From Bacteroides thetaiotaomicron (lineage in GTDB: Bacteria > Bacteroidota > Bacteroidia > Bacteroidales > Bacteroidaceae): a DNA stretch of 64,000 nucleotides. The stretch lies in contig DXOL01000057.1 in the NCBI GenBank assembly GCA_019412825.1, forward strand, positions 9,100 to 73,099. Reading direction: 5' to 3'. Below the pieces are notes generated by a model. The model searched no databases. It saw nothing but the letters and a program-made list of their open reading frames with translations, and was not told where the DNA came from. This document shows positions 1 to 64,000 of the stretch, piece by piece (the first letter of the stretch is position 1; the number at the start of each line of letters is the position of its first letter). Both the position numbers and the translations under genes were made by a program.

Positions 1-2807
1 AGAAAGTATTGCAAGGTCCGGGAAAAGTCTCTGTACAGCTGTCACAACCTACGGAACACTTCGAAGATGTAAAAGTACTGGCATTTCCCAACCCGACTCC
101 CGAAGGTACCGTGCTAAATATGACGAATGCCATTATCACAGCAACTCCCCGTACAGAAAATGTGGCAAACCTCGTAGACGGTGACATCAATACCGGAATG
201 TCTTTTCAGGGTGAAGGCGGATCTGCCATCGACCTAAAAGCCAAAGGCCCATTTACAGCACGCAGCATTGTGATCCGGACCAATCCGGTTCCTATTTATA
301 CCCATGTAGAATTGCAGGCAAGAAACAACGACGGAACATATCAAACAATCAGCAGCTTCCCCATCAACCGCACCAGAGACTGGAAAAAGGTAGGATTCGA
401 CCCCTACGCCGATGTTGCAATGACTTTTGAACCGACTACATCCGATGCATTCAGAGTCATATTCAATCCGACAAGCGGCCATACCGGCATTGCAGAGCTG
501 ACCATTTCCTCTGTTCCCCGGGTCGAACGCTTTAAAGAAAAGTCACTGGCCAAACTGTTCCAAACAGAAGTCCCCTCATGGGACGAATATCTGTGGAGAG
601 AACAACCGGAAGCAAACGAGAAGGAACTTGCTCTGAAGCCCGAACAAGTAATCGACATCTCTGATAAACTGTCGGCAGACGGTACGCTAAACTGGGATGT
701 TCCGGAAGGCGAATGGATGGTTATCCGCACGGGCATGGCCCCTACGGGAGTAGTCAACGAGCCCGCTTGTCCGGATGCCACCGGCTACGAGGTAGACAAG
801 ATGAGCAAGAAGCACGCGGAAACACACTTCAATGCCTATGTCGGCGAGATGCTGAGACGTATTCCCGAAAAAGACAGAAAATCCGTCAAAGTGCTTGTGC
901 AGGATAGTTACGAAGTAGGAGGACAGAACTTTACCGACGATCTGATCCCCGCTTTCAAAGAAAGATACGGGTACGACCCTACCCCTTATCTGCCTGTATT
1001 GAACGGTATAGTAGTAAGCAGCCAGCATGATTCCGACGCTTTTCTTTGGGACTTACGCCGCTTTGTGGCAGACAGAATATCATATGAATATGTAGGAGGC
1101 ACACGTGAAGTCGCACATAAACACGGACTTACCACCTGGCTCGAAAACTATGGTCATTGGGGATTTCCGGGAGAGTTCCTCCAGTATGGCGGACAAGCCG
1201 ACGAAGTGGGAGGAGAATTTTGGGCCGATCCCCCGTATGGTGAGATTGAAAACCGGCTGGCCACCTCTTGCGCCCATATCTATGGCAAGAAACTGGTCTC
1301 TTCCGAGTCAAGCACAAGTGCAGGGCCGGCTTACCTGCGTACACCCAATGACCTGAAACCACGTATGGACCGCTACTTTACCTACGGCATCAACAACACC
1401 GTACTACACCTCTATATCCAACAACCGGATGAAGAACGACTACCGGGATCGAATGCCTGGTTCGGCACCGAGTTCGACCGTAACAATATATGGTTTAAGC
1501 ATATGGACTTATATACAACGTATATCAAACGTTGCAACTATATGATGCGCCAAGGCTGGTATCAGGCTGACGTCGCATATTTCATCGGTGAGGATGCTCC
1601 CCGTATGGTAGGCATCATGGAGCCGTGGATACCGGCAGGCTATCAGTTTGAACACATTAATGCCGAAGTCATCATACGCGACCTCAGCGTAAAAGACGGG
1701 CGACTGGTGTTGCCTCATGGAGTATCGTTCAAAGTACTCGTATTACCTCCCAAACTGAAAACGATGCGTCCGGAACTCCTGGAGAAAATAGAAAAGCTGG
1801 TAGCCGACGGCGCCATTGTATCAGGTCCCGCTCCCGAACGCTCGCCCAGTCTGGAAAATCAGCCGGCAGCAGATCAGAAGGTGAAAGAACTTGCCCGGAA
1901 ACTGTGGGATAACGTAGACGGAGTGAACGTGAAACAACGTTCCTATGGCAAGGGGATGATCTGCCACGGAATGAGCTTTGAAGAGCTTTTTGCACAACTC
2001 GACTATGTCCCCGACTGTAAAGTACCGTCCGGAACACTGATTTATCAAGCGCACCAAAAGGATGGCAACACAGACATCTATATCCTTTCCAACCAGGAAG
2101 ACCATCCGGTAACGATGGATGTGGAATTCAGAGTGACCGGCAAGCAACCGGAATTATGGATTCCCCTGACCGGAGAAATCAGAAAGCTCCCGGCTTTCAC
2201 GCACAAAAAGCAAACGACCGTCGTGCCGATGAAACTGGAGAAAGGCGAATGTGTGTTTGTAGTCTTCCGCCAAGAAGGTAAGCCGACAGCCAATACGGCA
2301 GAAGCCAATTACCCGGCTCCTACCCGACTGCAGGAAGTAAGAAGTACCTGGAATGTCACATTCGAAAGTGCCTTCAAGACTCCCCGCCCCATGCAGATGA
2401 ATGTACTTCGGGATTTATCAACGATAAGCAATGACAGTGTGAAGTATTTCTCAGGCACTGCAACTTATACCACGAACACAGAACTTAAAAAAGCAGGCAA
2501 AGGAGAACACCTATTTATTACTTTCGATAAAGTAGGCACTATGGCCAAAGTCTACATCAACGGCAAATACGCAGGAGGAGTATGGACTACCCCGTACAAG
2601 CTTGAAGTTACGGACTTTGTGAAGGACGGCATCAACGAGATCAAAGTGGAAGTAGTCAATACCTGGGTGAACCGGATTATCGGCGACCTGAATGCACCGG
2701 AAAGCGAACGGCAAGTATATTGTTTCATTAATCCTCATCGTCCGGACTCTCCGCTGCCGGCTTCGGGATTGATAGGAGCAGTCGTGTTTGAAACCGTCAG
2801 CTATTAA
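1..2807 (+). CDS. Large secreted glycoside hydrolase, 5' end cut by the window edge. It has a discoidin-like domain and a C-terminal galactose-binding-like domain. The GH106-like family assignment is tentative.
   Basis: The frame is open from the window start to the stop at 2807. By eye it is colinear with the downstream 1074-aa paralog from about residue 150 of that protein. Shared blocks: DKMSK.H, VQDSYE.GGQNFTDD, TWLENYGHWGFP.EFLQYGGQ.DEVGGE.W, NAWFGTEF, VNTWVNR.IG. Confidence 0.8.
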   Translation, partial: KVLQGPGKVSVQLSQPTEHFEDVKVLAFPNPTPEGTVLNMTNAIITATPRTENVANLVDGDINTGMSFQGEGGSAIDLKAKGPFTARSIVIRTNPVPIYTHVELQARNNDGTYQTISSFPINRTRDWKKVGFDPYADVAMTFEPTTSDAFRVIFNPTSGHTGIAELTISSVPRVERFKEKSLAKLFQTEVPSWDEYLWREQPEANEKELALKPEQVIDISDKLSADGTLNWDVPEGEWMVIRTGMAPTGVVNEPACPDATGYEVDKMSKKHAETHFNAYVGEMLRRIPEKDRKSVKVLVQDSYEVGGQNFTDDLIPAFKERYGYDPTPYLPVLNGIVVSSQHDSDAFLWDLRRFVADRISYEYVGGTREVAHKHGLTTWLENYGHWGFPGEFLQYGGQADEVGGEFWADPPYGEIENRLATSCAHIYGKKLVSSESSTSAGPAYLRTPNDLKPRMDRYFTYGINNTVLHLYIQQPDEERLPGSNAWFGTEFDRNNIWFKHMDLYTTYIKRCNYMMRQGWYQADVAYFIGEDAPRMVGIMEPWIPAGYQFEHINAEVIIRDLSVKDGRLVLPHGVSFKVLVLPPKLKTMRPELLEKIEKLVADGAIVSGPAPERSPSLENQPAADQKVKELARKLWDNVDGVNVKQRSYGKGMICHGMSFEELFAQLDYVPDCKVPSGTLIYQAHQKDGNTDIYILSNQEDHPVTMDVEFRVTGKQPELWIPLTGEIRKLPAFTHKKQTTVVPMKLEKGECVFVVFRQEGKPTANTAEANYPAPTRLQEVRSTWNVTFESAFKTPRPMQMNVLRDLSTISNDSVKYFSGTATYTTNTELKKAGKGEHLFITFDKVGTMAKVYINGKYAGGVWTTPYKLEVTDFVKDGINEIKVEVVNTWVNRIIGDLNAPESERQVYCFINPHRPDSPLPASGLIGAVVFETVSY

Positions 2808-2896
2808 CACATAATATTTCAACCGGAGAGCCGGATAATCGCTACCGATATCCTGCTCTCCGGTTACTATAAACGCTAAATACAAGAATAGAATTT

Positions 2897-5800
2897 ATGA
2901 AGAAAATTGCAACTCTATTATTGGGAACACTCTTGGGATTAAACGGATTTGCCCAAGGAGATCGTCTGCAACGAGAGTTCGTCACTCCACCGGAAGAGGT
3001 GAAAACCAGTGTGTACTGGTACTGGATGTGTGGCAACATCTCGAAAGAAGGAGTAGTCAAAGACTTACAGGAGATGAGAAGAGTGGGTATCAACCGCGTT
3101 TTCATCGGACACAACTACTTCGACCCTTATGCAGGCGGACGTAATGTAAAACTAATGAGCGATGAATGGTGGGAAATACTCCATACAGCCGTAAAAACAG
3201 CAGGCGATCTGAATATAGAAGTCGGTATGTTCAACTCTCCGGGATGGACGCAGGCCGGTGGCCCCTGGGTGAAACGCGAGGAGTCCATGCGTTATCTGAA
3301 CAGTTCCGAGATGCAGGTAAAAGGGCCTCAGAAGCTAAATGTCAAACTGGAAAAGCCACACTCGGACTTTCAGGATGTCAAGGTCATAGCTTACCCGGTT
3401 GCCGAAACCGAACTGTCTGTATTGAACACAAAGAATGCCCGGATTTCCGTTTCTCCCGCTATAGAGCAATCGGACAAGATGTTCGACGGAGACCGTTTAT
3501 CGGATATTCGTCTGCCACAGAATGTAGACTACTGCATTGACATCAAGGCAGACAAGAATTTCACGGCACGAAGTCTGACTATCTACCCTTCCCACTGCAA
3601 CATCAACGCTACCTTTGAACTGCAGGCCAGGACAGGGAACGAATACCGTACCCTTTCCAACTTTGAGATAGACTGGCATTTCCTCGCTATCATCGTAGGA
3701 TTTCAGCCGTTTGCCCCGGTAGTTATGACTATTGACGAAACAACCGCTACCGATTTCCGCCTGCTGGTAAAGAACAGACATCATGAAGGCGGTATTGCCG
3801 AAGTGGAATTATCTTCCGCTCCCCGCATAGAAAACTATGCAGCAAAAACCTTTGCCAAAATGTTTCAGAATCCGTTGCCTCAATGGGATTACTACTTGTG
3901 GCGCGAACAGCCGGAAACCGCTGACGCATCGCTGAATATCAATCCGGCCAAAGTAGTGGACATTTCTCGGTATATGGCTGCCGACGGCACGCTGACATGG
4001 GATGTACCTGCCGGCAACTGGACCATCATACGTACCGGAATGACATCTACCGGAGTGACGAATAACCCCGCCGGCCCCGATGGTACAGGTCTGGAAATAG
4101 ACAAGATGAGCAAGGAACATTTAGCTACGCATTTCGACGCCTTTATCGGTAAAATACTGAAGCGTATCCCTGCCGAAGATCGTAAAGCGTTCAAGTACGT
4201 GATTCAGGACAGTTACGAATCCGGCGGTCAAAACTTCACGGACGATTTCCTGGAACGCTTCAAAGAACGTTATGGATATGACGCACTTCCTTTCTTACCC
4301 GCATACTTCGGCAAGGTGGTAGGCAGCAAGGAACAATCGGACAAATTCCTCTGGGACATGAGACGAATCGTGGCCGACAGAATAGCATACGACTACGTGG
4401 GGGGCCTCAGAGAACTATGCCACAAAAATGGGATGACTACCTGGCTCGAGAACTACGGGCACTGGGGATTCCCTGCCGAATTCCTGCAATACGGAGGACA
4501 ATCCGACGAGGTAGGCGGTGAGTATTGGTTGCCCAACGCCTACCCTTCCTGGGAAAATGACCTGGGAAATATAGAAAACCGGGCAGCCTCCTCCTGCGCC
4601 CATATCTATGGGAAACCGCTCGTTTCATCAGAATCCAACACAAGTGGCGCCCCGGCCTTCTCCCGTGTACCGGCAGACGCCAAGCAGCGGACGGACAAAT
4701 ATTTCTCGGAAGGAGTCAACAACACCCTGTTGCACGTGTATATCCAGCAGCCGGACACCAACCGATATCCGGGTACCAATGCGTGGTTCGGAACGGAGTT
4801 CAACCGGGCTAACACATGGTATTCTCACATCGATCTTTTCCTCAACTACGTGAAACGCTGCAATTATATGCTTCGCCAAGGCTTGAATGTGGCGGATATT
4901 GCTTATTTCATTGGTGAGGACGTCCCCAAGATGACAGGAGTTCAAGATCCGCCTCTGCCATCCGGTTATCAATTCGACTATATAAATGCAGAAGTACTGC
5001 TACGGGATGCTTTCGTCAAGAATGGAATGATCACGTTGCCTCACGGAACTTCTTACAGAGTATTGGCATTGCCTCACATTAAGACGATGCGTCCGGAATT
5101 ACTGATGAAAATCAAACAACTGGTACAGGACGGAGCAATTATTCTGGGATCTGCCCCTGCCCACTCTCCCAGCCTGGAGAACCAGCCTGAAGCAGACAAG
5201 TCAGTAGCCGGCATGGCTGCCGAACTTTGGGGAGATGTAGATGGCGTACGGAGCACTTCACGCGCATACGGTAAGGGAATGGTATTCGACGGAGTCAACC
5301 TGGAAGAGTTATTTGCGCAAATAGGATGGACTGCAGACTGTAAAAGTCAGAACAACGCTCCCATCCTGTTCGGACATCGCACTATGGATAAAGCGGAAAT
5401 CTATTTCCTTTCCAACCAAAGCGAAGATCGTCAAAAGACAGTCATGCAATTCAGAGTAAAAGGGATGCAGCCGGAACTCTGGAATCCGATGCACGGCACT
5501 GTACGCAAACTTGGCGAGTTTTCCGTGAACGGAGACATAACTTCTGTACCTGTCACCTTGGAAGGATTCGAAAGTGCCTTTATTGTATTCCGCAAGAAAG
5601 GAAAACCGGTAAAGAATGCAGTTAACTTCCCCGAGACTGCGAAGACCATAGCTATTGACACTCCGTGGAATATCAGCTTCAAAAGTCCTCTGACTGTTCC
5701 CGCACCGATTCAGTTGGACAAGCTGCAGGACTTGGCTACTCTGGCTGATCCGAAAGTCAAATATTTCTCGGGCAATATGATTTATACCACCGACATTGAT

Positions 5801-6121
5801 GTAGACCTCACAAAGACAGGCAAACAGCAGGTGGAACTGGATCTCGGCAAAGTAGCCAAGATGGCTAAAGTATGGATCAATGGTCAGTATGTAGGCGGTG
5901 TATGGTCACCACCCTATAGTGTGGACATATCTTCTGCACTGAAGCAGGGTAAAAACAACATCCGCATAGATGTAGTGAATACGTGGGTGAACCGTTTGAT
6001 TGGCAATACGATCTATCCGGAAATGGCAAAGGAGACCTGGGTAGGAATGAGTCCTTACAATCAGGATTCACCTTTGCAGGAATCCGGTCTGATAGGCCCC
6101 GTACAGCTGAATATTAAATAA
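2897..6121 (+). CDS. Large secreted glycoside hydrolase, full-length tandem paralog of the preceding gene. The GH106-like family assignment is tentative.
   Basis: 1074-aa ORF with an N-terminal signal peptide (MKKIATLLLGTLLGLNGFAQG). It shares the conserved blocks of ORF 1..2807 and has a C-terminal galactose-binding-like segment (KVWINGQYVGGVW...NNIRIDVVNTWVNRLIG). Confidence 0.85.
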   Translation: MKKIATLLLGTLLGLNGFAQGDRLQREFVTPPEEVKTSVYWYWMCGNISKEGVVKDLQEMRRVGINRVFIGHNYFDPYAGGRNVKLMSDEWWEILHTAVKTAGDLNIEVGMFNSPGWTQAGGPWVKREESMRYLNSSEMQVKGPQKLNVKLEKPHSDFQDVKVIAYPVAETELSVLNTKNARISVSPAIEQSDKMFDGDRLSDIRLPQNVDYCIDIKADKNFTARSLTIYPSHCNINATFELQARTGNEYRTLSNFEIDWHFLAIIVGFQPFAPVVMTIDETTATDFRLLVKNRHHEGGIAEVELSSAPRIENYAAKTFAKMFQNPLPQWDYYLWREQPETADASLNINPAKVVDISRYMAADGTLTWDVPAGNWTIIRTGMTSTGVTNNPAGPDGTGLEIDKMSKEHLATHFDAFIGKILKRIPAEDRKAFKYVIQDSYESGGQNFTDDFLERFKERYGYDALPFLPAYFGKVVGSKEQSDKFLWDMRRIVADRIAYDYVGGLRELCHKNGMTTWLENYGHWGFPAEFLQYGGQSDEVGGEYWLPNAYPSWENDLGNIENRAASSCAHIYGKPLVSSESNTSGAPAFSRVPADAKQRTDKYFSEGVNNTLLHVYIQQPDTNRYPGTNAWFGTEFNRANTWYSHIDLFLNYVKRCNYMLRQGLNVADIAYFIGEDVPKMTGVQDPPLPSGYQFDYINAEVLLRDAFVKNGMITLPHGTSYRVLALPHIKTMRPELLMKIKQLVQDGAIILGSAPAHSPSLENQPEADKSVAGMAAELWGDVDGVRSTSRAYGKGMVFDGVNLEELFAQIGWTADCKSQNNAPILFGHRTMDKAEIYFLSNQSEDRQKTVMQFRVKGMQPELWNPMHGTVRKLGEFSVNGDITSVPVTLEGFESAFIVFRKKGKPVKNAVNFPETAKTIAIDTPWNISFKSPLTVPAPIQLDKLQDLATLADPKVKYFSGNMIYTTDIDVDLTKTGKQQVELDLGKVAKMAKVWINGQYVGGVWSPPYSVDISSALKQGKNNIRIDVVNTWVNRLIGNTIYPEMAKETWVGMSPYNQDSPLQESGLIGPVQLNIK

Positions 6122-6151
6122 TCTTCGGGACTTCTGTCCCGGGATATCTGC

Positions 6152-6202
6152 AATGATGGCAGGAAGGATGCTTTAAACATCGTTCCTGCCATCATTTATT
6201 TT
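6152..6202. terminator. Hairpin between convergent genes; likely a bidirectional terminator.
   Basis: AATGATGGCAGGAA (6152..6165) pairs with TTCCTGCCATCATT (6183..6196), followed by TATTTT. It lies between the stops at 6121 (+) and 6216 (-). Confidence 0.6.
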
Positions 6203-6215
6203 AATAAAGTCTGAT

Positions 6216-7316
6216 TCAAGGAGTAAACGGAACTGTACCGGATGGCTTACGCAACGGAGTATTCACCGGCAGGGGAACACCCAAATCCGGCATACCATCA
6301 GCGTCCCATTCTATCTTCTGCAATCGCGGGTTACGGGTTTCCGACTCTCCTGTATTGCCACTGGGGACGCTTCTTGCCTGATACAATACGTACCACTCCG
6401 TTCCATCGGGCGAAGGAAGAAAAGAAAGGTTGGCCGTTCCGTATATCCCTTCTTCCGGTCTTTGCTGGAATACAGGAACGGGGCTCTTCTTCCAGGAAGC
6501 CGGATTCAGCAAGTCACTGTCCGCGTCGGCAGTCAACATCCCGGTACAATAATAGGGAGACCAGCAACCGCTTGCCGCATAATATACAATGACAGTCCGG
6601 TTATCTTTAGAATGAAAATACTGAGGGCTTTCATTGACATAAATCGGGTAAGCAGTCCGGCCGCCATCCGGATTTACCCACTGCCGTTCCCACTCATACT
6701 CCGGCTTCGAAATCATAACCCTTTCCGTAGCCAATGTCCAGGGATTATCCATGCGGGCAATATAGATACATTGCGTTTCACTGCCTATCCTCCGATTAGG
6801 CCACCCGGACCATAGAAGATAAAGCTCCCCTTTATGCTCAAAAGTAGAAGGGTGTATTCCCCAGTTCCAATCGGGATTGGTCATGATCGCTCCTTTCATG
6901 CGGAACTCTCCTTTCATGGGGTCAGGAGAATCATTCTCAATCACGTAAATCTGATGATTATCCGTGTTTCCATCGTCGGCAGCAAAATAGATATACCATT
7001 TGCCATTGATATTCCGTATTTCCGGATTCCAGAGGTTATGGCTATTCGAAGGATCTTTAGGCACCCAAACCTCTTTACAAAGAGAATGTCCCATATCGGT
7101 AATATCGGTAGTTACCCACAAGAAAATCTGAGCATTGGTTTCATGGGTATAATAGTACTTACCATCATGGTAAATCGCGCTTGAATTAGCCCCTTCCATA
7201 AACAATGGATTGACATAGGTATCTTTCTCGGCATCTTCTTTTTTACCCGAATGTCTGGAATTGCAAGATATGTTCAGCAGAACAAGGAAGAACGACAGGC
7301 ATAATTGGATTTTCAT
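6216..7316 (-). CDS. GH43-like five-bladed beta-propeller glycoside hydrolase (lipoprotein).
   Basis: 366-aa ORF with a signal/lipobox (LLNISCNS). GH43-type blocks: NPLF....YHDGKYYY, WNPEIRNINGKWYIYFAADDG, FEHKGELYLLWSGW, YVNESPQYF. Confidence 0.75.
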   Translation of the reverse strand: MKIQLCLSFFLVLLNISCNSRHSGKKEDAEKDTYVNPLFMEGANSSAIYHDGKYYYTHETNAQIFLWVTTDITDMGHSLCKEVWVPKDPSNSHNLWNPEIRNINGKWYIYFAADDGNTDNHQIYVIENDSPDPMKGEFRMKGAIMTNPDWNWGIHPSTFEHKGELYLLWSGWPNRRIGSETQCIYIARMDNPWTLATERVMISKPEYEWERQWVNPDGGRTAYPIYVNESPQYFHSKDNRTVIVYYAASGCWSPYYCTGMLTADADSDLLNPASWKKSPVPVFQQRPEEGIYGTANLSFLPSPDGTEWYVLYQARSVPSGNTGESETRNPRLQKIEWDADGMPDLGVPLPVNTPLRKPSGTVPFTP

Positions 7317-7676
7317 AGTTTTTCATTTTTAAGATTACACAAAGAAAGTACTTTTTTTCCATTTATGTTTAAAAACAAAGCAAAAATAAAAATAATTGCA
7401 CATAGATGTCATTCTCACCATCACATTGTAACACTAATTAGCCCGATGACATAAAAAGAGAAAGAACTCATTGTAACAACTATTTATCTTTCCATAATCA
7501 GATTAGCGAATCTTTCAGAGTCGCCAACAACCTTTACACGAAATATATTAACCGTTTATATACTTCTTCAGAATCATTTATTAATAAATTCTTTCATCGT
7601 TTATTATAAACGTCCCCCAAGTTTATTATAAACCCGAACATCGTTATTTCAGTAACAAATATCAATTTTAAGCAAC

Positions 7677-7711
7677 AAAAAAGGCTGCGATTCCCATAAA
7701 GAATCGCAGCC
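7677..7711 (-). terminator. Rho-independent terminator downstream of the hybrid two-component gene.
   Basis: On the minus strand the sequence reads GGCTGCGATTC-TTTATGG-GAATCGCAGCC followed by TTTTTT. It lies about 200 bp past the stop at 7915. Confidence 0.6.
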
Positions 7712-7914
7712 CTTAGCTTGTATCAGACTATCCGGCAAGCATTATCCGAAGTGGAAATACTTGCAATCTGTTATTATATTGTACTTATTATTACTCATTT
7801 TTCGTCTATATTATCAATGTTATCGAATTTACTTCCGGTTCTCACTTACAAATATACAACATAAAAAACGGTTTGTCAAGTCCTGCACACTTCTTTCATA
7901 CATCTGATGACAAA

Positions 7915-10900
7915 TCAAACGGTAGAATCAGCGTCCGGAGCACTTTCCGCCGCAGTTTCGGAAGCAGACGACTGATTGACATATTCCTTCGGGAGAACTC
8001 CATATTGTGCCTTGAAACACTTGGCAAAATAAGAGGAGGAAGTAAATCCAACCTGTGCCGCAACCTCGGAAATACGTGTACCGCCCTGGATTAACTCGGC
8101 TGCCTTATTCATACGGAGAGCCTTCAGATAATCATTGGGCGACATTCCCGACAATGCCTTTATCTTCCGATAGAAGTTGGAACGGCTCATGTTCATCTGC
8201 TCTGCAAGAGTATCGATGGAGAAGTTCTCGTCTGCCAGCTGGTCGGCAATGACTTCCTGTATCTTGGCAACAAATTCACAATCTCTCTGAGTCATCGCAA
8301 GCTCTGCCGAGACCTGATTGGCATTTCCGGACAGGCTGGCCATCAGCTTATGGAAAGACTGCCTCAACCGGAGCAGGTTCTCGATCTGCTTATGCAGTTG
8401 CTTGATAGAGAATGGTTTCTCGATATACACATCGGCTCCACATTCCAGTCCTTCCACCTTAGATTCCAGCGTCGTTTTTGCCGTCAGTAAGATGACCGGG
8501 ATATGTGAGTAGTCGATTTCCGATTTCACTTTGCTGCAGAGTTCCAGCCCGTTCATTTCCGGCATCATCACATCACTGACGATGACGTCTACACTCTCCT
8601 GTTCGAGTATCTCAAGTGCCGCACGCCCATTCGGGGCTTTCAGCACACGGAACCAGGCAACCAACGAGTCACGCGTCAGATTCAACAGTTCAACATTGTC
8701 CTCTACCAGCAATACGGTGAATTTCTTTCCCGAAAATTCGGAAGGAATATTCTCTGCCGAACCTTCGTTTTCGGAATGCACTTCAACGATATCAGCTGCT
8801 TCTTCTACCTTCTTTTCGTTTAAAGGAAGAGATAATATGAACGAGGAACCTTGCGGTTCGTTATCTTCAAGACGCAGGCTGCCTTGATGGGCTTCTGCCA
8901 GAGATTTGGCAAAGGCCAGTCCGATACCGGTACCTGTGGCGGTAGCAACTTTATCATCCGGCATTTGGTAGAAGGCTTCAAATATCTTTCCTTTCTGGGC
9001 ATCCGGCACTCCACGACCGTCATCACTCACATATATCTCATATCCTCCATCGGTTGTCACGAGTTTCAAATCGATACGTGCACGGGCATATTTTATCGCA
9101 TTGCCCATCAGATTCACCAGTATCTTGCTCAACTTTTCCCGATCGACCATCGATACCAGTTCCTGATCGGGCACGGTCAATACCAGTTCGATTCCTTTTA
9201 ACTCGGCAGGACTGGTGAACTGGCTATATACATCATTCACTATTTCCTTAATGTCACAGCTAACCAGATTCAGTTGCAAGGCTCCGTTTTCCATTTTCTG
9301 AAAGTCGAGCAGCTGATTGGTGATCCCTAAAAGGTAGCTTACATTCTTGTCTATTACAGACAGATACTTGGCCTCTTTTCCTTCATGTTCTATCTCTTGC
9401 AGCTTTTCAAGAGGCAATCGGATCAGACTGAGAGGGGTACGTATCTCATGTACCAGGTTAATGAAGAATCCGATCTTTGATTTATAAACTTCCTGTTCTT
9501 TCGCAATCTGATATTTCTCCATCCGGCGTTTGTACTTATGCTTGACACGAAGATTCCAGCGCCATGCAATCCAGACAATCCAGCCCAGCAACAGGAGAGT
9601 ATAAATAAAATAGGCGAAAGAACTGCGCCACCAGGGGGGAGTAATCACTACCCGCAGAGTAGTCGTCTTCTCATTCCACTGATGATCATTATTGGAGCCG
9701 CGCACTTCAAACTCATATTCTCCGGGAGGCAGATTGGTATAAGAAGCAGAGTTGTTCTCGGAGTTCGTAATCCACTCCTTATCTACTCCTTTTAATATAT
9801 AGGAGTATCTGTTTCGTGCCGGGTCCTCATAGCTGAGTGCCACAAAACGAATCGTGAAACTATTGTTTTCATAAGACAAGGTTATCTTGTCAGCCATATA
9901 AAGCGGTTTTCCCAGCTGAAGCAGTTTCTTCACTTCCTGTTCATCATTCAGATAGGGCAGACGAATACCGGTCACATATACCGGAGGAATGTAGGCATTA
10001 TCCACAAAGCGTTCCGGCTGGAAAACATTAAAGCCGTTGATTCCGCCAAAATACAGCTTACCTTCGGAAGACCTTAAGGAAGAACGCGCCATAAACTGAT
10101 TTCCCTGCAGACCATCATTTATCGTGAACTGCCGGAAATGAGCTTTGGAGATTGGGTTAATCTTTAATATTCCTGCATTGCTGGATATCCAGAAATCCCC
10201 AGTCTGATCTTGTTCAATGGAATAGATTACCTTATTTGGAAGCGCAGAATCAAATTCGACGAATGCTTCTGTTTTGGGATCGAAGGAGCATAATCCTCCC
10301 CCATTCGTACCAAACCACATCACGCCTTTGTTATCTTCAAATACCGTGATCACCGAATTACTGGTAATGGTAGTCGAATCTTCCCGTTCGTGCTGGAAAT
10401 GCTTCCAGTGTCCGCTCAGAGTATTGTAGGAGAACACGCCGCTGTTGGCCGTTGCAATCCACAGATTGTTATACATATCCTCATATATATCGCCTACGGA
10501 AATCATGGAACCGATACTGGTGATCGTCATGAAATTATCGGCATCAGGATTGTAACGGCATAAGCCCCAGCTTGTTCCGACGAAGATTTCCCCTTTCCGG
10601 TCTTTATACATACACAGTACGTCATTGCTGCAAATGGTATTGGGGATTCCCCGCGAGTGGGTATATTCTTTTATCGAACCGGTATGCAGATTAAGCACAC
10701 GTATTCCTTCCGCATAAGTACCGATCCAAAGACAATCGCCGTCTAACATCAAAGAGCGAATATCGTATTTCTGACTCTTTACACCTCCGATATGGTATTC
10801 CGAAAGCTCCCGTGTAACGGTATTGAAGAAATACAAGCCACTTTGAGTACCAATCCAGATGTTTCCGTCTTTATTTTCACAGAATGGGCCTACTACTTCT

Positions 10901-11952
10901 CCTGCTCCCGCTATCCCCGACAGATAGGCGGGTGAATAGTAATCGAAACGCTTGGTCTGCTTGGACATATAGTTGATCCCCCCCAAGTTCGTCAATACCC
11001 ACAGAGCACCTTCCGCGTCCCACATCATGCCGTTAACGGTCTGGTCGCTCAGGCTTCTCGGATCAGCCGGATTATCTGCACGGAGGAAGGTTTTCGACTC
11101 GCGGTTGAATAGATAGAGTCCATTATCGGTTCCTACCAGCAGTTCATTTTCTGTATATTTCAGCAGGCTGCGAACCGCACCGAAGTTCAATGAAGGAGCC
11201 ACGTAATTTTCAATCGTTCCGGTTTGCTGGTTCAGTTTCCCCAACAAATTGTTGCCTGCTCCCAGCCATACTTCTCCCTCTACGTCCAGTACACAATTGA
11301 TTTTGTAACTATCCGGTGAGTTCACGTCCGATGAGACTCGGTACGATTGCAGGAATTTGCCGTTTTCATCGAAGCAAAGCAGCCCTTCCTGTAGTGAAGA
11401 AGCATAGACTTTCTTCTTATCATGGCTCTGACAGACATCCCAGACAAAGGAGGTCTGAATACTATTCTGAGTCAATACTTCGGTCTTGGGATCATAAATA
11501 AAAAGTCCCTGCCCCAAGGTGGCAATCCAGAGAAGTCCGTTCTCCGTCTTTATAATCTTCTTGATTTCACTGCTGACGTATACGCCATACTGAGTAGTCT
11601 TGTCAAAATAGGAGAAACGGTCCGTTGCCCGGTCATAGATATACAGTCCGGAGTTCGTTCCAACCCATATATTCTGATCTTCTTCAATCAGTGCCTCAAC
11701 GAAATTGTTCTCCAATGAGAATTTATCGTTCAATACATTCCGATAAACTTTATTGCCCCGACCGTCGTAACGGTTCAGTCCGTCACTGGTGCCCAGCCAG
11801 ATAAATCCATAGCTATCCTGTATAGCACACCATACCGTATTATGTGACAAGCCATCTTCCACCTGATATTTCTTGAAGGAGAAATAGGGAGATGCAGACA
11901 ATGGTTCGAGCCAGAAGGCCAGTAAAAGTATCAGTATCTTTGTTAACTTCAT
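7915..11952 (-). CDS. Hybrid two-component system protein: periplasmic beta-propeller/Y_Y_Y sensor, histidine kinase, receiver and AraC-type HTH.
   Basis: 1345-aa ORF. Motifs seen: signal peptide, one TM segment (FAYFIYTLLLLGWIVWIAW), H-box HEIRTPL, ATPase G-boxes (DDGRGV, GTGIGLA), receiver (LLVEDN...DVIVSDVMMPEMNG...LTAK) and a C-terminal AraC HTH (SSSYFAKCFKAQYGVLPKEY). Confidence 0.95.
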   Translation of the reverse strand: MKLTKILILLLAFWLEPLSASPYFSFKKYQVEDGLSHNTVWCAIQDSYGFIWLGTSDGLNRYDGRGNKVYRNVLNDKFSLENNFVEALIEEDQNIWVGTNSGLYIYDRATDRFSYFDKTTQYGVYVSSEIKKIIKTENGLLWIATLGQGLFIYDPKTEVLTQNSIQTSFVWDVCQSHDKKKVYASSLQEGLLCFDENGKFLQSYRVSSDVNSPDSYKINCVLDVEGEVWLGAGNNLLGKLNQQTGTIENYVAPSLNFGAVRSLLKYTENELLVGTDNGLYLFNRESKTFLRADNPADPRSLSDQTVNGMMWDAEGALWVLTNLGGINYMSKQTKRFDYYSPAYLSGIAGAGEVVGPFCENKDGNIWIGTQSGLYFFNTVTRELSEYHIGGVKSQKYDIRSLMLDGDCLWIGTYAEGIRVLNLHTGSIKEYTHSRGIPNTICSNDVLCMYKDRKGEIFVGTSWGLCRYNPDADNFMTITSIGSMISVGDIYEDMYNNLWIATANSGVFSYNTLSGHWKHFQHEREDSTTITSNSVITVFEDNKGVMWFGTNGGGLCSFDPKTEAFVEFDSALPNKVIYSIEQDQTGDFWISSNAGILKINPISKAHFRQFTINDGLQGNQFMARSSLRSSEGKLYFGGINGFNVFQPERFVDNAYIPPVYVTGIRLPYLNDEQEVKKLLQLGKPLYMADKITLSYENNSFTIRFVALSYEDPARNRYSYILKGVDKEWITNSENNSASYTNLPPGEYEFEVRGSNNDHQWNEKTTTLRVVITPPWWRSSFAYFIYTLLLLGWIVWIAWRWNLRVKHKYKRRMEKYQIAKEQEVYKSKIGFFINLVHEIRTPLSLIRLPLEKLQEIEHEGKEAKYLSVIDKNVSYLLGITNQLLDFQKMENGALQLNLVSCDIKEIVNDVYSQFTSPAELKGIELVLTVPDQELVSMVDREKLSKILVNLMGNAIKYARARIDLKLVTTDGGYEIYVSDDGRGVPDAQKGKIFEAFYQMPDDKVATATGTGIGLAFAKSLAEAHQGSLRLEDNEPQGSSFILSLPLNEKKVEEAADIVEVHSENEGSAENIPSEFSGKKFTVLLVEDNVELLNLTRDSLVAWFRVLKAPNGRAALEILEQESVDVIVSDVMMPEMNGLELCSKVKSEIDYSHIPVILLTAKTTLESKVEGLECGADVYIEKPFSIKQLHKQIENLLRLRQSFHKLMASLSGNANQVSAELAMTQRDCEFVAKIQEVIADQLADENFSIDTLAEQMNMSRSNFYRKIKALSGMSPNDYLKALRMNKAAELIQGGTRISEVAAQVGFTSSSYFAKCFKAQYGVLPKEYVNQSSASETAAESAPDADSTV

Positions 11953-11975
11953 ACCAAGTGTGTCTTATGTTTAGA

Positions 11976-13283
11976 TTAACGATTCAACCAGGGTTCCGGA
12001 TTCAACTTTTCTTTCTCTCTGCGTAACTGGAAATGCAGTACCGTTCGTCCGTTATCCGCGCCATCAGAGAATATTTGTCCGATAGACTGCTTTGTGCTCA
12101 CCGTATCGCCGGATTTCACCGAAGCGGAAGACAGATTACAGTAAACGGAAATATAATTACCATGCCGGATGAGGACGTTAAATAGCCCGTTCAACTGGAA
12201 CACGGCTGCTACCTTACCATCAAAGATGGCACGGGCTTGTGCTCCCGGCTTTCCTTGAATATCAATTCCTTTATTGTCCAACTTCACATTACGGAGTCCT
12301 TCAACGGAATACTGTCCATAGCGACTGGTTATGATATAAGGTCCGGATATAGGCATCGGAAGTTTTCCACGATTGGCAACAAAGCTACCGGACAGTTCAC
12401 GATCTGCCTTACTCATCGTAAAAGCGTCTAATGGCTCCGACTTCGGTTTGGCAGCCGTTCCGGTTTCGGAGGAGCCTTTGTCTTTTGTGTCCACCTTCTT
12501 GCGGGCTGCCGCTTCGCGGCGCGCTTCTTCCGCAGCATGTTTGCGTGCGCGTTCTATTTCTTCTGCGATCAACCTATCGATACGGGCATTCAGTTGATTG
12601 GCTTCCCGTCTCTTCTTGTTCACTTCGCTTTGCAGACCTTTCTGTTTCTTTTGCAGATTAGCCACCAGTGTACGTTTCTCTTTCTCCTGAGCTTCCAGTT
12701 TCGCCTTTTCGTTCTCACGTTCTTTCAGCAGTCCTTCTTTGGCGGCTTTCACTTGCTGGCGTTCTGCTTTTTTCTTCCGTATCTGCTCCTGCTTCTTTAA
12801 TATTTCCTCTCCCTGCAGACGCTGGTAGGTGGCATATTCACGCACATAACGCATACGACGGTACGTTTGTCCCAGGTTCTTGGCGGAGAAGATAAACATT
12901 AGTTTCTCTTCAATCGATTTATTCTTATAGAGGTACTGAACAGATGCTTCGTACTTCTTCTTTTTCTCTTTCAGGTCTTTTTCAAGACTGTTCAGCTGGC
13001 GGTTCAATGACACTAATTCGCGCTCGATAGTCTCCACATCGTTATTGATCGAAAGGATATACCGTTTCCGTTCTTCGATCTGTCCCGTCAATGCCGCCAG
13101 TCCGTTCAACTGACTGCCTACGTCCTTCTTTGTATTCTGTAAAATCGACTCCGTCTCGGCGATCTGCTTTTGCAGCGCACCGCGCTTACCTTCCAGCTCA
13201 CGAATCAGCTTGTTCGATTGAGCAGAAAGCGGAATTGCCAGCCAAAGGCTGCTTACCAGAATTACAAAGAGACGTTTTATCAT
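11976..13283 (-). CDS. EnvC-like murein hydrolase activator: coiled coil plus a degenerate LytM/M23 domain.
   Basis: 435-aa ORF with a signal peptide and a long K/E/R-rich coiled coil. The C-terminal LytM fold has NKGIDIQG in place of the HxxxD motif, and only one His in LHFQLR. Confidence 0.8.
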   Translation of the reverse strand: MIKRLFVILVSSLWLAIPLSAQSNKLIRELEGKRGALQKQIAETESILQNTKKDVGSQLNGLAALTGQIEERKRYILSINNDVETIERELVSLNRQLNSLEKDLKEKKKKYEASVQYLYKNKSIEEKLMFIFSAKNLGQTYRRMRYVREYATYQRLQGEEILKKQEQIRKKKAERQQVKAAKEGLLKERENEKAKLEAQEKEKRTLVANLQKKQKGLQSEVNKKRREANQLNARIDRLIAEEIERARKHAAEEARREAAARKKVDTKDKGSSETGTAAKPKSEPLDAFTMSKADRELSGSFVANRGKLPMPISGPYIITSRYGQYSVEGLRNVKLDNKGIDIQGKPGAQARAIFDGKVAAVFQLNGLFNVLIRHGNYISVYCNLSSASVKSGDTVSTKQSIGQIFSDGADNGRTVLHFQLRREKEKLNPEPWLNR

Positions 13284-13861
13284 AATATAGCTACCAGCAT
13301 TTTCATTAATTCTTCCAAAGAAACCTGACGGTATCTGGAAGTAACTTCTGTCGGAGTGATCGAAAGTTCTTTGGTCGAAAAATCATAGAGTTGTACTTTC
13401 GCTTTCTCCAGTTTGGGGATTCCCAGGTCTTTTCCGGATAGTTCAGTCTTTCCTCCGGGTTTAGAAGCGTCAGTCAGCAATTTCTCCAATTGGGAGAACT
13501 CTACGTTCTTCGATAATATTTCTTTCAGTTCTTTTTTGGTTGCGCGTACAAACCGCTTGTTCATCCGGTCGACGAATAATACTTCAGTAGGAGTCACCTC
13601 GATGCGTGCCACTTCCGTGCGGAGGATAGGCATCAACAAGGAAATCTGTACCCGTTCACGGCTCTTCATCTTCATGGTGCCGCCCACCGACATACTTCCG
13701 CCTTTACTCGGAATCGTCAGCTGAAGTCTGGAAGCCAGATAGCTGGGAATAGCAGCTTCGGAAGCAGTAACTTCCGGAACCTTTGTCGCCGTCAGACGCT
13801 TTGAACTCTTACAACCTACCAATACGACTGCAATCAACAAAAAATAAGCGATTCTTTTCAT
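13280..13861 (-). CDS. Small lipoprotein; DUF4292/LolB-like assignment is tentative.
   Basis: 193-aa ORF with a lipobox (VLVGCKSS). It overlaps both neighbouring genes by 4 bp, which implies operon coupling. Confidence 0.7.
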   Translation of the reverse strand: MKRIAYFLLIAVVLVGCKSSKRLTATKVPEVTASEAAIPSYLASRLQLTIPSKGGSMSVGGTMKMKSRERVQISLLMPILRTEVARIEVTPTEVLFVDRMNKRFVRATKKELKEILSKNVEFSQLEKLLTDASKPGGKTELSGKDLGIPKLEKAKVQLYDFSTKELSITPTEVTSRYRQVSLEELMKMLVAIL

Positions 13862-15612
13862 TCTGCAATGTATTTTTTCTTTTCTATTTTCTGTTTCAAT
13901 GTTTTCGACTCACTGCCCATTTCCAGTGCTTTCTTCCAGTAGGTAAGCGCGCCGTCCACATCTCCGGTCATATAATAGATATCTCCGCAATGTTCTACAA
14001 TCACATCACTCTTATCGCCGCCCTCACTTTTCATGGCGTTATCGATGTAAATGCGAGCTTCCGCATAGTTCCCCTTTTCAAAGAGAATCCAGGCATACGT
14101 ATCCAGATAAGTGGCATTATTTGGCTCAGCCTTTACGGTCTTGTAGCTCATTTCTTCCGCTTTATCCAGATCACGACGTTCTACTGACAAGTAATAGGCG
14201 TAGTTGTTCAGTGCGCCAATGTTGGACGGATTGTAGACCAGTGCCGAGTCATAGGCAGCATAAGCCTCCTTCATCTGCTTCTGCGTATGGTACATATCCC
14301 CCAGAATAGAGTAGAAATCCGAGACGATTTCTTTCTTACTGTCAGCCGTCGTATGTTCCAGCGCTCTCTTGCAGATGCTTATCACACTATCCGGTTGCTC
14401 CGCCTGATTATAGGCAATAGCCAGATAATAATAAAATTCCAGCGCATCCGGAGTCGCTTCAATACCCGGCTCGCAGACTTTGATAATCTGCTTATAATCT
14501 TCTTTTTTTACCGCAGCACCGATCAGCATCATACGGGCAGCTTTATTGGTAGGGTCCAGGTCAACCACCTGTTCCAAGACGGGAACTGACTCCGCCTCCA
14601 TATTCTTGGACAACAGATATTGCGCATAAAGCATCGGAATCTGAGGATCATCCTGTTCCTGCTTCATGATCCGGTCAAACAAAGCGATGATCTGCGTACT
14701 GTCCTTATCGGCCTGTTCATTTTCCACAATCATCTGACGCATGACGCCCACTTTGGTGTCAGGAGTCACCTTCTTATTCAGCAACAGCGTATCCAGCTGC
14801 TGTTGGTAGAGTTCTTCCTGCCCCGTCTGTTTATAGTAAGAAGCCATCGAGAAGATAGCCATCGGATTATCGGGTTCCGCAGCCAGCACCTTCTGATAAA
14901 CGTCATAAGCCTCCTGCTTCTTGCCATTCTGAAGATATACGTCCCCCAAAATGACCTGATAACGCATATCCATCGGATATTCCTGTACCAGACTTTCTAT
15001 TTCCTGAAAAGCTTTCTTGTCATCCTTCATCTGAAGGTAAATACGAAACTTCTCCATGGACAACTGTTCATTCTTGCCCATGTGCTTTTCAAGACGGTTT
15101 AAAGTAGAGATGACTTTATCATACTTTTCCTGTCGGCCATACAGGTCCAAAAGGTTGAAAAGCGGGTCCTGCTTGGCAGGGAAACGTACCACCATCTGTT
15201 CCAACAGAGTGATAGCCTTATCCAGTTCGTTCTGCTGCTGATACAAAGATGCCAGCCCCTGACTATACCAGTAGTTATCCGGCGCATTCGCCACAGCCTT
15301 TTCCAGCGCCTCTTGCCCTTGCGGCACCTGACGGAGGAACATATAATACTGCGAAACCTCATAAAGCGCAGAAGCCGCATTCGGATGAATATCCAGACAA
15401 TGCTGCAATAATCCGAAAGCAGACGCATAATCCTTCTTTTCTTTCAGGCGCATAGCTTCCAGAAAGAAATAATCATATTTCCGCTGCTGTTCGGGCGTTA
15501 GCGAAGACTGCGCCAAAGCGACAGCTGGCTTTTCCCTTGTACTTTTCACCGTTCCGCACGAAACCAATGTCCATACAGCAACCAAAAGCCATATACTATT
15601 TTTCTTGTTCAT
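13858..15612 (-). CDS. Tetratricopeptide-repeat lipoprotein.
   Basis: 584-aa ORF with a lipobox (TLVSCGT). TPR-like A/Y/L periodicity runs throughout (for example YYMFLRQ...ALEKAV, ALNNYAYYL). Confidence 0.85.
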   Translation of the reverse strand: MNKKNSIWLLVAVWTLVSCGTVKSTREKPAVALAQSSLTPEQQRKYDYFFLEAMRLKEKKDYASAFGLLQHCLDIHPNAASALYEVSQYYMFLRQVPQGQEALEKAVANAPDNYWYSQGLASLYQQQNELDKAITLLEQMVVRFPAKQDPLFNLLDLYGRQEKYDKVISTLNRLEKHMGKNEQLSMEKFRIYLQMKDDKKAFQEIESLVQEYPMDMRYQVILGDVYLQNGKKQEAYDVYQKVLAAEPDNPMAIFSMASYYKQTGQEELYQQQLDTLLLNKKVTPDTKVGVMRQMIVENEQADKDSTQIIALFDRIMKQEQDDPQIPMLYAQYLLSKNMEAESVPVLEQVVDLDPTNKAARMMLIGAAVKKEDYKQIIKVCEPGIEATPDALEFYYYLAIAYNQAEQPDSVISICKRALEHTTADSKKEIVSDFYSILGDMYHTQKQMKEAYAAYDSALVYNPSNIGALNNYAYYLSVERRDLDKAEEMSYKTVKAEPNNATYLDTYAWILFEKGNYAEARIYIDNAMKSEGGDKSDVIVEHCGDIYYMTGDVDGALTYWKKALEMGSESKTLKQKIEKKKYIAE

Positions 15613-15630
15613 TTTCTCTTTTTATGTTAC

Positions 15631-16065
15631 TTATCCTCGTCCTGTATGTCCGAAGCCCCCTGCTCCGCGTTCTGTTTCATCCAGCACTTCCACTTCCTGC
15701 CATACTGCCTGCTCATGTCTTGCGATCACCATCTGGGCAATACGTTCCCCGTCCTCGATCACAAAAGGTTCGGAAGAAAGGTTGACCAGAATAATACAGA
15801 CTTCTCCACGATAGTCCGCATCAATCGTTCCCGGAGAGTTGAGCACGGTAATACCCTTTTTGATGGCCAGTCCGCTACGGGGACGAACCTGAGCTTCAAA
15901 TCCTTGTGGAAGAGCAATATAGATTCCTGTCGGCACCAGGCAACGCTGCAATGGCGCCAATGTGATAGGTTCAGAAAGATTTGCACGGATATCCATTCCT
16001 GCAGATAACTCAGTGGCGTAAGCCGGAAGCGGATGCTTCGATTTATTGATAACTTGAACGTTCAT
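15631..16065 (-). CDS. dut: dUTP diphosphatase.
   Basis: dUTPase motifs are present: [36 protein letters not shown]. The start is placed at MNVQVINK (ATG at 16065) rather than the upstream in-frame Met. Confidence 0.93.
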
Positions 16066-16121
16066 AAATGCACATTTACTATTTAACGGGCGAAAATACA
16101 CATTTTGAACTGAAAATTAGT

Positions 16122-16129
16122 TAAGTTTG
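16122..16129 (+). promoter_or_regulatory. Bacteroides-type -7 promoter box (TAAGTTTG) for the dGTPase gene.
   Basis: Exact match to TAnnTTTG, 61 bp upstream of the ATG at 16190. It overlaps the TTG start used by the ORF track. Confidence 0.45.
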
Positions 16130-16189
16130 CAGTTAAATAATGTGGTAACAACCAATTTGCAAATTGTAATCAGCGAAATAGTAAATAAA

Positions 16190-17542
16190 ATGATGAATTG
16201 GAAGCAACTAATATCAGCCAAACGCTTCGGAATGGAAGAGTTTCACGAAGAACGGCAAGAGAACCGCTCAGAGTTCCAACGGGACTATGACCGCCTCATA
16301 TTTTCCGCACCGTTCCGCCGCCTGCAGAACAAAACACAGGTATTCCCGCTGCCCGGTAGTATTTTCGTACACAACCGACTGACGCACAGCCTCGAAGTAT
16401 CTTGCGTAGGACGGTCTTTGGGCAACGATGTAGCCAAAGCAATCCTAGAACGCCAACCGGAACTGGAAAGTTCCTTCCTGCCGGAAATCGGTTCAATCGT
16501 ATCGGCCGCTTGCCTGGCGCATGACTTAGGCAATCCGCCTTTCGGACATTCCGGCGAACGGGCTATCTCTACGTTCTTTTCTGAAGGGAAAGGACAAAGG
16601 CTACAGGAAAAGCAGCCGGACGGAGAGCAACTTTCTCCGATGGAATGGGAAGATTTGACACATTTCGAAGGAAATGCGAACGCTTTCCGCATCCTCACTC
16701 ACCAGTTCGAAGGACGCCGCAGAGGAGGATTCGTCTTAACGTATTCAACGCTTGCCTCCATCGTAAAATATCCCTTTTCATCGAGCCTTGCCGGCAAGAA
16801 ATCTAAATTCGGCTTCTTTGTCAGTGAAGAAGAAAGCTACCGTAAAATCGCAAATGAACTGGGACTCATCCAGCTTAGCGAACATCCGTTAAAGTATGCG
16901 CGACACCCGCTAGTGTATCTGGTGGAAGCAGCAGATGACATCTGTTATCAGATGATGGATATCGAAGACGCCCATAAACTAAAGATTATCACTACAGACG
17001 AGACCAAGGAGCTGTTGATGGCGTTTTTCTCCGAAGATCGGCAATCCCGCCTCCGAAGTACCTTCCAAATCGTCAACGATATCAATGAGCAGATAGCTTA
17101 TCTGCGTTCTTCCGTTATCGGCCTGTTAGTCCGCGAGTGTACCCGCGTCTTTCTGGAACACGAGCAGGAAATACTGGCAGGAACTTTCGAAGGAGCACTC
17201 ATCAAGCATATCTCCGAAGGTCCGGCAGCTGCTTACAATCATTGTGCGGAAATATCACTGAAAAGAATCTATCGTTCGCAAGATGTACTGGACATCGAGC
17301 TGGCAGGCTTCCGTATCATCAGCACTTTGCTGGAATTGATGGTGGACGCAGTCACCCTACCGGGAAAAGAAAAGGCTTACTCCGAGCTTTTAACCAACCG
17401 CGTTTCCGACCAATACAATATAAAATCGCCCGTACTCTACGAAAGAATACAGGCGGTACTTGATTATATATCTGGAATGACCGATGTCTTCGCGCTCGAT
17501 CTCTACCGGAAAATTAACGGCAACAGCCTTCCTGCGGTGTAA
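16190..17542 (+). CDS. dgt: dGTP triphosphohydrolase-like HD-domain protein.
   Basis: Motifs: FQRDYDRLIFSAPFRRLQNKTQV, NRLTHSLEV, AHDLGNPPFGHSGE, YLVEAADDICY. The start is set at the ATG at 16190. Confidence 0.9.
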   Translation: MMNWKQLISAKRFGMEEFHEERQENRSEFQRDYDRLIFSAPFRRLQNKTQVFPLPGSIFVHNRLTHSLEVSCVGRSLGNDVAKAILERQPELESSFLPEIGSIVSAACLAHDLGNPPFGHSGERAISTFFSEGKGQRLQEKQPDGEQLSPMEWEDLTHFEGNANAFRILTHQFEGRRRGGFVLTYSTLASIVKYPFSSSLAGKKSKFGFFVSEEESYRKIANELGLIQLSEHPLKYARHPLVYLVEAADDICYQMMDIEDAHKLKIITTDETKELLMAFFSEDRQSRLRSTFQIVNDINEQIAYLRSSVIGLLVRECTRVFLEHEQEILAGTFEGALIKHISEGPAAAYNHCAEISLKRIYRSQDVLDIELAGFRIISTLLELMVDAVTLPGKEKAYSELLTNRVSDQYNIKSPVLYERIQAVLDYISGMTDVFALDLYRKINGNSLPAV

Positions 17543-18527
17543 CTACCTTAGGAGTAAACACCCCTTCGCTCTCACAAGGCATTTTCAGCGCATCCGGATG
17601 ACTTTCTATAAACGTCTGGATGTGCCGGATTCGCTTGTCTTCGAGGATTTCATCTACAGCAATCAGGATACCCGTCTCTTCCACATCACCAAACTCATAG
17701 TTGATAGCCGTCCCGAACATACGCATGGTAGGGCTTAAGCTCATATAGGCATTGACCAGCGGCGGGATATTATAACCTAGCTTGCGAATCTCCGTATTCA
17801 ATATCTTATAATCCTCTTTAAAGGTATCCTTGCAGAACAATGTTCTCAGTTCTTCATCGGAAGTTTCCAGAATCAGCGGTTCCATCGGTGTTACCAGCTC
17901 TTCCCGGTCATTAAAATGTTTCTTGAGGAAGTACAGAATCATGTCGCGTCCACGACGATGATAGCTGGGATACATGGTCACCTTGCCAAAGAAGTACTTC
18001 ACATTCGGCATCACCACTGTCAGCGCTCCCAATCCGTCCCACAGATTATCCAAAGCGAACAGCCCTTTACTGCCGGCACGTGTAGACTGATATTCCAGCG
18101 TCACAAAAGAACGCCCCAGCTCAATGGTCTGAGGCAGATATTCCTTAATAAACGCATCCGAGAAATGAAACATATGAGAAGTAGCCAGAATCGGAGCCCC
18201 CGCTTCGTCAAAGCGCACATCCGTTCCAAGCAAATACCGGTAACCACCTAATATTTCTTCCGCTTCCGGATTCCATACGATCAACTGCTTATATGGGTGT
18301 TCCATCGTGTCGTATTCGTCGATATCCATCGACAGGCCCGTTCCTCCACCCGCAGCACGAAAGGCTATTTCCCTCAAACGACCAATTTCACGCATCACAT
18401 TAGGTGCATTCTGATGGGTAATAATATAAATCTGATTATTACTTTTATTGGTCATTCGCAAGCGTCTATCTTCCGTCAATTCCGCTTTCAGCAGTTCTTT
18501 GCTTACCGGTTTAATAATCTCTTCCAT
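17514..18527 (-). CDS. glsB: GNAT/hemolysin-like N-acyltransferase (OlsB/GlsB-type N-acyl amino-acid synthase).
   Basis: 337-aa ORF directly upstream of a lysophospholipid-acyltransferase-like gene, the arrangement described for Bacteroides glycine-lipid synthesis. Block LREIAFRAAGGGTG...DEYD is present. Confidence 0.7.
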   Translation of the reverse strand: MEEIIKPVSKELLKAELTEDRRLRMTNKSNNQIYIITHQNAPNVMREIGRLREIAFRAAGGGTGLSMDIDEYDTMEHPYKQLIVWNPEAEEILGGYRYLLGTDVRFDEAGAPILATSHMFHFSDAFIKEYLPQTIELGRSFVTLEYQSTRAGSKGLFALDNLWDGLGALTVVMPNVKYFFGKVTMYPSYHRRGRDMILYFLKKHFNDREELVTPMEPLILETSDEELRTLFCKDTFKEDYKILNTEIRKLGYNIPPLVNAYMSLSPTMRMFGTAINYEFGDVEETGILIAVDEILEDKRIRHIQTFIESHPDALKMPCESEGVFTPKVVTPQEGCCR

Positions 18528-18551
18528 ATTCTTGTTATAGTGTTCTATCAG

Positions 18552-19370
18552 TTACAGTTTATATACAATGTCCTTTACATACTCCGCCCACTGCGCAGGA
18601 GTCTTCGATTTATCGAAAGTCTGCCAGGGAATCGGTTTGCCAAAAGTAACAGTAAAGGTTTTGTGACGGTTCTTAAACATCTCGTCCGCCAGATACAGCA
18701 TAGCGATATTGAATTTAATACCCAGTGCCTTACAAACATTCGCCAGATTGTAGAAGAAATCAGAGTTTCTGCCGCCAAAATGTACGGGAACTACGTCTCG
18801 CTTCGCCTGTATGCTTTTTATAATAAAGGTCTTCTTCCATTCGAGGTCACGGATCACGCCGTTCTGACGCCGAGAGCAAAGCCCCGCAGGAAACATGATC
18901 ATCTGGTCATCGGACTGGAATCCGGCTTCCACCATCCTCGGGAAATCCTTCGCCTGCTTTCCCGTCTTGTTAATAGGGACACAAAGCGGAGCCAAACCGC
19001 GCAGGTTCATCAGCAGGTCATTCACCAGATACTTTACTTTCCCGTTATAATGGCGTCCCAGCACATAGCCGAGTGCTACTCCATCCTGTCCTCCCAACGG
19101 GTGATTGGATACAAACGTATACAATCCGTCTTTGGGCAGGTTCTCAGCACCTTTCACCTCCACCTTCGCATCAAGGAACTCCATGCATGCCTCAAGGAAA
19201 TCCACTCCCAGTTTATCTTTCGATTCATTCAGGAACACATTAATCTCGTCCTGATGAACTATTTTCTTCAGATAAGAAACCACAAACTTAGGGATGTACT
19301 TATATTGCTTCGGAGCTTTCGTCCGAAGTATCTTATCGACATCGATTAAAAATAAAGAGTCATCAGTCAT
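18552..19370 (-). CDS. glsA: Lysophospholipid (PlsC-type) O-acyltransferase, GlsA-like.
   Basis: PlsC-family motifs: acyltransferase motif I is NHPLGGQDG, plus MFPAGLCSRR. The start is chosen at MTDDSLF (19370) rather than the upstream ORF-track start. Confidence 0.7.
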   Translation of the reverse strand: MTDDSLFLIDVDKILRTKAPKQYKYIPKFVVSYLKKIVHQDEINVFLNESKDKLGVDFLEACMEFLDAKVEVKGAENLPKDGLYTFVSNHPLGGQDGVALGYVLGRHYNGKVKYLVNDLLMNLRGLAPLCVPINKTGKQAKDFPRMVEAGFQSDDQMIMFPAGLCSRRQNGVIRDLEWKKTFIIKSIQAKRDVVPVHFGGRNSDFFYNLANVCKALGIKFNIAMLYLADEMFKNRHKTFTVTFGKPIPWQTFDKSKTPAQWAEYVKDIVYKL

Positions 19371-19629
19371 TCTTTTCAAATAAAAATGATGCCACAAAAT
19401 TAACGGTTCTTTTTTATTAATCGCAATAATTTGGCAGAAAATGCAGGATTTAAGTTTGCAACCCGAAAAAAGAACACCCAAAAACTATCAAATATCACCT
19501 AAAAACTATCCGCTGATAGTTTTTCCCCTAAATTTTGTCGGTTCATCCCCTATCGCATTCTACAAAATGCCGTAAACTTGCATCATCAAAAAATACAAAC
19601 GAATATTCACATCTTTAAAAGCAACGTAT

Positions 19630-20133
19630 ATGAAAAGTTTAAGCTTCAGAAAAGATTTAGTAGGAGTACAAGATGAGCTGCTCCGCTTCGCTTACAAACT
19701 GACAACCGACCGCGAAGAAGCAAACGATTTGTTGCAGGAGACATCACTCAAAGCATTAGACAATGAGGATAAATATATGCCCGACACAAATTTCAAAGGA
19801 TGGATGTATACCATCATGCGTAATATCTTCATCAATAACTATCGTAAAGTAGTTCGCGACCAGACATTCATCGATCAGACCGATAATCTTTATCATCTGA
19901 ACCTGCCGCAAGATGCCGGCTTTGAAAGTACGGAAAGAACGTACGACCTGAAAGAAATGCACCGGGTAGTCAACGCGCTCCCGAAAGAATATAGAGTTCC
20001 GTTCGCTATGCACGTTTCCGGCTTCAAATACCGCGAAATCGCAGAAAAGCTGAACCTCCCGCTGGGCACCGTGAAGAGCCGTATCTTCTTCACCCGCCAG
20101 AAATTGCAGGAAGAACTGAAAGACTTTCGCTAA
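19630..20133 (+). CDS. RNA polymerase sigma-70 family (ECF-type) sigma factor.
   Basis: 167 aa. Region 2 is DLLQETSLKAL...FKGWMYTIMRNIFINNYRK. Region 4 HTH is YREIAEKLNLPLGTVKSRIFFTRQKL. No adjacent anti-sigma gene was seen. Confidence 0.9.
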   Translation: MKSLSFRKDLVGVQDELLRFAYKLTTDREEANDLLQETSLKALDNEDKYMPDTNFKGWMYTIMRNIFINNYRKVVRDQTFIDQTDNLYHLNLPQDAGFESTERTYDLKEMHRVVNALPKEYRVPFAMHVSGFKYREIAEKLNLPLGTVKSRIFFTRQKLQEELKDFR

Positions 20134-20203
20134 ACCTTTAACTATATTATTTATCAATTCCAAATTAGATATTTTTAGTGCAGATTTTTAATTGTGTTAG
20201 TTT

Positions 20204-20240
20204 AAGGCAGAAGAGTTACCATACCTTCTGCCTTTTTTTA
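20204..20240 (+). terminator. Rho-independent terminator of the sigma factor gene.
   Basis: AAGGCAGAAG (20204..20213) pairs with CTTCTGCCTT (20225..20234), followed by a T run. Confidence 0.7.
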
Positions 20241-20255
20241 CTAATCCATTCTGTA

Positions 20256-20347
20256 TGACACCCGGATGTCGAGCATACTGACACCCGGGTGTTGTACGTC
20301 CTGACACCCGGGTGTCATACATACCGAGACCCGGGTGTCGTGCAAAC
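20256..20347. repeat. Four tandem 23-bp repeats, each carrying a GACACCCGGGTGTC-type palindrome.
   Basis: Units start at 20256, 20279, 20302 and 20325. They read TGACACCCGGATGTCGAGCATAC, TGACACCCGGGTGTTGTACGTCC, TGACACCCGGGTGTCATACATAC and CGAGACCCGGGTGTCGTGCAAAC. Confidence 0.9.
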
Positions 20348-20530
20348 CTCCCTCGCAAAGAGAAAAAGCCTCCTTTGCAATAAAAAAAAGATTCTTCCTC
20401 AATACAAACAAAAAAGCACCGCATCTTTCCGTTTTCGCCCACTAATAAAGCATTTCCCAAACCGCATCTTTTTCAAGTAAATAAGCATTTAACAATCGGT
20501 TGAAAACTTATCTAAAAGATTTTTATGGAA

Positions 20531-20550
20531 AATTGTGGGGAATTGTGGGG
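20531..20550 (+). promoter_or_regulatory. Candidate MraZ operator: direct repeats AATTGTGGGG x2.
   Basis: Two perfect 10-bp direct repeats lie about 40 bp upstream of the mraZ ATG. A near-consensus -7 box, TACTTTTA, sits just downstream at 20558..20565. Confidence 0.5.
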
Positions 20551-20589
20551 AATTTCCTACTTTTACGGTCTCTTATTATAATAAGGTAA

Positions 20590-21060
20590 ATGATACGTTT
20601 TTTAGGCAATATTGAAGTCAGGGCGGACGCTAAAGGAAGAGTGTTCATCCCCGCCACTTTTAGGAAGCAACTGCAAGCCGCTTCCGAAGAGAGACTCATT
20701 ATGCGTAAAGACGTATTTCAGGACTGCCTGACACTGTACCCCGAGAGCGTGTGGAACGAGGAGCTGAATGAGCTCCGGAGCAGGCTGAATAAATGGAATA
20801 GCAAGCACCAACTCATTTTCAGACAGTTTGTGAGTGACGTCGAAGTAGTTACGCCCGACAGCAACGGACGCATACTGATTCCGAAGCGTTACTTACAGAT
20901 TTGTAATATCCGTGGAGATATACGGTTTATCGGTATCGACAACAAGATAGAGATATGGGCCAAAGAACGGGCAGAACAACCGTTCATGTCCCCCGAAGAG
21001 TTCGGTGCAGCATTAGAAGAGATTATGAACGATGAAAATAGACAAGATGGAGAAAGATGA
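20590..21060 (+). CDS. mraZ: Transcriptional regulator MraZ.
   Basis: 156 aa with the duplicated MraZ motif (DAKGRVFIPATFR and DSNGRILIPKRYL). It is the first gene of the dcw cluster. Confidence 0.93.
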   Translation: MIRFLGNIEVRADAKGRVFIPATFRKQLQAASEERLIMRKDVFQDCLTLYPESVWNEELNELRSRLNKWNSKHQLIFRQFVSDVEVVTPDSNGRILIPKRYLQICNIRGDIRFIGIDNKIEIWAKERAEQPFMSPEEFGAALEEIMNDENRQDGER

Positions 21061-21961
21061 GTTGACATACCACGTACCCGTACTGCTAAAGGAAAGCGTC
21101 GACGGAATGAATATTCGTCCGGACGGAACGTATGTAGACGTTACCTTCGGAGGAGCAGGGCATTCGCGCGAGATTCTTTCACGCCTTGGAGAAGGCGGGC
21201 GCCTGCTGGGATTCGATCAGGACGAGGATGCCGAACGGAATATCGTCAATGATCCCCACTTCACCTTTGTACGCAGCAACTTCCGCTATTTGCAGAATTT
21301 CCTGCGGTATCATGATATCGAACAGGTGGACGCAATCCTCGCCGACCTCGGCGTATCCTCCCACCATTTCGACGACAGCGAGCGTGGCTTCTCATTCCGT
21401 TTTGACGGAGCGCTGGATATGCGTATGAACAAACGTGCAGGACTCACCGCAGCCGACATCATCAACACATACGAAGAAGAACGGCTCGCGAACATTTTCT
21501 ATCTGTACGGTGAATTGAAAAACAGCCGCAAACTGGCATCCGTCATCGTGAAAGCCAGAAACGGACAGTCTATCCGGACTATCGGCGAGTTTCTGGAAAT
21601 CATCAAGCCGCTTTTCGGACGCGAACGGGAGAAAAAAGAACTGGCGAAAGTATTTCAGGCACTCCGTATCGAAGTGAATCAGGAAATGGAAGCGCTGAAA
21701 GAAATGCTGGCAGCAGCCACCGAAGCGCTCAAACCGGGGGGACGCCTTGTAGTGATCACGTATCACTCACTGGAAGACCGCATGGTGAAGAATATAATGA
21801 AAACAGGAAACGTAGAAGGGAAAGCGGAAACCGACTTCTTTGGAAATCTGCAAACTCCGTTCCGGTTGGTCAACAATAAAGTGATTGTCCCCGACGAAGC
21901 GGAGATAGAAAGAAATCCACGGTCGAGAAGTGCTAAATTACGAATTGCAGAGAAGAAATAA
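21032..21961 (+). CDS. rsmH: 16S rRNA (cytosine1402-N4)-methyltransferase.
   Basis: Motifs: HVPVLL, DVTFGGAGHS, DLGVSSHHFD, ITYHSLEDR. An alternative start is at 21047 (MEKDEL). Confidence 0.93.
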   Translation: MKIDKMEKDELTYHVPVLLKESVDGMNIRPDGTYVDVTFGGAGHSREILSRLGEGGRLLGFDQDEDAERNIVNDPHFTFVRSNFRYLQNFLRYHDIEQVDAILADLGVSSHHFDDSERGFSFRFDGALDMRMNKRAGLTAADIINTYEEERLANIFYLYGELKNSRKLASVIVKARNGQSIRTIGEFLEIIKPLFGREREKKELAKVFQALRIEVNQEMEALKEMLAAATEALKPGGRLVVITYHSLEDRMVKNIMKTGNVEGKAETDFFGNLQTPFRLVNNKVIVPDEAEIERNPRSRSAKLRIAEKK

Positions 21962-21969
21962 TCTCAGAT

Positions 21970-22326
21970 ATGGAAGAAGAAGCAGTAAACAAAAAAGCAG
22001 AAGAGGGCAAAAAGAAAAAACGCACCTCATTGAAAAGTATTCTGGGAGGAGATATCCTCGCCACAGACTTTTTCCGCCGGCAGACGAAGCTGTTGGTACT
22101 GATTATGGTATTCGTCATCTTCTATATCCATAACCGCTATGCGAGCCAGCAACAACAGATCGAGATCGACCGGTTGAAAAAAGAATTAATCGACATTAAA
22201 TACGATGCGTTGACCCGTAGTTCGGAGTTGATGGAGAAAAGCCGTCAGTCACGCATCGAAGAGTATATATCAAACAAGGAAAGTGATTTGCAGACCTCCA
22301 CCAACCCGCCTTACCTTATTAAATAA
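21970..22326 (+). CDS. ftsL: FtsL-like cell division protein.
   Basis: 118 aa: basic N-terminus, one TM segment (LLVLIMVFVIFYI), then a coiled coil. It occupies the canonical position between rsmH and ftsI. Confidence 0.7.
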   Translation: MEEEAVNKKAEEGKKKKRTSLKSILGGDILATDFFRRQTKLLVLIMVFVIFYIHNRYASQQQQIEIDRLKKELIDIKYDALTRSSELMEKSRQSRIEEYISNKESDLQTSTNPPYLIK

Positions 22327-22362
22327 GGTGTAAGTGGAGAGTCTTAAAAGAGAATAAGCACT

Positions 22363-24513
22363 GTGGCAGTAAATAAGAAAAATATAATGACCCGTTACTT
22401 CTTTGTCATTCTGATCATGGCATTGATAGGAGTAGCAATTGTCGTCAAGGCAGGCGTGACCATGTTTGCCGAACGGCAGTACTGGCAGGACGTAGCCGAT
22501 CGTTTCGTAAAAGAAAACGTGACAGTGAAGCCTAACCGCGGAAACATTATTTCTTCTGACGGTAAACTGATGGCAAGTTCACTGCCTGAATACAGAATCT
22601 ACATGGACTTTATGTCCGGTGAAAAGGACGAAAAAAGAAGAAAGAAGGATCAGGCACGCCGGGATTCCATCCTCAAAGCCAATATGGACTCGATTTGCAT
22701 CGGGCTGCATAAGATATTCCCCGACAGAAGTGCGACACAATTCAAGGCACACCTCCAAAAAGGACGTCAGGCCAAAAGCCGTAACTACCTGATCTACCCG
22801 AAGCGTATCTCCTATATACAATATAAAGAGGTGAAACGTCTGCCTGTTTTCTGTCTGAACCGCTATAAAGGGGGATTCAAGGAGCTGGCATATAATCAGC
22901 GTAAGAAGCCATTCGGCTCATTGGCAGCCCGTACCCTGGGAGATGTATATGCCGATACAGCCCAAGGAGCAAAGAACGGTATAGAACTCGCGTTCGATAC
23001 GATTCTCAAAGGGCGTGACGGGCTTACCCACCGCCAAAAGGTGATGAACAAATACCTGAACATTGTCGATGTCGCCCCGATCGACGGTTGCGACCTGATC
23101 ACCACCATCGACGTAGGTATGCAGGATATTTGCGAAAAAGCATTGGTAGACAAACTGAAAGAGTTGAACGCCACCGTAGGTGTAGTCGTATTGATGGAAG
23201 TAACCACCGGAGAGGTGAAAGCCATCGTCAATATGACACAAGGCAGAGACGGTGAATATTATGAAGTGCGCAACAATGCAATCAGCGATATGCTCGAACC
23301 GGGTTCTACCTTCAAGACAGCCTCTATCATGGTAGCTCTGGAAGACGGAAAAATCACTCCGGACTATATTGTAGACACCGGCAACGGACAAAAGCCGATG
23401 CATGGCCGTGTCATGAAAGACCACAACTGGCATCGAGGCGGATACGGCAAACTGACTGTTACCGAGATTTTGGGAGTATCGTCCAATGTCGGAACTTCCA
23501 GCATCATCGAGAACTTTTACGGAAGCAACCCGCAGAAGTTTGTAGACGGACTGAAACGGATGAGCATCGACCAGCCACTCCACCTGCAAATATCCGGAGA
23601 AGGAAAACCGAATATTCGTGGTCCGAAAGAACGTTATTTCTCAAAAACGACTTTGCCGTGGATGAGTATCGGCTATGAAACGCAGGTTCCACCGATCAAT
23701 ATTCTGACATTCTATAATGCAATAGCCAACAACGGAGTATCCATACGTCCGAAATTTGTAAGAGCGGCCGTCAGAGACGGAGAAGTGGTGAAGGAATATC
23801 CGACAGAGGTCATTAATCCAAAGATTTGTTCGGACAAGACTCTGGCACAAATACGGGAAATCCTGCGGAAAGTGGTAGGTGAAGGGCTTGCCAAGCCGGC
23901 GGGAAGCAAACAGTTCCATGTGTCCGGTAAGACCGGAACAGCACAGGTTTCGCAGGGAGCAGCCGGCTATAAAACAGGAAGAACCAATTATCTCGTCAGC
24001 TTCTGCGGATACTTCCCATCGGAAGAGCCGAAGTACAGTATGATTGTTTCGATCCAGAAACCCGGCTTGCCGGCTTCAGGAGGTTTGATGGCAGGTAGTG
24101 TATTCAGCAAGATTGCAGAAAGAGTGTATGCCAAAGACCTGCGCTTGCCACTCACAAGTGCCATTGATACCAATACGGTAGTCATCCCGAACGTCAAGGC
24201 AGGAGAAATGAGGGAAACGCAACGGGTACTGGAAGAACTGAATATAAAGATACAGGGAAAAATCGCCGATTCGAGAAAAGAAGTATGGGGAAGCACCCAT
24301 CCCGCCCCTCAGGCGGTAGTTCTTGAAAGCCGGGGTATCATGCAGAACTTCGTGCCAAGCGTCGTAGGCATGGGAGCGAAAGATGCTGTTTATCTATTGG
24401 AAAGCAAAGGATTGAAAGTCAATCTGGTGGGAGTCGGGAAAGTAAAAAGCCAGTCGATAGCCAACGGCAGTGTTGTGAAGAAAGGGCAGACGATTACGCT
24501 AACGATGCATTAA
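22363..24513 (+). CDS. ftsI: Penicillin-binding protein 3-type transpeptidase with a C-terminal PASTA-like domain.
   Basis: Transpeptidase motifs STFK (PGSTFKTAS), SSN (VSSNVG) and KTG (SGKTGTA). The C-terminal segment [23 protein letters not shown]...GQTITLTM looks like a PASTA domain. Start is GTG at 22363 or ATG at 22387. Confidence 0.92.
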
Positions 24514-24536
24514 GAATTAAATTAAGTAGAACAGAT

Positions 24537-25985
24537 ATGTTATTAAACGAGTTACTGAAAGCAATCCAGCCGGTGCAAGTGACCGGAGATTCAAAGATAG
24601 AGATCACCGGAGTCAACATTGACTCCCGTCTGGTGGAAGCCGGACAGCTGTTTATGGCGATGCGCGGCACGCAGACCGATGGTCATGCCTATATCCCTGC
24701 CGCCATTCAGAAGGGAGCGACTGCCATCCTCTGCGAAGATATACCGGAGGAACCCGTAGCAGGAATCACTTATATTCAAGTGAAAGACAGCGAAGATGCA
24801 GTGGGAAAGATTGCTACGACATTCTACGGTAATCCGACTTCACAATTCGAACTGGTCGGTGTAACGGGGACAAATGGCAAGACAACCATCGCCACCTTAT
24901 TATATAATACATTCCGCTACTTCGGATATAAAGTGGGATTAATCTCTACTGTCTGCAACTATATCGACGATCAGCCGATTCCGACAGAACATACCACTCC
25001 CGACCCTATCACGCTCAACCGCTTGTTGGGGCAAATGGCAGACGAAGGATGCAAGTACGTCTTTATGGAAGTCAGTTCACATTCCATCGCTCAAAAGCGT
25101 ATCAGCGGATTAAAGTTTGCGGGAGGTATCTTCACGAACCTGACGCGCGATCATCTGGATTATCACAAAACAGTAGAGAACTATCTGAAGGCAAAGAAAA
25201 AGTTCTTTGACGATATGCCTAAAAACGCTTTCAGCCTCACCAACCTTGACGATAAGAACGGGCTGGTGATGACACAGAATACACGTTCCAAGGTCTACAC
25301 CTATTCATTAAGAAGCCTCAGCGACTTCAAAGGACGGGTTATAGAATCCCATTTTGAAGGAATGCTGCTCGATTTCAATAATCATGAGCTGGCCGTTCAG
25401 TTTATCGGCAAGTTCAATGCATCCAATCTGTTGGCGGTATTTGGAGCAGCCGTACTATTGGGTAAAAAAGAGGAAGATGTACTTCTTGCGCTTAGTACGC
25501 TTCACCCGGTAGCCGGACGTTTCGATGCCATCCGTTCTCCGAAAGGGGTAACGGCCATCGTTGACTATGCGCATACTCCGGACGCGCTGGTGAATGTATT
25601 GAACGCCATTCATGGAGTACTCGAAGGCAAAGGAAAAGTAATCACCGTAGTAGGTGCCGGCGGCAACCGCGATAAGGGGAAACGCCCCATCATGGCAAAG
25701 GAGGCAGCGAAAGCCAGTGACCGGGTGATTATCACATCGGACAATCCGCGTTTTGAAGAGCCACAGGAGATCATCAACGATATGCTTGCCGGACTGGATG
25801 CGGAAGATATGAGAAAAACGCTCAGCATCGCCGACCGGAAAGAAGCGATCCGCACGGCTTGTATGCTTGCAGAAAAAGGAGATGTGATACTCGTTGCCGG
25901 AAAAGGACACGAGAACTATCAGGAAATCAAAGGGGTGAAACACCACTTTGACGACAAGGAAGTTTTGAAGGAAATATTTAATTGA
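24537..25985 (+). CDS. murE: UDP-N-acetylmuramoyl-L-alanyl-D-glutamate--2,6-diaminopimelate ligase.
   Basis: [11 protein letters not shown]-loop, TSDNPR motif and dcw position. Confidence 0.93.
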
Positions 25986-26082
25986 CAACATATGATTATT
26001 TGCAATAGACAGCACCTTATCAAGCGTGGGGCATTAATGAGAAACTGTAAATTGCAGGCAATAAATTGTAAATAGAAAAGAG

Positions 26083-27351
26083 ATGTTATACTATCTGTTT
26101 GAATGGCTGCACAAGCTTAATTTTCCCGGAGCGGGAATGTTCGGTTATACCTCATTCCGTGCTTTGATGGCTGTTATCCTCGCATTGCTTATATCAAGTA
26201 TATGGGGAGACAAATTCATCAATCTGCTAAAAAAGAAGCAAATCACGGAAACACAGCGTGACGCCAAGACCGACCCGTTCGGTGTCAACAAAGTAGGCGT
26301 GCCAAGCATGGGAGGTGTCATCATCATTGTAGCCATCCTCATACCTTGCCTGCTATTGGGTAAACTGGAAAATATATACATGATATTGATGCTGATCACC
26401 ACCGTATGGCTGGGATCACTCGGTTTTGCCGACGACTATATCAAAATATTCAAGAAAGACAAGGAAGGCTTGCACGGTAAGTTCAAAATCATCGGTCAGG
26501 TGGGTCTGGGGCTGATTGTAGGCTTGACCCTGTATCTGAGTCCGGATGTAGTTATCCGCGAAAATATCGAGGTTCACACACCGGGACAGGAAATGGAAGT
26601 GATTCACGGAACCAATGATTTAAAATCTACCCAAACCACTATTCCTTTCTTCAAAAGTAACAACTTAGATTATGCCGACCTGGTTGGCTTTATGGGCGAA
26701 CATGCACAGACAGCCGGATGGTTCCTGTTCGTGATCATTACGATTTTCGTTGTAACCGCCGTATCGAACGGAGCCAACCTGAATGACGGCATGGACGGCA
26801 TGGCAGCCGGGAACTCCGCCATTATCGGAGCCACGCTGGGAATACTGGCGTACGTATCGTCCCACATCGAATTTGCCAGTTACCTGAATATCATGTACAT
26901 TCCGGGATCGGAAGAACTGGTAATCTACATTTGCGCCTTTATCGGCGCACTGATCGGTTTCTTATGGTACAACGCCTATCCGGCACAAGTATTCATGGGA
27001 GACACAGGCAGCCTGACCATTGGTGGTATCATTGCCGTATTCGCCATTATCATCCACAAAGAATTGCTGATACCGATTCTCTGCGGTGTATTTCTGGTTG
27101 AGAATCTGTCAGTCATACTGCAACGCTTCTACTATAAGATAGGTAAGCGGAAAGGAGTGAAACAGCGGTTGTTCAAACGAACTCCGATACACGATCATTT
27201 CCGTACTTCGATGAGTCTGGTAGAACCGGGATGTACGGTGAAGTTCACGAAACCCGACCAGCTGTTTCACGAATCGAAGATTACCGTCCGTTTCTGGATT
27301 GTAACGATTGTACTGGCAGCGATAACGATTATTACATTAAAGATAAGATGA
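26083..27351 (+). CDS. mraY: Phospho-N-acetylmuramoyl-pentapeptide transferase.
   Basis: Polytopic membrane protein with motifs ADDYIK, NGANLNDGMDGMAAG and FMGDTGSL. Confidence 0.95.
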   Translation: MLYYLFEWLHKLNFPGAGMFGYTSFRALMAVILALLISSIWGDKFINLLKKKQITETQRDAKTDPFGVNKVGVPSMGGVIIIVAILIPCLLLGKLENIYMILMLITTVWLGSLGFADDYIKIFKKDKEGLHGKFKIIGQVGLGLIVGLTLYLSPDVVIRENIEVHTPGQEMEVIHGTNDLKSTQTTIPFFKSNNLDYADLVGFMGEHAQTAGWFLFVIITIFVVTAVSNGANLNDGMDGMAAGNSAIIGATLGILAYVSSHIEFASYLNIMYIPGSEELVIYICAFIGALIGFLWYNAYPAQVFMGDTGSLTIGGIIAVFAIIIHKELLIPILCGVFLVENLSVILQRFYYKIGKRKGVKQRLFKRTPIHDHFRTSMSLVEPGCTVKFTKPDQLFHESKITVRFWIVTIVLAAITIITLKIR

Positions 27352-27449
27352 AAATTTTTAGGCACGGATGACACGGATAACACGGTTTTAGTAAACCAAT
27401 AGCTGTGTAAGACCGTGAAATCCGTGTAATCCGTGCCTAATTAAAATTT
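27352..27449. repeat. Long imperfect hairpin element built from CACGGAT repeats, in the mraY-murD spacer.
   Basis: Left arm: TTAGGCACGGATGACACGGATAACACGGT (27358..27386). Right arm: ACCGTGAAATCCGTGTAATCCGTGCCTAA (27412..27440). The flanks are A/T-complementary. Each arm holds about three 9-bp CACGGATnA units. Confidence 0.85.
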
Positions 27450-27578
27450 ATTATATAAGAGAGTATTAACCCGATTATTAACTTTAAAAAGATGTGCGCA
27501 GCCGACGAGCGAAAAAGATAAGATGAAAAGGAAGAGAGAAGCGTCTGCCTGTCGGACAGCAATAGCACATTACTGTAA

Positions 27579-28913
27579 ATGAAAAGAATTGTAATTTTAG
27601 GAGCCGGTGAAAGCGGCGCTGGTGCAGCCGTACTCGCCAAAGTAAAAGGATTTGAAACATTTGTTTCGGATATGTCCGCTATCAAGGATAAGTATAAGGA
27701 ACTTCTGGACAGCCACCATATTGCCTGGGAGGAAGGACATCATACCGAAGAACTCATTCTGAATGCCGATGAGGTGATTAAAAGCCCCGGTATCCCGAAT
27801 GACGCCCCGTTGATCCTGAAACTGAAAGCCCAAGGTACACCGGTTATCTCCGAAATCGAGTTTGCCGGACGCTATACCGATGCAAAAATGATCTGTATCA
27901 CCGGTTCTAACGGAAAGACAACGACTACTTCCCTGATCTACCACATCTTTAAGAGTGCAGATCTGAATGTAGGACTGGCCGGAAATATCGGCAAGAGTCT
28001 GGCTTTGCAAGTAGCCGAAGAGCATCATGACTATTATATCATCGAACTCAGTTCTTTCCAACTGGACAATATGTATAACTTCCGTGCCAATATCGCCGTA
28101 CTGATGAATATCACTCCGGACCATCTGGACCGATACGACCATTGTATGCAGAACTACATCGATGCCAAATTCCGTATTACGCAGAACCAGACAACAGACG
28201 ACGCTTTCATCTTCTGGAACGATGACCCAATTATCAAACAGGAACTGGCAAAGCACGGTCTGAAAGCTCATCTGTATCCTTTCGCAGCCGTGAAGGAAGA
28301 CGGAGCCATCGCATACGTAGAAGACCACGAAGTGAAGATAACCGAGCCCATCGCCTTCAACATGGAACAGGAGGAACTGGCACTGACCGGACAGCACAAT
28401 CTTTACAACTCGCTGGCCGCCGGTATCTCGGCAAATCTGGCGGGCATCACTAAAGAGAATATCCGCAAGGCGCTCTCCGACTTCAAGGGAGTGGAACATC
28501 GCCTGGAGAAAGTGGCACGCGTACGTGGTATCGACTTCATCAATGACTCAAAAGCGACCAATGTCAACTCTTGCTGGTATGCCCTGCAAAGCATGACCAC
28601 CAAGACAGTACTGATACTGGGCGGCAAAGACAAAGGCAACGACTATACGGAAATAGAAGACCTGGTACGTGAGAAGTGCTCGGCACTGGTTTACCTGGGA
28701 CTGCACAACGAAAAGCTGCACGACTTTTTCGACCGCTTCGGACTGCCCGTAGCCGATGTGCAGACCGGAATGAAAGATGCAGTGGAAGCAGCTTACAAGC
28801 TGGCAAAGAAAGGAGAAACCGTATTGTTAAGCCCCTGCTGCGCCTCATTCGACCTCTTCAATAGTTACGAAGACCGCGGCGATCAGTTTAAGAAATATGT
28901 AAGAGAGTTATAA
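27579..28913 (+). CDS. murD: UDP-N-acetylmuramoylalanine--D-glutamate ligase.
   Basis: N-terminal GAGESGAGAA, ITGSNGKTTT P-loop and dcw position. Confidence 0.93.
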   Translation: MKRIVILGAGESGAGAAVLAKVKGFETFVSDMSAIKDKYKELLDSHHIAWEEGHHTEELILNADEVIKSPGIPNDAPLILKLKAQGTPVISEIEFAGRYTDAKMICITGSNGKTTTTSLIYHIFKSADLNVGLAGNIGKSLALQVAEEHHDYYIIELSSFQLDNMYNFRANIAVLMNITPDHLDRYDHCMQNYIDAKFRITQNQTTDDAFIFWNDDPIIKQELAKHGLKAHLYPFAAVKEDGAIAYVEDHEVKITEPIAFNMEQEELALTGQHNLYNSLAAGISANLAGITKENIRKALSDFKGVEHRLEKVARVRGIDFINDSKATNVNSCWYALQSMTTKTVLILGGKDKGNDYTEIEDLVREKCSALVYLGLHNEKLHDFFDRFGLPVADVQTGMKDAVEAAYKLAKKGETVLLSPCCASFDLFNSYEDRGDQFKKYVREL

Positions 28914-28914
28914 A

Positions 28915-30237
28915 ATGGATTTATTAAAGAACATATTTAAAGGCGACAAGGTAATCTGGATTATCTTCCTCTGTCTCTGCCTCATCTCGATTATCGAGGT
29001 GTTTTCGGCAGCATCGACGCTGACGTACAAAAGCGGCGACCACTGGGGACCGATAACACAGCACTCTATCATCCTGATGGTGGGTGCCGTAGTAGTGGTA
29101 TTTCTGCATAATGTCCCCTACAAATGGTTCCAGGTATTCCCTGTCTTCCTGTATCCGATTTCACTCGTTCTGCTGGCATTCGTCACGCTGATGGGTATCA
29201 TTACAGGCGACCGTGTCAATGGAGCAGCCCGCTGGATGACCTTTATGGGACTGCAATTCCAGCCATCGGAATTGGCAAAGATGGCTGTCATCATTGCCGT
29301 TTCGTTTATCCTGTCCAAGAGACAGGATGAAGAAGGAGCCAACCCCAATGCCTTTAAATACATCATGATCCTTACCGGACTGGTTCTCGTACTGATTGCT
29401 CCGGAAAACCTGTCGACAGCCATGTTGCTGTTCGGCGTCGTATTCATGATGATGTTCATCGGACGGGTGGCGGCAAAGAAGCTCCTTCTACTGGCAGGAG
29501 GACTTGTGCTGATTGTCGCACTCGGCGTAGGTACGGTAGTTGCCATCCCTGCCAAAACGCTGCATAGCACTCCCGGACTTCACCGTCTGGAGACTTGGCA
29601 GAACCGTATCAAAGGTTTCTTCGATAAAGACGAAGTGCCCGCAGCCAAATTCGATATAGACAAAGACGCACAGATCGCCCATGCCCGAATTGCCATCGCT
29701 ACCAGTCACGTAGTGGGCAAAGGACCGGGAAACTCCATACAGCGTGACTTCCTCAGTCAGGCATTCTCCGACTTTATCTTTGCGATTGTCATCGAAGAAA
29801 TGGGATTGATAGGAGGTATATTTGTCGTATTCCTCTACCTCTGTCTGCTGATGCGGGCGGGACGCATCGCGCAAAAGTGCGAACGGACTTTCCCCGCCTT
29901 CCTTGTCATGGGTATCGCTTTGCTGCTGGTATCGCAGGCAATACTGAATATGATGGTTGCCGTGGGACTGTTCCCCGTAACAGGCCAGCCTCTGCCTTTG
30001 GTCAGCAAGGGAGGTACAAGTACATTGATCAACTGCGCTTATATCGGAATGATATTAAGCGTGAGCCGATATACTGCTCATCTGGAAGAACAGAAAGCCC
30101 ATGATGCACAGATTCAGATGCAGATAGAAGCCGGTACAGCTCCTTCGGAAGCACAAATCGTCGCTGAACCTACTGCACAGATTCTGAACAGCGATGCCAA
30201 GTTTGAGGATGAACATGATAGCAGTAAACGAGGGTGA
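28915..30237 (+). CDS. ftsW: FtsW/RodA/SpoVE-family peptidoglycan glycosyltransferase.
   Basis: Polytopic membrane protein with SEDS blocks (LQFQPSELAK, FSDFIFAIVIEEMGLIGG, PVTGQPLPLVSKGGTS) in the dcw position. Confidence 0.9.
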   Translation: MDLLKNIFKGDKVIWIIFLCLCLISIIEVFSAASTLTYKSGDHWGPITQHSIILMVGAVVVVFLHNVPYKWFQVFPVFLYPISLVLLAFVTLMGIITGDRVNGAARWMTFMGLQFQPSELAKMAVIIAVSFILSKRQDEEGANPNAFKYIMILTGLVLVLIAPENLSTAMLLFGVVFMMMFIGRVAAKKLLLLAGGLVLIVALGVGTVVAIPAKTLHSTPGLHRLETWQNRIKGFFDKDEVPAAKFDIDKDAQIAHARIAIATSHVVGKGPGNSIQRDFLSQAFSDFIFAIVIEEMGLIGGIFVVFLYLCLLMRAGRIAQKCERTFPAFLVMGIALLLVSQAILNMMVAVGLFPVTGQPLPLVSKGGTSTLINCAYIGMILSVSRYTAHLEEQKAHDAQIQMQIEAGTAPSEAQIVAEPTAQILNSDAKFEDEHDSSKRG

Positions 30238-30259
30238 ACGGACAGAAAAAAGGATTATT

Positions 30260-31378
30260 ATGGAAAAAGAACTTAGAATTATCATCAGCGGTGGAGGCAC
30301 AGGAGGACATATCTTCCCTGCCGTATCTATCGCCAACGCTATAATAGAGCTGCGACCGGACGCAAAAATCTTATTTGTGGGTGCCGAAGGACGTATGGAG
30401 ATGCAGCGGGTTCCCGACGCAGGCTATAAGATTATCGGGCTACCGATAGCCGGTTTCGACCGCAAACATTTATGGAAAAACGTATCCGTACTGATCAAAC
30501 TGGCACGCAGCCAGTGGAAAGCACGCAGCATCATCAAAAACTTCCGCCCGCAAGTAGCGGTAGGCGTAGGAGGATACGCCAGCGGACCGACACTCAAGAC
30601 TGCCGGAATGATGGGAGTGCCGACTCTGATTCAGGAACAGAACTCGTATGCCGGAGTCACGAATAAGCTGCTGGCACAAAAAGCAAAGGTTATTTGTGTT
30701 GCATACGATGGAATGGAAAAGTTCTTTCCTGCCGATAAGATTATAATGACCGGAAATCCCGTTCGCCAGAATCTGACGAAGGATATGCCGGAAAAAGGCG
30801 CGGCACTACGTTCCTTCAATCTGCTTCCGGATAAGAAGACAATTCTGATTGTAGGCGGCAGCCTCGGCGCACGTACCATTAATAATACGCTGACCGCAGC
30901 ATTAGCCACAATTAGAGAAAACAACGATATACAGTTCATCTGGCAGACCGGAAAATATTACTATCCGCAGGTGACAGAAGCCGTACGGGCAGCAGGAGAA
31001 CTTCCGAATCTGTACGTGACGGACTTCATCAAGGATATGGCAGCCGCTTACGCAGCTTCCGACCTCGTGATTTCACGCGCGGGAGCCGGCTCTATTTCAG
31101 AGTTTTGTCTGTTGCACAAACCTGTGGTTCTGGTTCCTTCGCCCAATGTGGCAGAAGATCATCAGACCAAGAATGCACTGGCATTGGTAGACAAACAAGC
31201 CGCCATCTATGTAAAAGACAGCGAAGCGGAAGCAAAGTTGATGGATGTAGCCCTGAGCACAGTAGCTGACGACCGGAAACTGAAAGAACTAAGTGAGAAT
31301 ATAGCCAGGTTGGCTTTGCCCGACTCTGCACGAATCATCGCGCAGGAAGTAATCAAGCTGGCAGAAAGCGGAAACTGA
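30260..31378 (+). CDS. murG: Undecaprenyldiphospho-muramoylpentapeptide beta-N-acetylglucosaminyltransferase.
   Basis: Motifs GGGTGGHIFPA, GGYASGP and RAGAGSISE. The start is set at MEKELRII (30260). Confidence 0.92.
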   Translation: MEKELRIIISGGGTGGHIFPAVSIANAIIELRPDAKILFVGAEGRMEMQRVPDAGYKIIGLPIAGFDRKHLWKNVSVLIKLARSQWKARSIIKNFRPQVAVGVGGYASGPTLKTAGMMGVPTLIQEQNSYAGVTNKLLAQKAKVICVAYDGMEKFFPADKIIMTGNPVRQNLTKDMPEKGAALRSFNLLPDKKTILIVGGSLGARTINNTLTAALATIRENNDIQFIWQTGKYYYPQVTEAVRAAGELPNLYVTDFIKDMAAAYAASDLVISRAGAGSISEFCLLHKPVVLVPSPNVAEDHQTKNALALVDKQAAIYVKDSEAEAKLMDVALSTVADDRKLKELSENIARLALPDSARIIAQEVIKLAESGN

Positions 31379-31423
31379 CAGGCTACACAGAACAAGAATT
31401 ATAAAAAGAAACAGTATAAAGAA

Positions 31424-32827
31424 ATGAATATTGAAACGATCAAATCAGTCTACTTTGTCGGTGCCGGAGGCATCGGTATGAGTGCGCTTGTCCGTTATTT
31501 CCTTTCCAAAGGAAAAGTAGTAGCCGGATACGACCGCACCCCGACTCCATTGACTGAAAACCTCATCGCCGAAGGCGCACAAATACATTACGAAGAAAAC
31601 GTCCGACTGATTCCGGAAGCCTGCAAAGACAAAGAAAGCACTTTAGTCATATTGACTCCCGCCGTTCCGCAGGAACACGAAGAATTGGTTTATTTCCGCA
31701 ACAACGGATTCGAAATACAAAAGCGCGCGCAAGTACTGGGAACGATCACTCATTCCAGCAAAGGTCTGTGTGTAGCCGGCACTCATGGCAAAACGACCAC
31801 TTCTACCATGACCGCTCACCTGTTCCACCAATCGCACGTAGAATGCACCGCTTTCCTCGGAGGCATCTCCAAGAATTACGGCACCAATCTGCTGCTCTCT
31901 CAGAAAAGCCCTTATACGGTCATCGAAGCAGACGAGTTCGACCGATCTTTCCATTGGCTGTCCCCTTATATGTCTGTCATCACTGCCACAGACCCCGATC
32001 ATCTGGACATCTACGGAACAGAAAAGGCATACCTCGAAAGCTTCGAACATTATACAACACTGATCCAGCCGGGCGGTGCACTGATTATCCGCAAGGGCAT
32101 CTCACTGCAACCGAAAGTACAGGCCGGAGTCCATGTCTATACCTATTCGCGTGACGAAGGAGACTTCCACGCCGAGAATATCCGCATCGGAAACGGTGAA
32201 ATCTTCATCGACTTCGTTGCCCCCGACACACGTATCAATGATATCCAACTGGGAGTTCCGGTAAGCATCAACATCGAGAACGGCGTAGCCGCCATGGCGC
32301 TCGCCCACCTCAACGGAGTGACCGACGAAGAGATCAAACAAGGAATGCACAGCTTCCGCGGTGTAGACCGCCGGTTCGATTTCAAGATCAAGAATGATCA
32401 GGTAGTCTTTCTGAGCGACTACGCCCATCATCCCTCTGAAATCAAACAGAGCGTGTTGTCTATCCGCGAACTCTATAAAGACAAGAAGATCACAGCCATC
32501 TTCCAGCCGCACCTGTACACCCGTACCCGCGACTTCTATCAGGACTTTGCCGATAGCCTGTCGCTACTGGACGAAGTCATTCTGGTAGACATCTATCCGG
32601 CCCGTGAAACACCGATCCCCGGTGTCACCAGCAAGCTGATATACGACAACCTCCGTCCGGGCATCGAAAAAAGTATGTGCAAAAAGGAAGAAATACTGAA
32701 CATTCTGAAAGATAAAAACATTGAAGTATTAATAACTCTGGGAGCCGGAGACATAGACAATTATGTCCCCGACATAAAGAAAGAGCTGGAAAAAATGAAG
32801 AACGAAGAACGAAAAACAAAGAACTAA
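31424..32827 (+). CDS. murC: UDP-N-acetylmuramate--L-alanine ligase.
   Basis: Motifs GAGGIGMSAL, AGTHGKTTT and DYAHHPSEI. Confidence 0.93.
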   Translation: MNIETIKSVYFVGAGGIGMSALVRYFLSKGKVVAGYDRTPTPLTENLIAEGAQIHYEENVRLIPEACKDKESTLVILTPAVPQEHEELVYFRNNGFEIQKRAQVLGTITHSSKGLCVAGTHGKTTTSTMTAHLFHQSHVECTAFLGGISKNYGTNLLLSQKSPYTVIEADEFDRSFHWLSPYMSVITATDPDHLDIYGTEKAYLESFEHYTTLIQPGGALIIRKGISLQPKVQAGVHVYTYSRDEGDFHAENIRIGNGEIFIDFVAPDTRINDIQLGVPVSINIENGVAAMALAHLNGVTDEEIKQGMHSFRGVDRRFDFKIKNDQVVFLSDYAHHPSEIKQSVLSIRELYKDKKITAIFQPHLYTRTRDFYQDFADSLSLLDEVILVDIYPARETPIPGVTSKLIYDNLRPGIEKSMCKKEEILNILKDKNIEVLITLGAGDIDNYVPDIKKELEKMKNEERKTKN

Positions 32828-32904
32828 GAATTTCTACGCTGCATCATACAGTCGCGCAGCCAATTCTCAATTCTTCATTTTCAATTCTCAATTAAATAAA
32901 AACT

Positions 32905-33651
32905 ATGGTAAAGAGAATCCTTCTATCTATCGTCATGTTGATGCTTATCGCCTACCTCGGCATAGCCATCACCGCTTTCAACCGCAAGCCTGCCGACCAG
33001 ACCTGCCGTGACGTAGAGCTGGTCATCAAGGATACCGCTTATGCCGGCTTCATCACCAAAGAAGAAGTGAAAGGCATCCTCCAGCATAAAGGTATCTACC
33101 CTATCGGGAAAAAGATGGAGCGCATCTCTACCAAGTCACTGGAACGGGAACTGAGCAAGCATCCACTGATCGACGAAGCGGAATGCTACAAGACACCCAG
33201 CGGCAAAGTCTGCGTGGAAGTGACGCAACGCATACCGATATTACGCATCATGAGTGCCAACGGAGAAAATTATTACCTCGATAATAAAGGAACCGTCATG
33301 CCACCGGAAGCAAAATGCGTCGCACATCGGGCAATTGTCACCGGAAACGTAGAAAAGTCGTTTGCAATGAAGGATTTATATAAGTTTGGTGTATTTTTGC
33401 AAAACAATAAGTTCTGGGACGCCCAGATAGAACAAATCCATGTGTTGCCCGACCGCAACATCGAACTGGTACCTCGTGTAGGCGACCACCTCGTCTATCT
33501 CGGCAAACTTGAAAACTTTGAAAACAAACTGGCACGCCTGAAAGAATTCTACCAAAAAGGACTCAATCAGGTAGGCTGGAACAAATATTCACGCATCAGT
33601 CTTGAATTCAGCAACCAGATTATCTGTACGAAGAGAGAGAGTAATAGGTAA
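32905..33651 (+). CDS. ftsQ: Cell division protein FtsQ (N-terminal TM segment plus POTRA domain).
   Basis: 248 aa with one N-terminal TM segment (LLSIVMLMLIAYLGIAITAF). Position between murC and ftsA. Confidence 0.8.
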   Translation: MVKRILLSIVMLMLIAYLGIAITAFNRKPADQTCRDVELVIKDTAYAGFITKEEVKGILQHKGIYPIGKKMERISTKSLERELSKHPLIDEAECYKTPSGKVCVEVTQRIPILRIMSANGENYYLDNKGTVMPPEAKCVAHRAIVTGNVEKSFAMKDLYKFGVFLQNNKFWDAQIEQIHVLPDRNIELVPRVGDHLVYLGKLENFENKLARLKEFYQKGLNQVGWNKYSRISLEFSNQIICTKRESNR

Positions 33652-33682
33652 TAAGTAACAGGTAATAGGTAATAGGTGATGG
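33641..33682. repeat. Heptanucleotide tandem repeat (GTAAYAG)x6 spanning the ftsQ stop codon.
   Basis: The units read GTAATAG GTAATAA GTAACAG GTAATAG GTAATAG GTGATGG. Confidence 0.8.
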
Positions 33683-33734
33683 GATGAAGCTCTCAAAATA
33701 GAAAGTTGAAAATAATTAAATTGTAAATAAAGAG

Positions 33735-35186
33735 ATGGCAACAACAGAATTTATCGCCGCTATTGAACTTGGTTCATCGAAGATAACCGGTGTGGCCGGA
33801 AGAAAGAACAGTGACGGAAGTATGCAGGTACTGGCATACGCCCAGGAAGACTCTTCAACGTTTATCCGCAAAGGAGTGATCTTCAATCTGGACAAGACAG
33901 CGCAAAGCCTGACTTCTATCATCAACAGACTGGAAGGTGAGTTGAAAAACTCAATCGCCAAGGTATACGTAGGCATTGGCGGACAATCCCTCCGCACAGT
34001 CCGCAACGTAGTAAGTCGCGACCTGGAAGAAGAAGCGATTATCTCGGAAGAGCTGGTAAGCGCTATCGGCGATGAGAACGTAGCGATTCCGGTAGTCGAT
34101 ATGGATATACTGGACGTAGCGCCACAAGAATACAAAGTCGGCAATAATCTGCAAGCCAACCCGGTGGGACTGGTAGGAAGCCACATCGAAGGACGTTTCC
34201 TCAATATCGTCGCCCGCTCTTCCGTACGGAAGAATCTGGAACACTGCTTCCAGCAGGCAAAGATCGATATTGCCGACCAACTGATCGCGCCACTGGTAAC
34301 AGCCAATGCCGTGCTGACCGAGAGCGAACGCCGTTCAGGCTGCGCACTCATCGACTTCGGAGCTGATACCACCACTATTTCGGTTTATAAAAACAACATT
34401 CTCCGCTTCCTGACAGTACTACCGTTGGGAGGAAACAGCATCACCCGCGACATCACCACCCTGCAAATGGAGGAGGAAGAAGCGGAACGTCTGAAGAAAA
34501 CATACGGAGACGCCCTATACGAAGAAGACGAAAGCGAAGAGCCCGCCACCTGCAAGCTCGAAGATGAAAGCCGCACAGTCGAACTGAGCAAGCTCAACAA
34601 CATCATCGAGGCACGTGCCGAGGAAATCATCGCCAACGTATGGAACCAGATTCAAATCTCCGGCTACGAAGACAAACTGCTGGCCGGCATCATCCTCACA
34701 GGTGGCGCCGCCAACCTGAAGAATCTGGAAGAAATGCTTCGCAGACGCTCGAAGATAGAAAAGATGAGAATGGCGAAACTACCTCGCAACACCGTTCACG
34801 CTCCCAGCAATATACTGAAGAAGGACGGTTCGCAGAACACCCTGTTCGGACTTCTGTTCGAAGGCAATCAAAACTGCTGCCTGATAGAAACCGCTCCCCA
34901 GATACCGGTCACTCCCGCCACTCCCCGACCGGAGCCGGAAGTTCACAAGACCGTAGATATGTTTGAGGACGATCAGGAACTGAAAGAGCAAGCCCGACTG
35001 GCACGCCTCAAAAAAGAAGAGGAAGAGAAAGAAGCACGGGCAGCCGCCAAGGAAGCTGAAAGACTCCGCAAGCAGAAGGAGAAAGAAGAGAAAGAAAGAC
35101 GCAAGAGAGAAGCCGGTCCCAGTTGGATTCAACGCAAGATCGACTCCCTGACCAAGGAAATCTTCTCTGATGACGATATGAAATAA
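33735..35186 (+). CDS. ftsA: Cell division protein FtsA (actin-like ATPase) with a K/E-rich C-terminal linker.
   Basis: Motifs: IELGSSKITG, IGGQS, LIDFGADTTTISV, LTGGAANLKNL. A charged tail (KKEEEEKEARAAAKEAERLRKQKEKEEKERRKRE) precedes a terminal amphipathic segment. Confidence 0.93.
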   Translation: MATTEFIAAIELGSSKITGVAGRKNSDGSMQVLAYAQEDSSTFIRKGVIFNLDKTAQSLTSIINRLEGELKNSIAKVYVGIGGQSLRTVRNVVSRDLEEEAIISEELVSAIGDENVAIPVVDMDILDVAPQEYKVGNNLQANPVGLVGSHIEGRFLNIVARSSVRKNLEHCFQQAKIDIADQLIAPLVTANAVLTESERRSGCALIDFGADTTTISVYKNNILRFLTVLPLGGNSITRDITTLQMEEEEAERLKKTYGDALYEEDESEEPATCKLEDESRTVELSKLNNIIEARAEEIIANVWNQIQISGYEDKLLAGIILTGGAANLKNLEEMLRRRSKIEKMRMAKLPRNTVHAPSNILKKDGSQNTLFGLLFEGNQNCCLIETAPQIPVTPATPRPEPEVHKTVDMFEDDQELKEQARLARLKKEEEEKEARAAAKEAERLRKQKEKEEKERRKREAGPSWIQRKIDSLTKEIFSDDDMK

Positions 35187-35203
35187 ATTCAAAATTCAAT
35201 AAT

Positions 35204-36511
35204 ATGGACGAGATAGTACAATTCGATTTCCCGACCGACTCACCGAAAATCATCAAAGTAATTGGTGTAGGTGGCGGTGGCGGTAACGCTGTGAACCACA
35301 TGTACCGGGAAGGCATACATGACGTAACGTTCGTTCTCTGCAACACGGACAACCAGGCATTGGCCGAGTCACCCGTTCCGGTGAAACTGCAACTGGGCCG
35401 TAGCATCACACAAGGACTTGGAGCCGGCAACCGTCCCGAACGGGCACGCGACGCCGCCGAAGAAAGTATTGACGATATCAAAGAACAGTTGAACGACGGC
35501 ACCAAGATGGTATTCATCACTGCCGGAATGGGAGGAGGAACCGGAACCGGAGCCGCCCCTGTCATCGCCCGCATTGCGAAGGAGATGGATATTCTGACAG
35601 TAGGTATTGTCACCATTCCATTTATTTTCGAAGGAGAAAAGAAAATCATTCAGGCACTGGACGGCGTCGAACGTATCGCCCAGCACGTAGATGCCCTGCT
35701 GGTCATCAACAACGAGCGCCTGCGCGAAATATATGCCGACCTTACCTTCATGAATGCTTTCGGCAAGGCCGATGATACGCTTTCCATCGCCGCAAAGAGT
35801 ATCGCCGAGATTATCACCATGCGTGGTACGGTGAATCTGGACTTTGCCGATGTGAAGACCATCCTGAAAGATGGTGGTGTAGCCATCATGAGTACCGGAT
35901 TCGGAGAAGGCGAAAACCGTGTCACCAAAGCTATCGACGACGCCCTCCACTCTCCGCTGCTGAACAACAACGACATCTTCAACGCTAAAAAGGTGATGTT
36001 GAACGTATCCTTCTGTCCCACGTCCGAACTGATGATGGAAGAAATGAACGAGATACACGAGTTCATGAGCAAGTTCCGCGAAGGTGTGGAAGTAATCTGG
36101 GGTGTTGCCGTAGACAACTCTCTGGACACCAAAGTAAAGATCACCGTACTCGCCACCGGATTTGGTGTGGAAGACGTGCCCGGTATGGACACACTGCACG
36201 AAGCCCGCAGTCAGGAGGAAGAAGAACGCCAGTTGCAGCTTGAAGAAGAGAAGGAGAAGAACAAAGAACGTATCCGCAAGGCATACGGTGAAAGTGCCGG
36301 TATCGGAAAGAAAAGCCTGCGCAGCCGCCGCCATATCTATATCTTCAATACCGAAGATTTGGACAACGACGACATCATCGCCATGATAGAGGAATCTCCT
36401 ACTTACACGCGCGATAAAACGAAGCTGTTGAAGATCAAGACGAAAGCGGCTCTTGAAGAGGAAGTTGCCATGGAAGAGGCTACGGACAATGACGGAGTAA
36501 TCACTTTCTAG
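35204..36511 (+). CDS. ftsZ: Cell division GTPase FtsZ.
   Basis: Tubulin signature motifs GVGGGGGNAVN and GMGGGTGTGAAPV. Confidence 0.97.
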   Translation: MDEIVQFDFPTDSPKIIKVIGVGGGGGNAVNHMYREGIHDVTFVLCNTDNQALAESPVPVKLQLGRSITQGLGAGNRPERARDAAEESIDDIKEQLNDGTKMVFITAGMGGGTGTGAAPVIARIAKEMDILTVGIVTIPFIFEGEKKIIQALDGVERIAQHVDALLVINNERLREIYADLTFMNAFGKADDTLSIAAKSIAEIITMRGTVNLDFADVKTILKDGGVAIMSTGFGEGENRVTKAIDDALHSPLLNNNDIFNAKKVMLNVSFCPTSELMMEEMNEIHEFMSKFREGVEVIWGVAVDNSLDTKVKITVLATGFGVEDVPGMDTLHEARSQEEEERQLQLEEEKEKNKERIRKAYGESAGIGKKSLRSRRHIYIFNTEDLDNDDIIAMIEESPTYTRDKTKLLKIKTKAALEEEVAMEEATDNDGVITF

Positions 36512-36566
36512 ATGGTTCTTCCCCTTGCTATTACAAATTGTAAATAATTAAAATATAAATATCATC

Positions 36567-37016
36567 ATGGATTTATTTGACAAAGTCAGCGAAGACATTA
36601 AAAACGCAATGAAGGCAAAAGATAAAGTTGCCTTGGAGACTTTAAGAAACATAAAGAAATTCTTCATCGAAGCTAAAACAGCTCCGGGAGCCAACGATAC
36701 ACTGACAGACGAAGCAGCCTTGAAAATCATTCAGAAACTGGTGAAACAAGGTAAGGACTCTGCCGAAATATATATCGGACAGGGACGCCAGGATTTGGCT
36801 GACGGAGAACTGGCACAGGTTGCCGTAATGGAAGCTTATTTGCCCAAACAAATGACTGCTGAAGAACTGGAAGCTGCATTGAAGGAAATCATTGCCGAGA
36901 CAGGTGCTACCAGCGGAAAAGATATGGGTAAAGTGATGGGAGTTGCCTCCAAGAAGTTGGCAGGACTGGCAGAAGGCCGTGCTATTTCTGCAAAAGTAAA
37001 AGAGTTGTTGGGATAA
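36567..37016 (+). CDS. yqeY: GatB/YqeY domain protein.
   Basis: 149 aa. Typical YqeY blocks: KNAMKAKDKV.LETLR, AEELEAALKEIIAETGA.S.KDMGKVMG. Confidence 0.88.
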   Translation: MDLFDKVSEDIKNAMKAKDKVALETLRNIKKFFIEAKTAPGANDTLTDEAALKIIQKLVKQGKDSAEIYIGQGRQDLADGELAQVAVMEAYLPKQMTAEELEAALKEIIAETGATSGKDMGKVMGVASKKLAGLAEGRAISAKVKELLG

Positions 37017-37104
37017 CTCTCCACACCTCCTCCCAGAAATAAAAAAAACTTTTTGGTCTCACGGTCTCATTCCATTAAGATAAGCCGTAGATAATCAGCA
37101 ATAT

Positions 37105-37150
37105 AAAGAGTGAGAGATCCTTTTCAAGCAGGTATCTCTCACTCTTTTCT
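37105..37150 (+). terminator. Rho-independent terminator after yqeY.
   Basis: Perfect 14-bp stem: AAAGAGTGAGAGAT (37105..37118) with ATCTCTCACTCTTT (37134..37147). A T-rich tail follows. Confidence 0.7.
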
Positions 37151-37278
37151 TCATTCAAACTGTCTATTTTTCACGTATCTCTCATTCACTTCAAGGGTAT
37201 CTCTCATTGTTTTTAAGGCTTTATATGTTATCCTGCTACCTATATCCTTCTCTTTTGATACCTACATCTGCATGTTTT

Positions 37279-37398
37279 CTTACCGACATCTTCATCGTTC
37301 CACCCGGGTAGGACGAACTGTCTACTACTGTGACACGATCAGTTCACCTAAGTGCGATGATCATATCACCCGGGTAGAACGATGAAGATATCGGTGAG
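37279..37398. repeat. Element of about 120 bp with 32-bp imperfect terminal inverted repeats and a CACCCGGGT core.
   Basis: Left arm 37279..37310 is CTTACCGACATCTTCATCGTTCCACCCGGGTA. The reverse complement of the right arm 37367..37398 is CTCACCGATATCTTCATCGTTCTACCCGGGTG. Identity is 28/32 and the spacer is 56 bp. Confidence 0.85.
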
Positions 37399-37607
37399 AT
37401 AATATGATAATACCAATTGAAAGACAGGAGAATATAGGATCATTTGCATCTAAAAGAGCGGTAAACAATAACTTCTTTAGTATAAAACAGGATAAGAAGA
37501 ACTAATCATTGCCCTTTTCTAAGGTTACTTGATTTATGAAATCATCCTTTTTGCATCAAATTACAAGAATAATGACATTAAAAATAGCATTATATAAATT
37601 AAAGCTT

Positions 37608-37615
37608 TACTTTTG
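37608..37615 (+). promoter_or_regulatory. Bacteroides-type -7 box (TACTTTTG) upstream of the TPR/LuxR regulator gene.
   Basis: Exact match to TAnnTTTG, 91 bp upstream of the ATG at 37706. Confidence 0.45.
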
Positions 37616-37705
37616 TAACAAAACAAAGGAAACACTCCTGCTTTGACGACAGGCAAAACATTCTTTTTGGATAGTTTCTACAACGAACTAAATTACGACA
37701 AACAG

Positions 37706-39397
37706 ATGAAAAGCAGTACATTGATAACTATTCTATCTACATTCTTATTAGTAGGGTGCAGCAAACAACAATCCACTTTGGACAAACAACTGGATGAGGT
37801 TGAAAAAATCATAGAAGTAAATCCTGATAGCGCATCAAGCATACTGGAAAACATAGCATCTCCGGAACAGCTGGATGATAGAACTTTTGCACGTTGGTGT
37901 ATGTTATCAGGTAAAGTCACTGACGAAATCTTTAATACCCTATTGCCATCTTATCAATTCGAGCGAGCTAACGCGTGGTATTCATCCTACGGTAAATCCA
38001 ATGAACAAGTACAAATCTTAATTTATTTAGGACGTTCCTATGCAAATGACGGGGATTATGACAAATCAATGTCTATATATACTAATGCGTTAGAGATTGG
38101 TAAAAAAAACAAGCTATATAATTTAGTTGGATATACACATAGCTATATGGGTGATTTATATAGAGAAAAAGCGATGCGGACAGAAGCTATCAAAAAATAC
38201 AAAATGGCAGCCTACAATTTCAAAAAAGAAAATAACACTGATAGCTATGCTTGTGCTCTAAGAGATATAGGACGCGAATACGCATGCATTGATTCCATAT
38301 CCCGTGCCCTTGAAATTCTGATTATGGCAGATTCTATAGCCGAGACTTCAGAGAATAAAAATGTAAAAGCTTCAATCGAAAACACTCTGGGCAACATATA
38401 TGTAATGCAAAACAAATACGATAAAGCCAAAAAGTTCTTTTATAAAGCACTGGAAGGAAGAAACAAAATGCCAAATTACATGGCCTTAATTGACTTATAC
38501 ATAGCATCCGACTCTATAAACCAAGCAAAAGGATTTCTGCAAAAAATTCCTCAAGATAATCCGACTTATACTTATAGTATTAAATATCTATATTACCAGA
38601 TATACAAGTCAGAAAAAAAATATGAGCAAGCACTCGCTTATCTGGAAGAATGCACAGACTTAGTAGATTCCATTGTATATGCAGATAATCAATCTAAGAT
38701 ACTAAACATAGAATCCCAATATAACCACTTGAAAATTAGCAAAGAAGTAGATAATTTAAAAATGAAGCAACAAAGCTACATTATAGTTTCTGTTATCTGC
38801 ATTGCAGCTCTATTATTGATGATTATAGGATATTTATTATACAGAAGAAAAGTAAAAGAGAAAATTTTTAAACAACAAAAAGAATTAGATAAGATGAAGT
38901 TAAACCTATACACACTTTCTCTTGAACTTGAAAAGAAACGAAGTTCATTAAACACATTCAAAGAAAAAGACGAAAATTATGATAAAATGCAAAAAGAAAT
39001 AAATCACCTATTCACTAATTACAGGAAATTACAGAACAAGATATTAGTCGATTCTCCTTTATATAAAGAGCTAGTTTCTCTTACTAATAAAAATATGCCT
39101 AGAATTACAGAACCATTGATTAGCAAAGACCAATGGAAACTCATCGTCAACGAAATTACAAGTATCTATCCAAACCTCTACAATTATTTATTTAGCTTAT
39201 GCCCGACTTTATCAGACGAAGATTTTCAATATTGTTGTTTCTACCTATATGGATTCGACACTAATGCAGAAGCAAAATTATTAAATATTGCCACTGGATC
39301 TGTAAGGAGAAAGCATAACAGGCTTAAAGAAAAACTGAATATAACACTACCAAACAACTCCACTTTATATGAATACTTGATGAAAAACATGGGCTAA
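37706..39397 (+). CDS. Membrane-anchored one-component regulator: lipoprotein signal, extracytoplasmic TPR domain, TM helix, cytoplasmic coiled coil and LuxR/GerE-type HTH.
   Basis: Lipobox FLLVGCSKQ. TPR-like repeats (YLGRSYANDGDYDKSMSIYTNALEI, LGNIYVMQNKYDKAKKFFYKAL). TM segment SYIIVSVICIAALLLMIIGYLLY. C-terminal LSDEDFQYCCFYLYGFDTNAEAKLLNIATGSVRRKHNRLKEKL. The start is at MKSS (37706), not the upstream TTG. Confidence 0.8.
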   Translation: MKSSTLITILSTFLLVGCSKQQSTLDKQLDEVEKIIEVNPDSASSILENIASPEQLDDRTFARWCMLSGKVTDEIFNTLLPSYQFERANAWYSSYGKSNEQVQILIYLGRSYANDGDYDKSMSIYTNALEIGKKNKLYNLVGYTHSYMGDLYREKAMRTEAIKKYKMAAYNFKKENNTDSYACALRDIGREYACIDSISRALEILIMADSIAETSENKNVKASIENTLGNIYVMQNKYDKAKKFFYKALEGRNKMPNYMALIDLYIASDSINQAKGFLQKIPQDNPTYTYSIKYLYYQIYKSEKKYEQALAYLEECTDLVDSIVYADNQSKILNIESQYNHLKISKEVDNLKMKQQSYIIVSVICIAALLLMIIGYLLYRRKVKEKIFKQQKELDKMKLNLYTLSLELEKKRSSLNTFKEKDENYDKMQKEINHLFTNYRKLQNKILVDSPLYKELVSLTNKNMPRITEPLISKDQWKLIVNEITSIYPNLYNYLFSLCPTLSDEDFQYCCFYLYGFDTNAEAKLLNIATGSVRRKHNRLKEKLNITLPNNSTLYEYLMKNMG

Positions 39398-39530
39398 CTT
39401 TCATGTTTATATGAATATTTAGTTCCTGTCACTTTGGCTGTACACGCAAAAGTCTTAACTAACTGATTATCAACCATCATCTGTCTACGTCAAAACAATC
39501 ATTTTACTAAATGTAGCTCTCCATTTTTCG

Positions 39531-39538
39531 TAAATTTG
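39531..39538 (+). promoter_or_regulatory. Bacteroides-type -7 box (TAAATTTG) for the protease operon.
   Basis: Exact match to TAnnTTTG, 19 bp upstream of the ATG at 39557. It overlaps the TTG start in the ORF track. Confidence 0.5.
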
Positions 39539-39556
39539 CAGAAAACGTTTAGAAAT

Positions 39557-39931
39557 ATGAGAAAGTTAAGCATTACACTATTATTAATTGGCATTTCATT
39601 CATGACAATGGAAGCCAATAATTATTCAACAGACCACAAAACTTCAATCTATTTTAAGAAGTGGGATGACCGCCAGAAGTCAGTAGTTTTTTTACCTATA
39701 GAAGCTACTATAGAGGAAAATAACATCGAAGTACAGTTCTTTGAGAAACTGAATGAAGCCGTCACCTTCCAAGTTAAAGACAAAAATGGAAACATTGTAT
39801 TCCAAGACGTGGTGATTCCTGATAAGCTAGAAATCTATCAAATAGATTTAGATGGCTTTAAAGCCGATCAATATGAACTACTTTATATAGAAAAAGATGT
39901 GACTTTCATTGGAGAGTTTGAAATCGAGTAG
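39557..39931 (+). CDS. Small secreted beta-sandwich protein; DUF3244-like assignment is tentative.
   Basis: About 124 aa with a signal peptide (MRKLSITLLLIGISFMTMEA). Block NIEVQFFEKLNEAVTFQVKDKNGNIVFQDVV is typical of that family as I recall it. Confidence 0.65.
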   Translation: MRKLSITLLLIGISFMTMEANNYSTDHKTSIYFKKWDDRQKSVVFLPIEATIEENNIEVQFFEKLNEAVTFQVKDKNGNIVFQDVVIPDKLEIYQIDLDGFKADQYELLYIEKDVTFIGEFEIE

Positions 39932-39976
39932 GTAATAACCTCAGCTCATAAAATAATATTAACTAAAAATTATACC

Positions 39977-41263
39977 ATGAGAAAACTATTAATTATCGTA
40001 TCATTGTTTACAATGATGTCATGTCAAGAGAATCTTGATATGATTGACAGTGAAAACTTACCTGAAACAAGTAGTAGCACGAACCCTGAATTCAAAGTTA
40101 ATGAAGAAGACATTCAATCGACTATCGATGAGTTTTATGGAGTATCCTCTCTCTCTCCTACAAGGGTCGAGAATTCTGTTAATATAAAAAAAATAACTTC
40201 ATTGACTAAAAGCAAGACACGAAATATTGGCAGTGACTCTGATATAGATGTAAATGACATTCTTTATATAGTAAAGTTATCTAATGGAAATACTGCTTTT
40301 GTTGCAGCTGATAAGCGTGCCAAATCATTATATGGCATTGCAGATGGAAATGTAGAGCTTGACAATACTGATCTCATAAACAGTAACATACCCGGTGGAT
40401 TAGTTGCCATTTTAAGCAATGCAATAGCCGATATTAAGTATTCTATAAAATACAATACTGAAGTTAATGACGATTGGAAAACGGTAAACGTTTCCACAAG
40501 GGCAGACTCAGATATAGTTGGAGGAAAAGAAATGTTTACCATGGAGCCTAGGTGTCCAGTTTCTTGGCATCAATTCGCACCGTTTAATAATGCATGTCCT
40601 CTATATACCAACAGCAATGGAGATAAAGTACACTCTGCTGCGGGATGCGTTGCAGTTGCAGCAGCACAAGCTCTATTATGTTTATGGGATCGTTCAAAAA
40701 CTACTTTTTATTACTACACATTAATAACATCATGGGATCGGCTAAGCGAAATAAAACATGACAATCAGTTTATTGCCGGAAGTGATGAAGAAACTGATGT
40801 CGCAAATTTAATACATGAAATCGGACAAGCAGTAGGAATGAAGTATGGACCGAGTAGTAGTGCGAATACAGAAGATGCAGTAAAAGCCGTATGCCTTCTA
40901 TCACAAGGTTATCTCAAATACGAAAGTTCCCCTTTTAATGAAACTATTGAAAACACTTTAGTACAGAAAAGTGGTATAGTATGGTTATCTGCTAGAAATA
41001 GTAATGACGAGGGGCATTCAATGCTAATAGATGCATTACGACTCGTATTTACTACTGGGGCCTGTAGTACATGTGTAGATGCAACAAAATATGTAAAGAG
41101 ATATTTCCATATCAATTATGGATGGGGGGAAAGTTATAATGGCTATTATCTTTATATACCACAATCAGACAATTATGATCAGGATTTGAGATGGGAAGGC
41201 ACATCTAGAACCTTTCCATATAAAATGAAGGCATACAGTGTATGGCAAACAAAAAATGAATAA
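39977..41263 (+). CDS. C10-family (streptopain/SpeB-like) cysteine peptidase lipoprotein with an N-terminal pro-region.
   Basis: Lipobox FTMMSCQE. Catalytic Cys context HSAAGCVAVAAAQALL (compare SpeB GCVATA). His context EGHSMLIDA. Also HINYGWGESYNGYY (compare SpeB HINWGWGG). Confidence 0.88.
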   Translation: MRKLLIIVSLFTMMSCQENLDMIDSENLPETSSSTNPEFKVNEEDIQSTIDEFYGVSSLSPTRVENSVNIKKITSLTKSKTRNIGSDSDIDVNDILYIVKLSNGNTAFVAADKRAKSLYGIADGNVELDNTDLINSNIPGGLVAILSNAIADIKYSIKYNTEVNDDWKTVNVSTRADSDIVGGKEMFTMEPRCPVSWHQFAPFNNACPLYTNSNGDKVHSAAGCVAVAAAQALLCLWDRSKTTFYYYTLITSWDRLSEIKHDNQFIAGSDEETDVANLIHEIGQAVGMKYGPSSSANTEDAVKAVCLLSQGYLKYESSPFNETIENTLVQKSGIVWLSARNSNDEGHSMLIDALRLVFTTGACSTCVDATKYVKRYFHINYGWGESYNGYYLYIPQSDNYDQDLRWEGTSRTFPYKMKAYSVWQTKNE

Positions 41264-41687
41264 AATGAAATACAAATTAATCATAACTGCCCTTTATATA
41301 ATCATGAGCGCTTGTAATAATACCGATTCCAATGAATTCGCTTTCTCTAACTATAGTTGGGAATGCCCAAAAGAAGGAGGTAAGGAAATATTCACATCCA
41401 ATAAAGAAGAATGGAAAATTGATCAGTTAATACTTGATGGAATTATTATTAAAGAATATAGTCCAGAATATATTGAAGATAAAAATCAGAGTTTTCCACC
41501 TGACAAATTTGAATTTGATTTTTTCTCTTTTAAAATCGAAGGAAAGAAAGTTACTATTTGTATACTAGAAAACACAACAGGAAAAAGTAGAAGCATAAAA
41601 TTTATATGCAGACATGTAAATACATATCATACTATAACTGTTGTACAGCTACCTGATATCAATATCATGGAACACTCTGGAAACTAA
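41256..41687 (+). CDS. Small lipoprotein translationally coupled to the C10 peptidase; candidate cognate inhibitor.
   Basis: Its ATG overlaps the C10 stop (alternative ATG at 41265). Lipobox IIMSACNN. The mature protein is about 125 aa and all-beta-like, ending ...TYHTITVVQ (single Ig/BACON-like pattern). Confidence 0.65.
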   Translation: MNKMKYKLIITALYIIMSACNNTDSNEFAFSNYSWECPKEGGKEIFTSNKEEWKIDQLILDGIIIKEYSPEYIEDKNQSFPPDKFEFDFFSFKIEGKKVTICILENTTGKSRSIKFICRHVNTYHTITVVQLPDINIMEHSGN

Positions 41688-41806
41688 AAGTTTCGATGAA
41701 TAAGTATTATATAGTTGGCATAACAATAATACGAAAAGTATTCTCTTAAAAAGATAAAAGATCAATCAAAAGACACATTAATTAAACAATTTAATAATAA
41801 GTAATC

Positions 41807-43156
41807 ATGAAAACAGCAAAATCTAATATTCTAACAGGACTTACCTATGCTTTATCAGTAATAGGTTGTCTATCTGTTGCTTCGTGTGCAGATAATGGGA
41901 ATTACATTGAAAAGGATTCGAGTATAAAATCTGAGTCTGATAATTCAAAATATGACGAAAATAACTATAGTTTTAATACTATAAACTTATGGGGTAGTGA
42001 AGCGGCTGTAGTTGACAAAGGAGACTACTATATTTTTCAAGGTGACATTCACTTATTAAAAGAAGATTTAATCCAAACCAGAGGTGCTGCCAGAATAGAT
42101 CGTAGATGGCCTAACAATAAAGTTTATTATTCTGTGGACGGTATTCCGGCTATATATACAAAGTATATATACAAAGCAATAGAATGGATTGAGAATGGTT
42201 CATATATCGATATGGTACCCCGTTACAATGAAGGAGACTATATTCAATTCAATTTTTTGGATCAGAATGAATGGTCAGCATATTCCGATTATGTAGGCAG
42301 AAAAGGAGGAACTCAAAATATAGGACTATCCCGGGAAGCAATTATAAGCGTTGGCACTATTGCTCATGAAATATGCCATACTATTGGGATGTATCATGAA
42401 ATGAGCAGAACCGACAGGGACAATTACATACGTATTAATTTTGAAGGTATGGATGAAGATACACGATATCAGTATAAAACTTATGCCGAAATGAATCAGA
42501 ATGGAGTAAATGTGGGAAGTTTCGATTTTGGTTCTTTAATGATGTATTCTTCAGGTGGAGTCATGTACAAACTTGATAATAGTTACATAAGATCACAAAG
42601 AGATAGTCTATCAAATACTGACATGTTAACTCTGGCAACATTACAACCTATAGGAGACCAATTCAAATTTTTCGATCCATACGGTTATAATGAACCTTAC
42701 GACAGCGATTATGAATATAGAAGGACCAAAATCATACAATGTCCTGAAGGGGCTAAGATAGACTTCAAATTTCAATATAATTATAAACCTACATCATCTA
42801 ACTTAGGCGGATATACTGTAGACGATTTTAATGTCAGAACCATAATCTCAATTATCAATAGAAATACTAATCAAGAAGTTTATTCAAAAGAAATCCCCCT
42901 TGGCGTCACTACAACATGGACAGATATCTATTTAAGAGGTATCAATATACCACAAGGTGGATTCACTACAAAGGTAACATTAATAGGTTCAGTGAAGGGG
43001 ACATCTACCTCTGATAAATTAAATGCTCTAAAAAGAGTTATGTACAATCCAAGTGTATACTTACATCTCGATAAAGTTGAAATAAAAGGAGTAAATAAAC
43101 ATATTCCCAATGAATTTGGAAATGATGATAGAATCTTTACATTCATATCAATATGA
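41807..43156 (+). CDS. Astacin-family (M12A, flavastacin-like) zinc metallopeptidase lipoprotein with a C-terminal domain of about 170 aa and unknown function.
   Basis: Lipobox SVASCADN. Full astacin signature HEICHTIGMYHEMSRTDRDNYIRI (HExxHxxGxxHExxRxDRD). Met-turn GSLMMYS retains the Tyr. Confidence 0.88.
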   Translation: MKTAKSNILTGLTYALSVIGCLSVASCADNGNYIEKDSSIKSESDNSKYDENNYSFNTINLWGSEAAVVDKGDYYIFQGDIHLLKEDLIQTRGAARIDRRWPNNKVYYSVDGIPAIYTKYIYKAIEWIENGSYIDMVPRYNEGDYIQFNFLDQNEWSAYSDYVGRKGGTQNIGLSREAIISVGTIAHEICHTIGMYHEMSRTDRDNYIRINFEGMDEDTRYQYKTYAEMNQNGVNVGSFDFGSLMMYSSGGVMYKLDNSYIRSQRDSLSNTDMLTLATLQPIGDQFKFFDPYGYNEPYDSDYEYRRTKIIQCPEGAKIDFKFQYNYKPTSSNLGGYTVDDFNVRTIISIINRNTNQEVYSKEIPLGVTTTWTDIYLRGINIPQGGFTTKVTLIGSVKGTSTSDKLNALKRVMYNPSVYLHLDKVEIKGVNKHIPNEFGNDDRIFTFISI

Positions 43157-43521
43157 CAAACAGGATATATAACACTTTTGTATTTTTAATCATTATAGGT
43201 TTATGCTTTTATTCTTGTAATGACGATGAGAAGCAAAAAGAAAAATATAAAATAATGACCCTAAAAGTCGCAGCTTATAGAGATTATTATGTTGCACCAG
43301 AGCATGGTATAACTACCAATATATTGGGTTATGTTGTTACGGATGAAAACAACAAGACATACGTCATCGAAACAATCAAAGGTTTTGAAGATGAGTATGA
43401 AGAAGGGTATGAGTTTGTGATTAAAGTCAAAGCAGTAAACAAAAATCAAGGCGAACCGGTACAAGATCTATTGGGATATTATTATTATCTATTGGAAGTA
43501 TTAAGTAAGGAGAAAGTTTAA
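43153..43521 (+). CDS. Small lipoprotein translationally coupled to the astacin gene; DUF4377-like assignment is tentative.
   Basis: ATGA start/stop overlap with the astacin gene. Lipobox CFYSCNDD. Block IKGFEDEYEEGYEFVIKVKAV...YYYYLLEVLSKEK resembles the DUF4377 pattern (GF.YE.GYEY.L.V...Y.LVEV) as I recall it. Confidence 0.65.
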   Translation: MTNRIYNTFVFLIIIGLCFYSCNDDEKQKEKYKIMTLKVAAYRDYYVAPEHGITTNILGYVVTDENNKTYVIETIKGFEDEYEEGYEFVIKVKAVNKNQGEPVQDLLGYYYYLLEVLSKEKV

Positions 43522-43698
43522 GGCGCTGATTAGAAAACTGGTTATATAAAAAAATCCTCTATGAATTAGCAGTAGGGAGTGGTAGCTTTTTATCACTCCC
43601 TTATTGGACTATTCGTTTTTTATTGTAATATTGCATAATCATAAATAACTGCATGTAGACATATATTCATCTACATAAAAAACATTAATTAGAAAGAT

Positions 43699-44175
43699 AT
43701 GAAACTACATCAAACTAAACTACTATATGTTCTATTCGCACTTTTCATCTTAATTGGCTGCAAAGAAAATACTGATATCCCGCCATTTATTTTTAATTGT
43801 AAAGTAAAACTCATCAATAAGGACGGAAGCTCACCCTTGTCGGAAAATAAAGATAAAATAAATCAGATTACAGTGAACCTACTAAAGCCAATTAACAACG
43901 ATGCCAAATTGACTGATATATCATATCTTGAATATTACAATTGTCTTGATATACAAATTCGAGAATGGGAAGCCTGCATTAAAAATAATGGTAATTATGA
44001 ACAAGAGTACATTTTAGAAATCCAATATCCTGAAGTAATCCGGAAAGAAAAGGATACAATCAAAATAAAATATCAATTCAAGAATGCCCGTCCATCCATT
44101 ATTGAGGCTTATTATAATGATTTAAGACCAGCAAATATAAGCGTCAATGATGTCACTTTTGAAATTGATAATTAG
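43699..44175 (+). CDS. Hypothetical lipoprotein.
   Basis: 158-aa ORF with lipobox FILIGCKEN. AT-rich like the rest of the island. It is separated from the upstream operon by two hairpins. Confidence 0.55.
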   Translation: MKLHQTKLLYVLFALFILIGCKENTDIPPFIFNCKVKLINKDGSSPLSENKDKINQITVNLLKPINNDAKLTDISYLEYYNCLDIQIREWEACIKNNGNYEQEYILEIQYPEVIRKEKDTIKIKYQFKNARPSIIEAYYNDLRPANISVNDVTFEIDN

Positions 44176-44184
44176 AATTGGGAT

Positions 44185-44219
44185 GAGAAACTATTCCATA
44201 ATATTATGAAATAGTTCTC
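44185..44219. terminator. Bidirectional hairpin between convergent genes.
   Basis: GAGAAACTATTCCATAATATTATGAAATAGTTCTC is an imperfect palindrome lying between the stops at 44175 (+) and 44223 (-). Confidence 0.55.
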
Positions 44220-44222
44220 CAT

Positions 44223-45458
44223 TCATCGTCTATCGTGAAATCTATATCCAATCCCCAACATTAAATTGTTGGGGTCTTTAAACTTACTCAACTGATATCC
44301 CACATGCAGAAATAAATGGCGGGTAACATAAGTTTTGAGAGCCAATATTTGATAGAAACCTTCCGTATCATCGCCACTATATATCATATTTCGTCCGATA
44401 CCGGCATTGATGGAGAAAATAGGCATCACCAGTTCTGCCCGAAGAGACACCCCCACCGCAAATTGTTCGCGGAATGGAGGACGGTGAAACTTTATATCAT
44501 CCCCATAAGTTCCTACTAGCTTATAGTCCTTAATATTGGCACTCTCGTCAAATTGCGCATCCACAGAAAGTCCTGCCCGGAAATAGTTATTGAAATTATA
44601 CATCGGGGCAAAATTGAGACCAACGATTCCGAACGAACCGGGAACCAAAGTGGGGATACCTTCTTTAACGAATCCTCTTTTGCGAGTGGCGCCGTATACC
44701 AACAAGTCATAGCTGACGTGTGGCTTTATGTAAAGACGTTTGGGAGCAATTGCTCCGGACGCCTTATCTTCGGCATTAAAGGTACGTACAATGCCGACTC
44801 TCCCTCCGATAGTATTGAGACCTCCATTGGGATAACGCGTATTTCCATTGGAGAAATGAGTGAAGTCCACACCTACTGCAAGTTTCCACTGTGGATAAAA
44901 CTGCCAGTTCAAGACAAAGCCCAAATTGATATACGCATTGATTTTAGAACCGATAGCGTCATTGTACCAATTGCTGTGTTCATCATATTGTTTCCAACCG
45001 AAAGAAGCACCGAAATTCCACTCATAATCCAACGACAAACGGGATGAAAGCCGTACAATAGGTGCCCCTTGAAAAGCATATACCGCCACCGGATTTCCCA
45101 GTTCAGCGGAATTATAAAATGTATTATGCGAAACACCGATGCCCTGATAAGCATGAGGATACAACCTCCCCAAATAGGAATCTTTGCTGAACTGGAAAGC
45201 ATACTTCAAGTGCAGGGAAAGTGACCGATCAATTTTCTGCCGTTGTGCATTATCGCCTTCAAGGAAACTGTTTGTCGGAGCTACATAGCCCGGACGAACG
45301 TCAAAACCTATCTGATGGATGAGGGCATGGTTGGTGCTGTCATTCTGTTGCCTGACAGGTTTCACTACTGTCTGAGCATCCAATTTGCTGCCGACTGCCG
45401 AGAACAGCAGCAAGCAGATTATATACAGAGACCGTTTGGTATTCATATTTCTACTCAT
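44223..45458 (-). CDS. Outer-membrane acyloxyacyl hydrolase (PagL-like lipid A deacylase family).
   Basis: Signal peptide, beta-barrel-like alternating pattern and an HFSNGN motif (PagL His-x-Ser). The start is at MSRN, giving an ATGA overlap with the upstream gene's stop. Confidence 0.75.
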   Translation of the reverse strand: MSRNMNTKRSLYIICLLLFSAVGSKLDAQTVVKPVRQQNDSTNHALIHQIGFDVRPGYVAPTNSFLEGDNAQRQKIDRSLSLHLKYAFQFSKDSYLGRLYPHAYQGIGVSHNTFYNSAELGNPVAVYAFQGAPIVRLSSRLSLDYEWNFGASFGWKQYDEHSNWYNDAIGSKINAYINLGFVLNWQFYPQWKLAVGVDFTHFSNGNTRYPNGGLNTIGGRVGIVRTFNAEDKASGAIAPKRLYIKPHVSYDLLVYGATRKRGFVKEGIPTLVPGSFGIVGLNFAPMYNFNNYFRAGLSVDAQFDESANIKDYKLVGTYGDDIKFHRPPFREQFAVGVSLRAELVMPIFSINAGIGRNMIYSGDDTEGFYQILALKTYVTRHLFLHVGYQLSKFKDPNNLMLGIGYRFHDRR

Positions 45459-46402
45459 TTGATATTCTCGCGTGCTATATAACATTTTCCGGGCATTTTA
45501 CTTTGCAACGTACCGGTTATAGTACGTTGCCTCCCATTCTTAGGGTGAACAGCATAAAGGGTGTACTCCGTTTCGAACCACTCACATTCTAACAGCATGG
45601 TGATACGTTGAGTAGTTTTAGGCGGGATAGAAATCTCCTTCTTCTCCGTATCAGGGAAAGGCAAAGGCAGTGCTTGCTGCTCAGACGCATATTGCGCCTG
45701 TACACCGTTCATTCCCAACCATTCGTTTTCCATGCTTGGTATCTCTACTGTCGGATTATCTCCACCCAATAGCCGGAAAGCCTCAGGATCATCGCTTTTG
45801 AACACCACTTCATGGTGGGCGTCCTTGTAAGGGAATAACAGGCATGGGGAGGGAGTATCTGAATTATTAGATTGTATAAAACTCTTTGTTTCTTCCAGTC
45901 TCCATTCATGAGAATACGCATTTAAAGAATAAGTGATATGATCGAACACATATCTGTCCGACGGAGTAATTTCAACATATATCTCTTGTGATTCATAGTC
46001 ATTGCTCACTACAAGCATGAATCTAAAATAGTCGTTACGGACGTTTTCGCCCACTGTTATCTTTAGTTCTTTGGGGTTACTGCGTTGAATGATGAAATCG
46101 GTCAGTTTTTCATTGCATACAATCTTGCCTAATCCTTTCAGGTAAGCATCCTGGTTTCTCATTATCAGATTGTCGTCGGCATCATAAACTTCATATTGAT
46201 GGGTAAAGTCACTATCGTAAGTATACATCCAAACCAAATCCCAATTGGAGGATGCAAAACGAATAGTTACCTCATCACCATTCCCGTCCAAAGTAAATTC
46301 GGAATCGGAAGTCCGGAAGTCATCGACGAATACATCATCGTTACACCCATAAAGAACTAGAAAAATAAAAAGATATGCCGTTAAGTTTACGATTGTTTTC
46401 AT
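45455..46402 (-). CDS. Hypothetical lipoprotein, translationally coupled to the PagL-like gene.
   Basis: 315-aa ORF with lipobox LVLYGCNDD. I recognised no family. Confidence 0.7.
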   Translation of the reverse strand: MKTIVNLTAYLFIFLVLYGCNDDVFVDDFRTSDSEFTLDGNGDEVTIRFASSNWDLVWMYTYDSDFTHQYEVYDADDNLIMRNQDAYLKGLGKIVCNEKLTDFIIQRSNPKELKITVGENVRNDYFRFMLVVSNDYESQEIYVEITPSDRYVFDHITYSLNAYSHEWRLEETKSFIQSNNSDTPSPCLLFPYKDAHHEVVFKSDDPEAFRLLGGDNPTVEIPSMENEWLGMNGVQAQYASEQQALPLPFPDTEKKEISIPPKTTQRITMLLECEWFETEYTLYAVHPKNGRQRTITGTLQSKMPGKCYIARENIK

Positions 46403-46540
46403 GTTGCTTGTTCTCTAGTCATTTCGTTGGCGACAAAAGTAATATATATTTTTAGAAGAGAGTTATTATCTACTCTGTTTTAGTTGCCACATAAAGGAAA
46501 ATAAACTATTTTTGTTCTCAACATTAAAGAGGGAGCAATT

Positions 46541-48280
46541 ATGGATGCAGCAATAAAGAAAATACCTTATGGGATGACGGACTTCGAGAGAATCATTCTT
46601 GAAAACTATTACTATGTAGACAAAACACAATATATCGCCAAAGTAGAAAAAGTGACCTCCTTCTTCTTCTTTGTCCGTCCTCGACGTTTCGGAAAAAGCC
46701 TTTTCCTAAACATGCTCGGTTTATACTACGACATCAACCAAAAAGATAAATTCGAGAAAATCTTTGGTAATCTTTATATAGGCAAGCATCCTACGCCTGA
46801 TCGCAACAAATATCTGGTGCTTACACTCAATTTCAGTAGTGTAGCCGCCAATATGGATCGTTTGGAAGAAGCATTCAACACCTATTGCAAAATCGTAATG
46901 GATGGATTTGCAGAACGAAATGCTCATCTGTTAGGGAAAGAAGCCGTTGAAAAGCTACATGAATTAAAAACAGGAGATGCTTTATTGGGATCACTGTGCC
47001 AAAGCGCCCAAAACAAGGGACAAAAGATATATCTTATCCTCGATGAGTACGATAACTTTGCTAACAATATTCTGGTAGATTATGGCAATGAACGTTATCG
47101 CAGCATCACTCATGGCAGCGGATTCTTCCGTAGTTTCCTTAAAGTGGTAAAAGACTATTCAAGTTCAGTGATCGAGCGCATCTTCCTTACAGGCGTAAGC
47201 CCCGTAACAATGGACGATCTCACTAGCGGATTCAACATTGCGGATAATTATAGCAGTTCACCTATCTTTAATAATATGATGGGATTTAATGAACAAGAAG
47301 TACGCACTCTGATCGATTATTACAAAAGTTACCGGGAACTACCGCACACTACAGATGAATTAATAACCATCATGAAACCATGGTACGACAATTACTGTTT
47401 CGCCATGAAAGCACTAAAGGAACCGTCTATGTACAATTCAGATATGGTGCTCTATTTCATGAATCATTATATGCTGAATAAGGACATCCCTGACAACATG
47501 CTCGATGCTAATATTCGCACTGACTACAACAAGCTGCGCCACCTCATCCACGTAGACAAAACTTTCGGTGAAAATGCAAGCGTTGTACAAGAGATTGTAG
47601 AAAAAGGTTCTACTACCGGAATCATTGCAAATAGTTTCCCAGCCGAAGACATTATCAAACCGGAAAACTTTAAAAGCCTGCTCTACTATTACGGCATGCT
47701 AACCATCAGCGGAATGGAAATGGGTGAGCCCATACTGAGCGCCCCCAACTGGGCAGTGCGCGAACAACTTTACGGTTACATGGCAGACATCTACAAAGAT
47801 TCCGCCGACCTATATCTAGAGACAGATAAGCTGGTGGACCGAATGAAACGAATGGCATACAAAGGAGAATGGGAAAATTGCTTCACATACATTGCCGACC
47901 GCTTGAATGCCCAAAGCAGTGTTCGCGACTTCATAGAAGGTGAAGCTTATGTAAAAACCTTTATTTTGGCTTACCTCGGATTGACACATTATTATATTGC
48001 CCGTCCCGAATATGAAAGCAACAAAGGATATGCGGATATCTTTCTGCAACCTCGCCTGCTGCAACTTCCCGACATGGTATACAGCTACTGTATCGAAGTG
48101 AAATATGCAAAACGGGATGTTTCTGACACCGAGATAGAAAAATTGCTGTCCAATGCCAAAATACAACTGAAACAGTATGCAGCAAGCGAATGGATTCATC
48201 AAGACAAAGGGACCACAGAATTAAAGAGTATCGCATTAGTATTCCAAGGCTGGAAACTGGTGAGAGTGGAAGAAGTATAA
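46541..48280 (+). CDS. AAA-ATPase-like domain protein with a C-terminal PD-(D/E)XK nuclease-like domain (PDDEXK_9 type).
   Basis: N-terminal blocks IPYGMTDFERIILENYYYVDKTQYI and FFFVRPRRFGKSLFLNML, plus LILDEYDNF. C-terminal GYADIFLQP...YCIEVKY. Confidence 0.88.
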   Translation: MDAAIKKIPYGMTDFERIILENYYYVDKTQYIAKVEKVTSFFFFVRPRRFGKSLFLNMLGLYYDINQKDKFEKIFGNLYIGKHPTPDRNKYLVLTLNFSSVAANMDRLEEAFNTYCKIVMDGFAERNAHLLGKEAVEKLHELKTGDALLGSLCQSAQNKGQKIYLILDEYDNFANNILVDYGNERYRSITHGSGFFRSFLKVVKDYSSSVIERIFLTGVSPVTMDDLTSGFNIADNYSSSPIFNNMMGFNEQEVRTLIDYYKSYRELPHTTDELITIMKPWYDNYCFAMKALKEPSMYNSDMVLYFMNHYMLNKDIPDNMLDANIRTDYNKLRHLIHVDKTFGENASVVQEIVEKGSTTGIIANSFPAEDIIKPENFKSLLYYYGMLTISGMEMGEPILSAPNWAVREQLYGYMADIYKDSADLYLETDKLVDRMKRMAYKGEWENCFTYIADRLNAQSSVRDFIEGEAYVKTFILAYLGLTHYYIARPEYESNKGYADIFLQPRLLQLPDMVYSYCIEVKYAKRDVSDTEIEKLLSNAKIQLKQYAASEWIHQDKGTTELKSIALVFQGWKLVRVEEV

Positions 48281-48284
48281 AAAG

Positions 48285-49013
48285 CTAATCAAACAATTCT
48301 TTCAGTACATCCAGCGACTTTAATGCAGGAAAATCCGGCAGATGCAAACGATAATAATCATTCATAATCGTCAGGCAACGGGTGCGTTCCGCACGGCTCA
48401 TGCCAAATAAGTGCATCGTCTCATAATTCATGCGCATCAACTGGCGAAGACGTCCAGCCTCTTCGGGATTAATATAAGAAGAATGCAACTGCGGACGAGT
48501 GGAAGTGAAACAGGCATTCAGCAAATCAAAGTAATCACCGGTGTGATAATCTTCCAAATTCGGATACAACCCCAAAAAACGGGAAAGACGCATCAGAAAA
48601 ACCAGATGGAAATTGGCAAACCCTTCGCGACATTCGTCCAGCCAAATGACAGAATGCTGCAAATAAGCGAACAACGGACGGTTTTCAGCCTCTTCACGGA
48701 TAGCACGATACAGAAACTCTGCCAAAAAAAGTGCCATTGAAGACTTGTACGGGTCATAAGGAATGGAGGTAAAAGGATAAAAAGACTTCGCCTCTTTTAC
48801 CCGATAAAGAGTGGCATTCGGACGGTAATCCGCCTCAAACTCAATGAAAGCCAAAGGCTGAAAGAGTACTGACTTGACTGCCGCCTTCCGCGAACGGGGT
48901 ACGGGAACGAGAAAAGAAGTCCGCCCGGATAACTCCGTGTACATATCTACAATGATAGAAGTATCATTATATTTAAGCGTATGTAGAACTATTCCTTTCG
49001 TCTTTTGCAGCAT
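48285..49013 (-). CDS. recO: DNA repair protein RecO.
   Basis: 242 aa. N-terminal OB-fold block [26 protein letters not shown], with the length and pattern typical of Bacteroidetes RecO. Confidence 0.85.
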
Positions 49014-49108
49014 AGTGCACTCCTCTTTTTATCATTTCGGAACAAAACTACAAAAAAATGTCTGGCAATCGGGACCTTTTTAGAGGCGTTAACAACAAAA
49101 AAGATTGC

Positions 49109-49116
49109 TATTTTTG
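49109..49116 (+). promoter_or_regulatory. Bacteroides-type -7 box (TATTTTTG) upstream of the recombinase gene.
   Basis: Exact match to TAnnTTTG, 39 bp upstream of the ATG at 49155. Confidence 0.4.
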
Positions 49117-49154
49117 TTATACTCCCTGAATAACAAGTAAATATAGACAAGAGT

Positions 49155-50114
49155 ATGAAAAGAAAAAGTAATAAAAACAGCTTTACCGGATGCGCAAAAG
49201 CATACATCCGGAATCTACAAGAAGAGGGCCGTTACTCGACGGCACATGTATACAAAAATGCAATTCTGTCATTTGCCAAGTTTTGTGATACTCCCGAAGT
49301 CGCATTCGGACAAATCAACCGCGATAGTCTGCGACGGTACGGGCAATATCTTTATGACTGCGGATTGAAACCGAACACCGTATCGACTTATATGCGTATG
49401 CTGCGCAGTATCTACAACCGCGGTGTCGAAGCAGGTACGGCCCGTTTCATCCCCCGACTGTTTCGTGACGTATTCACCGGAGTAGATGTCCGGCAGAAGA
49501 AGGCACTGCCCATCAACGAACTGCATATGTTGCTCTACAAAGTCCCCAAGTCCAGCCATCTGCGTCGCACACAAGCGATAGCACGACTGATGTTTCAGCT
49601 CTGCGGTATGCCGTTTGCCGACTTCGCACATCTGGAAAAATCGGCATTGGTACACGGAGTACTGAGATATAACCGTATAAAGACCGGTACTCCCATGAGC
49701 GTCGAAATACTGGAGACCGCCAAGAAGGCAATCAACGGATTGCGCAACAATGAATCCTCCGGAGAGGATTGTCCGGACTACCTGTTCGACATCATGAAAG
49801 GAGATAAAAAGCGGAAAGAAGAGGCAGGATATAAAGAGTATCAATCGGCTCTCAGACGATTCAACAATCAATTGAAGAGTCTTTCCAGAGAATTACGCAT
49901 CAAATCGCCTGTCACCTCATACACCATCCGGCATTCCTGGGCAACGAGCGCCAAATATCAGGGAATCCCCATCGAAATGATCAGCGAATCATTGGGACAT
50001 AAATCAATAAAGACCACGCAAACTTACCTGAAAGGCTTTGGACTGGAAAAACGGACAGAAGCGAATAAATTGAATTGTTTTTACGTAGAGAACTACGTTG
50101 CGAACAAGCACTGA
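49155..50114 (+). CDS. Tyrosine site-specific recombinase (phage-integrase family).
   Basis: N-terminal SAM-like domain. C-terminal catalytic blocks TIRHSWATSA and LGHKSIKTTQTYL (R..H-x-x-R..Y). Confidence 0.9.
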   Translation: MKRKSNKNSFTGCAKAYIRNLQEEGRYSTAHVYKNAILSFAKFCDTPEVAFGQINRDSLRRYGQYLYDCGLKPNTVSTYMRMLRSIYNRGVEAGTARFIPRLFRDVFTGVDVRQKKALPINELHMLLYKVPKSSHLRRTQAIARLMFQLCGMPFADFAHLEKSALVHGVLRYNRIKTGTPMSVEILETAKKAINGLRNNESSGEDCPDYLFDIMKGDKKRKEEAGYKEYQSALRRFNNQLKSLSRELRIKSPVTSYTIRHSWATSAKYQGIPIEMISESLGHKSIKTTQTYLKGFGLEKRTEANKLNCFYVENYVANKH

Positions 50115-50152
50115 GAGACAAGCTATTGAATATAAACAAATTACCTTATCTA

Positions 50153-50442
50153 TTACTTCTTAGGTAACGGAAATAAATACAGCGCAAAGATATAGAAAAA
50201 GAACATCACATTCCAAATTAATTATACATTATTTCACTTCCTTTCTTTCAAAAAAAATAAAAAAGAATACAGGAGCATGAATTATATCTGTTTCATGTTC
50301 CAGACCGCTATTGTGTCTGCCGGACTATTTTTCAGCCGGAAACCTATAAATACACTTTAGAACTCAAAGACCGCTGCCTTTTTTACTTCTTTCCCCTCCA
50401 CATACCGGTCACTAGACCGGATTTCCGTTACCTAAGAAGTAA
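50153..50442. promoter_or_regulatory. Candidate invertible DNA switch: a 246-bp segment flanked by perfect 22-bp inverted repeats and carrying an outward-facing promoter.
   Basis: IR-L is TTACTTCTTAGGTAACGGAAAT (50153..50174). Its exact reverse complement lies at 50421..50442. On the minus strand there is a -7 box TATCTTTG (50192..50185) and a TTTG (50217..50214) with a 21-bp spacer. Confidence 0.7.
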
Positions 50443-50465
50443 CAGAAACACATAAACAAAAGATT

Positions 50466-51134
50466 ATGACACACAAACCCGATAGGAATAGAAAAAGGAT
50501 ATCTACAGCCGGCAGCATAAAGGGATTCACGACAGTCTTGAAATGTATGTTGGCAAGTATACTCCTTACCTGTCTTTTGCCCGCCTCCAGTCTATACGGG
50601 CAGAAGATAGCCGTCAAGAGTAATCTGCTCTATGACCTCACAACCACCTTCAATATAGGGGGAGAGTTAAGATGTGACGATACGCACACTCTTAATCTCT
50701 CTGTCAACTACAATCCCTGGAACTTCGGGGGAAACAAAAAGATGAAGCATTTCATGCTCCAACCGGAGTACCGCAAATGGTTTGACGGAGTGTTTATGGG
50801 AAGTTACATCGGCTTTCAACTTCACTATGCTCTATTCAACTTCGGCGGAATGCTCCCTTGGGGATTCGGAAATGGTAAAATGCTGGGTATCGAAAACAGG
50901 CAGATTGCCAACAACCGGTATCAAGGTAACCTGGCGGGCTTTGGCATCTCCTATGGTTATCAATGGATGATCAGTCCGCAATGGAATCTGGAAGCGGGAC
51001 TTTCACTGGGATATGCCCACCTCAATTACAAACGCTATGGACAGCCCGAAGGCGCTGCCTTTATCGAAAAATCCCACTGCAACTACTGGGGACCCACGCA
51101 GATAGGAATATCACTCGTGTATTTCATTCAGTAA
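50466..51134 (+). CDS. DUF3575-like small outer-membrane beta-barrel protein (copy 1).
   Basis: Blocks KSNLLYD, LSVNYNPW and QPEYRKWF, with an alternating beta-strand pattern. An alternative start is at 50547 (MLASILL...). Confidence 0.8.
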   Translation: MTHKPDRNRKRISTAGSIKGFTTVLKCMLASILLTCLLPASSLYGQKIAVKSNLLYDLTTTFNIGGELRCDDTHTLNLSVNYNPWNFGGNKKMKHFMLQPEYRKWFDGVFMGSYIGFQLHYALFNFGGMLPWGFGNGKMLGIENRQIANNRYQGNLAGFGISYGYQWMISPQWNLEAGLSLGYAHLNYKRYGQPEGAAFIEKSHCNYWGPTQIGISLVYFIQ

Positions 51135-51156
51135 ATCAATTAAATCACAACATAAC

Positions 51157-52212
51157 ATGAAAACGAAAGCATTCATCTTTTTCAGTTTATTGATATGCAA
51201 CTTGCTACCGGCACAGAACGTTAAGCTGGATATCGTACCCCACTTCTTCGGCATCCGTGCAGATTCACTGTTTCTGTCCATGGATATCTCAATCCATATA
51301 AAGGACATGGATTCCAAGAGTGCCTTTATGCTGACACCCGTGCTGACCAGCCAGGAGAAAAGAGTATCACTGCCGCACATACAACTGAACGGTAAGCAGA
51401 AACAGAAACTATATCTGCGCAATCAGATTTTACGCAAGAAGAATGACCGGAAAGAAGAGGATGCGAAAGCTTATCTGATTGCCGGCATTGACGAGGACCA
51501 CTCCCGCACCATTTCCTACCGGACTTCATTGCCGGCAGAGGATTGGATGAACAATGCAACACTGACACTTAAAAGAACTATTGTCCGTCCGGAAGGTGAA
51601 CAGTCTCTGAAAGATACAATCGTCATAACCCAAGAGAACATAGCAGCATCTTCCGGCGCAATAGTTCCTTCCGGTACGGCTACACAAGAGGTCGTTTCTC
51701 TTCCTGTTGTCAATGAACGTCCTACGAGTCCGGTAGCCGGCAGCAAAATGAAATACAAAGGTACTTACGTCTCGCCCGAAACGGATGATGTGGACGCACG
51801 AAATCAGAAAGAACTGAATTTCAGCCTTGAAGAGGCGAAAATGATAGCGGAGATCAACCCACAGATGCTGTCTCTCCGCGAACTCTACACAGTCGCCCTG
51901 TCTTATACGGAAGACAAAGCCCGGTTTTACAAGATTATCAATATTAGCGTCAAGCTATATCCCGTACATCCGGTTGCCAACCTGAATGCAGCAGCTGCCG
52001 CCATTGAACAGGGAGACGTCAAATCGGCAGGTAAGTTCCTTTCAATGGCTCTTCACGATAGTCTGGCCTACAAAAACTGCCGCGGAGTATACGAACTAAT
52101 GTCCGGAAACACCTACGAAGGCATCCGAATGCTGAAAGCCGCCAAGGCCGAAGGCTCCGAGGAAGCTGCATATAATCTGAATGCATTTTTTGAAAACAAT
52201 AAACGCCCTTAA
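51157..52212 (+). CDS. DUF3868-like secreted protein with C-terminal TPR-like repeats (copy 1, no OmpA motif).
   Basis: Signal peptide MKTKAFIFFSLLICNLLPAQ. N-terminal domain similar to that of 53037..54452. C-terminal helical repeats (VANLNAAAAAIEQGDVKSAGKFL). Confidence 0.75.
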   Translation: MKTKAFIFFSLLICNLLPAQNVKLDIVPHFFGIRADSLFLSMDISIHIKDMDSKSAFMLTPVLTSQEKRVSLPHIQLNGKQKQKLYLRNQILRKKNDRKEEDAKAYLIAGIDEDHSRTISYRTSLPAEDWMNNATLTLKRTIVRPEGEQSLKDTIVITQENIAASSGAIVPSGTATQEVVSLPVVNERPTSPVAGSKMKYKGTYVSPETDDVDARNQKELNFSLEEAKMIAEINPQMLSLRELYTVALSYTEDKARFYKIINISVKLYPVHPVANLNAAAAAIEQGDVKSAGKFLSMALHDSLAYKNCRGVYELMSGNTYEGIRMLKAAKAEGSEEAAYNLNAFFENNKRP

Positions 52213-52224
52213 TCAACGTATACA

Positions 52225-52788
52225 ATGAAACGTTTCATATTCCTGCTCTTATTACTTGGATGCCTGGACGCTTACTCGCAGAAAGTAGCTATCAGGGTGA
52301 ATGCGCTTTCTGCCATAGACGGAGCTTTCGGAGGGGGAATTTCGTATGCCATAGGAAACAAGAGCACAGTCGAGCTTACCGGAAGCCTGCGACCGTGGAA
52401 GCGGAGCGAAGAATATGTCAACCGTTACTGGCTCCTGCAGCCCGAATACAAATACTGGACTTGCCAGAAGTATAACGGTCTTTTCTGGGGAGGATATCTG
52501 AACGGTGCCCAGTTCAACATCGGAGGTAAGAAACTGCCTTTCGGCATATTCTCCCAACTGAAACGCCACCGGTACGAAGGCTGGCTGGCAGGCGGAGGCA
52601 TCAGCTGCGGATATCACTGGATGCTGAATGACCACTGGAACATAGAAACAAGTATAGGAGTAGGATACGAATTTATCCACTACAGGCAATACAACTGCGT
52701 AGACAAATGCGCAAAGCTAAGAGAAGAAGGAAAATATCATTACGTAGGACCTAGCAAGGCCTCTATAAGTTTAATCTACCTATTTTAA
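52225..52788 (+). CDS. DUF3575-like small outer-membrane beta-barrel protein (copy 2).
   Basis: Signal peptide and blocks RVNALSA, LTGSLRPW and QPEYKYW. It ends in the OMP beta-signal ...SLIYLF. Confidence 0.82.
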   Translation: MKRFIFLLLLLGCLDAYSQKVAIRVNALSAIDGAFGGGISYAIGNKSTVELTGSLRPWKRSEEYVNRYWLLQPEYKYWTCQKYNGLFWGGYLNGAQFNIGGKKLPFGIFSQLKRHRYEGWLAGGGISCGYHWMLNDHWNIETSIGVGYEFIHYRQYNCVDKCAKLREEGKYHYVGPSKASISLIYLF

Positions 52789-52804
52789 AGAAGAAGAAAG
52801 AAAG

Positions 52805-52996
52805 ATGAAAAAATTATGGAAAGTCTGGTTCTCCAAACGGAGACACGTCTACATGGAGATAGCACGCAAACATCGGTCTACCCCGTGGAGGGTATACCAT
52901 CTGGGACATGGTGGCAGAGGAAAAACATTGAAAGATATGAGGATATTGGAAGAACTGCAGCAATACGGAATCATATCTCATATCTATCCTTGGTGA
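52805..52996 (+). CDS. Possible small basic protein with an HTH-like segment.
   Basis: The 63-aa ORF neatly fills the 248-bp gap in the pilus operon. EIARKHRSTPWRVYHL resembles an HTH recognition segment. There is no other support, and alternative-frame ORFs overlap it. Confidence 0.3.
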   Translation: MKKLWKVWFSKRRHVYMEIARKHRSTPWRVYHLGHGGRGKTLKDMRILEELQQYGIISHIYPW

Positions 52997-53036
52997 ACAG
53001 ACTGCTTTTAAATATAGATTCATTATTAGTACAACT

Positions 53037-54452
53037 ATGAAACTGGGAGGAGTTTTTATCATTGCGGTCATAGCATCTCTATCGCTACAGGCGCAAACGA
53101 CCGTAGAAGAAGCTAACGGAACGATCCGAGCTACCGCTTCCAGCCTTCACAAGGCAGGGGAAGAACTGGTGGTTTCTATTTCGGTAGAGATCACCCGCGA
53201 TCTCTCGCCCAACGAATCGCTGGTTCTCATACCCGTTGTCACCGACAGTCTGGAGAATCGGTTGGAACTGCCTTCCATCTACATCAATAGCCGGAAACAG
53301 CAAATCATATTCATGCGCGAAACGGGCAAAAAGGAGAAAGAAGCCCGTTCGCTGCAAAGAAAGAACGGAAGCAGGCAAAGCATACATTATCTGCAATCCG
53401 TTCCTTTCGAGAAGTGGATGAATCATGCTACACTCTCACTGATAGAGAAAAGCTGTGGTTGTGGCATCGCCGGCGAAGAAGCCTTCACTTGTATCGCCCG
53501 CCTGCATCCGCAACCAATACCTGTCCCACAACTCGTATTTCTCACCCCACAAGTGGAGGGGCTGAAAACCAGAACTGAGAAAGGATGCGCATTCATCGAC
53601 TTTCCCGTAAATGACGTCATCATACACAAAACATACAGCAACAATGCGACGGAACTGAATAAGATCACTCAAACCATAGACGCCATCAGAAATGATTCGA
53701 ATGTAACCATCACACATATCAGCATACACGGCTATGCATCGCCCGACGGCCCTTACCAACTTAACGAAAGGTTATCCCGCGAACGCACACAGGCATTGAA
53801 GGAATATGTGTGCCGGTTATACACGTTTAATCCAACGGATATTCATACTTCTCATACTCCCGAAGACTGGGAAGGGTTCGAAGCCCTTCTCACTGATACA
53901 GCCTTTCAATGGAAGGAGGCAGTCATGAAAATCGTGACAGGCAACCTGCACCCCGACCGCAAGGAAGAGAAATTGAAAAAACAATTTCCGGCATTCTATC
54001 GCTTTGTGCTGGAACATTGGTTCACGCTGCTCAGACATTCCGATTATACCATCGAATATCATGTACGTCCTTTCAGCGTAGAAGAATCACGAAATGTTTT
54101 CGCCACTAATCCCAAGAACCTGAGCCTTGAAGAGATGTTCCGCCTCGCACTCACCTGTACACCGGGAAGCGAAGCATACAACAAAATCTTCATGACTGCC
54201 GTACAATTGTTCCCGGATAATCCCGTTGCCAATCTGAACGCAGCCTGCATCGCTCTGATGCAAAGAGACGTGCAGTCCGCCGCACATTATCTGGAGAAAG
54301 CACCGGAAGTACCGGAAACAGCATTGGCAAAAGGTGTCCTGCACCTTCTTCAAGAGAAGTATGAGGAAGCGGAAACACTCTTCAAACAAGCCAAAGCCGC
54401 CGGACTGTCACAAGCAGACAACAATCTGAAACAAATATTAGAGCTTAAATAA
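53037..54452 (+). CDS. DUF3868-like / OmpA-family peptidoglycan-associated protein with C-terminal TPR-like repeats (copy 2).
   Basis: Signal peptide and an N-terminal domain paralogous to 51157..52212. OmpA-like block ISIHGYASPDGPYQLNERLSRERTQALKEYV. C-terminal VANLNAACIALMQRDVQSAAHYL. Confidence 0.8.
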   Translation: MKLGGVFIIAVIASLSLQAQTTVEEANGTIRATASSLHKAGEELVVSISVEITRDLSPNESLVLIPVVTDSLENRLELPSIYINSRKQQIIFMRETGKKEKEARSLQRKNGSRQSIHYLQSVPFEKWMNHATLSLIEKSCGCGIAGEEAFTCIARLHPQPIPVPQLVFLTPQVEGLKTRTEKGCAFIDFPVNDVIIHKTYSNNATELNKITQTIDAIRNDSNVTITHISIHGYASPDGPYQLNERLSRERTQALKEYVCRLYTFNPTDIHTSHTPEDWEGFEALLTDTAFQWKEAVMKIVTGNLHPDRKEEKLKKQFPAFYRFVLEHWFTLLRHSDYTIEYHVRPFSVEESRNVFATNPKNLSLEEMFRLALTCTPGSEAYNKIFMTAVQLFPDNPVANLNAACIALMQRDVQSAAHYLEKAPEVPETALAKGVLHLLQEKYEEAETLFKQAKAAGLSQADNNLKQILELK

Positions 54453-54477
54453 ATGTTTAATTAAAATCAATGGTAAG

Positions 54478-55974
54478 ATGAAACAATTTACAAAACTAAT
54501 GGCAATGCTCCTGTTTACAGCAGCCACACAGTACAGTTGCATCAATGATGCAGATGTAGCAATCCCCGACAAAACGCAGTCGGACTCGAACGGCAACGTA
54601 GCCCTGTTCCTTGAAATCCCGAATGTTCCCGCCAGCCGGAGTGCCGAATCATCGGGTGTAACCGAAGAAGGCTCGAAAGAAGAGTATGCGGTAAAAACCC
54701 TTACGGTCTACTTCTTTGACTCGGCCACTAAAACTTTCGTTGAGTCCCAGCCTCTTGAAAACATCACACTGGCAGGGACAAGCGGACAAAAAATACACTA
54801 CACCGCCAACAAAATCACAATGAAACCGGGAACTTACAACGTATTTGCCATCGCCAACGGTGAAGCAATCACAGCGGACATCGCAACACAGGACAAATTC
54901 CTCGGAGCTATCGACAAAGTGACATACAGCGCAGGAAAGATTCCAAGTGTACCCGAGAGAGGATTCGTAATGACCAACCGTGGTGCCGCAAATCTGAATG
55001 TCGAAATAAGCAAGCCCACAGATTCCGACAAAGTAACCGACATTTCCATTAGTCTGGAACGTGTCGTTGCCAAAGTTGAAGTGACACAGACACAAGAGAC
55101 TTTCCCCCTGAAAGACCCGGCCGGAAAGACTTACTGTACGGTCAAACTCAATAACTTCAGAATGCTGAACCTGGCAACCCAGTTCTACACATTCCGCCAT
55201 ACAGCCGTGCTGACCAGCCTTCAGGAACCGGACTCATACACTGATGAGAACTTCGGCAACATCAACGATAACGACGGTTATGTAATAGACCCTTACTTCT
55301 TCAAGAAAACCGTAGAAGGTGCCAAAGACTTCAAGAATGAGGACGGTTTCTTTGCACAGGCACTGGTACAGCTTAACATTGACGACAGCAACTGGGCAGG
55401 CATGGCTCCGGCAAATAGCTGGTCACGCATCTACTGCCTGGAGAACTGTATGTTCCGTCCCGCCCAACTGAATGCCTATACCACGGGAGTGATGTTCAAA
55501 GCAAGTATCGACATTGCCACCGACCGTGTATTCAACGAAAACGGAGAAACAGTAAGCAACCCGTCCAACTGGCCGACCAACCTGTTCTACTTCAACTACA
55601 ACTTCTACACCAGCGTAAATGCAATCAGAAAACTGGTACTCAACAACCTGCCCGGAGACATTACCGACAACTCGACAACAGAAGAGCTTGCCAAATACAG
55701 CATCAAGCGTTTCAAGAAAACCGAAAACTACGCATGCTACTACAACTACTGGATCAAGCATGAAGACAACAACAACGACACCGAAATGGGAGTCATGGAA
55801 TTTGGCATCGTACGCAACAATATATACAGACTGTCAGTCAATAAAGTAGCAGGCCTGGGCAGCGGCGAACCATTTATCGAGCCGGAACAACCGGATGAAT
55901 ACAAAGCAGAACTGAACATCAACATCGATGTTTTTCCGTGGGCCGTACGTAACCAAGATGTAGAACTTGAATAA
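54478..55974 (+). CDS. Mfa1/FimA-type fimbrillin (type V pilus major or stalk subunit) lipoprotein precursor.
   Basis: Lipobox ATQYSCIND. First strand plus Arg (NVALFLEIPNVPASR), as expected for a type V pilin propeptide. C-terminal block GIVRNNIYRLSVNKVAGLGSGEP. Confidence 0.8.
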   Translation: MKQFTKLMAMLLFTAATQYSCINDADVAIPDKTQSDSNGNVALFLEIPNVPASRSAESSGVTEEGSKEEYAVKTLTVYFFDSATKTFVESQPLENITLAGTSGQKIHYTANKITMKPGTYNVFAIANGEAITADIATQDKFLGAIDKVTYSAGKIPSVPERGFVMTNRGAANLNVEISKPTDSDKVTDISISLERVVAKVEVTQTQETFPLKDPAGKTYCTVKLNNFRMLNLATQFYTFRHTAVLTSLQEPDSYTDENFGNINDNDGYVIDPYFFKKTVEGAKDFKNEDGFFAQALVQLNIDDSNWAGMAPANSWSRIYCLENCMFRPAQLNAYTTGVMFKASIDIATDRVFNENGETVSNPSNWPTNLFYFNYNFYTSVNAIRKLVLNNLPGDITDNSTTEELAKYSIKRFKKTENYACYYNYWIKHEDNNNDTEMGVMEFGIVRNNIYRLSVNKVAGLGSGEPFIEPEQPDEYKAELNINIDVFPWAVRNQDVELE

Positions 55975-56006
55975 GTATCGGCCACTTTGAACTAAATTTA
56001 TTACCA

Positions 56007-56987
56007 ATGCGTCCATTTTTACTACATATTATCTGCATCGTCACGCTGTTCTCATCCTGCAACTGGGTGAACGACGATCTGTCAGACTGCCCTACCGGGA
56101 CCTGGTTGAAAATCTCGTATACCTATAATATACTGGATGTGGATGCCGCTTCCTCGCAAGTAGGCGACATCACCATTTTTACTTTCGACAAGAACAACAA
56201 GTATGTGGACAGACTGGACGTAGACAGTATCGCATTACATCAAGGCTACTGTATGGTAAGAGTGCCGTTTCCCGAAGGGAGCTATCATCTGCTCTTGTGG
56301 GGAGGAGCCTCCGACCGTCAATACCGGTTCCCTTATCTCAAAACCGGTCAGACGGAACGGAAATCATTGCTCCTTTCATTGATATGCAACAGTGAAAAAC
56401 AGATGAACGGGAAATTGAACGGCCTCTTCTACGGTAGCCTTGAAAATATAACTATCAGTAATGACTATCAGGTATTGGATGCTCCCTTAGTCAAAAACAC
56501 CAATTATTTCTCATGCATCCTTCAGGATGAAAACAACAACCTGCTGAATAAGGAAGATTTCACTTTCACACTGGAGGCCGCCAATGGTGTGATGGATCAT
56601 ACCAACACTCCGTTGGGGACGGAACCGGTTTACTATCATCCATACCGGCAGGAAGTCAGTATACTCAATGAAGAAGAAATCCCTGTCATTCATGCCCGGT
56701 TGAACACATTGCGCATCATGAAAGGAGATCAGACCACATTGACCATAAAGCATATACCCAGCGGACAGGAAATTCTACGTCTTCCGCTCACCCAGTATCT
56801 ACTGTTATCCAAAATCCACAGTCATACCGGCGATGAGATGGGCGATCAGGAATATCTTGACAGGCAGGATTCATATACCCTTTTATTCTTCATACAGTCA
56901 TCGGATATGGGGATTCCGAAGATATGCCCGAGAATAATGGTAAACGGATGGACTGTACGGCTGAATGATTCAGAACTGGAGTTTTAG
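56007..56987 (+). CDS. FimB/Mfa2-family fimbrial anchor/terminator subunit.
   Basis: Lipobox TLFSSCNW followed by DDLSDCP, which is typical of Mfa2-like proteins. It lies immediately downstream of the fimbrillin gene. Confidence 0.75.
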   Translation: MRPFLLHIICIVTLFSSCNWVNDDLSDCPTGTWLKISYTYNILDVDAASSQVGDITIFTFDKNNKYVDRLDVDSIALHQGYCMVRVPFPEGSYHLLLWGGASDRQYRFPYLKTGQTERKSLLLSLICNSEKQMNGKLNGLFYGSLENITISNDYQVLDAPLVKNTNYFSCILQDENNNLLNKEDFTFTLEAANGVMDHTNTPLGTEPVYYHPYRQEVSILNEEEIPVIHARLNTLRIMKGDQTTLTIKHIPSGQEILRLPLTQYLLLSKIHSHTGDEMGDQEYLDRQDSYTLLFFIQSSDMGIPKICPRIMVNGWTVRLNDSELEF

Positions 56988-57180
56988 GAACACATGACTG
57001 ATTGTATGCGTACGGAATTTAGGTGAGATGTTCTACAGAAAAGGCTACTGTGAAGTATCCGAGTGGTATTTTATACCCTTTATTCGCATGTTTAGTTTCC
57101 CACAACATGCTAAATTTCCTTATAAAACGGCACTTCATTGAAGGACTGTTTTATTAATTGTTTGTTTTGTTTGTGTTGGT

Positions 57181-57212
57181 GCACCCGTCCAAGCGAGGAT
57201 GGGTGCGCTTTT
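57181..57212 (+). terminator. Hairpin plus T run downstream of the pilus operon.
   Basis: GCACCCGTCC-AAGCGA-GGATGGGTGC followed by GCTTTT. Confidence 0.5.
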
Positions 57213-57592
57213 ACTCGTCCAATAAAAGACTATCATTTGCATACATGAAACAGAAGGTGCAAATGATACGCTTGTTTATATCCGTACATCTATAAACACT
57301 TTACTGTTTCTCATAGTTCACGACCATACTCCATTAATCGCTAAAACAATCATCCGATTATAAGAAAAGTTGCAAATACATCGTTTTTTCAAAATCAATA
57401 TAACAATGAGAATGGAAGTCCATAAAGTCCTTTATATATAATAAGGTGTAAATATAGCGTATTATCGATAGCCTTACAGACAGTGATATTTTTTTCGACA
57501 AACCGTAATCTCATATTTTGCTGAAAATCAAGCACTATAACCCCACCCCACAGAAAAAAAGAGAAAAAACTACATATTTTTTTCGTGAATTG

Positions 57593-57623
57593 TTTGTCAG
57601 TTTCAAAAAAGTTCCTACCTTTG
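57593..57623 (+). promoter_or_regulatory. Consensus Bacteroides promoter (TTTG, 19-bp spacer, TACCTTTG) for tRNA-Glu and rpsT.
   Basis: TTTG at 57593..57596, a 19-bp spacer, and TACCTTTG at 57616..57623. The tRNA starts 65 bp downstream. Confidence 0.65.
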
Positions 57624-57687
57624 CATCCGCAATCGAGAAACAAACACTGATTCGAGAGAGCAAAAAGCAGAAATGCAACAACAGGAT

Positions 57688-57759
57688 GGCCCGTTCGTCT
57701 ATCGGTTAGGACGCAAGATTTTCATTCTTGAAAGGGGGGTTCGATTCCCCCACGGGCTA
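57688..57759 (+). tRNA. tRNA-Glu (anticodon UUC); CCA is not encoded.
   Basis: Hand-folded cloverleaf. Acceptor GGCCCGT/ACGGGCT, D stem GTCT/GGAC, anticodon stem CAAGA/TCTTG with loop TTTTCAT, 4-nt variable loop, T arm GGGGG-TTCGATT-CCCCC, discriminator A. Confidence 0.88.
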
Positions 57760-57801
57760 CAAATAAAAAGAATAAAGAACTAAAAAAATAGATTAGTCGA
57801 A

Positions 57802-58056
57802 ATGGCAAATCACAAATCATCACTGAAGAGAATCAGACAAGAAGAGACAAGAAGACTTCATAACAGATATTATGGTAAGACCATGAGAAATGCTGTTAGA
57901 AAACTTCGTGCAACTACTGACAAAACAGAAGCTGTTGCAATGTATCCTGGCATCACTAAGATGTTGGATAAGTTAGCTAAAACAAATGTTATTCATAAGA
58001 ATAAGGCTAACAATCTGAAATCTAAGCTGGCTCTTTACATCAATAAGCTCGCTTAA
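57802..58056 (+). CDS. rpsT: 30S ribosomal protein S20.
   Basis: 84 aa. [13 protein letters not shown]... is typical of S20. Confidence 0.95.
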
Positions 58057-58088
58057 TAATAGAAAAATAACAATTCTATATAGCATTT

Positions 58089-58120
58089 AGGCTGAACTTT
58101 AAAGTTCGGCCTTTTGTGTT
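58089..58120 (+). terminator. rpsT terminator.
   Basis: AGGCTGAACTTT pairs with AAAGTTCGGCCT (one G-U pair), followed by TTTGTGTTT. Confidence 0.65.
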
Positions 58121-58218
58121 TATAAATCATTGAATATCAGACCGCTTTCCCATTCACTAATTCCGCTTTTATTCTGCATTTTTCACCTCCGAAACTTCGC
58201 CAACTCGACAATTTTCAC

Positions 58219-58226
58219 TATATTTG
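58219..58226 (+). promoter_or_regulatory. Bacteroides-type -7 box (TATATTTG) upstream of gyrB.
   Basis: Exact match to TAnnTTTG, 30 bp upstream of the ATG at 58256. Confidence 0.45.
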
Positions 58227-58240
58227 CTCTGTTATTATAA

Positions 58241-60217
<1,977 letters not shown>

Positions 60218-60265
60218 TTTTAATATTACGTTTTTATAAACCAACCTCACATCTTACAACGAAGA

Positions 60266-60308
60266 AGCGTCGGCAAACGAAGGAAAATCCTCCGTGCCGG
60301 CGCTTTTC
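60266..60308 (+). terminator. gyrB terminator.
   Basis: AGCGTCGGCA (60266..60275) pairs 9/10 with TGCCGGCGCT (60295..60304), followed by TTTC. Confidence 0.5.
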
Positions 60309-60386
60309 TATGTCTTAATAAAACCTAACAATTAAATCGATTTCCGACCAAAATCACTATCTTGCCGAAAATGAAGGAGGACACTT

Positions 60387-60587
60387 ATGAAAACGACTAC
60401 CCCAAATCCTGTATTTGCCAAGATCAGGCTCTATCTCAGAATTCTGGCATCCTGTGTGATTGTCACTTGCCTGTTCCTGATTATTATCCATCCGGAAGCA
60501 TGGATTACCCCGGCTTGCATTATCGTAGCTATGATCTGCCTGTTATTTCTTCTGATACGAGCCAAACGCAAAGAGTCGAGGAAATGA
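60387..60587 (+). CDS. Possible small membrane protein with two TM segments.
   Basis: 66-aa ORF with two hydrophobic helices (ILASCVIVTCLFLIII and ACIIVAMICLLFLLI) and a basic tail. No homology was recognised. Confidence 0.4.
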   Translation: MKTTTPNPVFAKIRLYLRILASCVIVTCLFLIIIHPEAWITPACIIVAMICLLFLLIRAKRKESRK

Positions 60588-60595
60588 GAGAAATA

Positions 60596-61195
60596 TCAGA
60601 TCATATCATGCGCCTTTAATTCCTTCACTGCGACTTCCAGTTCCTGATACCACTTCTCACCGAATTTACGGATCAGAGGTTCTTTCAAGAATTGGTAGAC
60701 AGCCACGTTTTCTTTTTTCCCCAGCAACACAGCCGCTTTACACACATCCCAACGATGATAGTTCACCGCCTTATAAGGTCCGTAATCTCCAATCCGGATG
60801 GGATAGAGATGGCATGATACCGGTTTGTAAAAGTCCGTCTTGCTATCCCGATAAGCCTTTTCGATGGCACAGTAACAACATCCTTTCTCGTCATAGCAAG
60901 TAAAGACGCAATCCTTATTATTAACAATAGAAGTCACCAGATCACCTTCCTGATCCGTGTATACCACTCCTTGCTTCTCAATGACAGCACGCGCTTCCGG
61001 CGACAGATCTTCCCATATTATCGGCAGAACCTCTTCCAGCTTTTCCACTTCATCCATCTCCACAGGCGCCCCTGCATCCCCTTCAATGCAACATTCACCC
61101 TTGCAGGCGTCCAGATTACAAAGGAACTTTTCCCGAAGGACATCGAAGCTCACTACTACATCTTCTATCTGAATCATAAAACTTATGTGAGACAA
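60596..61195 (-). CDS. DUF3109-family Cys-rich protein.
   Basis: 199 aa. N-terminal block FLCNLDACKGECCIEGDAGAPV and further Cys clusters (CVFTCYDEKGCCYCAIE), as I recall for DUF3109. Confidence 0.75.
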   Translation of the reverse strand: MSHISFMIQIEDVVVSFDVLREKFLCNLDACKGECCIEGDAGAPVEMDEVEKLEEVLPIIWEDLSPEARAVIEKQGVVYTDQEGDLVTSIVNNKDCVFTCYDEKGCCYCAIEKAYRDSKTDFYKPVSCHLYPIRIGDYGPYKAVNYHRWDVCKAAVLLGKKENVAVYQFLKEPLIRKFGEKWYQELEVAVKELKAHDMI

Positions 61196-61226
61196 AAAGG
61201 GCGGAGTATACCCCCGCCCCTTTGGT
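61194..61226 (-). terminator. gpmI terminator.
   Basis: The minus strand reads GGGGCGGGGGTATACTCCGCCC followed by TTTTT, directly after the gpmI stop. Confidence 0.6.
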
Positions 61227-61240
61227 TATAGCATTCTAAA

Positions 61241-62755
61241 TTACTTAATCAAAATCTGACCGTTCATATCAGCCGGAGCTTCCAGCCCCATGATTTTCAG
61301 GATAGTCGGAGCCACATCAGCCAGGCGACCGTCTTCTACTTTCGCAGCTTTGTTTCCGGTTACGTAAACACAAGGAACCGGATTCAGAGAGTGAGCCGTA
61401 TTCGGAGTGCCGTCTTCGTTCAAGGCACGGTCAGCATTACCGTGGTCGGCGATGATGATAGCTTCGTAATCCTGTGCCTTAGCAGCTTCGATTACGTCTT
61501 TCACGCAAGCGTCTACAGCCACAACAGCCTTCTCGATTGCTTCGTAGATACCGGTATGGCCTACCATGTCACCGTTAGCGAAGTTCACCACGATGAAATC
61601 ATATTTATTTTCGTTGATGGCATCTACCAGCTTATCCTTCACTTCGTAGGCACTCATTTCCGGTTTCAGGTCGTAAGTAGCTACTTTCGGAGATGGAACG
61701 AGGATACGGTCTTCTTTGTCGAACGGAGTTTCACGACCGCCGTTGAAGAAGAAAGTAACGTGAGCATATTTCTCTGTTTCAGCGATATGGAGCTGGCTCA
61801 GTCCCTTGGAAGCGATGTATTCGCCCAGTGTGTTGGCAACGTTTTCCTTGTCGAATAGGATATGAACACCTTTGAAGGATGCATCATACGGAGTCATGCA
61901 GTAATATTGCAATCCCGGAATCGTATGCATACCTGCTTCCGGCATATCTTGCTGAGTCAGTACGACAGTCAGTTCTTTGGCACGGTCGTTACGATAGTTG
62001 AAGAAGATAACGACATCACCTTCTTTGATAGTACCGTCGCAGTTGGCGTTTACAATCGGCTTGATAAATTCGTCCGTTACACCTTCATCGTAAGATTCCT
62101 GCATTGCCTGAACCATATCAGTAGCTTTCTTGCCCTGGCCGTTTACCAGCAGGTCATAGGCTTCCTTTACACGTTCCCAACGCTTGTCACGGTCCATAGC
62201 ATAATAACGACCGATGATAGAAGCGATCTTGCCTGCCGATTTCTCGCAGTGTGCAGAAAGTTCTGCGATAAATCCCTTGCCGCTCTTCGGGTCAGTGTCA
62301 CGACCGTCCATGAAGCAGTGGATGAATGTATTGTCGATGCCGTATTCTTTGGCGATGTCGCAAAGTTTGAAAAGATGAACCATCGAGCTGTGTACACCAC
62401 CATTAGAAGTCAGTCCCATGAAATGAACGCTCTTTCCGTTTTCTTTCGCGTAAGAGAAAGCAGAAACGATTTCGGGGTTCTGCAGGATGCTGTTGTCAGC
62501 ACATGCGCGGTTGATTTTCACCAAATCCTGATAAACCACACGTCCGGCACCAATGTTGAGGTGACCTACTTCCGAGTTACCCATCTGTCCGTCGGGCAAA
62601 CCTACGTTCTCACCACTTGCCTGAAGTTGGGAATGAGGATAATTGTTCATCAGATAATCCCAGTAAGGAGTGGGAGTGTTGAAGATTACGTCGTCTTTCT
62701 TTTGGTCGCCTAGTCCCCAACCATCGAGGATCATTAAAAGGGCTTTCTTACTCAT
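61241..62755 (-). CDS. gpmI: 2,3-bisphosphoglycerate-independent phosphoglycerate mutase.
   Basis: Motifs [28 protein letters not shown]. Length 504 aa. Confidence 0.96.
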
Positions 62756-62929
62756 AATATTTCAATATTTAAATTATCACTCTGATTTTCGGGTGCAAAG
62801 GTACAAAAAAGATGATTACGTAAACGTTTAATCTATGTTAAGTTAAAGGGGAAAAAGAGAGGGAGCGATGGATATTTTTCTTTCTTTGTAAAGGGAACTA
62901 CTAAACACATTTATTCAAAATTTAATATT

Positions 62930-64000
62930 ATGAAAACGATTCTACTCTGCATGATGCTCATGCTGTCGGGTATGCTCACAGCACAAACCGTCGACAATCC
63001 GCCATTCAAAGCCCGTTCGGGAAGTATTGGTAACATCACCCGTATAGAACGCACGCCCGATGGCACGCGTGTTTATATTCACGCCATCTTCCGGCCGCAC
63101 TGGTGGATAAAGGAAGAAGGAGACAGTTATCTGGAAGATGCAGCCACCGGCAAGAAATATCAGTTCAAGAGTGCGGAAGGCATTGAGCTCAATAAAGAAG
63201 TGTATATGCCCGATTCGGGCGAGATGGACTATGTGCTCGTTTTCGAAGCCCTGCCGGAAGAGACGCAGGTCATCCATCTCCTCAGTCCCAGCGACACGGA
63301 AGGAAATACGTATGACATATCCTTAGTACCGTCCTCCGACAAAAACGTTTCGCCGTTGACGGCAATCAAGGGAAACTGGTTCAAGGCAGATGATTTAAAC
63401 ACCTGGGAATACGGCATCTACGATTCTGTCACGATTATGGACAACCGGATATTTACCAACGAAAACATCCGTAAGAAAGGGAAACGGGTGGAAATCACCG
63501 TTAAGGACAAGCAGAATGGAGATATACGTACCCTGCTGGTGACTCCGCAGAAAGACGGAAGCTGCCAGATACAAGTGAACGGAGAAAAGAATCAGCTGTA
63601 TACCCGGCAAAGGGGAACTACAAAGACAATCGCTGCCGACACAGGCTTTCAGCAGTTCTTCCACACAGATACCACCTGTCTGCAAGGGTATATCGACGGC
63701 TATGACCGCCGGCTGGGATTTGACACCGGACTCATCTATCTATCCAACCATATCACCCGTCAGGACTACCCGACTGTGATTCAGATAGACGAAGACGGCA
63801 GCTTCCTGTGCAAGTTCGTCATCAAGCATCCTGTGGAACAGTCCGTTACGCTTGACAACAACTGGATTCCATTCTATATCGAGCCCGGACAGACGCTTAC
63901 CATGTATATCGACTGGGAAGCATTGCTGGCCCGCAGCCGTGCACGCGACTATTATTTCCCAATCAAGAATACAGCTTACATGGGCCCGTCGGCTTCCCTC
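62930..64000 (+). CDS. Secreted protein of unknown function, 3' end cut by the window edge.
   Basis: I translated by hand from the ATG at 62930 (MKTILLCMMLMLSGMLTAQ...). The frame stays open for 357 codons to the window end. It is absent from the ORF track, presumably because no stop lies in the window. Confidence 0.7.
   Translation, partial: MKTILLCMMLMLSGMLTAQTVDNPPFKARSGSIGNITRIERTPDGTRVYIHAIFRPHWWIKEEGDSYLEDAATGKKYQFKSAEGIELNKEVYMPDSGEMDYVLVFEALPEETQVIHLLSPSDTEGNTYDISLVPSSDKNVSPLTAIKGNWFKADDLNTWEYGIYDSVTIMDNRIFTNENIRKKGKRVEITVKDKQNGDIRTLLVTPQKDGSCQIQVNGEKNQLYTRQRGTTKTIAADTGFQQFFHTDTTCLQGYIDGYDRRLGFDTGLIYLSNHITRQDYPTVIQIDEDGSFLCKFVIKHPVEQSVTLDNNWIPFYIEPGQTLTMYIDWEALLARSRARDYYFPIKNTAYMGPSASL

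Follow-up and report, generated by a model that had tools for sequence, protein, structure and literature searches.

Several described systems share parts of their organization with the locus analyzed here, which lies in a 64,000-nucleotide stretch of Bacteroides thetaiotaomicron DNA (hereafter the window). The Bth-MACPF locus of strain VPI-5482 (BT_3442-BT_3433; Xu et al. 2010, PMC2954219) occupies the same site downstream of ftsZ and has an orthologous TPR protein (BT_3442), a DUF3244 protein (BT_3441), lipoprotein-rich cargo and a PagL-like outer-membrane protein at the far end, but its cargo comprises trefoil-lectin-like and MACPF proteins, whereas the window carries C10 and astacin proteases with partner lipoproteins. 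In the 2010 paper, BT_3442 was taken for a protein-interaction module of a transport system and not for a transcription regulator, and replacement of the cargo was not described (PMC2954219). The Bfp/Bfi and Btp/Bti operons (Thornton et al. 2010, 2012; PMC2873492, PMC3462683) also combine a SpeB-like C10 lipoprotein with a small secreted beta-rich protein, and the BT_2217-2221 cluster, like the operon in the window, opens with a DUF3244 gene ('btiZ'). In contrast to Btp/Bti, the window adds an astacin and a DUF4377 partner, its small lipoprotein sLP1 has no detectable similarity to solved structures, and it has a regulator and an operator-like element, neither of which has been described for the Btp loci. 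The MACPF loci of the BSAPs (Bacteroidales secreted antimicrobial proteins) likewise encode lipoprotein effectors that are exported to the surface and vary by strain, at a fixed site beside an outer-membrane beta-barrel gene, and BT_3439-type MACPF proteins, which are carried by alternative alleles of the slot in the window, have been classed structurally with the BSAPs (PMC12853789); the window, however, has no MACPF gene, and antibacterial activity is not known for BT_3439 or for the window proteases.

In polymorphic toxin/immunity loci, too, a conserved 5' part precedes effector modules that vary at the 3' side, a small cognate gene comes after every module, recombination at module borders produces mosaics, and partners persist without their effector. 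Their effectors are C-terminal domains of one large protein, whereas those of the window are separate lipoproteins with a putative toxicity or immunity role. In the ToxR/ToxS and VtrA/VtrC systems, as in the window, a bitopic regulator connects a periplasmic sensor to a cytoplasmic DNA-binding domain and would work in the same manner, and its gene adjoins a gene for a small secreted beta-rich protein. The topology is nevertheless reversed, the DNA-binding domain being C-terminal and of LuxR type in the window and an N-terminal winged helix in ToxR; moreover, the window sensor is a lipid-anchored TPR domain and the partner gene appears to have its own regulated promoter.

The seven open reading frames of the original prediction were all found on the + strand at their predicted places, and recO lies downstream (48285-49013, minus strand) with three genes in between. 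The features of the locus are as follows.

37608..37615, + strand: putative Bacteroides-type -7 promoter box TACTTTTG, lying 98 bp before the regulator start codon
37706..39397, + strand: BT3442-family regulator, 563 aa (NCBIfam NF053779, 1009.6 bits; TPR Pfam matches)
39439..39495, + strand: operator-like element (direct repeat-palindrome-direct repeat), recognized by conservation across loci
39439-39452, + strand: first direct repeat of this element, TGTACACGCAAAAG
39463-39472, + strand: its palindrome, CTGATTATCA, unique in the 64-kb window
39482-39495, + strand: its second direct repeat, TGTCTACGTCAAAA
39531..39538, + strand: -7 promoter box of the cargo operon, TAAATTTG (TAnnTTTGCA invariant in 9/9 aligned loci)
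39557..39931, + strand: DUF3244 protein (BT3441-like), 124 aa, first gene of the operon (PF11589, 1e-16)
39977..41263, + strand: C10 (SpeB-like) cysteine peptidase lipoprotein, 428 aa (PF01640, 9e-24, full model)
41268..41687, + strand: sLP1, small lipoprotein, 139 aa, obligate partner of the C10 peptidase
41807..43156, + strand: astacin-type (M12A) zinc metallopeptidase lipoprotein, 449 aa (PF01400, 3e-25)
43153..43521, + strand: sLP2, DUF4377-family small lipoprotein, 122 aa, start overlapping the astacin stop (ATGA)
43699..44175, + strand: 'orphan' lipoprotein, 158 aa, 57% identical (tblastn) to the obligate partner of another C10 protease, C10a437
44189..44216, no strand: AT-rich palindrome, repeat pair 94% complementary, between the convergent orphan and PagL-like genes
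44223..45485, - strand: PagL-like outer-membrane beta-barrel gene (PF09411, 8.5e-11)

The AT-richness that had been noticed by eye was borne out by windowed GC, which is 0.297-0.363 in the seven consecutive 1-kb intervals of 37001-44000, against about 0.44-0.53 (~0.47 overall) in the flanks, where only 2 of 57 intervals (7001-8000 and 57001-58000) fall below 0.37. By gene, the GC content is 0.32 for the regulator, 0.33 for DUF3244, 0.36 for C10, 0.29 for sLP1, 0.33 for the astacin, 0.31 for sLP2 and 0.30 for the orphan, compared with 0.51 for ftsA and ftsZ and 0.44 for both yqeY and the PagL-like gene. The whole of 37.6-44.2 kb, regulator included, had been regarded as a horizontally acquired, strain-specific accessory island, partly on account of this composition. 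Homology with all other strains, however, runs unbroken from the dcw genes through the regulator, breaks at 39931, the stop codon of DUF3244, and returns from 44219. The predicted strain variability thus holds for the protease part, with 39932-44218 as the variable stretch, and not for a left border at 37608; low GC is common to the conserved head as well and is therefore no mark of recent acquisition. The nucleotide identity of the regulator and DUF3244 alleles between strains (80-90%, against 98-99% for flanking core genes) suggests import or ancient allelic lineages, and related modules occur on mobile elements, which together with the low GC of the entire stretch would fit an island. Nevertheless, regulator and DUF3244 were found at the same position in every sampled intact B. 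thetaiotaomicron locus and in a sister species, the exceptions being loci broken by insertions of IS or mobile elements, and the locus showed neither an integrase nor a tRNA nor flanking direct repeats. A single island is thus improbable, and as to the head it is already largely refuted.

The order at the site is ftsZ-yqeY-regulator-DUF3244-[cargo]-PagL-like outer-membrane protein-lipoprotein-recO, and strains with an identical YqeY protein have identical synteny and variable cargo. In other strains, the slot holds pore-forming MACPF (BSAP-like) toxins, additional C10 proteases or mosaics; eight or more cassette architectures occur in B. thetaiotaomicron, besides others in a sister species, although the compared loci are related sequences and such counts therefore do not represent independent events. 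The window cassette is itself a mosaic with junctions at gene boundaries (39932, 41761/43081, 43149 and 43777); its astacin gene shows a clean presence/absence (41761-43081) relative to locus L063. Elsewhere, the module was found away from ftsZ in B. intestinalis, on a mobile element beside a C39 bacteriocin-type exporter, and within a defence island. The PagL-like gene is the conserved right flank of the slot, and in Phocaeicola it still adjoins the regulator, though at a different site.

The score of the regulator lies above the equivalog cut-off of the NF053779 'BT3442 family' (940 bits). Its start is most likely ATG 37706, which is called in all relatives, and not the earlier TTG 37643 of the original prediction. 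From the N-terminus, it has a lipobox (LVGC, aa 15-18) and a periplasmic TPR domain, followed by one transmembrane helix (aa 358-379), a cytoplasmic coiled coil and a C-terminal LuxR-fold HTH (aa ~500-545). The AF2 model of aa 431-563 has a pLDDT of 87.9, and LuxR/NarL-type HTH domains dominate its top Foldseek matches (~2.7 A over ~60 residues, E 0.8-3), supporting a LuxR-type fold for the C-terminal domain in this model. The sole profile match of the HTH was that of EvgA, in register (E 0.57), and sequence and profile searches gave no significant match, so that the 'LuxR' label holds at the level of fold and not of sequence. The term 'ToxR-like' is apt for the presumed working mode, that of a membrane-anchored one-component regulator, while membership in the ToxR family is wrong, given a LuxR-type DNA-binding domain at the C-terminus instead of an N-terminal winged helix.

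The core of the operator-like element is invariant in nine loci whose intergenic regions have a mean identity of 59%. The composite motif is present a single time in each of 93/113 loci with a strict pattern and 106/113 with a relaxed one, in every case on the coding strand, and it lies 95 bp before the DUF3244 ATG in 70 loci. The regulator presumably binds this putative operator, though another factor could do so. The promoter predicted at 39531 is upheld by its -7 box match and by the invariance of this box in the aligned loci. Only two intergenic TAnnTTTG matches, at 37608 and 39531, exist in 36900-44300, and none lies in the internal intergenic gaps of the cargo operon; together with the gene spacing and data on another strain's allele, this points to co-transcription of the cargo. 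The gap between sLP2 and the orphan contains a hairpin and a near-consensus -7 box, and the orphan may thus be transcribed separately. The palindrome at the right end of the operon is probably a bidirectional terminator.

A signal of the signal-peptidase-I type is present in the DUF3244 protein, which matches PDB 4G5A (0.002) and scores 198 bits against NF053775, slightly below the cut-off of 210. Its start is ATG 39557, since the earlier proposed TTG 39536 sits within the -7 box. In co-culture of VPI-5482 with Akkermansia, no operons were induced more strongly than BT_3439-3441 (60-96 fold) and BT_2217-2221 (30-120 fold) (PMC8264420); both are DUF3244-led and homologous to the window operon. 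A DUF3244 protein is also the product of BT_2221 (PMC10434189), a gene that precedes btpZ and shares a transcript with it (PMC3462683). BT_2222 is at most a candidate paralogous regulator, and an operator at BT_2221 is likewise only putative. Given this precedent, a small, beta-rich, secreted protein encoded directly upstream of the C10 gene (45-bp gap) might be expected to act as a staphostatin-like inhibitor of that peptidase, as proposed for BtiZ, and not as a generic leader. This is very unlikely, as the family (80 members among the loci) leads MACPF as well as protease cassettes and other protease-free ones (L014, L109, L111), the C10 already has an obligate downstream partner of its own, and DUF3244 remains beside the regulator whatever the cargo, the homology break falling at its stop codon. 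The 'BtiZ inhibitor' of the literature is a DUF3244 protein, and its assignment as an inhibitor is probably wrong.

The C10 gene is the first of the variable cassette, and its product, named 'C10 family peptidase [B. thetaiotaomicron]' at NCBI, has Cys224 (GCVA), His347 (GHSM) and YGWG. A word-based search (7 clusters) returned no homologues below 74% identity. The combination of genes, earlier noted as lacking a described counterpart, is not rare: at least 999 contigs carry a C10 of 98% identity, and in its common form the cassette has two C10 proteases plus the astacin. The astacin (2e-19 against astacin structures) has HEICHTIGMYHE at aa 187-198, the Met-turn SLMMY, a pro-peptide with FQGD and an uncharacterized C-terminal region of ~190 aa.

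As predicted, both protease genes are followed by a coupled gene for a small lipoprotein. In 17/17 loci sLP1 follows the C10 gene, abutting or overlapping it (an alternative ATG at 41256 would give an 8-nt overlap with the C10 stop), and it never occurs alone, while the astacin and sLP2 genes share 4 nt in 14/14 loci and sLP2 occurs without the astacin in five. PF14302 is matched by 15/19 relatives of sLP2 (best 4e-13); no relatives of sLP1 were detected in Pfam, NCBIfam or PDB, and its single-sequence AF2 model, though all-beta, is of low quality (pLDDT 52). The orphan shares 69% nucleotide identity with L007 14735-15201, and C10a437, the second C10 protease with such a partner, is absent from the window strain; partners of this type stand alone in six loci, the window included. 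Thus, 0/41 proteases lack a downstream partner and partners occur alone in 5-6 loci, a co-occurrence that resembles an inhibitor/immunity pattern, while none of sLP1, sLP2 and the orphan shows detectable similarity to known inhibitors. The predicted export signals were also found (six lipoproteins, besides the DUF3244 signal), and nearly all cargo proteins have a lipobox followed by an acidic stretch; surface display of BSAP-1 requires a lipoprotein export signal (PMC12853789).

The locus is therefore best read, with reasonable though not high confidence, as one allele of a regulated, swappable effector slot, in which a head fixed at the site (37.6-39.9 kb: regulator, presumed operator, promoter at 39531 and secreted DUF3244) would control a cassette (39932-44218) that strains exchange through recombination at gene boundaries. 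The TPR domain would sense an envelope or extracellular cue, and the regulator, as a membrane-anchored one-component protein, would activate the cargo promoter to give a single transcript for DUF3244, the C10 and astacin zymogens and the partner lipoproteins. Acidic residues after the lipidated Cys may direct the lipoproteins to the cell surface or to outer-membrane vesicles. In the envelope of the producer, sLP1 and sLP2 would neutralize or chaperone their cognate proteases, and the orphan would be the partner of a protease missing from the window strain. The proteases may alternatively be directed at the host or at nutrients (mucin, immunoglobulin, dietary protein), with partners shielding the producer's envelope and the alternation with MACPF genes reflecting merely a recombination hot spot. 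This possibility, a tentative one, agrees with the discussion of SpeB, the Bacteroides Bfp/Btp C10 peptidases and astacins as degraders of host proteins (PMC3462683, PMC2873492), with the induction of VPI-5482 loci in mucin medium (PMC8264420), and with the absence of a known receptor or demonstrated killing activity for BT_3439 (PMC12853789), but it leaves unexplained why partner genes persist without a protease in strains with other cargo and why the same head occurs with MACPF toxins and a bacteriocin-type exporter. For the swappable slot, competing bacteria are slightly favored over host or mucus proteins as the target of the proteases, and both assignments are made with less than even confidence.

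The locus is organised as a conserved regulatory head followed by a replaceable effector cassette, and its structure therefore differs from the one first proposed, in which the whole of 37608-44175 was an AT-rich, horizontally acquired island; the finding itself is real, but the head proved to be conserved. The genes concerned are listed below.

Genes of the head and of the cassette (window coordinates)
37706-39397, plus strand: regulator of the BT3442 family (head)
39557-39931, plus strand: DUF3244 gene (head)
39977-41263, plus strand: C10 peptidase, here called C10b428 (cassette)
Downstream of C10b428, plus strand: small lipoprotein sLP1 (cassette)
Downstream of sLP1, plus strand: astacin-type metallopeptidase (cassette)
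Downstream of the astacin gene, plus strand: small lipoprotein sLP2 (cassette)
43699-44175, plus strand: orphan lipoprotein (cassette)

The AT-richness originally judged by eye is borne out by windowed and per-gene composition: GC lies at 0.297-0.363 in seven successive 1-kb windows (37001-44000) and falls below 0.37 in 2 of the 57 remaining ones, and all seven genes, read throughout from the plus strand, have a GC of 0.29-0.36, whereas ftsA and ftsZ reach 0.51 and both yqeY and the PagL-like gene 0.44. The gene families named at the outset also held up, with profile scores for TPR/BT3442, DUF3244, C10 and astacin. The regulator most likely starts at the ATG at 37706 (563 aa), as in all its relatives, and the start of the DUF3244 gene is corrected to the ATG at 39557 (124 aa). 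Exact or near-exact B. thetaiotaomicron proteins are named ‘C10 family peptidase’ and ‘M12 family metallopeptidase’ in the databases, and the small proteins ‘hypothetical’. Rfam returned no known RNA in the 37-44 kb region, and chance is the likely origin of an imperfect 42-nt direct repeat (39302-39343 and 43505-43546, 71%). Elsewhere, GC dips occur at 7001-8000 (0.353) and 57001-58000 (0.357); the latter patch adjoins a tRNA (57688-57759), the sole Rfam match anywhere in the window, and may represent a further accessory insertion.

The division into head and cassette emerges from comparison with related strains. Among ten B. thetaiotaomicron loci retrieved through the exact YqeY protein of the window, the 563-aa TPR gene follows yqeY in nine and the 124-aa DUF3244 gene comes next in 9 of the 10, the exceptions being IS-disrupted, and the genes beyond differ from locus to locus. 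Nucleotide homology with every strain is unbroken from the dcw genes to 39931, the stop codon of the DUF3244 gene, and restarts at 44219, a position bordering the convergent PagL-like gene; therefore only 39932-44218 is accessory. The proposed comparison with related genomes fixed the borders at 39931 and 44219, leaving a strain-variable cassette behind a head that the sampled intact loci share. Inter-strain identity is 98-99% for ftsA, ftsZ and yqeY, about 88% for the yqeY-regulator spacer, 82-90% for the regulator and 80-89% for the DUF3244 gene, a pattern that points to deep allelic lineages of the head. The marks of a mobile island were sought in 37-44.3 kb, where no integrase or transposase, tRNA or attachment site, or flanking direct repeats were found, and IS elements occur in the locus only in other strains. 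The simplest means of exchange would be homologous recombination, acting within the conserved flanks and where one gene borders the next.

Mobile DNA often targets this site in other strains (loci L004, L008, L010, L017, L018 and L016): elements of the IS66 or IS4 type have entered ahead of the regulator, in the gap between regulator and operator-like element, or within the astacin gene, and in L016 a resolvase/Mfa-fimbrial/Mob segment stands in place of the DUF3244 gene and the cargo. On the far side of the cassette, a gene for a 315-aa lipoprotein (45455-46402, minus strand) lies upstream of the PagL-like gene and overlaps it; it falls into two allele classes (73-78% versus 94-96% amino acid identity to the window) next to a PagL-like protein that is 97-98% identical, and is a further surface gene of this frame that is polymorphic. 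Between it and recO, 46541-48280 holds a gene for a predicted AAA-ATPase with a PD-(D/E)XK nuclease (PF09820, PF08011), while in the sister species (L020-L025) recO directly follows a 324-aa orthologue of the 315-aa lipoprotein.

To define the cargo repertoire, the ORFs that separate regulator and PagL-like gene were clustered for 113 loci, drawn from contigs of genomes and metagenomes, a later scan of viral contigs excluded. B. thetaiotaomicron alone carries at least eight cassette architectures, and the sister species (FtsZ 95% identical) keeps the same frame as far as recO with different cargo again.

Cassette architectures, in gene order after the DUF3244 gene
M1 (VPI-like): p443, MACPF, p140, MACPF, p144, s90
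M2: p443, MACPF, p144, p127, with or without a large outer-membrane protein (OMP)
P1: C10a437 (a second C10, missing from the window), its 157-aa partner, C10b428, sLP1, astacin, sLP2, s90
P2: C10b428, sLP1, astacin, sLP2, s90
P3 (window only): C10b428, sLP1, astacin, sLP2, orphan
P4: C10b428, sLP1, sLP2, orphan; without astacin
P5: three other C10-like proteins with 251-aa proteins
Hybrid: MACPF cargo, then sLP2 and orphan

These cassettes are mosaics with discernible joints. P2 is colinear with the window up to 43777, beyond which the orphan takes the place of the terminal segment of P2; the astacin gene differs from P4 by a clean 1.3-kb presence/absence (41761-43081), its last 75 bp being kept in P4; and the junction of the hybrid lies at 43149, at the start of sLP2. 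Regulator alleles at least 87% identical to that of the window accompany 16 protease and 0 MACPF cassettes, the class of about 84% identity accompanies 20 MACPF and 1 protease cassette, and the 72-78% class has mixed cargo; regulator allele and cargo class are linked, yet separable. A conserved 5' part, variable effector-partner modules and orphan partners are also features of polymorphic effector/immunity loci, a likeness that here is one of architecture.

The two proteases of the cassette carry the residues expected of their families. C10b428 matches PF01640 over model positions 1-194 of 194 (85.2 bits, 9e-24, cut-off 26) and has the catalytic pair Cys224 (GCVA) and His347 (GHSM), together with YGWG, so that it can be assigned to peptidase family C10 with predicted activity. 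The astacin matches PF01400 (89.6 bits, 3e-25, cut-off 22.5) and, aligned with crayfish pro-astacin, shows the zinc site HEICHTIGMYHE (HExxHxxGxxHE), the Met-turn SLMMY and the pro-peptide motif FQGD.

Each protease had been seen with a small lipoprotein coupled downstream of it, and this arrangement is upheld in all the compared loci where the genes occur: C10b428 and sLP1 are together in 17/17 loci, abutting or overlapping, astacin and sLP2 in 14/14, with a 4-nt overlap, and C10a437 and its own partner in 10/10. No protease without its partner was seen among these loci, while sLP2 occurs without astacin in five, and the orphan type without its protease in six, the window included. Such an asymmetry is the pattern expected of inhibitor- or immunity-type partners, and co-occurrence is the best evidence on partner function. 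The staphostatin-like inhibitors Bfi and Bti offer a parallel, in that sLP1 too is small, has a lipoprotein signal and is coupled to a C10 peptidase, with an all-beta structure predicted at low confidence. A search of PDB sequences with sLP1 gave no staphostatin match, and its single-sequence AF2 model (pLDDT 52) is too poor for fold comparison. By sequence, sLP1, sLP2 and the orphan have no solved relative in the PDB, and hhalign finds between their families only signal-peptide similarity; the sLP2 family profile has a borderline match to the lipoprotein 9OME (E 0.0035), in part owing to the signal peptide. Although sLP2 scores under the cut-off of 25 for PF14302 (DUF4377; 21.1-21.7 bits), 15 of its 19 relatives match that family (best 4e-13), which suggests a divergent member of DUF4377, a small family of 35 representative clusters in an exhaustive search. 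The all-beta DUF4377 domain of Acinetobacter CipA is required to bind complement factor I, a protease (PMC9361855), and by analogy this may be a lead to the function of sLP2. In nearly all cargo proteins the lipobox Cys is followed by acidic residues, as in the lipoprotein export signal of Bacteroides, on which surface display of BSAP-1 depends (PMC12853789).

The regulator is a member of the ‘BT3442 family protein’ model NF053779 (1009.6 bits, curated cut-off 940), residues 22-583 of the long ORF aligning with model positions 1-563 of 563, and at least 120 homologue entries were listed. Profile search finds TPR repeats, and the alignment gives the order lipobox LVGC (aa 15-18), about 340 TPR residues, hydrophobic helix (aa 358-379), coiled-coil-like segment and conserved C-terminal domain. 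This last domain had been called LuxR-like, a label that holds for the fold and not for the sequence: Pfam gives no match to the LuxR/GerE HTH PF00196 even at E<=10, searches of Pfam and the PDB with the C-terminus returned nothing significant by sequence, the regulator has a weak match to TraJ (E 0.004), and a profile of 18 diverse C-termini had a single match, to the EvgA HTH of LuxR type (E 0.57, with the register as expected). For residues 431-563, a confident AlphaFold2 model from 31 sequences (pLDDT 87.9) has Foldseek top matches that are mostly of LuxR/NarL type (EvgA, RcsB, DesR, VraR, TraR, VpsT and 3CLO, a LuxR-type protein of B. thetaiotaomicron), superposing at about 2.7 A over 57-62 columns with all E-values at or above 0.8; on this modelling the domain is accepted as a four-helix LuxR-fold HTH, at the level of fold only. 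The comparison with ToxR can be kept for the design of the protein, which is predicted to be a bitopic, membrane-anchored one-component regulator with a periplasmic sensor and an HTH C-terminal to a single helix, and must be dropped for family membership, since ToxR has an N-terminal winged helix, whereas here no N-terminal OmpR/PhoB-type winged helix or Trans_reg_C match was found and the HTH is C-terminal and of LuxR type. RRNPP regulators likewise combine a TPR sensor and an HTH in one polypeptide, their signal coming from a small secreted product of an adjacent gene, and here a 124-aa secreted protein is encoded next door; the likeness is incomplete, in that prediction places the TPR domain in the periplasm, the HTH occupies the opposite end, and the adjacent gene encodes a folded domain and not a peptide precursor.

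Between the regulator and the DUF3244 gene lies a 159-bp spacer with an operator-like element. It was aligned in nine loci, some having regulators only 53-61% identical at other genome sites, and contains an invariant core, ACTGAT(T/A)(A/T)TCA followed about 10 bases later by TGT..A and then TAnnTTTGCA, in a remainder of 59% mean identity.

Elements of the regulator-DUF3244 spacer
39439-39452 and 39482-39495: direct repeats of the operator-like element, flanking the palindrome
39463-39472: palindrome CTGATTATCA, single occurrence in 64 kb
39531: -7 box TAAATTTG of the cargo operon, found by the TAnnTTTG search

The composite motif was counted with strict and relaxed patterns across 1.47 Mb of sequence from the 113 loci. 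It is present once per locus in 93/113 (strict) or 106/113 (relaxed), always on the coding strand and, in 70 loci, 95 bp ahead of the DUF3244 ATG, with a single additional relaxed match in the 1.47 Mb; the loci that lack it are mostly contigs ending shortly past the regulator. It is also found where the first cargo gene is other than DUF3244, and in Phocaeicola it stands upstream of a 197-aa gene preceding the regulator. In viral contigs, 80 operator matches were found, none adjoining a regulator or DUF3244 gene, and these were put down to chance. A scan for sigma-70 promoters and intrinsic terminators was at background level and uninformative for Bacteroides, and the TAnnTTTG search was used in its place. 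It placed a -7 box, conserved across the nine aligned loci, at 39531, where a promoter had been predicted; the sole other intergenic one in the region is at 37608, ahead of the regulator, and the internal gaps of the cassette have none. Together these observations argue strongly for one regulated promoter ahead of the cargo and for a regulatory site that has been conserved, and the adjacent regulator presumably binds the operator-like element.

Two other non-coding segments were noted. The sLP2-orphan spacer (43522-43698) contains a hairpin (GGGAGTG...CACTCCC) with a T-rich run after it, a near-consensus -7 box TAATATTG and a second inverted repeat (ATGTAGA...TCTACAT), and the orphan may have a separate transcript. 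In the yqeY-regulator spacer, a strong GC-rich inverted repeat of about 105 nt (37285-37392; arms CATCTTCATCGTTC(C/T)ACCCGGGT; MFE -48 kcal/mol for the plus strand, -64 for the minus) is possibly of REP/MITE type or else a terminator with secondary structure; in locus L010 an IS element directly follows it and homology stops at 37401.

The DUF3244 gene connects this site with operons of known behaviour. Its product belongs to PF11589 (61.1 bits, 1e-16, cut-off 25) and scores slightly under the equivalog cut-off of NF053775 (198.2 bits, cut-off 210), so that it appears to be a divergent relative of BT3441. At the same site, according to a structural study of the MACPF protein BT_3439, VPI-5482 has BT_3442 (TPR) and BT_3441 (DUF3244), followed by lectin-like and MACPF proteins (PMC2954219). 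When VPI-5482 grows on mucin with Akkermansia, its two most induced operons are BT_3439-3441 (60-96 fold) and BT_2217-2221 (30-120 fold) (PMC8264420). The former is the MACPF allele of the present site, beginning at the DUF3244 gene, and the latter is the known C10 cluster btpZ-btpB-btiB-btpC, whose first gene, BT_2221 (‘btiZ’), is annotated as DUF3244 (PMC10434189), stands ahead of btpZ, shares a transcript with it and carries a signal-peptidase-I signal (PMC3462683). DUF3244-led operons thus behave as co-regulated units; a further one, BT_3221-3223, is repressed 10-15 fold in low iron (PMC10434189). Since the DUF3244 family also heads protease-free (MACPF) cassettes, a role of BtiZ as a staphostatin-like inhibitor is unlikely, and the published assignment of BtiZ as an inhibitor is probably mistaken. 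A C10 homologue search gave seven clusters, the Btp paralogues of VPI-5482 not among them, and no mention of BT_2222 was found in the literature searched.

The module also occurs at other sites. B. intestinalis carries it at a distance from ftsZ, with MACPF cargo, a DUF3244 gene and a regulator of 55% identity; a mobile element that also encodes resolvase, ParA, RadC and AbiEii has regulator, DUF3244 and MACPF cargo beside a C39-peptidase ABC exporter; in a defence island regulator and DUF3244 accompany three unknown small proteins; and in Phocaeicola sartorii a large OMP follows the regulator, the convergent PagL-like gene and a lipoprotein of about 316 aa being kept. In L109 and L110, where the module lies on a mobile element, small ORFs and a C39-peptidase ABC exporter of the kind typical for bacteriocins (16368-18560) come after the regulator-DUF3244-MACPF genes, which suggests a combined antagonism island.

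Each component belongs to a type already known, whether C10 proteases and their small partners, astacin, MACPF clusters, TPR domains or LuxR domains, and NCBI family models for both head proteins already exist. The literature searched yielded no description of the head as a regulator or of its operator, of the replacement of MACPF by protease cargo, or of the astacin/DUF4377 pairing. A more ambitious reading, which we regard as improbable, takes BT3442 and BT3441 as an extracytoplasmic signalling couple, an auto-inducing, allele-specific switch firing swappable weapons. The periplasmic TPR domain would sense the secreted DUF3244 protein, itself the product of the first gene of the induced operon, and this ‘pherotype’ switch would fire a surface- or vesicle-borne arsenal at competing Bacteroidales, the weapons of the window strain being proteases and not pore-formers. 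The small partners would then be immunity proteins (sLP1, sLP2 and the orphan), with the orphan protecting against the protease of a sister strain.

Exported products are where gut Bacteroides strains differ most, and such differences decide persistence in the community. Here one conserved head with a simple, conserved candidate operator would be able to govern cargo of either sort, pore-forming MACPF toxins or proteases with their partners. The BT_3439 MACPF cluster gains a candidate regulator in this way, as the C10 protease clusters probably do, none having been described for either. The natural pair of inducible promoter and regulator, with its defined cargo junction, may be of use in engineering Bacteroides secretion. 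The locus also raises the possibility that the C10 and astacin proteases of Bacteroides are, beyond host-directed enzymes, competition factors with immunity-like partners.

Follow-up and report, generated by a model that had tools for sequence, protein, structure and literature searches.

A Tsr-type invertible promoter before a type V pilus operon of Bacteroides occurs in both orientations in the gut

Described invertons and the present locus

The invertible promoters associated with BVU2684/BVU2677 of Phocaeicola vulgatus and with BF2766 (Tsr19) of Bacteroides fragilis share the motif TACTTNNNANGTAANNGAA (PMC12940148, PMC4747536), which was published for the inverted repeats (IRs) of both species (PMC12940148). 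The P. vulgatus switch precedes a locus of six genes, the last two being Mfa1 and Mfa2; expression of this locus differs more than 100-fold between the ON and OFF states, and its pili were visualised by EM; deletion of a single tsr was without effect, and both enzymes flipped both promoters (PMC12940148). In B. fragilis a distant promoter is the target of one Tsr, and for the Tsr19 system the ON fraction of the population shifts in the mouse gut (PMC4747536). The core GTTACTTCTTAGGTAACGGA is the proven IR of the capsule (CPS) and S-layer/OmpA invertons of B. xylanisolvens and B. thetaiotaomicron (PMC12118408; bioRxiv 10.1101/521070).

The locus described here was analysed within a window of 64 kb of B. 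thetaiotaomicron DNA, the term window denoting this whole stretch. As in P. vulgatus ATCC 8482 (BVU2684, BVU2683-BVU2678), a tyrosine recombinase gene directly precedes a promoter flanked by IRs that fit TACTTNNNANGTAANNGAA, the switch is mostly OFF in culture, and six genes follow, with the Mfa1 shaft and the Mfa2 anchor last and without recognisable Mfa3-5 (PMC12940148). However, the genus is another one and the likeness drawn here is one of layout and IR motif; a second tsr/EPS switch adjoins the first in P. vulgatus, whereas none is found in this window; and the P. vulgatus fimbria has been proven in adhesion, aggregation and TNF-alpha induction (PMC12940148), whereas the pili considered here are predicted from genes and RNA. 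The IR motif family is also that of the B. fragilis Tsr19 (BF2766) system, in which a tyrosine recombinase likewise flips promoters before surface-structure operons, IVp-I belonging to an EPS locus and IVp-II to the BF3397-BF3403 outer-membrane/Mfa1-like cluster (PMC4747536). IVp-II is far from its recombinase and ~60% ON in culture, whereas the present switch adjoins a recombinase gene and is nearly always OFF. An identical core (GTTACTTCTTAGGTAACGGA / CCGTTACCTAAGAAGTAAC) is found at the CPS loci and at eight S-layer/OmpA lipoprotein loci (BT1927 type) of B. thetaiotaomicron/B. xylanisolvens, the invertons of which also have an upstream tyrosine recombinase and a promoter segment a few hundred bp long, and are only rarely ON in cultured cells (bioRxiv 10.1101/521070; PMC12118408; PMC4611039). 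Their cargo consists of capsule or S-layer genes and their fragments measure ~290-301 bp, in contrast to the type V pilus cargo and the 246 bp of the present segment. Since the repeat fits the motif of a proven Mfa1 fimbria switch, the inverton belongs to a known kind. A preliminary description of this DNA had recognised the order of recombinase, IR-flanked promoter and surface-structure genes as the known Bacteroides inverton layout, and every element of that layout was verified. The locus is, with high probability, a Tsr-type inverton, in which a promoter cassette of 246 bp, enclosed by 22-bp IRs, is inverted by a tyrosine recombinase and the pilus operon is thereby switched.

Architecture of the switch, its operon and its recombinase

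The left recombination site, IR-L, occupies 50153-50174 and reads TTACTTCTTAGGTAACGGAAAT, and the right site, IR-R (50421-50442), is its exact reverse complement, so that the perfect 22-bp repeats around a 246-bp segment given in the preliminary description hold to the letter. The segment that they enclose (50175-50420) is placed between the tyrosine recombinase gene (49155-50114) and the six-gene pilus operon, with 38 nt from the end of the recombinase ORF to IR-L and 23 nt from IR-R to the first ATG of the operon (50466). If one mismatch is accepted, the arms can be extended outward to 26 nt each (50149-50174 / 50421-50446). When up to three mismatches were allowed, the 22-mer matched only at IR-L and IR-R in the 64-kb window, no match being expected by chance (100 shuffles), and the two sites constitute the only inverted repeat of the window with a length of at least 20 nt, at least 90% complementarity and arms more than 100 nt apart. 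IR-L carries TACTT-CTT-A-G-GTAA-CG-GAA, which fits both the published motif TACTTNNNANGTAANNGAA and the core GTTACTTCTTAGGTAACGGA. At 11 related Bacteroides genome loci, whose recombinases are 64-99% identical, the IR core TTACTTCTTAGGTAAC(G/A)GA is unchanged and found at the matching position; between species the IRs are perfect or near perfect while the adjoining sequence diverges. Conservation of IR-L over 48 natural haplotypes is 0.975. An Rfam scan gave no match in the switch, its sole match being tRNA-Glu at 57688-57759.

Both strands of 50115-50465 were scanned for the consensus TAnnTTTG, and the single full match was the -7 box TATCTTTG on the minus strand (50185..50192), aimed away from the pilus genes as had been claimed beforehand. 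A -33 box TTTG is located 21 nt upstream (50214..50217, minus strand), which yields a promoter TTTG-N21-TATCTTTG at 50217..50185 of the minus strand, ~10 bp inside IR-L. On the plus strand the same interval contains no full TAnnTTTG, and its sole one-mismatch match, at 50326, falls in a region without RNA. The -33/-7 pattern alone is common in the window (3 observed vs 2.2 expected), and the significance of the promoter therefore derives from its position and conservation, not from the pattern match alone. Over the 48 natural haplotypes, conservation reaches 0.997 for the -7 box and 0.995 for the -33 box, compared with 0.79-0.89 for the remainder of the segment; the pair is kept at 10 of the 11 genome loci and in 46 of the 48 haplotypes, and outside the promoter the identity of the segment drops to ~72% among the 11 genome loci. 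The repeats and the promoter boxes are thus the best-conserved parts of the switch in both sets. As the promoter faces away from the operon, the copy in the window is OFF, in agreement with the orientation first proposed.

In this orientation the cassette promoter would fire to the left and run antisense into the recombinase gene at its 3' end, and the six pilus genes would be left without a promoter. Recombination within the repeats would flip the cassette and bring the -7 box to 50403-50410, ~10 bp inside IR-R and reading into the operon. In the ON state, transcription would then begin at or just inside IR-R and cross the whole operon, and a subpopulation of cells would make pili.

Two further elements were found inside the segment. 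A palindrome, GGAGCATGAA-N10-TTCATGTTCC, lies on the minus strand at 50272-50301 and is followed by a T-rich run (50271..50249); its arms are kept in 12/12 aligned loci, including the CPS-linked locus L008. Judged from its sequence, the palindrome with its T-run may bind a protein or, from its place upstream of the promoter, serve as a terminator or insulator. Its specific interpretation as an RNA terminator was rejected, as the fold was no better than that of shuffles (z -1.1), the element was missed by the terminator scan, and wobble pairs favour differing strands between loci. The second element is a hairpin, CCGGTC-ACTA-GACCGG (50405..50420, plus strand), which abuts IR-R and came from a scan for terminator-like sites, these sites being without enrichment (11 found vs 9.0 expected). 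It shows only one compensatory pair and a consensus energy of -2.8 kcal/mol, and might conceivably block read-through in the OFF state. The palindrome with its T-run and the IR-R hairpin may thus insulate against read-through.

The operon downstream, all on the plus strand, had been described as a type V pilus locus, and profile matches to an Mfa1-family shaft and an Mfa2 anchor bear this out. Gene 1 (50466..51134) encodes a DUF3575 outer-membrane beta-barrel-like protein (Pfam DUF3575, 1.1e-61), gene 2 (51157..52212) a DUF3868 protein (1.4e-32), gene 3 (52225..52788) a second DUF3575 protein (2.4e-60) and gene 4 (53037..54452) a protein with a DUF3868 N-terminus (2e-07), for which OmpA-like and TPR matches were weak and both under cut-off. 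Gene 5 (54478..55974) encodes the Mfa1-family major fimbrial subunit, matching NF038041 (fim_Mfa1_fam, NCBIfam) over its full length with 234.7 bits against a cut-off of 130, in addition to Pfam matches to Fimbrillin_C, P_gingi_FimA and Mfa2. Gene 6 (56007..56987) encodes an Mfa2-type anchor/terminator pilin, which matches PF08842 (Mfa2) at profile positions 1-277 of 277 (250 bits, 4.2e-74). Read from the translations, the N-termini of gene 5 (...AATQYSC, lipobox Cys21) and gene 6 (...LFSSC, lipobox Cys18) mark both products as putative lipoproteins. No Pfam match to tip or accessory pilins (Mfa3-5 / FimC-E) was obtained in the operon, the other four genes being DUF3575 or DUF3868 genes. Neighbouring genes in the window are recO upstream and tRNA-Glu, rpsT and gyrB downstream.

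The gene at 49155..50114 (plus strand), previously named as a tyrosine recombinase, encodes a Tsr-type enzyme of 319 aa and candidate invertase with matches to the Pfam domains Phage_int_SAM_5 (1.1e-18) and Phage_integrase (4.5e-14), its alignment covering the catalytic C-terminus of XerA 4a8e and IntI4. With respect to the catalytic set R-K-H-R-H/W-Y of tyrosine recombinases, K176, R259, H282 and Y291 are present and invariant in 12 homologues, while the Arg-I position, the alignment of which is of low confidence, corresponds to P153 and the His-II position to Y256, each in 12/12 homologues. NCBIfam provided no specific invertase family, every match of the recombinase being far under cut-off, and no serine recombinase (resolvase/invertase domain) was found among the genes examined within 5 kb. 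A possible -7 box for the recombinase gene, TATTTTTG (49109..49116, plus strand), is situated 39 nt upstream of its ATG; it is a weak candidate, and a -33 TTTG at consensus spacing was not found for it.

In E. coli, the FimB and FimE tyrosine recombinases encoded upstream of fimS invert a promoter cassette of ~300 bp and phase-vary type 1 fimbriae in this way, and the recombinase gene reads towards the switch, as it does here. The fimS system is not homologous, however, having 9-bp repeats, a sigma-70 promoter, dependence on IHF/Lrp/H-NS and chaperone-usher pili.

The adjacent recombinase presumably catalyses the inversion, possibly alongside Tsr paralogues that have the same repeat core as their target. 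It is possible, if somewhat unlikely, that this gene is dispensable and that paralogous Tsr recombinases from elsewhere in the genome perform the inversion in trans or back it up completely. Individual genomes do contain paralogous switches with the same IR core (L001/L010 and L003/L011, with tsr genes 78% identical), the same core flanks the capsule locus L008, a CPS locus with a tsr 64% identical, and reads and contigs of individual strains join at least six different right flanks to the same IR. The redundancy of tsr genes in P. vulgatus (PMC12940148) and the distant promoter of B. fragilis (PMC4747536) point the same way. However, at 11/11 loci the recombinase gene is conserved together with the switch and in strict synteny with it, which argues for a cis-linked role of the adjacent gene.

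Operon transcripts and orientation of the segment

Abundant operon RNA contigs of ~7 kb (6.6-7.3 kb) were recovered from the mouse-gut metatranscriptomes X45-X47, with 5' ends inside IR-R at 50432..50438 on the plus strand: 7,290 nt at depth 348 starting at 50432 in X45, 7,298 nt at depth 138 starting at 50438 in X46, and 6,604 nt at depth 214 starting at 50438 in X47. In all three the Illumina adapter directly precedes the 5' end and the depth upstream is 0. In X44 the depth was 398 on the operon vs 3-7 on the recombinase gene and segment. The preliminary description had named an operon start site outside the IR-flanked segment and independent of the recombinase as evidence against the switch; the RNA begins in IR-R, at the place expected for transcripts of the flipped promoter. 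Measured from the flipped -7 box, the 5' ends are 22-28 nt downstream, beyond the typical Bacteroides start site, and may be library-truncated or processed ends and not the true TSS. Operon RNA and switch orientation were read in different samples, and the high-expression samples are presumably ON at the DNA level.

A fixed, orientation-independent promoter at or just after IR-R, with inversion modulating, for instance, antisense control of the recombinase, would also place the 5' ends (50432-50438) within IR-R, which is identical in both orientations, and would accommodate their rather large distance from the flipped -7 box. This arrangement is nevertheless very improbable: in the OFF configuration the 100 nt upstream of the 5' ends contain no TAnnTTTG, even with one mismatch, at the homologous locus in P. 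vulgatus the two orientations differ more than 100-fold in expression (PMC12940148), and no part of the cassette is more conserved than the promoter boxes.

With regard to orientation, the switch is OFF in 11/11 genomes. An orientation-neutral pattern search of metagenome contigs returned at least 120 contigs, and all 114 that could be classified are OFF; six contigs break near IR-R, five of them short stubs that are also OFF and one without upstream sequence. An exact search for the junction specific to the ON state, composed of promoter end, IR-R and right flank, gave 0 matches among the metagenome contigs. The collinear (OFF) segment was found in X12, X15, X16, X17 and X74, and the culture X74, covered ~220x over the locus, was devoid of strand-switch joints, which places the ON form below roughly 1-2% in this culture.

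The ON orientation was observed in a single contig (2,092 nt, depth 20) of the mouse-gut metagenome X18, in which exactly 50175-50420 is inverted: the flanks 49900-50174 and 50421-50900 align on one strand and the stretch between them on the opposite one, the joints 50174|50420 and 50175|50421 sharing 22 nt, and the inverted stretch carries the strain's own SNPs. The sister samples X15, X16 and X17 of the same study are OFF, display the same 25 differences from the window as X18 and gave contigs equal or almost equal in size (2,092, 2,097 and 2,092 nt). The inverted form anticipated in the preliminary description therefore exists, and natural populations of one strain are shown to contain both orientations, the breakpoints lying within the repeats.

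Several other signals at the repeats were set aside. Raw reads of X22 and X23 contained none on the locus, and the locus is absent from X62, X65, X67, X68, X69, X71 and X85, two Nanopore runs included; joints scored as 'opposite strand' in these seven runs are paralogue noise, only paralogous IR or recombinase pieces being matched. The breaking of X1-X3 and X14 contigs at IR-L was rejected as a sign of mixed orientation, as contigs of the same runs pair the IR with other flanks, and joints of the type 'skips 239/221/245' were rejected as deletions at the locus, as they arise from paralogous switches.

That the IRs are a non-flipping relic or structural element and the X18 contig an assembly artefact is scarcely credible: the overwhelming majority of assemblies are OFF and De Bruijn contigs often break at the IR, which is common to paralogous loci, but the inverted stretch is exactly that between the repeats and bears the strain's SNPs, the IRs stay perfect or near perfect between species beside divergent neighbouring sequence, and a contig over both junctions needs truly spanning reads, since the repeat (22-26 nt) is shorter than the assembler's 31-mer.

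Feedback and biological meaning

A further proposal, which we consider doubtful, is that the switch feeds back on its own recombinase in a manner similar to the 'orientational control' of fimE. The recombinase gene ends 38 nt before IR-L without a terminator, and its mRNA must therefore enter the cassette. In the OFF state this mRNA would meet the strong cassette promoter head-on, with antisense RNA over the tsr 3' end; in the ON state the palindrome and T-run would be on the sense strand and would be met by the tsr mRNA as a terminator. If this were true, the supply of recombinase, and hence the switching rates, would depend on orientation, which could explain the extreme OFF bias in culture and in human-gut assemblies beside the dominance of ON and the strong expression in some mouse-gut samples. 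Selection by the host environment for piliated cells is another possible cause of this pattern.

The switch flips in gut populations of this Bacteroides, and its type is already well known; a reading of the raw sequence alone had correctly identified a working phase-variation switch. The locus in all probability adds an Mfa1-type operon of Bacteroides (B. faecis / B. xylanisolvens / B. thetaiotaomicron group) to the few type V pilus loci known to be under the control of Tsr invertons. Although silent in culture and in almost all assemblies, the locus can apparently be in a dominant, highly transcribed state in the mouse gut, and standard in-vitro transcriptomes and reference genomes will therefore under-report these pili. 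For work on colonisation, adhesion and immune stimulation with such strains, the orientation of the switch matters. The repeat core recurs at capsule and S-layer switches in the same genomes, which suggests a shared network of recombinases through which several surface structures could be coordinated.

Anatomy of the switch and its surroundings

The perfect 22-bp inverted repeats proposed in the preliminary description were confirmed by a sequence check of the window, in which IR-L (TTACTTCTTAGGTAACGGAAAT) occupies 50153-50174, IR-R (50421-50442) is its perfect reverse complement, and a 246-nt cassette (50175-50420) lies between them; the pair lengthens to 26 nt when one mismatch is allowed. 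No further copy of the 22-mer was found in the 64-kb window at up to three mismatches, shuffled sequences likewise giving an expectation of none, and no other inverted repeat in the window combines length and high identity with widely spaced arms, the remaining strong ones being simple hairpins. Two long intergenic repeats of the hairpin type, at 37271-37406 (arms of 39 nt, 87%, 58 nt apart) and 27358-27440 (arms of 33 nt, 88%, 17 nt apart, with CACGGAT-like units), are probably terminators or repeat elements.

A two-strand motif search from the recombinase stop to the operon ATG returned TATCTTTG (50192..50185, minus strand) as the sole full TAnnTTTG, with a TTTG (-33 box) 21 nt upstream of this -7 box, as had been described, although the -33/-7 pattern by itself is not statistically rare (3 found versus 2.2 expected). 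The promoter of the window copy thus lies on the minus strand and faces the recombinase gene, the OFF orientation originally assigned to it; inversion was computed to move the -7 box to 50403-50410. Two other elements of the cassette are conserved, a palindrome (50272-50301) accompanied by a T-run on the promoter strand and, adjoining IR-R, a small hairpin; RNA-structure tests gave no statistical support for either, and a role as insulators or protein sites is speculative. Upstream of the promoter, an A8 run (50249-50256) is shorter by one base in every strain of the type labelled organism-B (X41-X44, X74), a homopolymer length polymorphism.

The ORF at 49155-50114 was verified as a tyrosine recombinase by matches to the Phage_int_SAM_5 and Phage_integrase domains. 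Alignment to XerA (4a8e) and IntI4 placed the nucleophile at Y291, with H282, R259 and K176 present, and P153 (GMPFAD) and Y256 (YTIR) at the positions of XerA Arg-I and His-II, the alignment being weak near Arg-I. All six residues are unchanged in 12 homologues, and a non-canonical active-site layout is possible.

Downstream of the switch, six genes in the same orientation (plus strand, 50466-56987) encode, in order, DUF3575, DUF3868, DUF3575 and DUF3868 proteins, the fourth with weak OmpA/TPR matches, and then the two pilins, whose N-termini are of lipoprotein type: a major fimbrial subunit of the Mfa1 family (NF038041; 234.7 bits, cut-off 130) and the Mfa2 anchor (250 bits). The NF038041 and Mfa2 profile scores substantiate the type V pilus operon. 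The locus is flanked by recO upstream and tRNA-Glu, rpsT and gyrB downstream, with a dcw cluster, glycoside hydrolases and peptidases farther out in the window, and its surroundings are ordinary chromosome. The product of a gene at 46541-48280 has, besides an AAA-ATPase_like domain, a PD-(D/E)XK nuclease domain (PDDEXK_9) at its C-terminus; recO separates this gene from the recombinase gene, which begins about 0.9 kb farther downstream. Two adjoining genes encode peptidases, a streptopain-like cysteine peptidase of family C10 (39977-41263) and a metallopeptidase of the astacin family (41807-43156); after them comes a gene for a PagL-domain protein (44223-45485). The locus itself (49155-56987) is strain-variable, being absent from 7 of 8 raw-read isolates under the same species label and carried by other isolates and many gut metagenomes between recO and the tRNA-Glu/rpsT/gyrB block.

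Orientation and transcription

The cassette was OFF in 11/11 genomes and in all 114 classifiable metagenome contigs, with five further OFF-type stubs, and an exact search of metagenome contigs for the ON-specific junction gave no matches. No strand-switch joints were seen in a culture (X74) covering the locus at ~220x, placing ON below roughly 1-2% there. One mouse-gut metagenome contig (X18; 2,092 nt, depth 20) aligned to both flanks (49900-50174, 50421-50900) in one orientation and to 50175-50420 in the opposite one, with joints at 50174|50420 and 50175|50421 sharing 22 nt, exactly the predicted ON form. Contigs from three metagenomes of the same study (X15, X16 and X17; 2,092, 2,097 and 2,092 nt) were collinear, hence OFF, and shared with the X18 contig 25 differences from the window. 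Both orientations therefore occur in nature in one strain, with breakpoints in the repeats, and the inversion anticipated from the sequence is borne out.

Three mouse-gut metatranscriptomes (X45-47) yielded contigs of 6.6-7.3 kb (depth 138-348) that started at 50432 or 50438, within IR-R; Illumina adapter directly preceded these starts, indicating real fragment ends, and upstream depth was zero. In X44, depth was 398 over the operon versus 3-7 over the recombinase gene and cassette. The RNA 5' ends, which are fragment ends and not mapped transcription start sites, lie 22-28 nt downstream of the -7 box as placed after inversion, and are compatible with transcription that starts at the IR-R boundary, given that RNA-seq libraries usually lose the extreme 5' sequence. 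The 5' ends fell in IR-R and not outside the switch, with nothing upstream, and no promoter-like sequence was found within 100 nt upstream of them in the OFF configuration. The ~7.3-kb RNA contigs continue ~700 nt beyond the Mfa2 stop (56988-57760), reaching tRNA-Glu (57688-57760), across a stretch with no ORF of at least 50 aa; possible explanations are a long 3' UTR, a small gene or RNA that escaped annotation, and merged transcripts.

Conservation and mechanism

A comparative scan using one genome per species identified 11 loci, all in Bacteroides, with DNA identities to the window locus of 97% (two uncultured species), 91% (a B. xylanisolvens MAG) and 89% (B. faecis), the others being more distant. 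The repeat core TTACTTCTTAGGTAAC(G/A)GA occupied the same place in 11/11 loci and the -33/-7 promoter beside IR-L was kept in 10/11, while the remaining cassette fell to ~72% identity. Among 48 distinct natural metagenome haplotypes, conservation was 0.997 for the -7 box, 0.995 for the -33 box, 0.975 for IR-L and 0.79-0.89 for the remainder, excluding IR-R and the right flank, which were biased by the search pattern. The same operon was present at eight loci, L002 and L007 being assigned by near-identity to L001 and L006. At L008:3983-4261 the same repeat core and a 64%-identical recombinase precede a capsule locus (4285-5640; an UpxY/NusG-like gene, then a Wza-type exporter), and such loci indicate that the recombinase/repeat/promoter module is reused ahead of different surface loci, pili and capsules. 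The L001 and L003 genomes each also contain a paralogous switch (L010:3995-4290 and L011:3995-4290, respectively) with the same repeats and promoter and a 78%-identical recombinase but no recognisable cargo before pdxJ, just ORFs of <125 aa without Pfam matches; these may be orphan or decayed switches, which might nevertheless titrate recombinase or serve as a source of it.

The classical inverton model is the best-supported for the switch. A Tsr-type tyrosine recombinase would swap strands inside the 22-bp repeats and invert the 246-bp cassette; when OFF, the promoter would fire toward the recombinase gene, and when ON it would read across IR-R into the operon, so that Mfa1-type pili would be made. 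Strict synteny points to the adjacent recombinase as catalyst. Redundant inversion by other recombinases recognising the repeat core is nevertheless a serious possibility, since the same core is common to several loci per genome and action in trans or redundancy is documented for the Tsr enzymes of P. vulgatus and B. fragilis (PMC12940148; PMC4747536).

Relation to known invertons

The preliminary reading of a phase-variable promoter switch, combining a recombinase, a repeat-flanked promoter and surface genes, is supported overall; the switch is real, and is one more member of a well-described class and not something new. Gut Bacteroidota are known to carry fimbrillin genes as the cargo of invertons (PMC11892184). 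The repeat core is the same as the core GTTACTTCTTAGGTAACGGA known in B. xylanisolvens and B. thetaiotaomicron from CPS invertons and, in the latter species, also from eight S-layer/OmpA loci (PMC12118408; bioRxiv 10.1101/521070). The Mfa1 fimbria inverton of P. vulgatus shows an ON/OFF expression difference of >100-fold and pili by EM, with only a minor fraction of cultured cells ON (PMC12940148). What is mildly new is limited to the direct evidence obtained for this one locus and its presence in some strains but not others, together with the near-universal OFF state in the cultures and metagenome assemblies searched, as against ON in the X18 mouse gut and high operon RNA in other mouse-gut samples.
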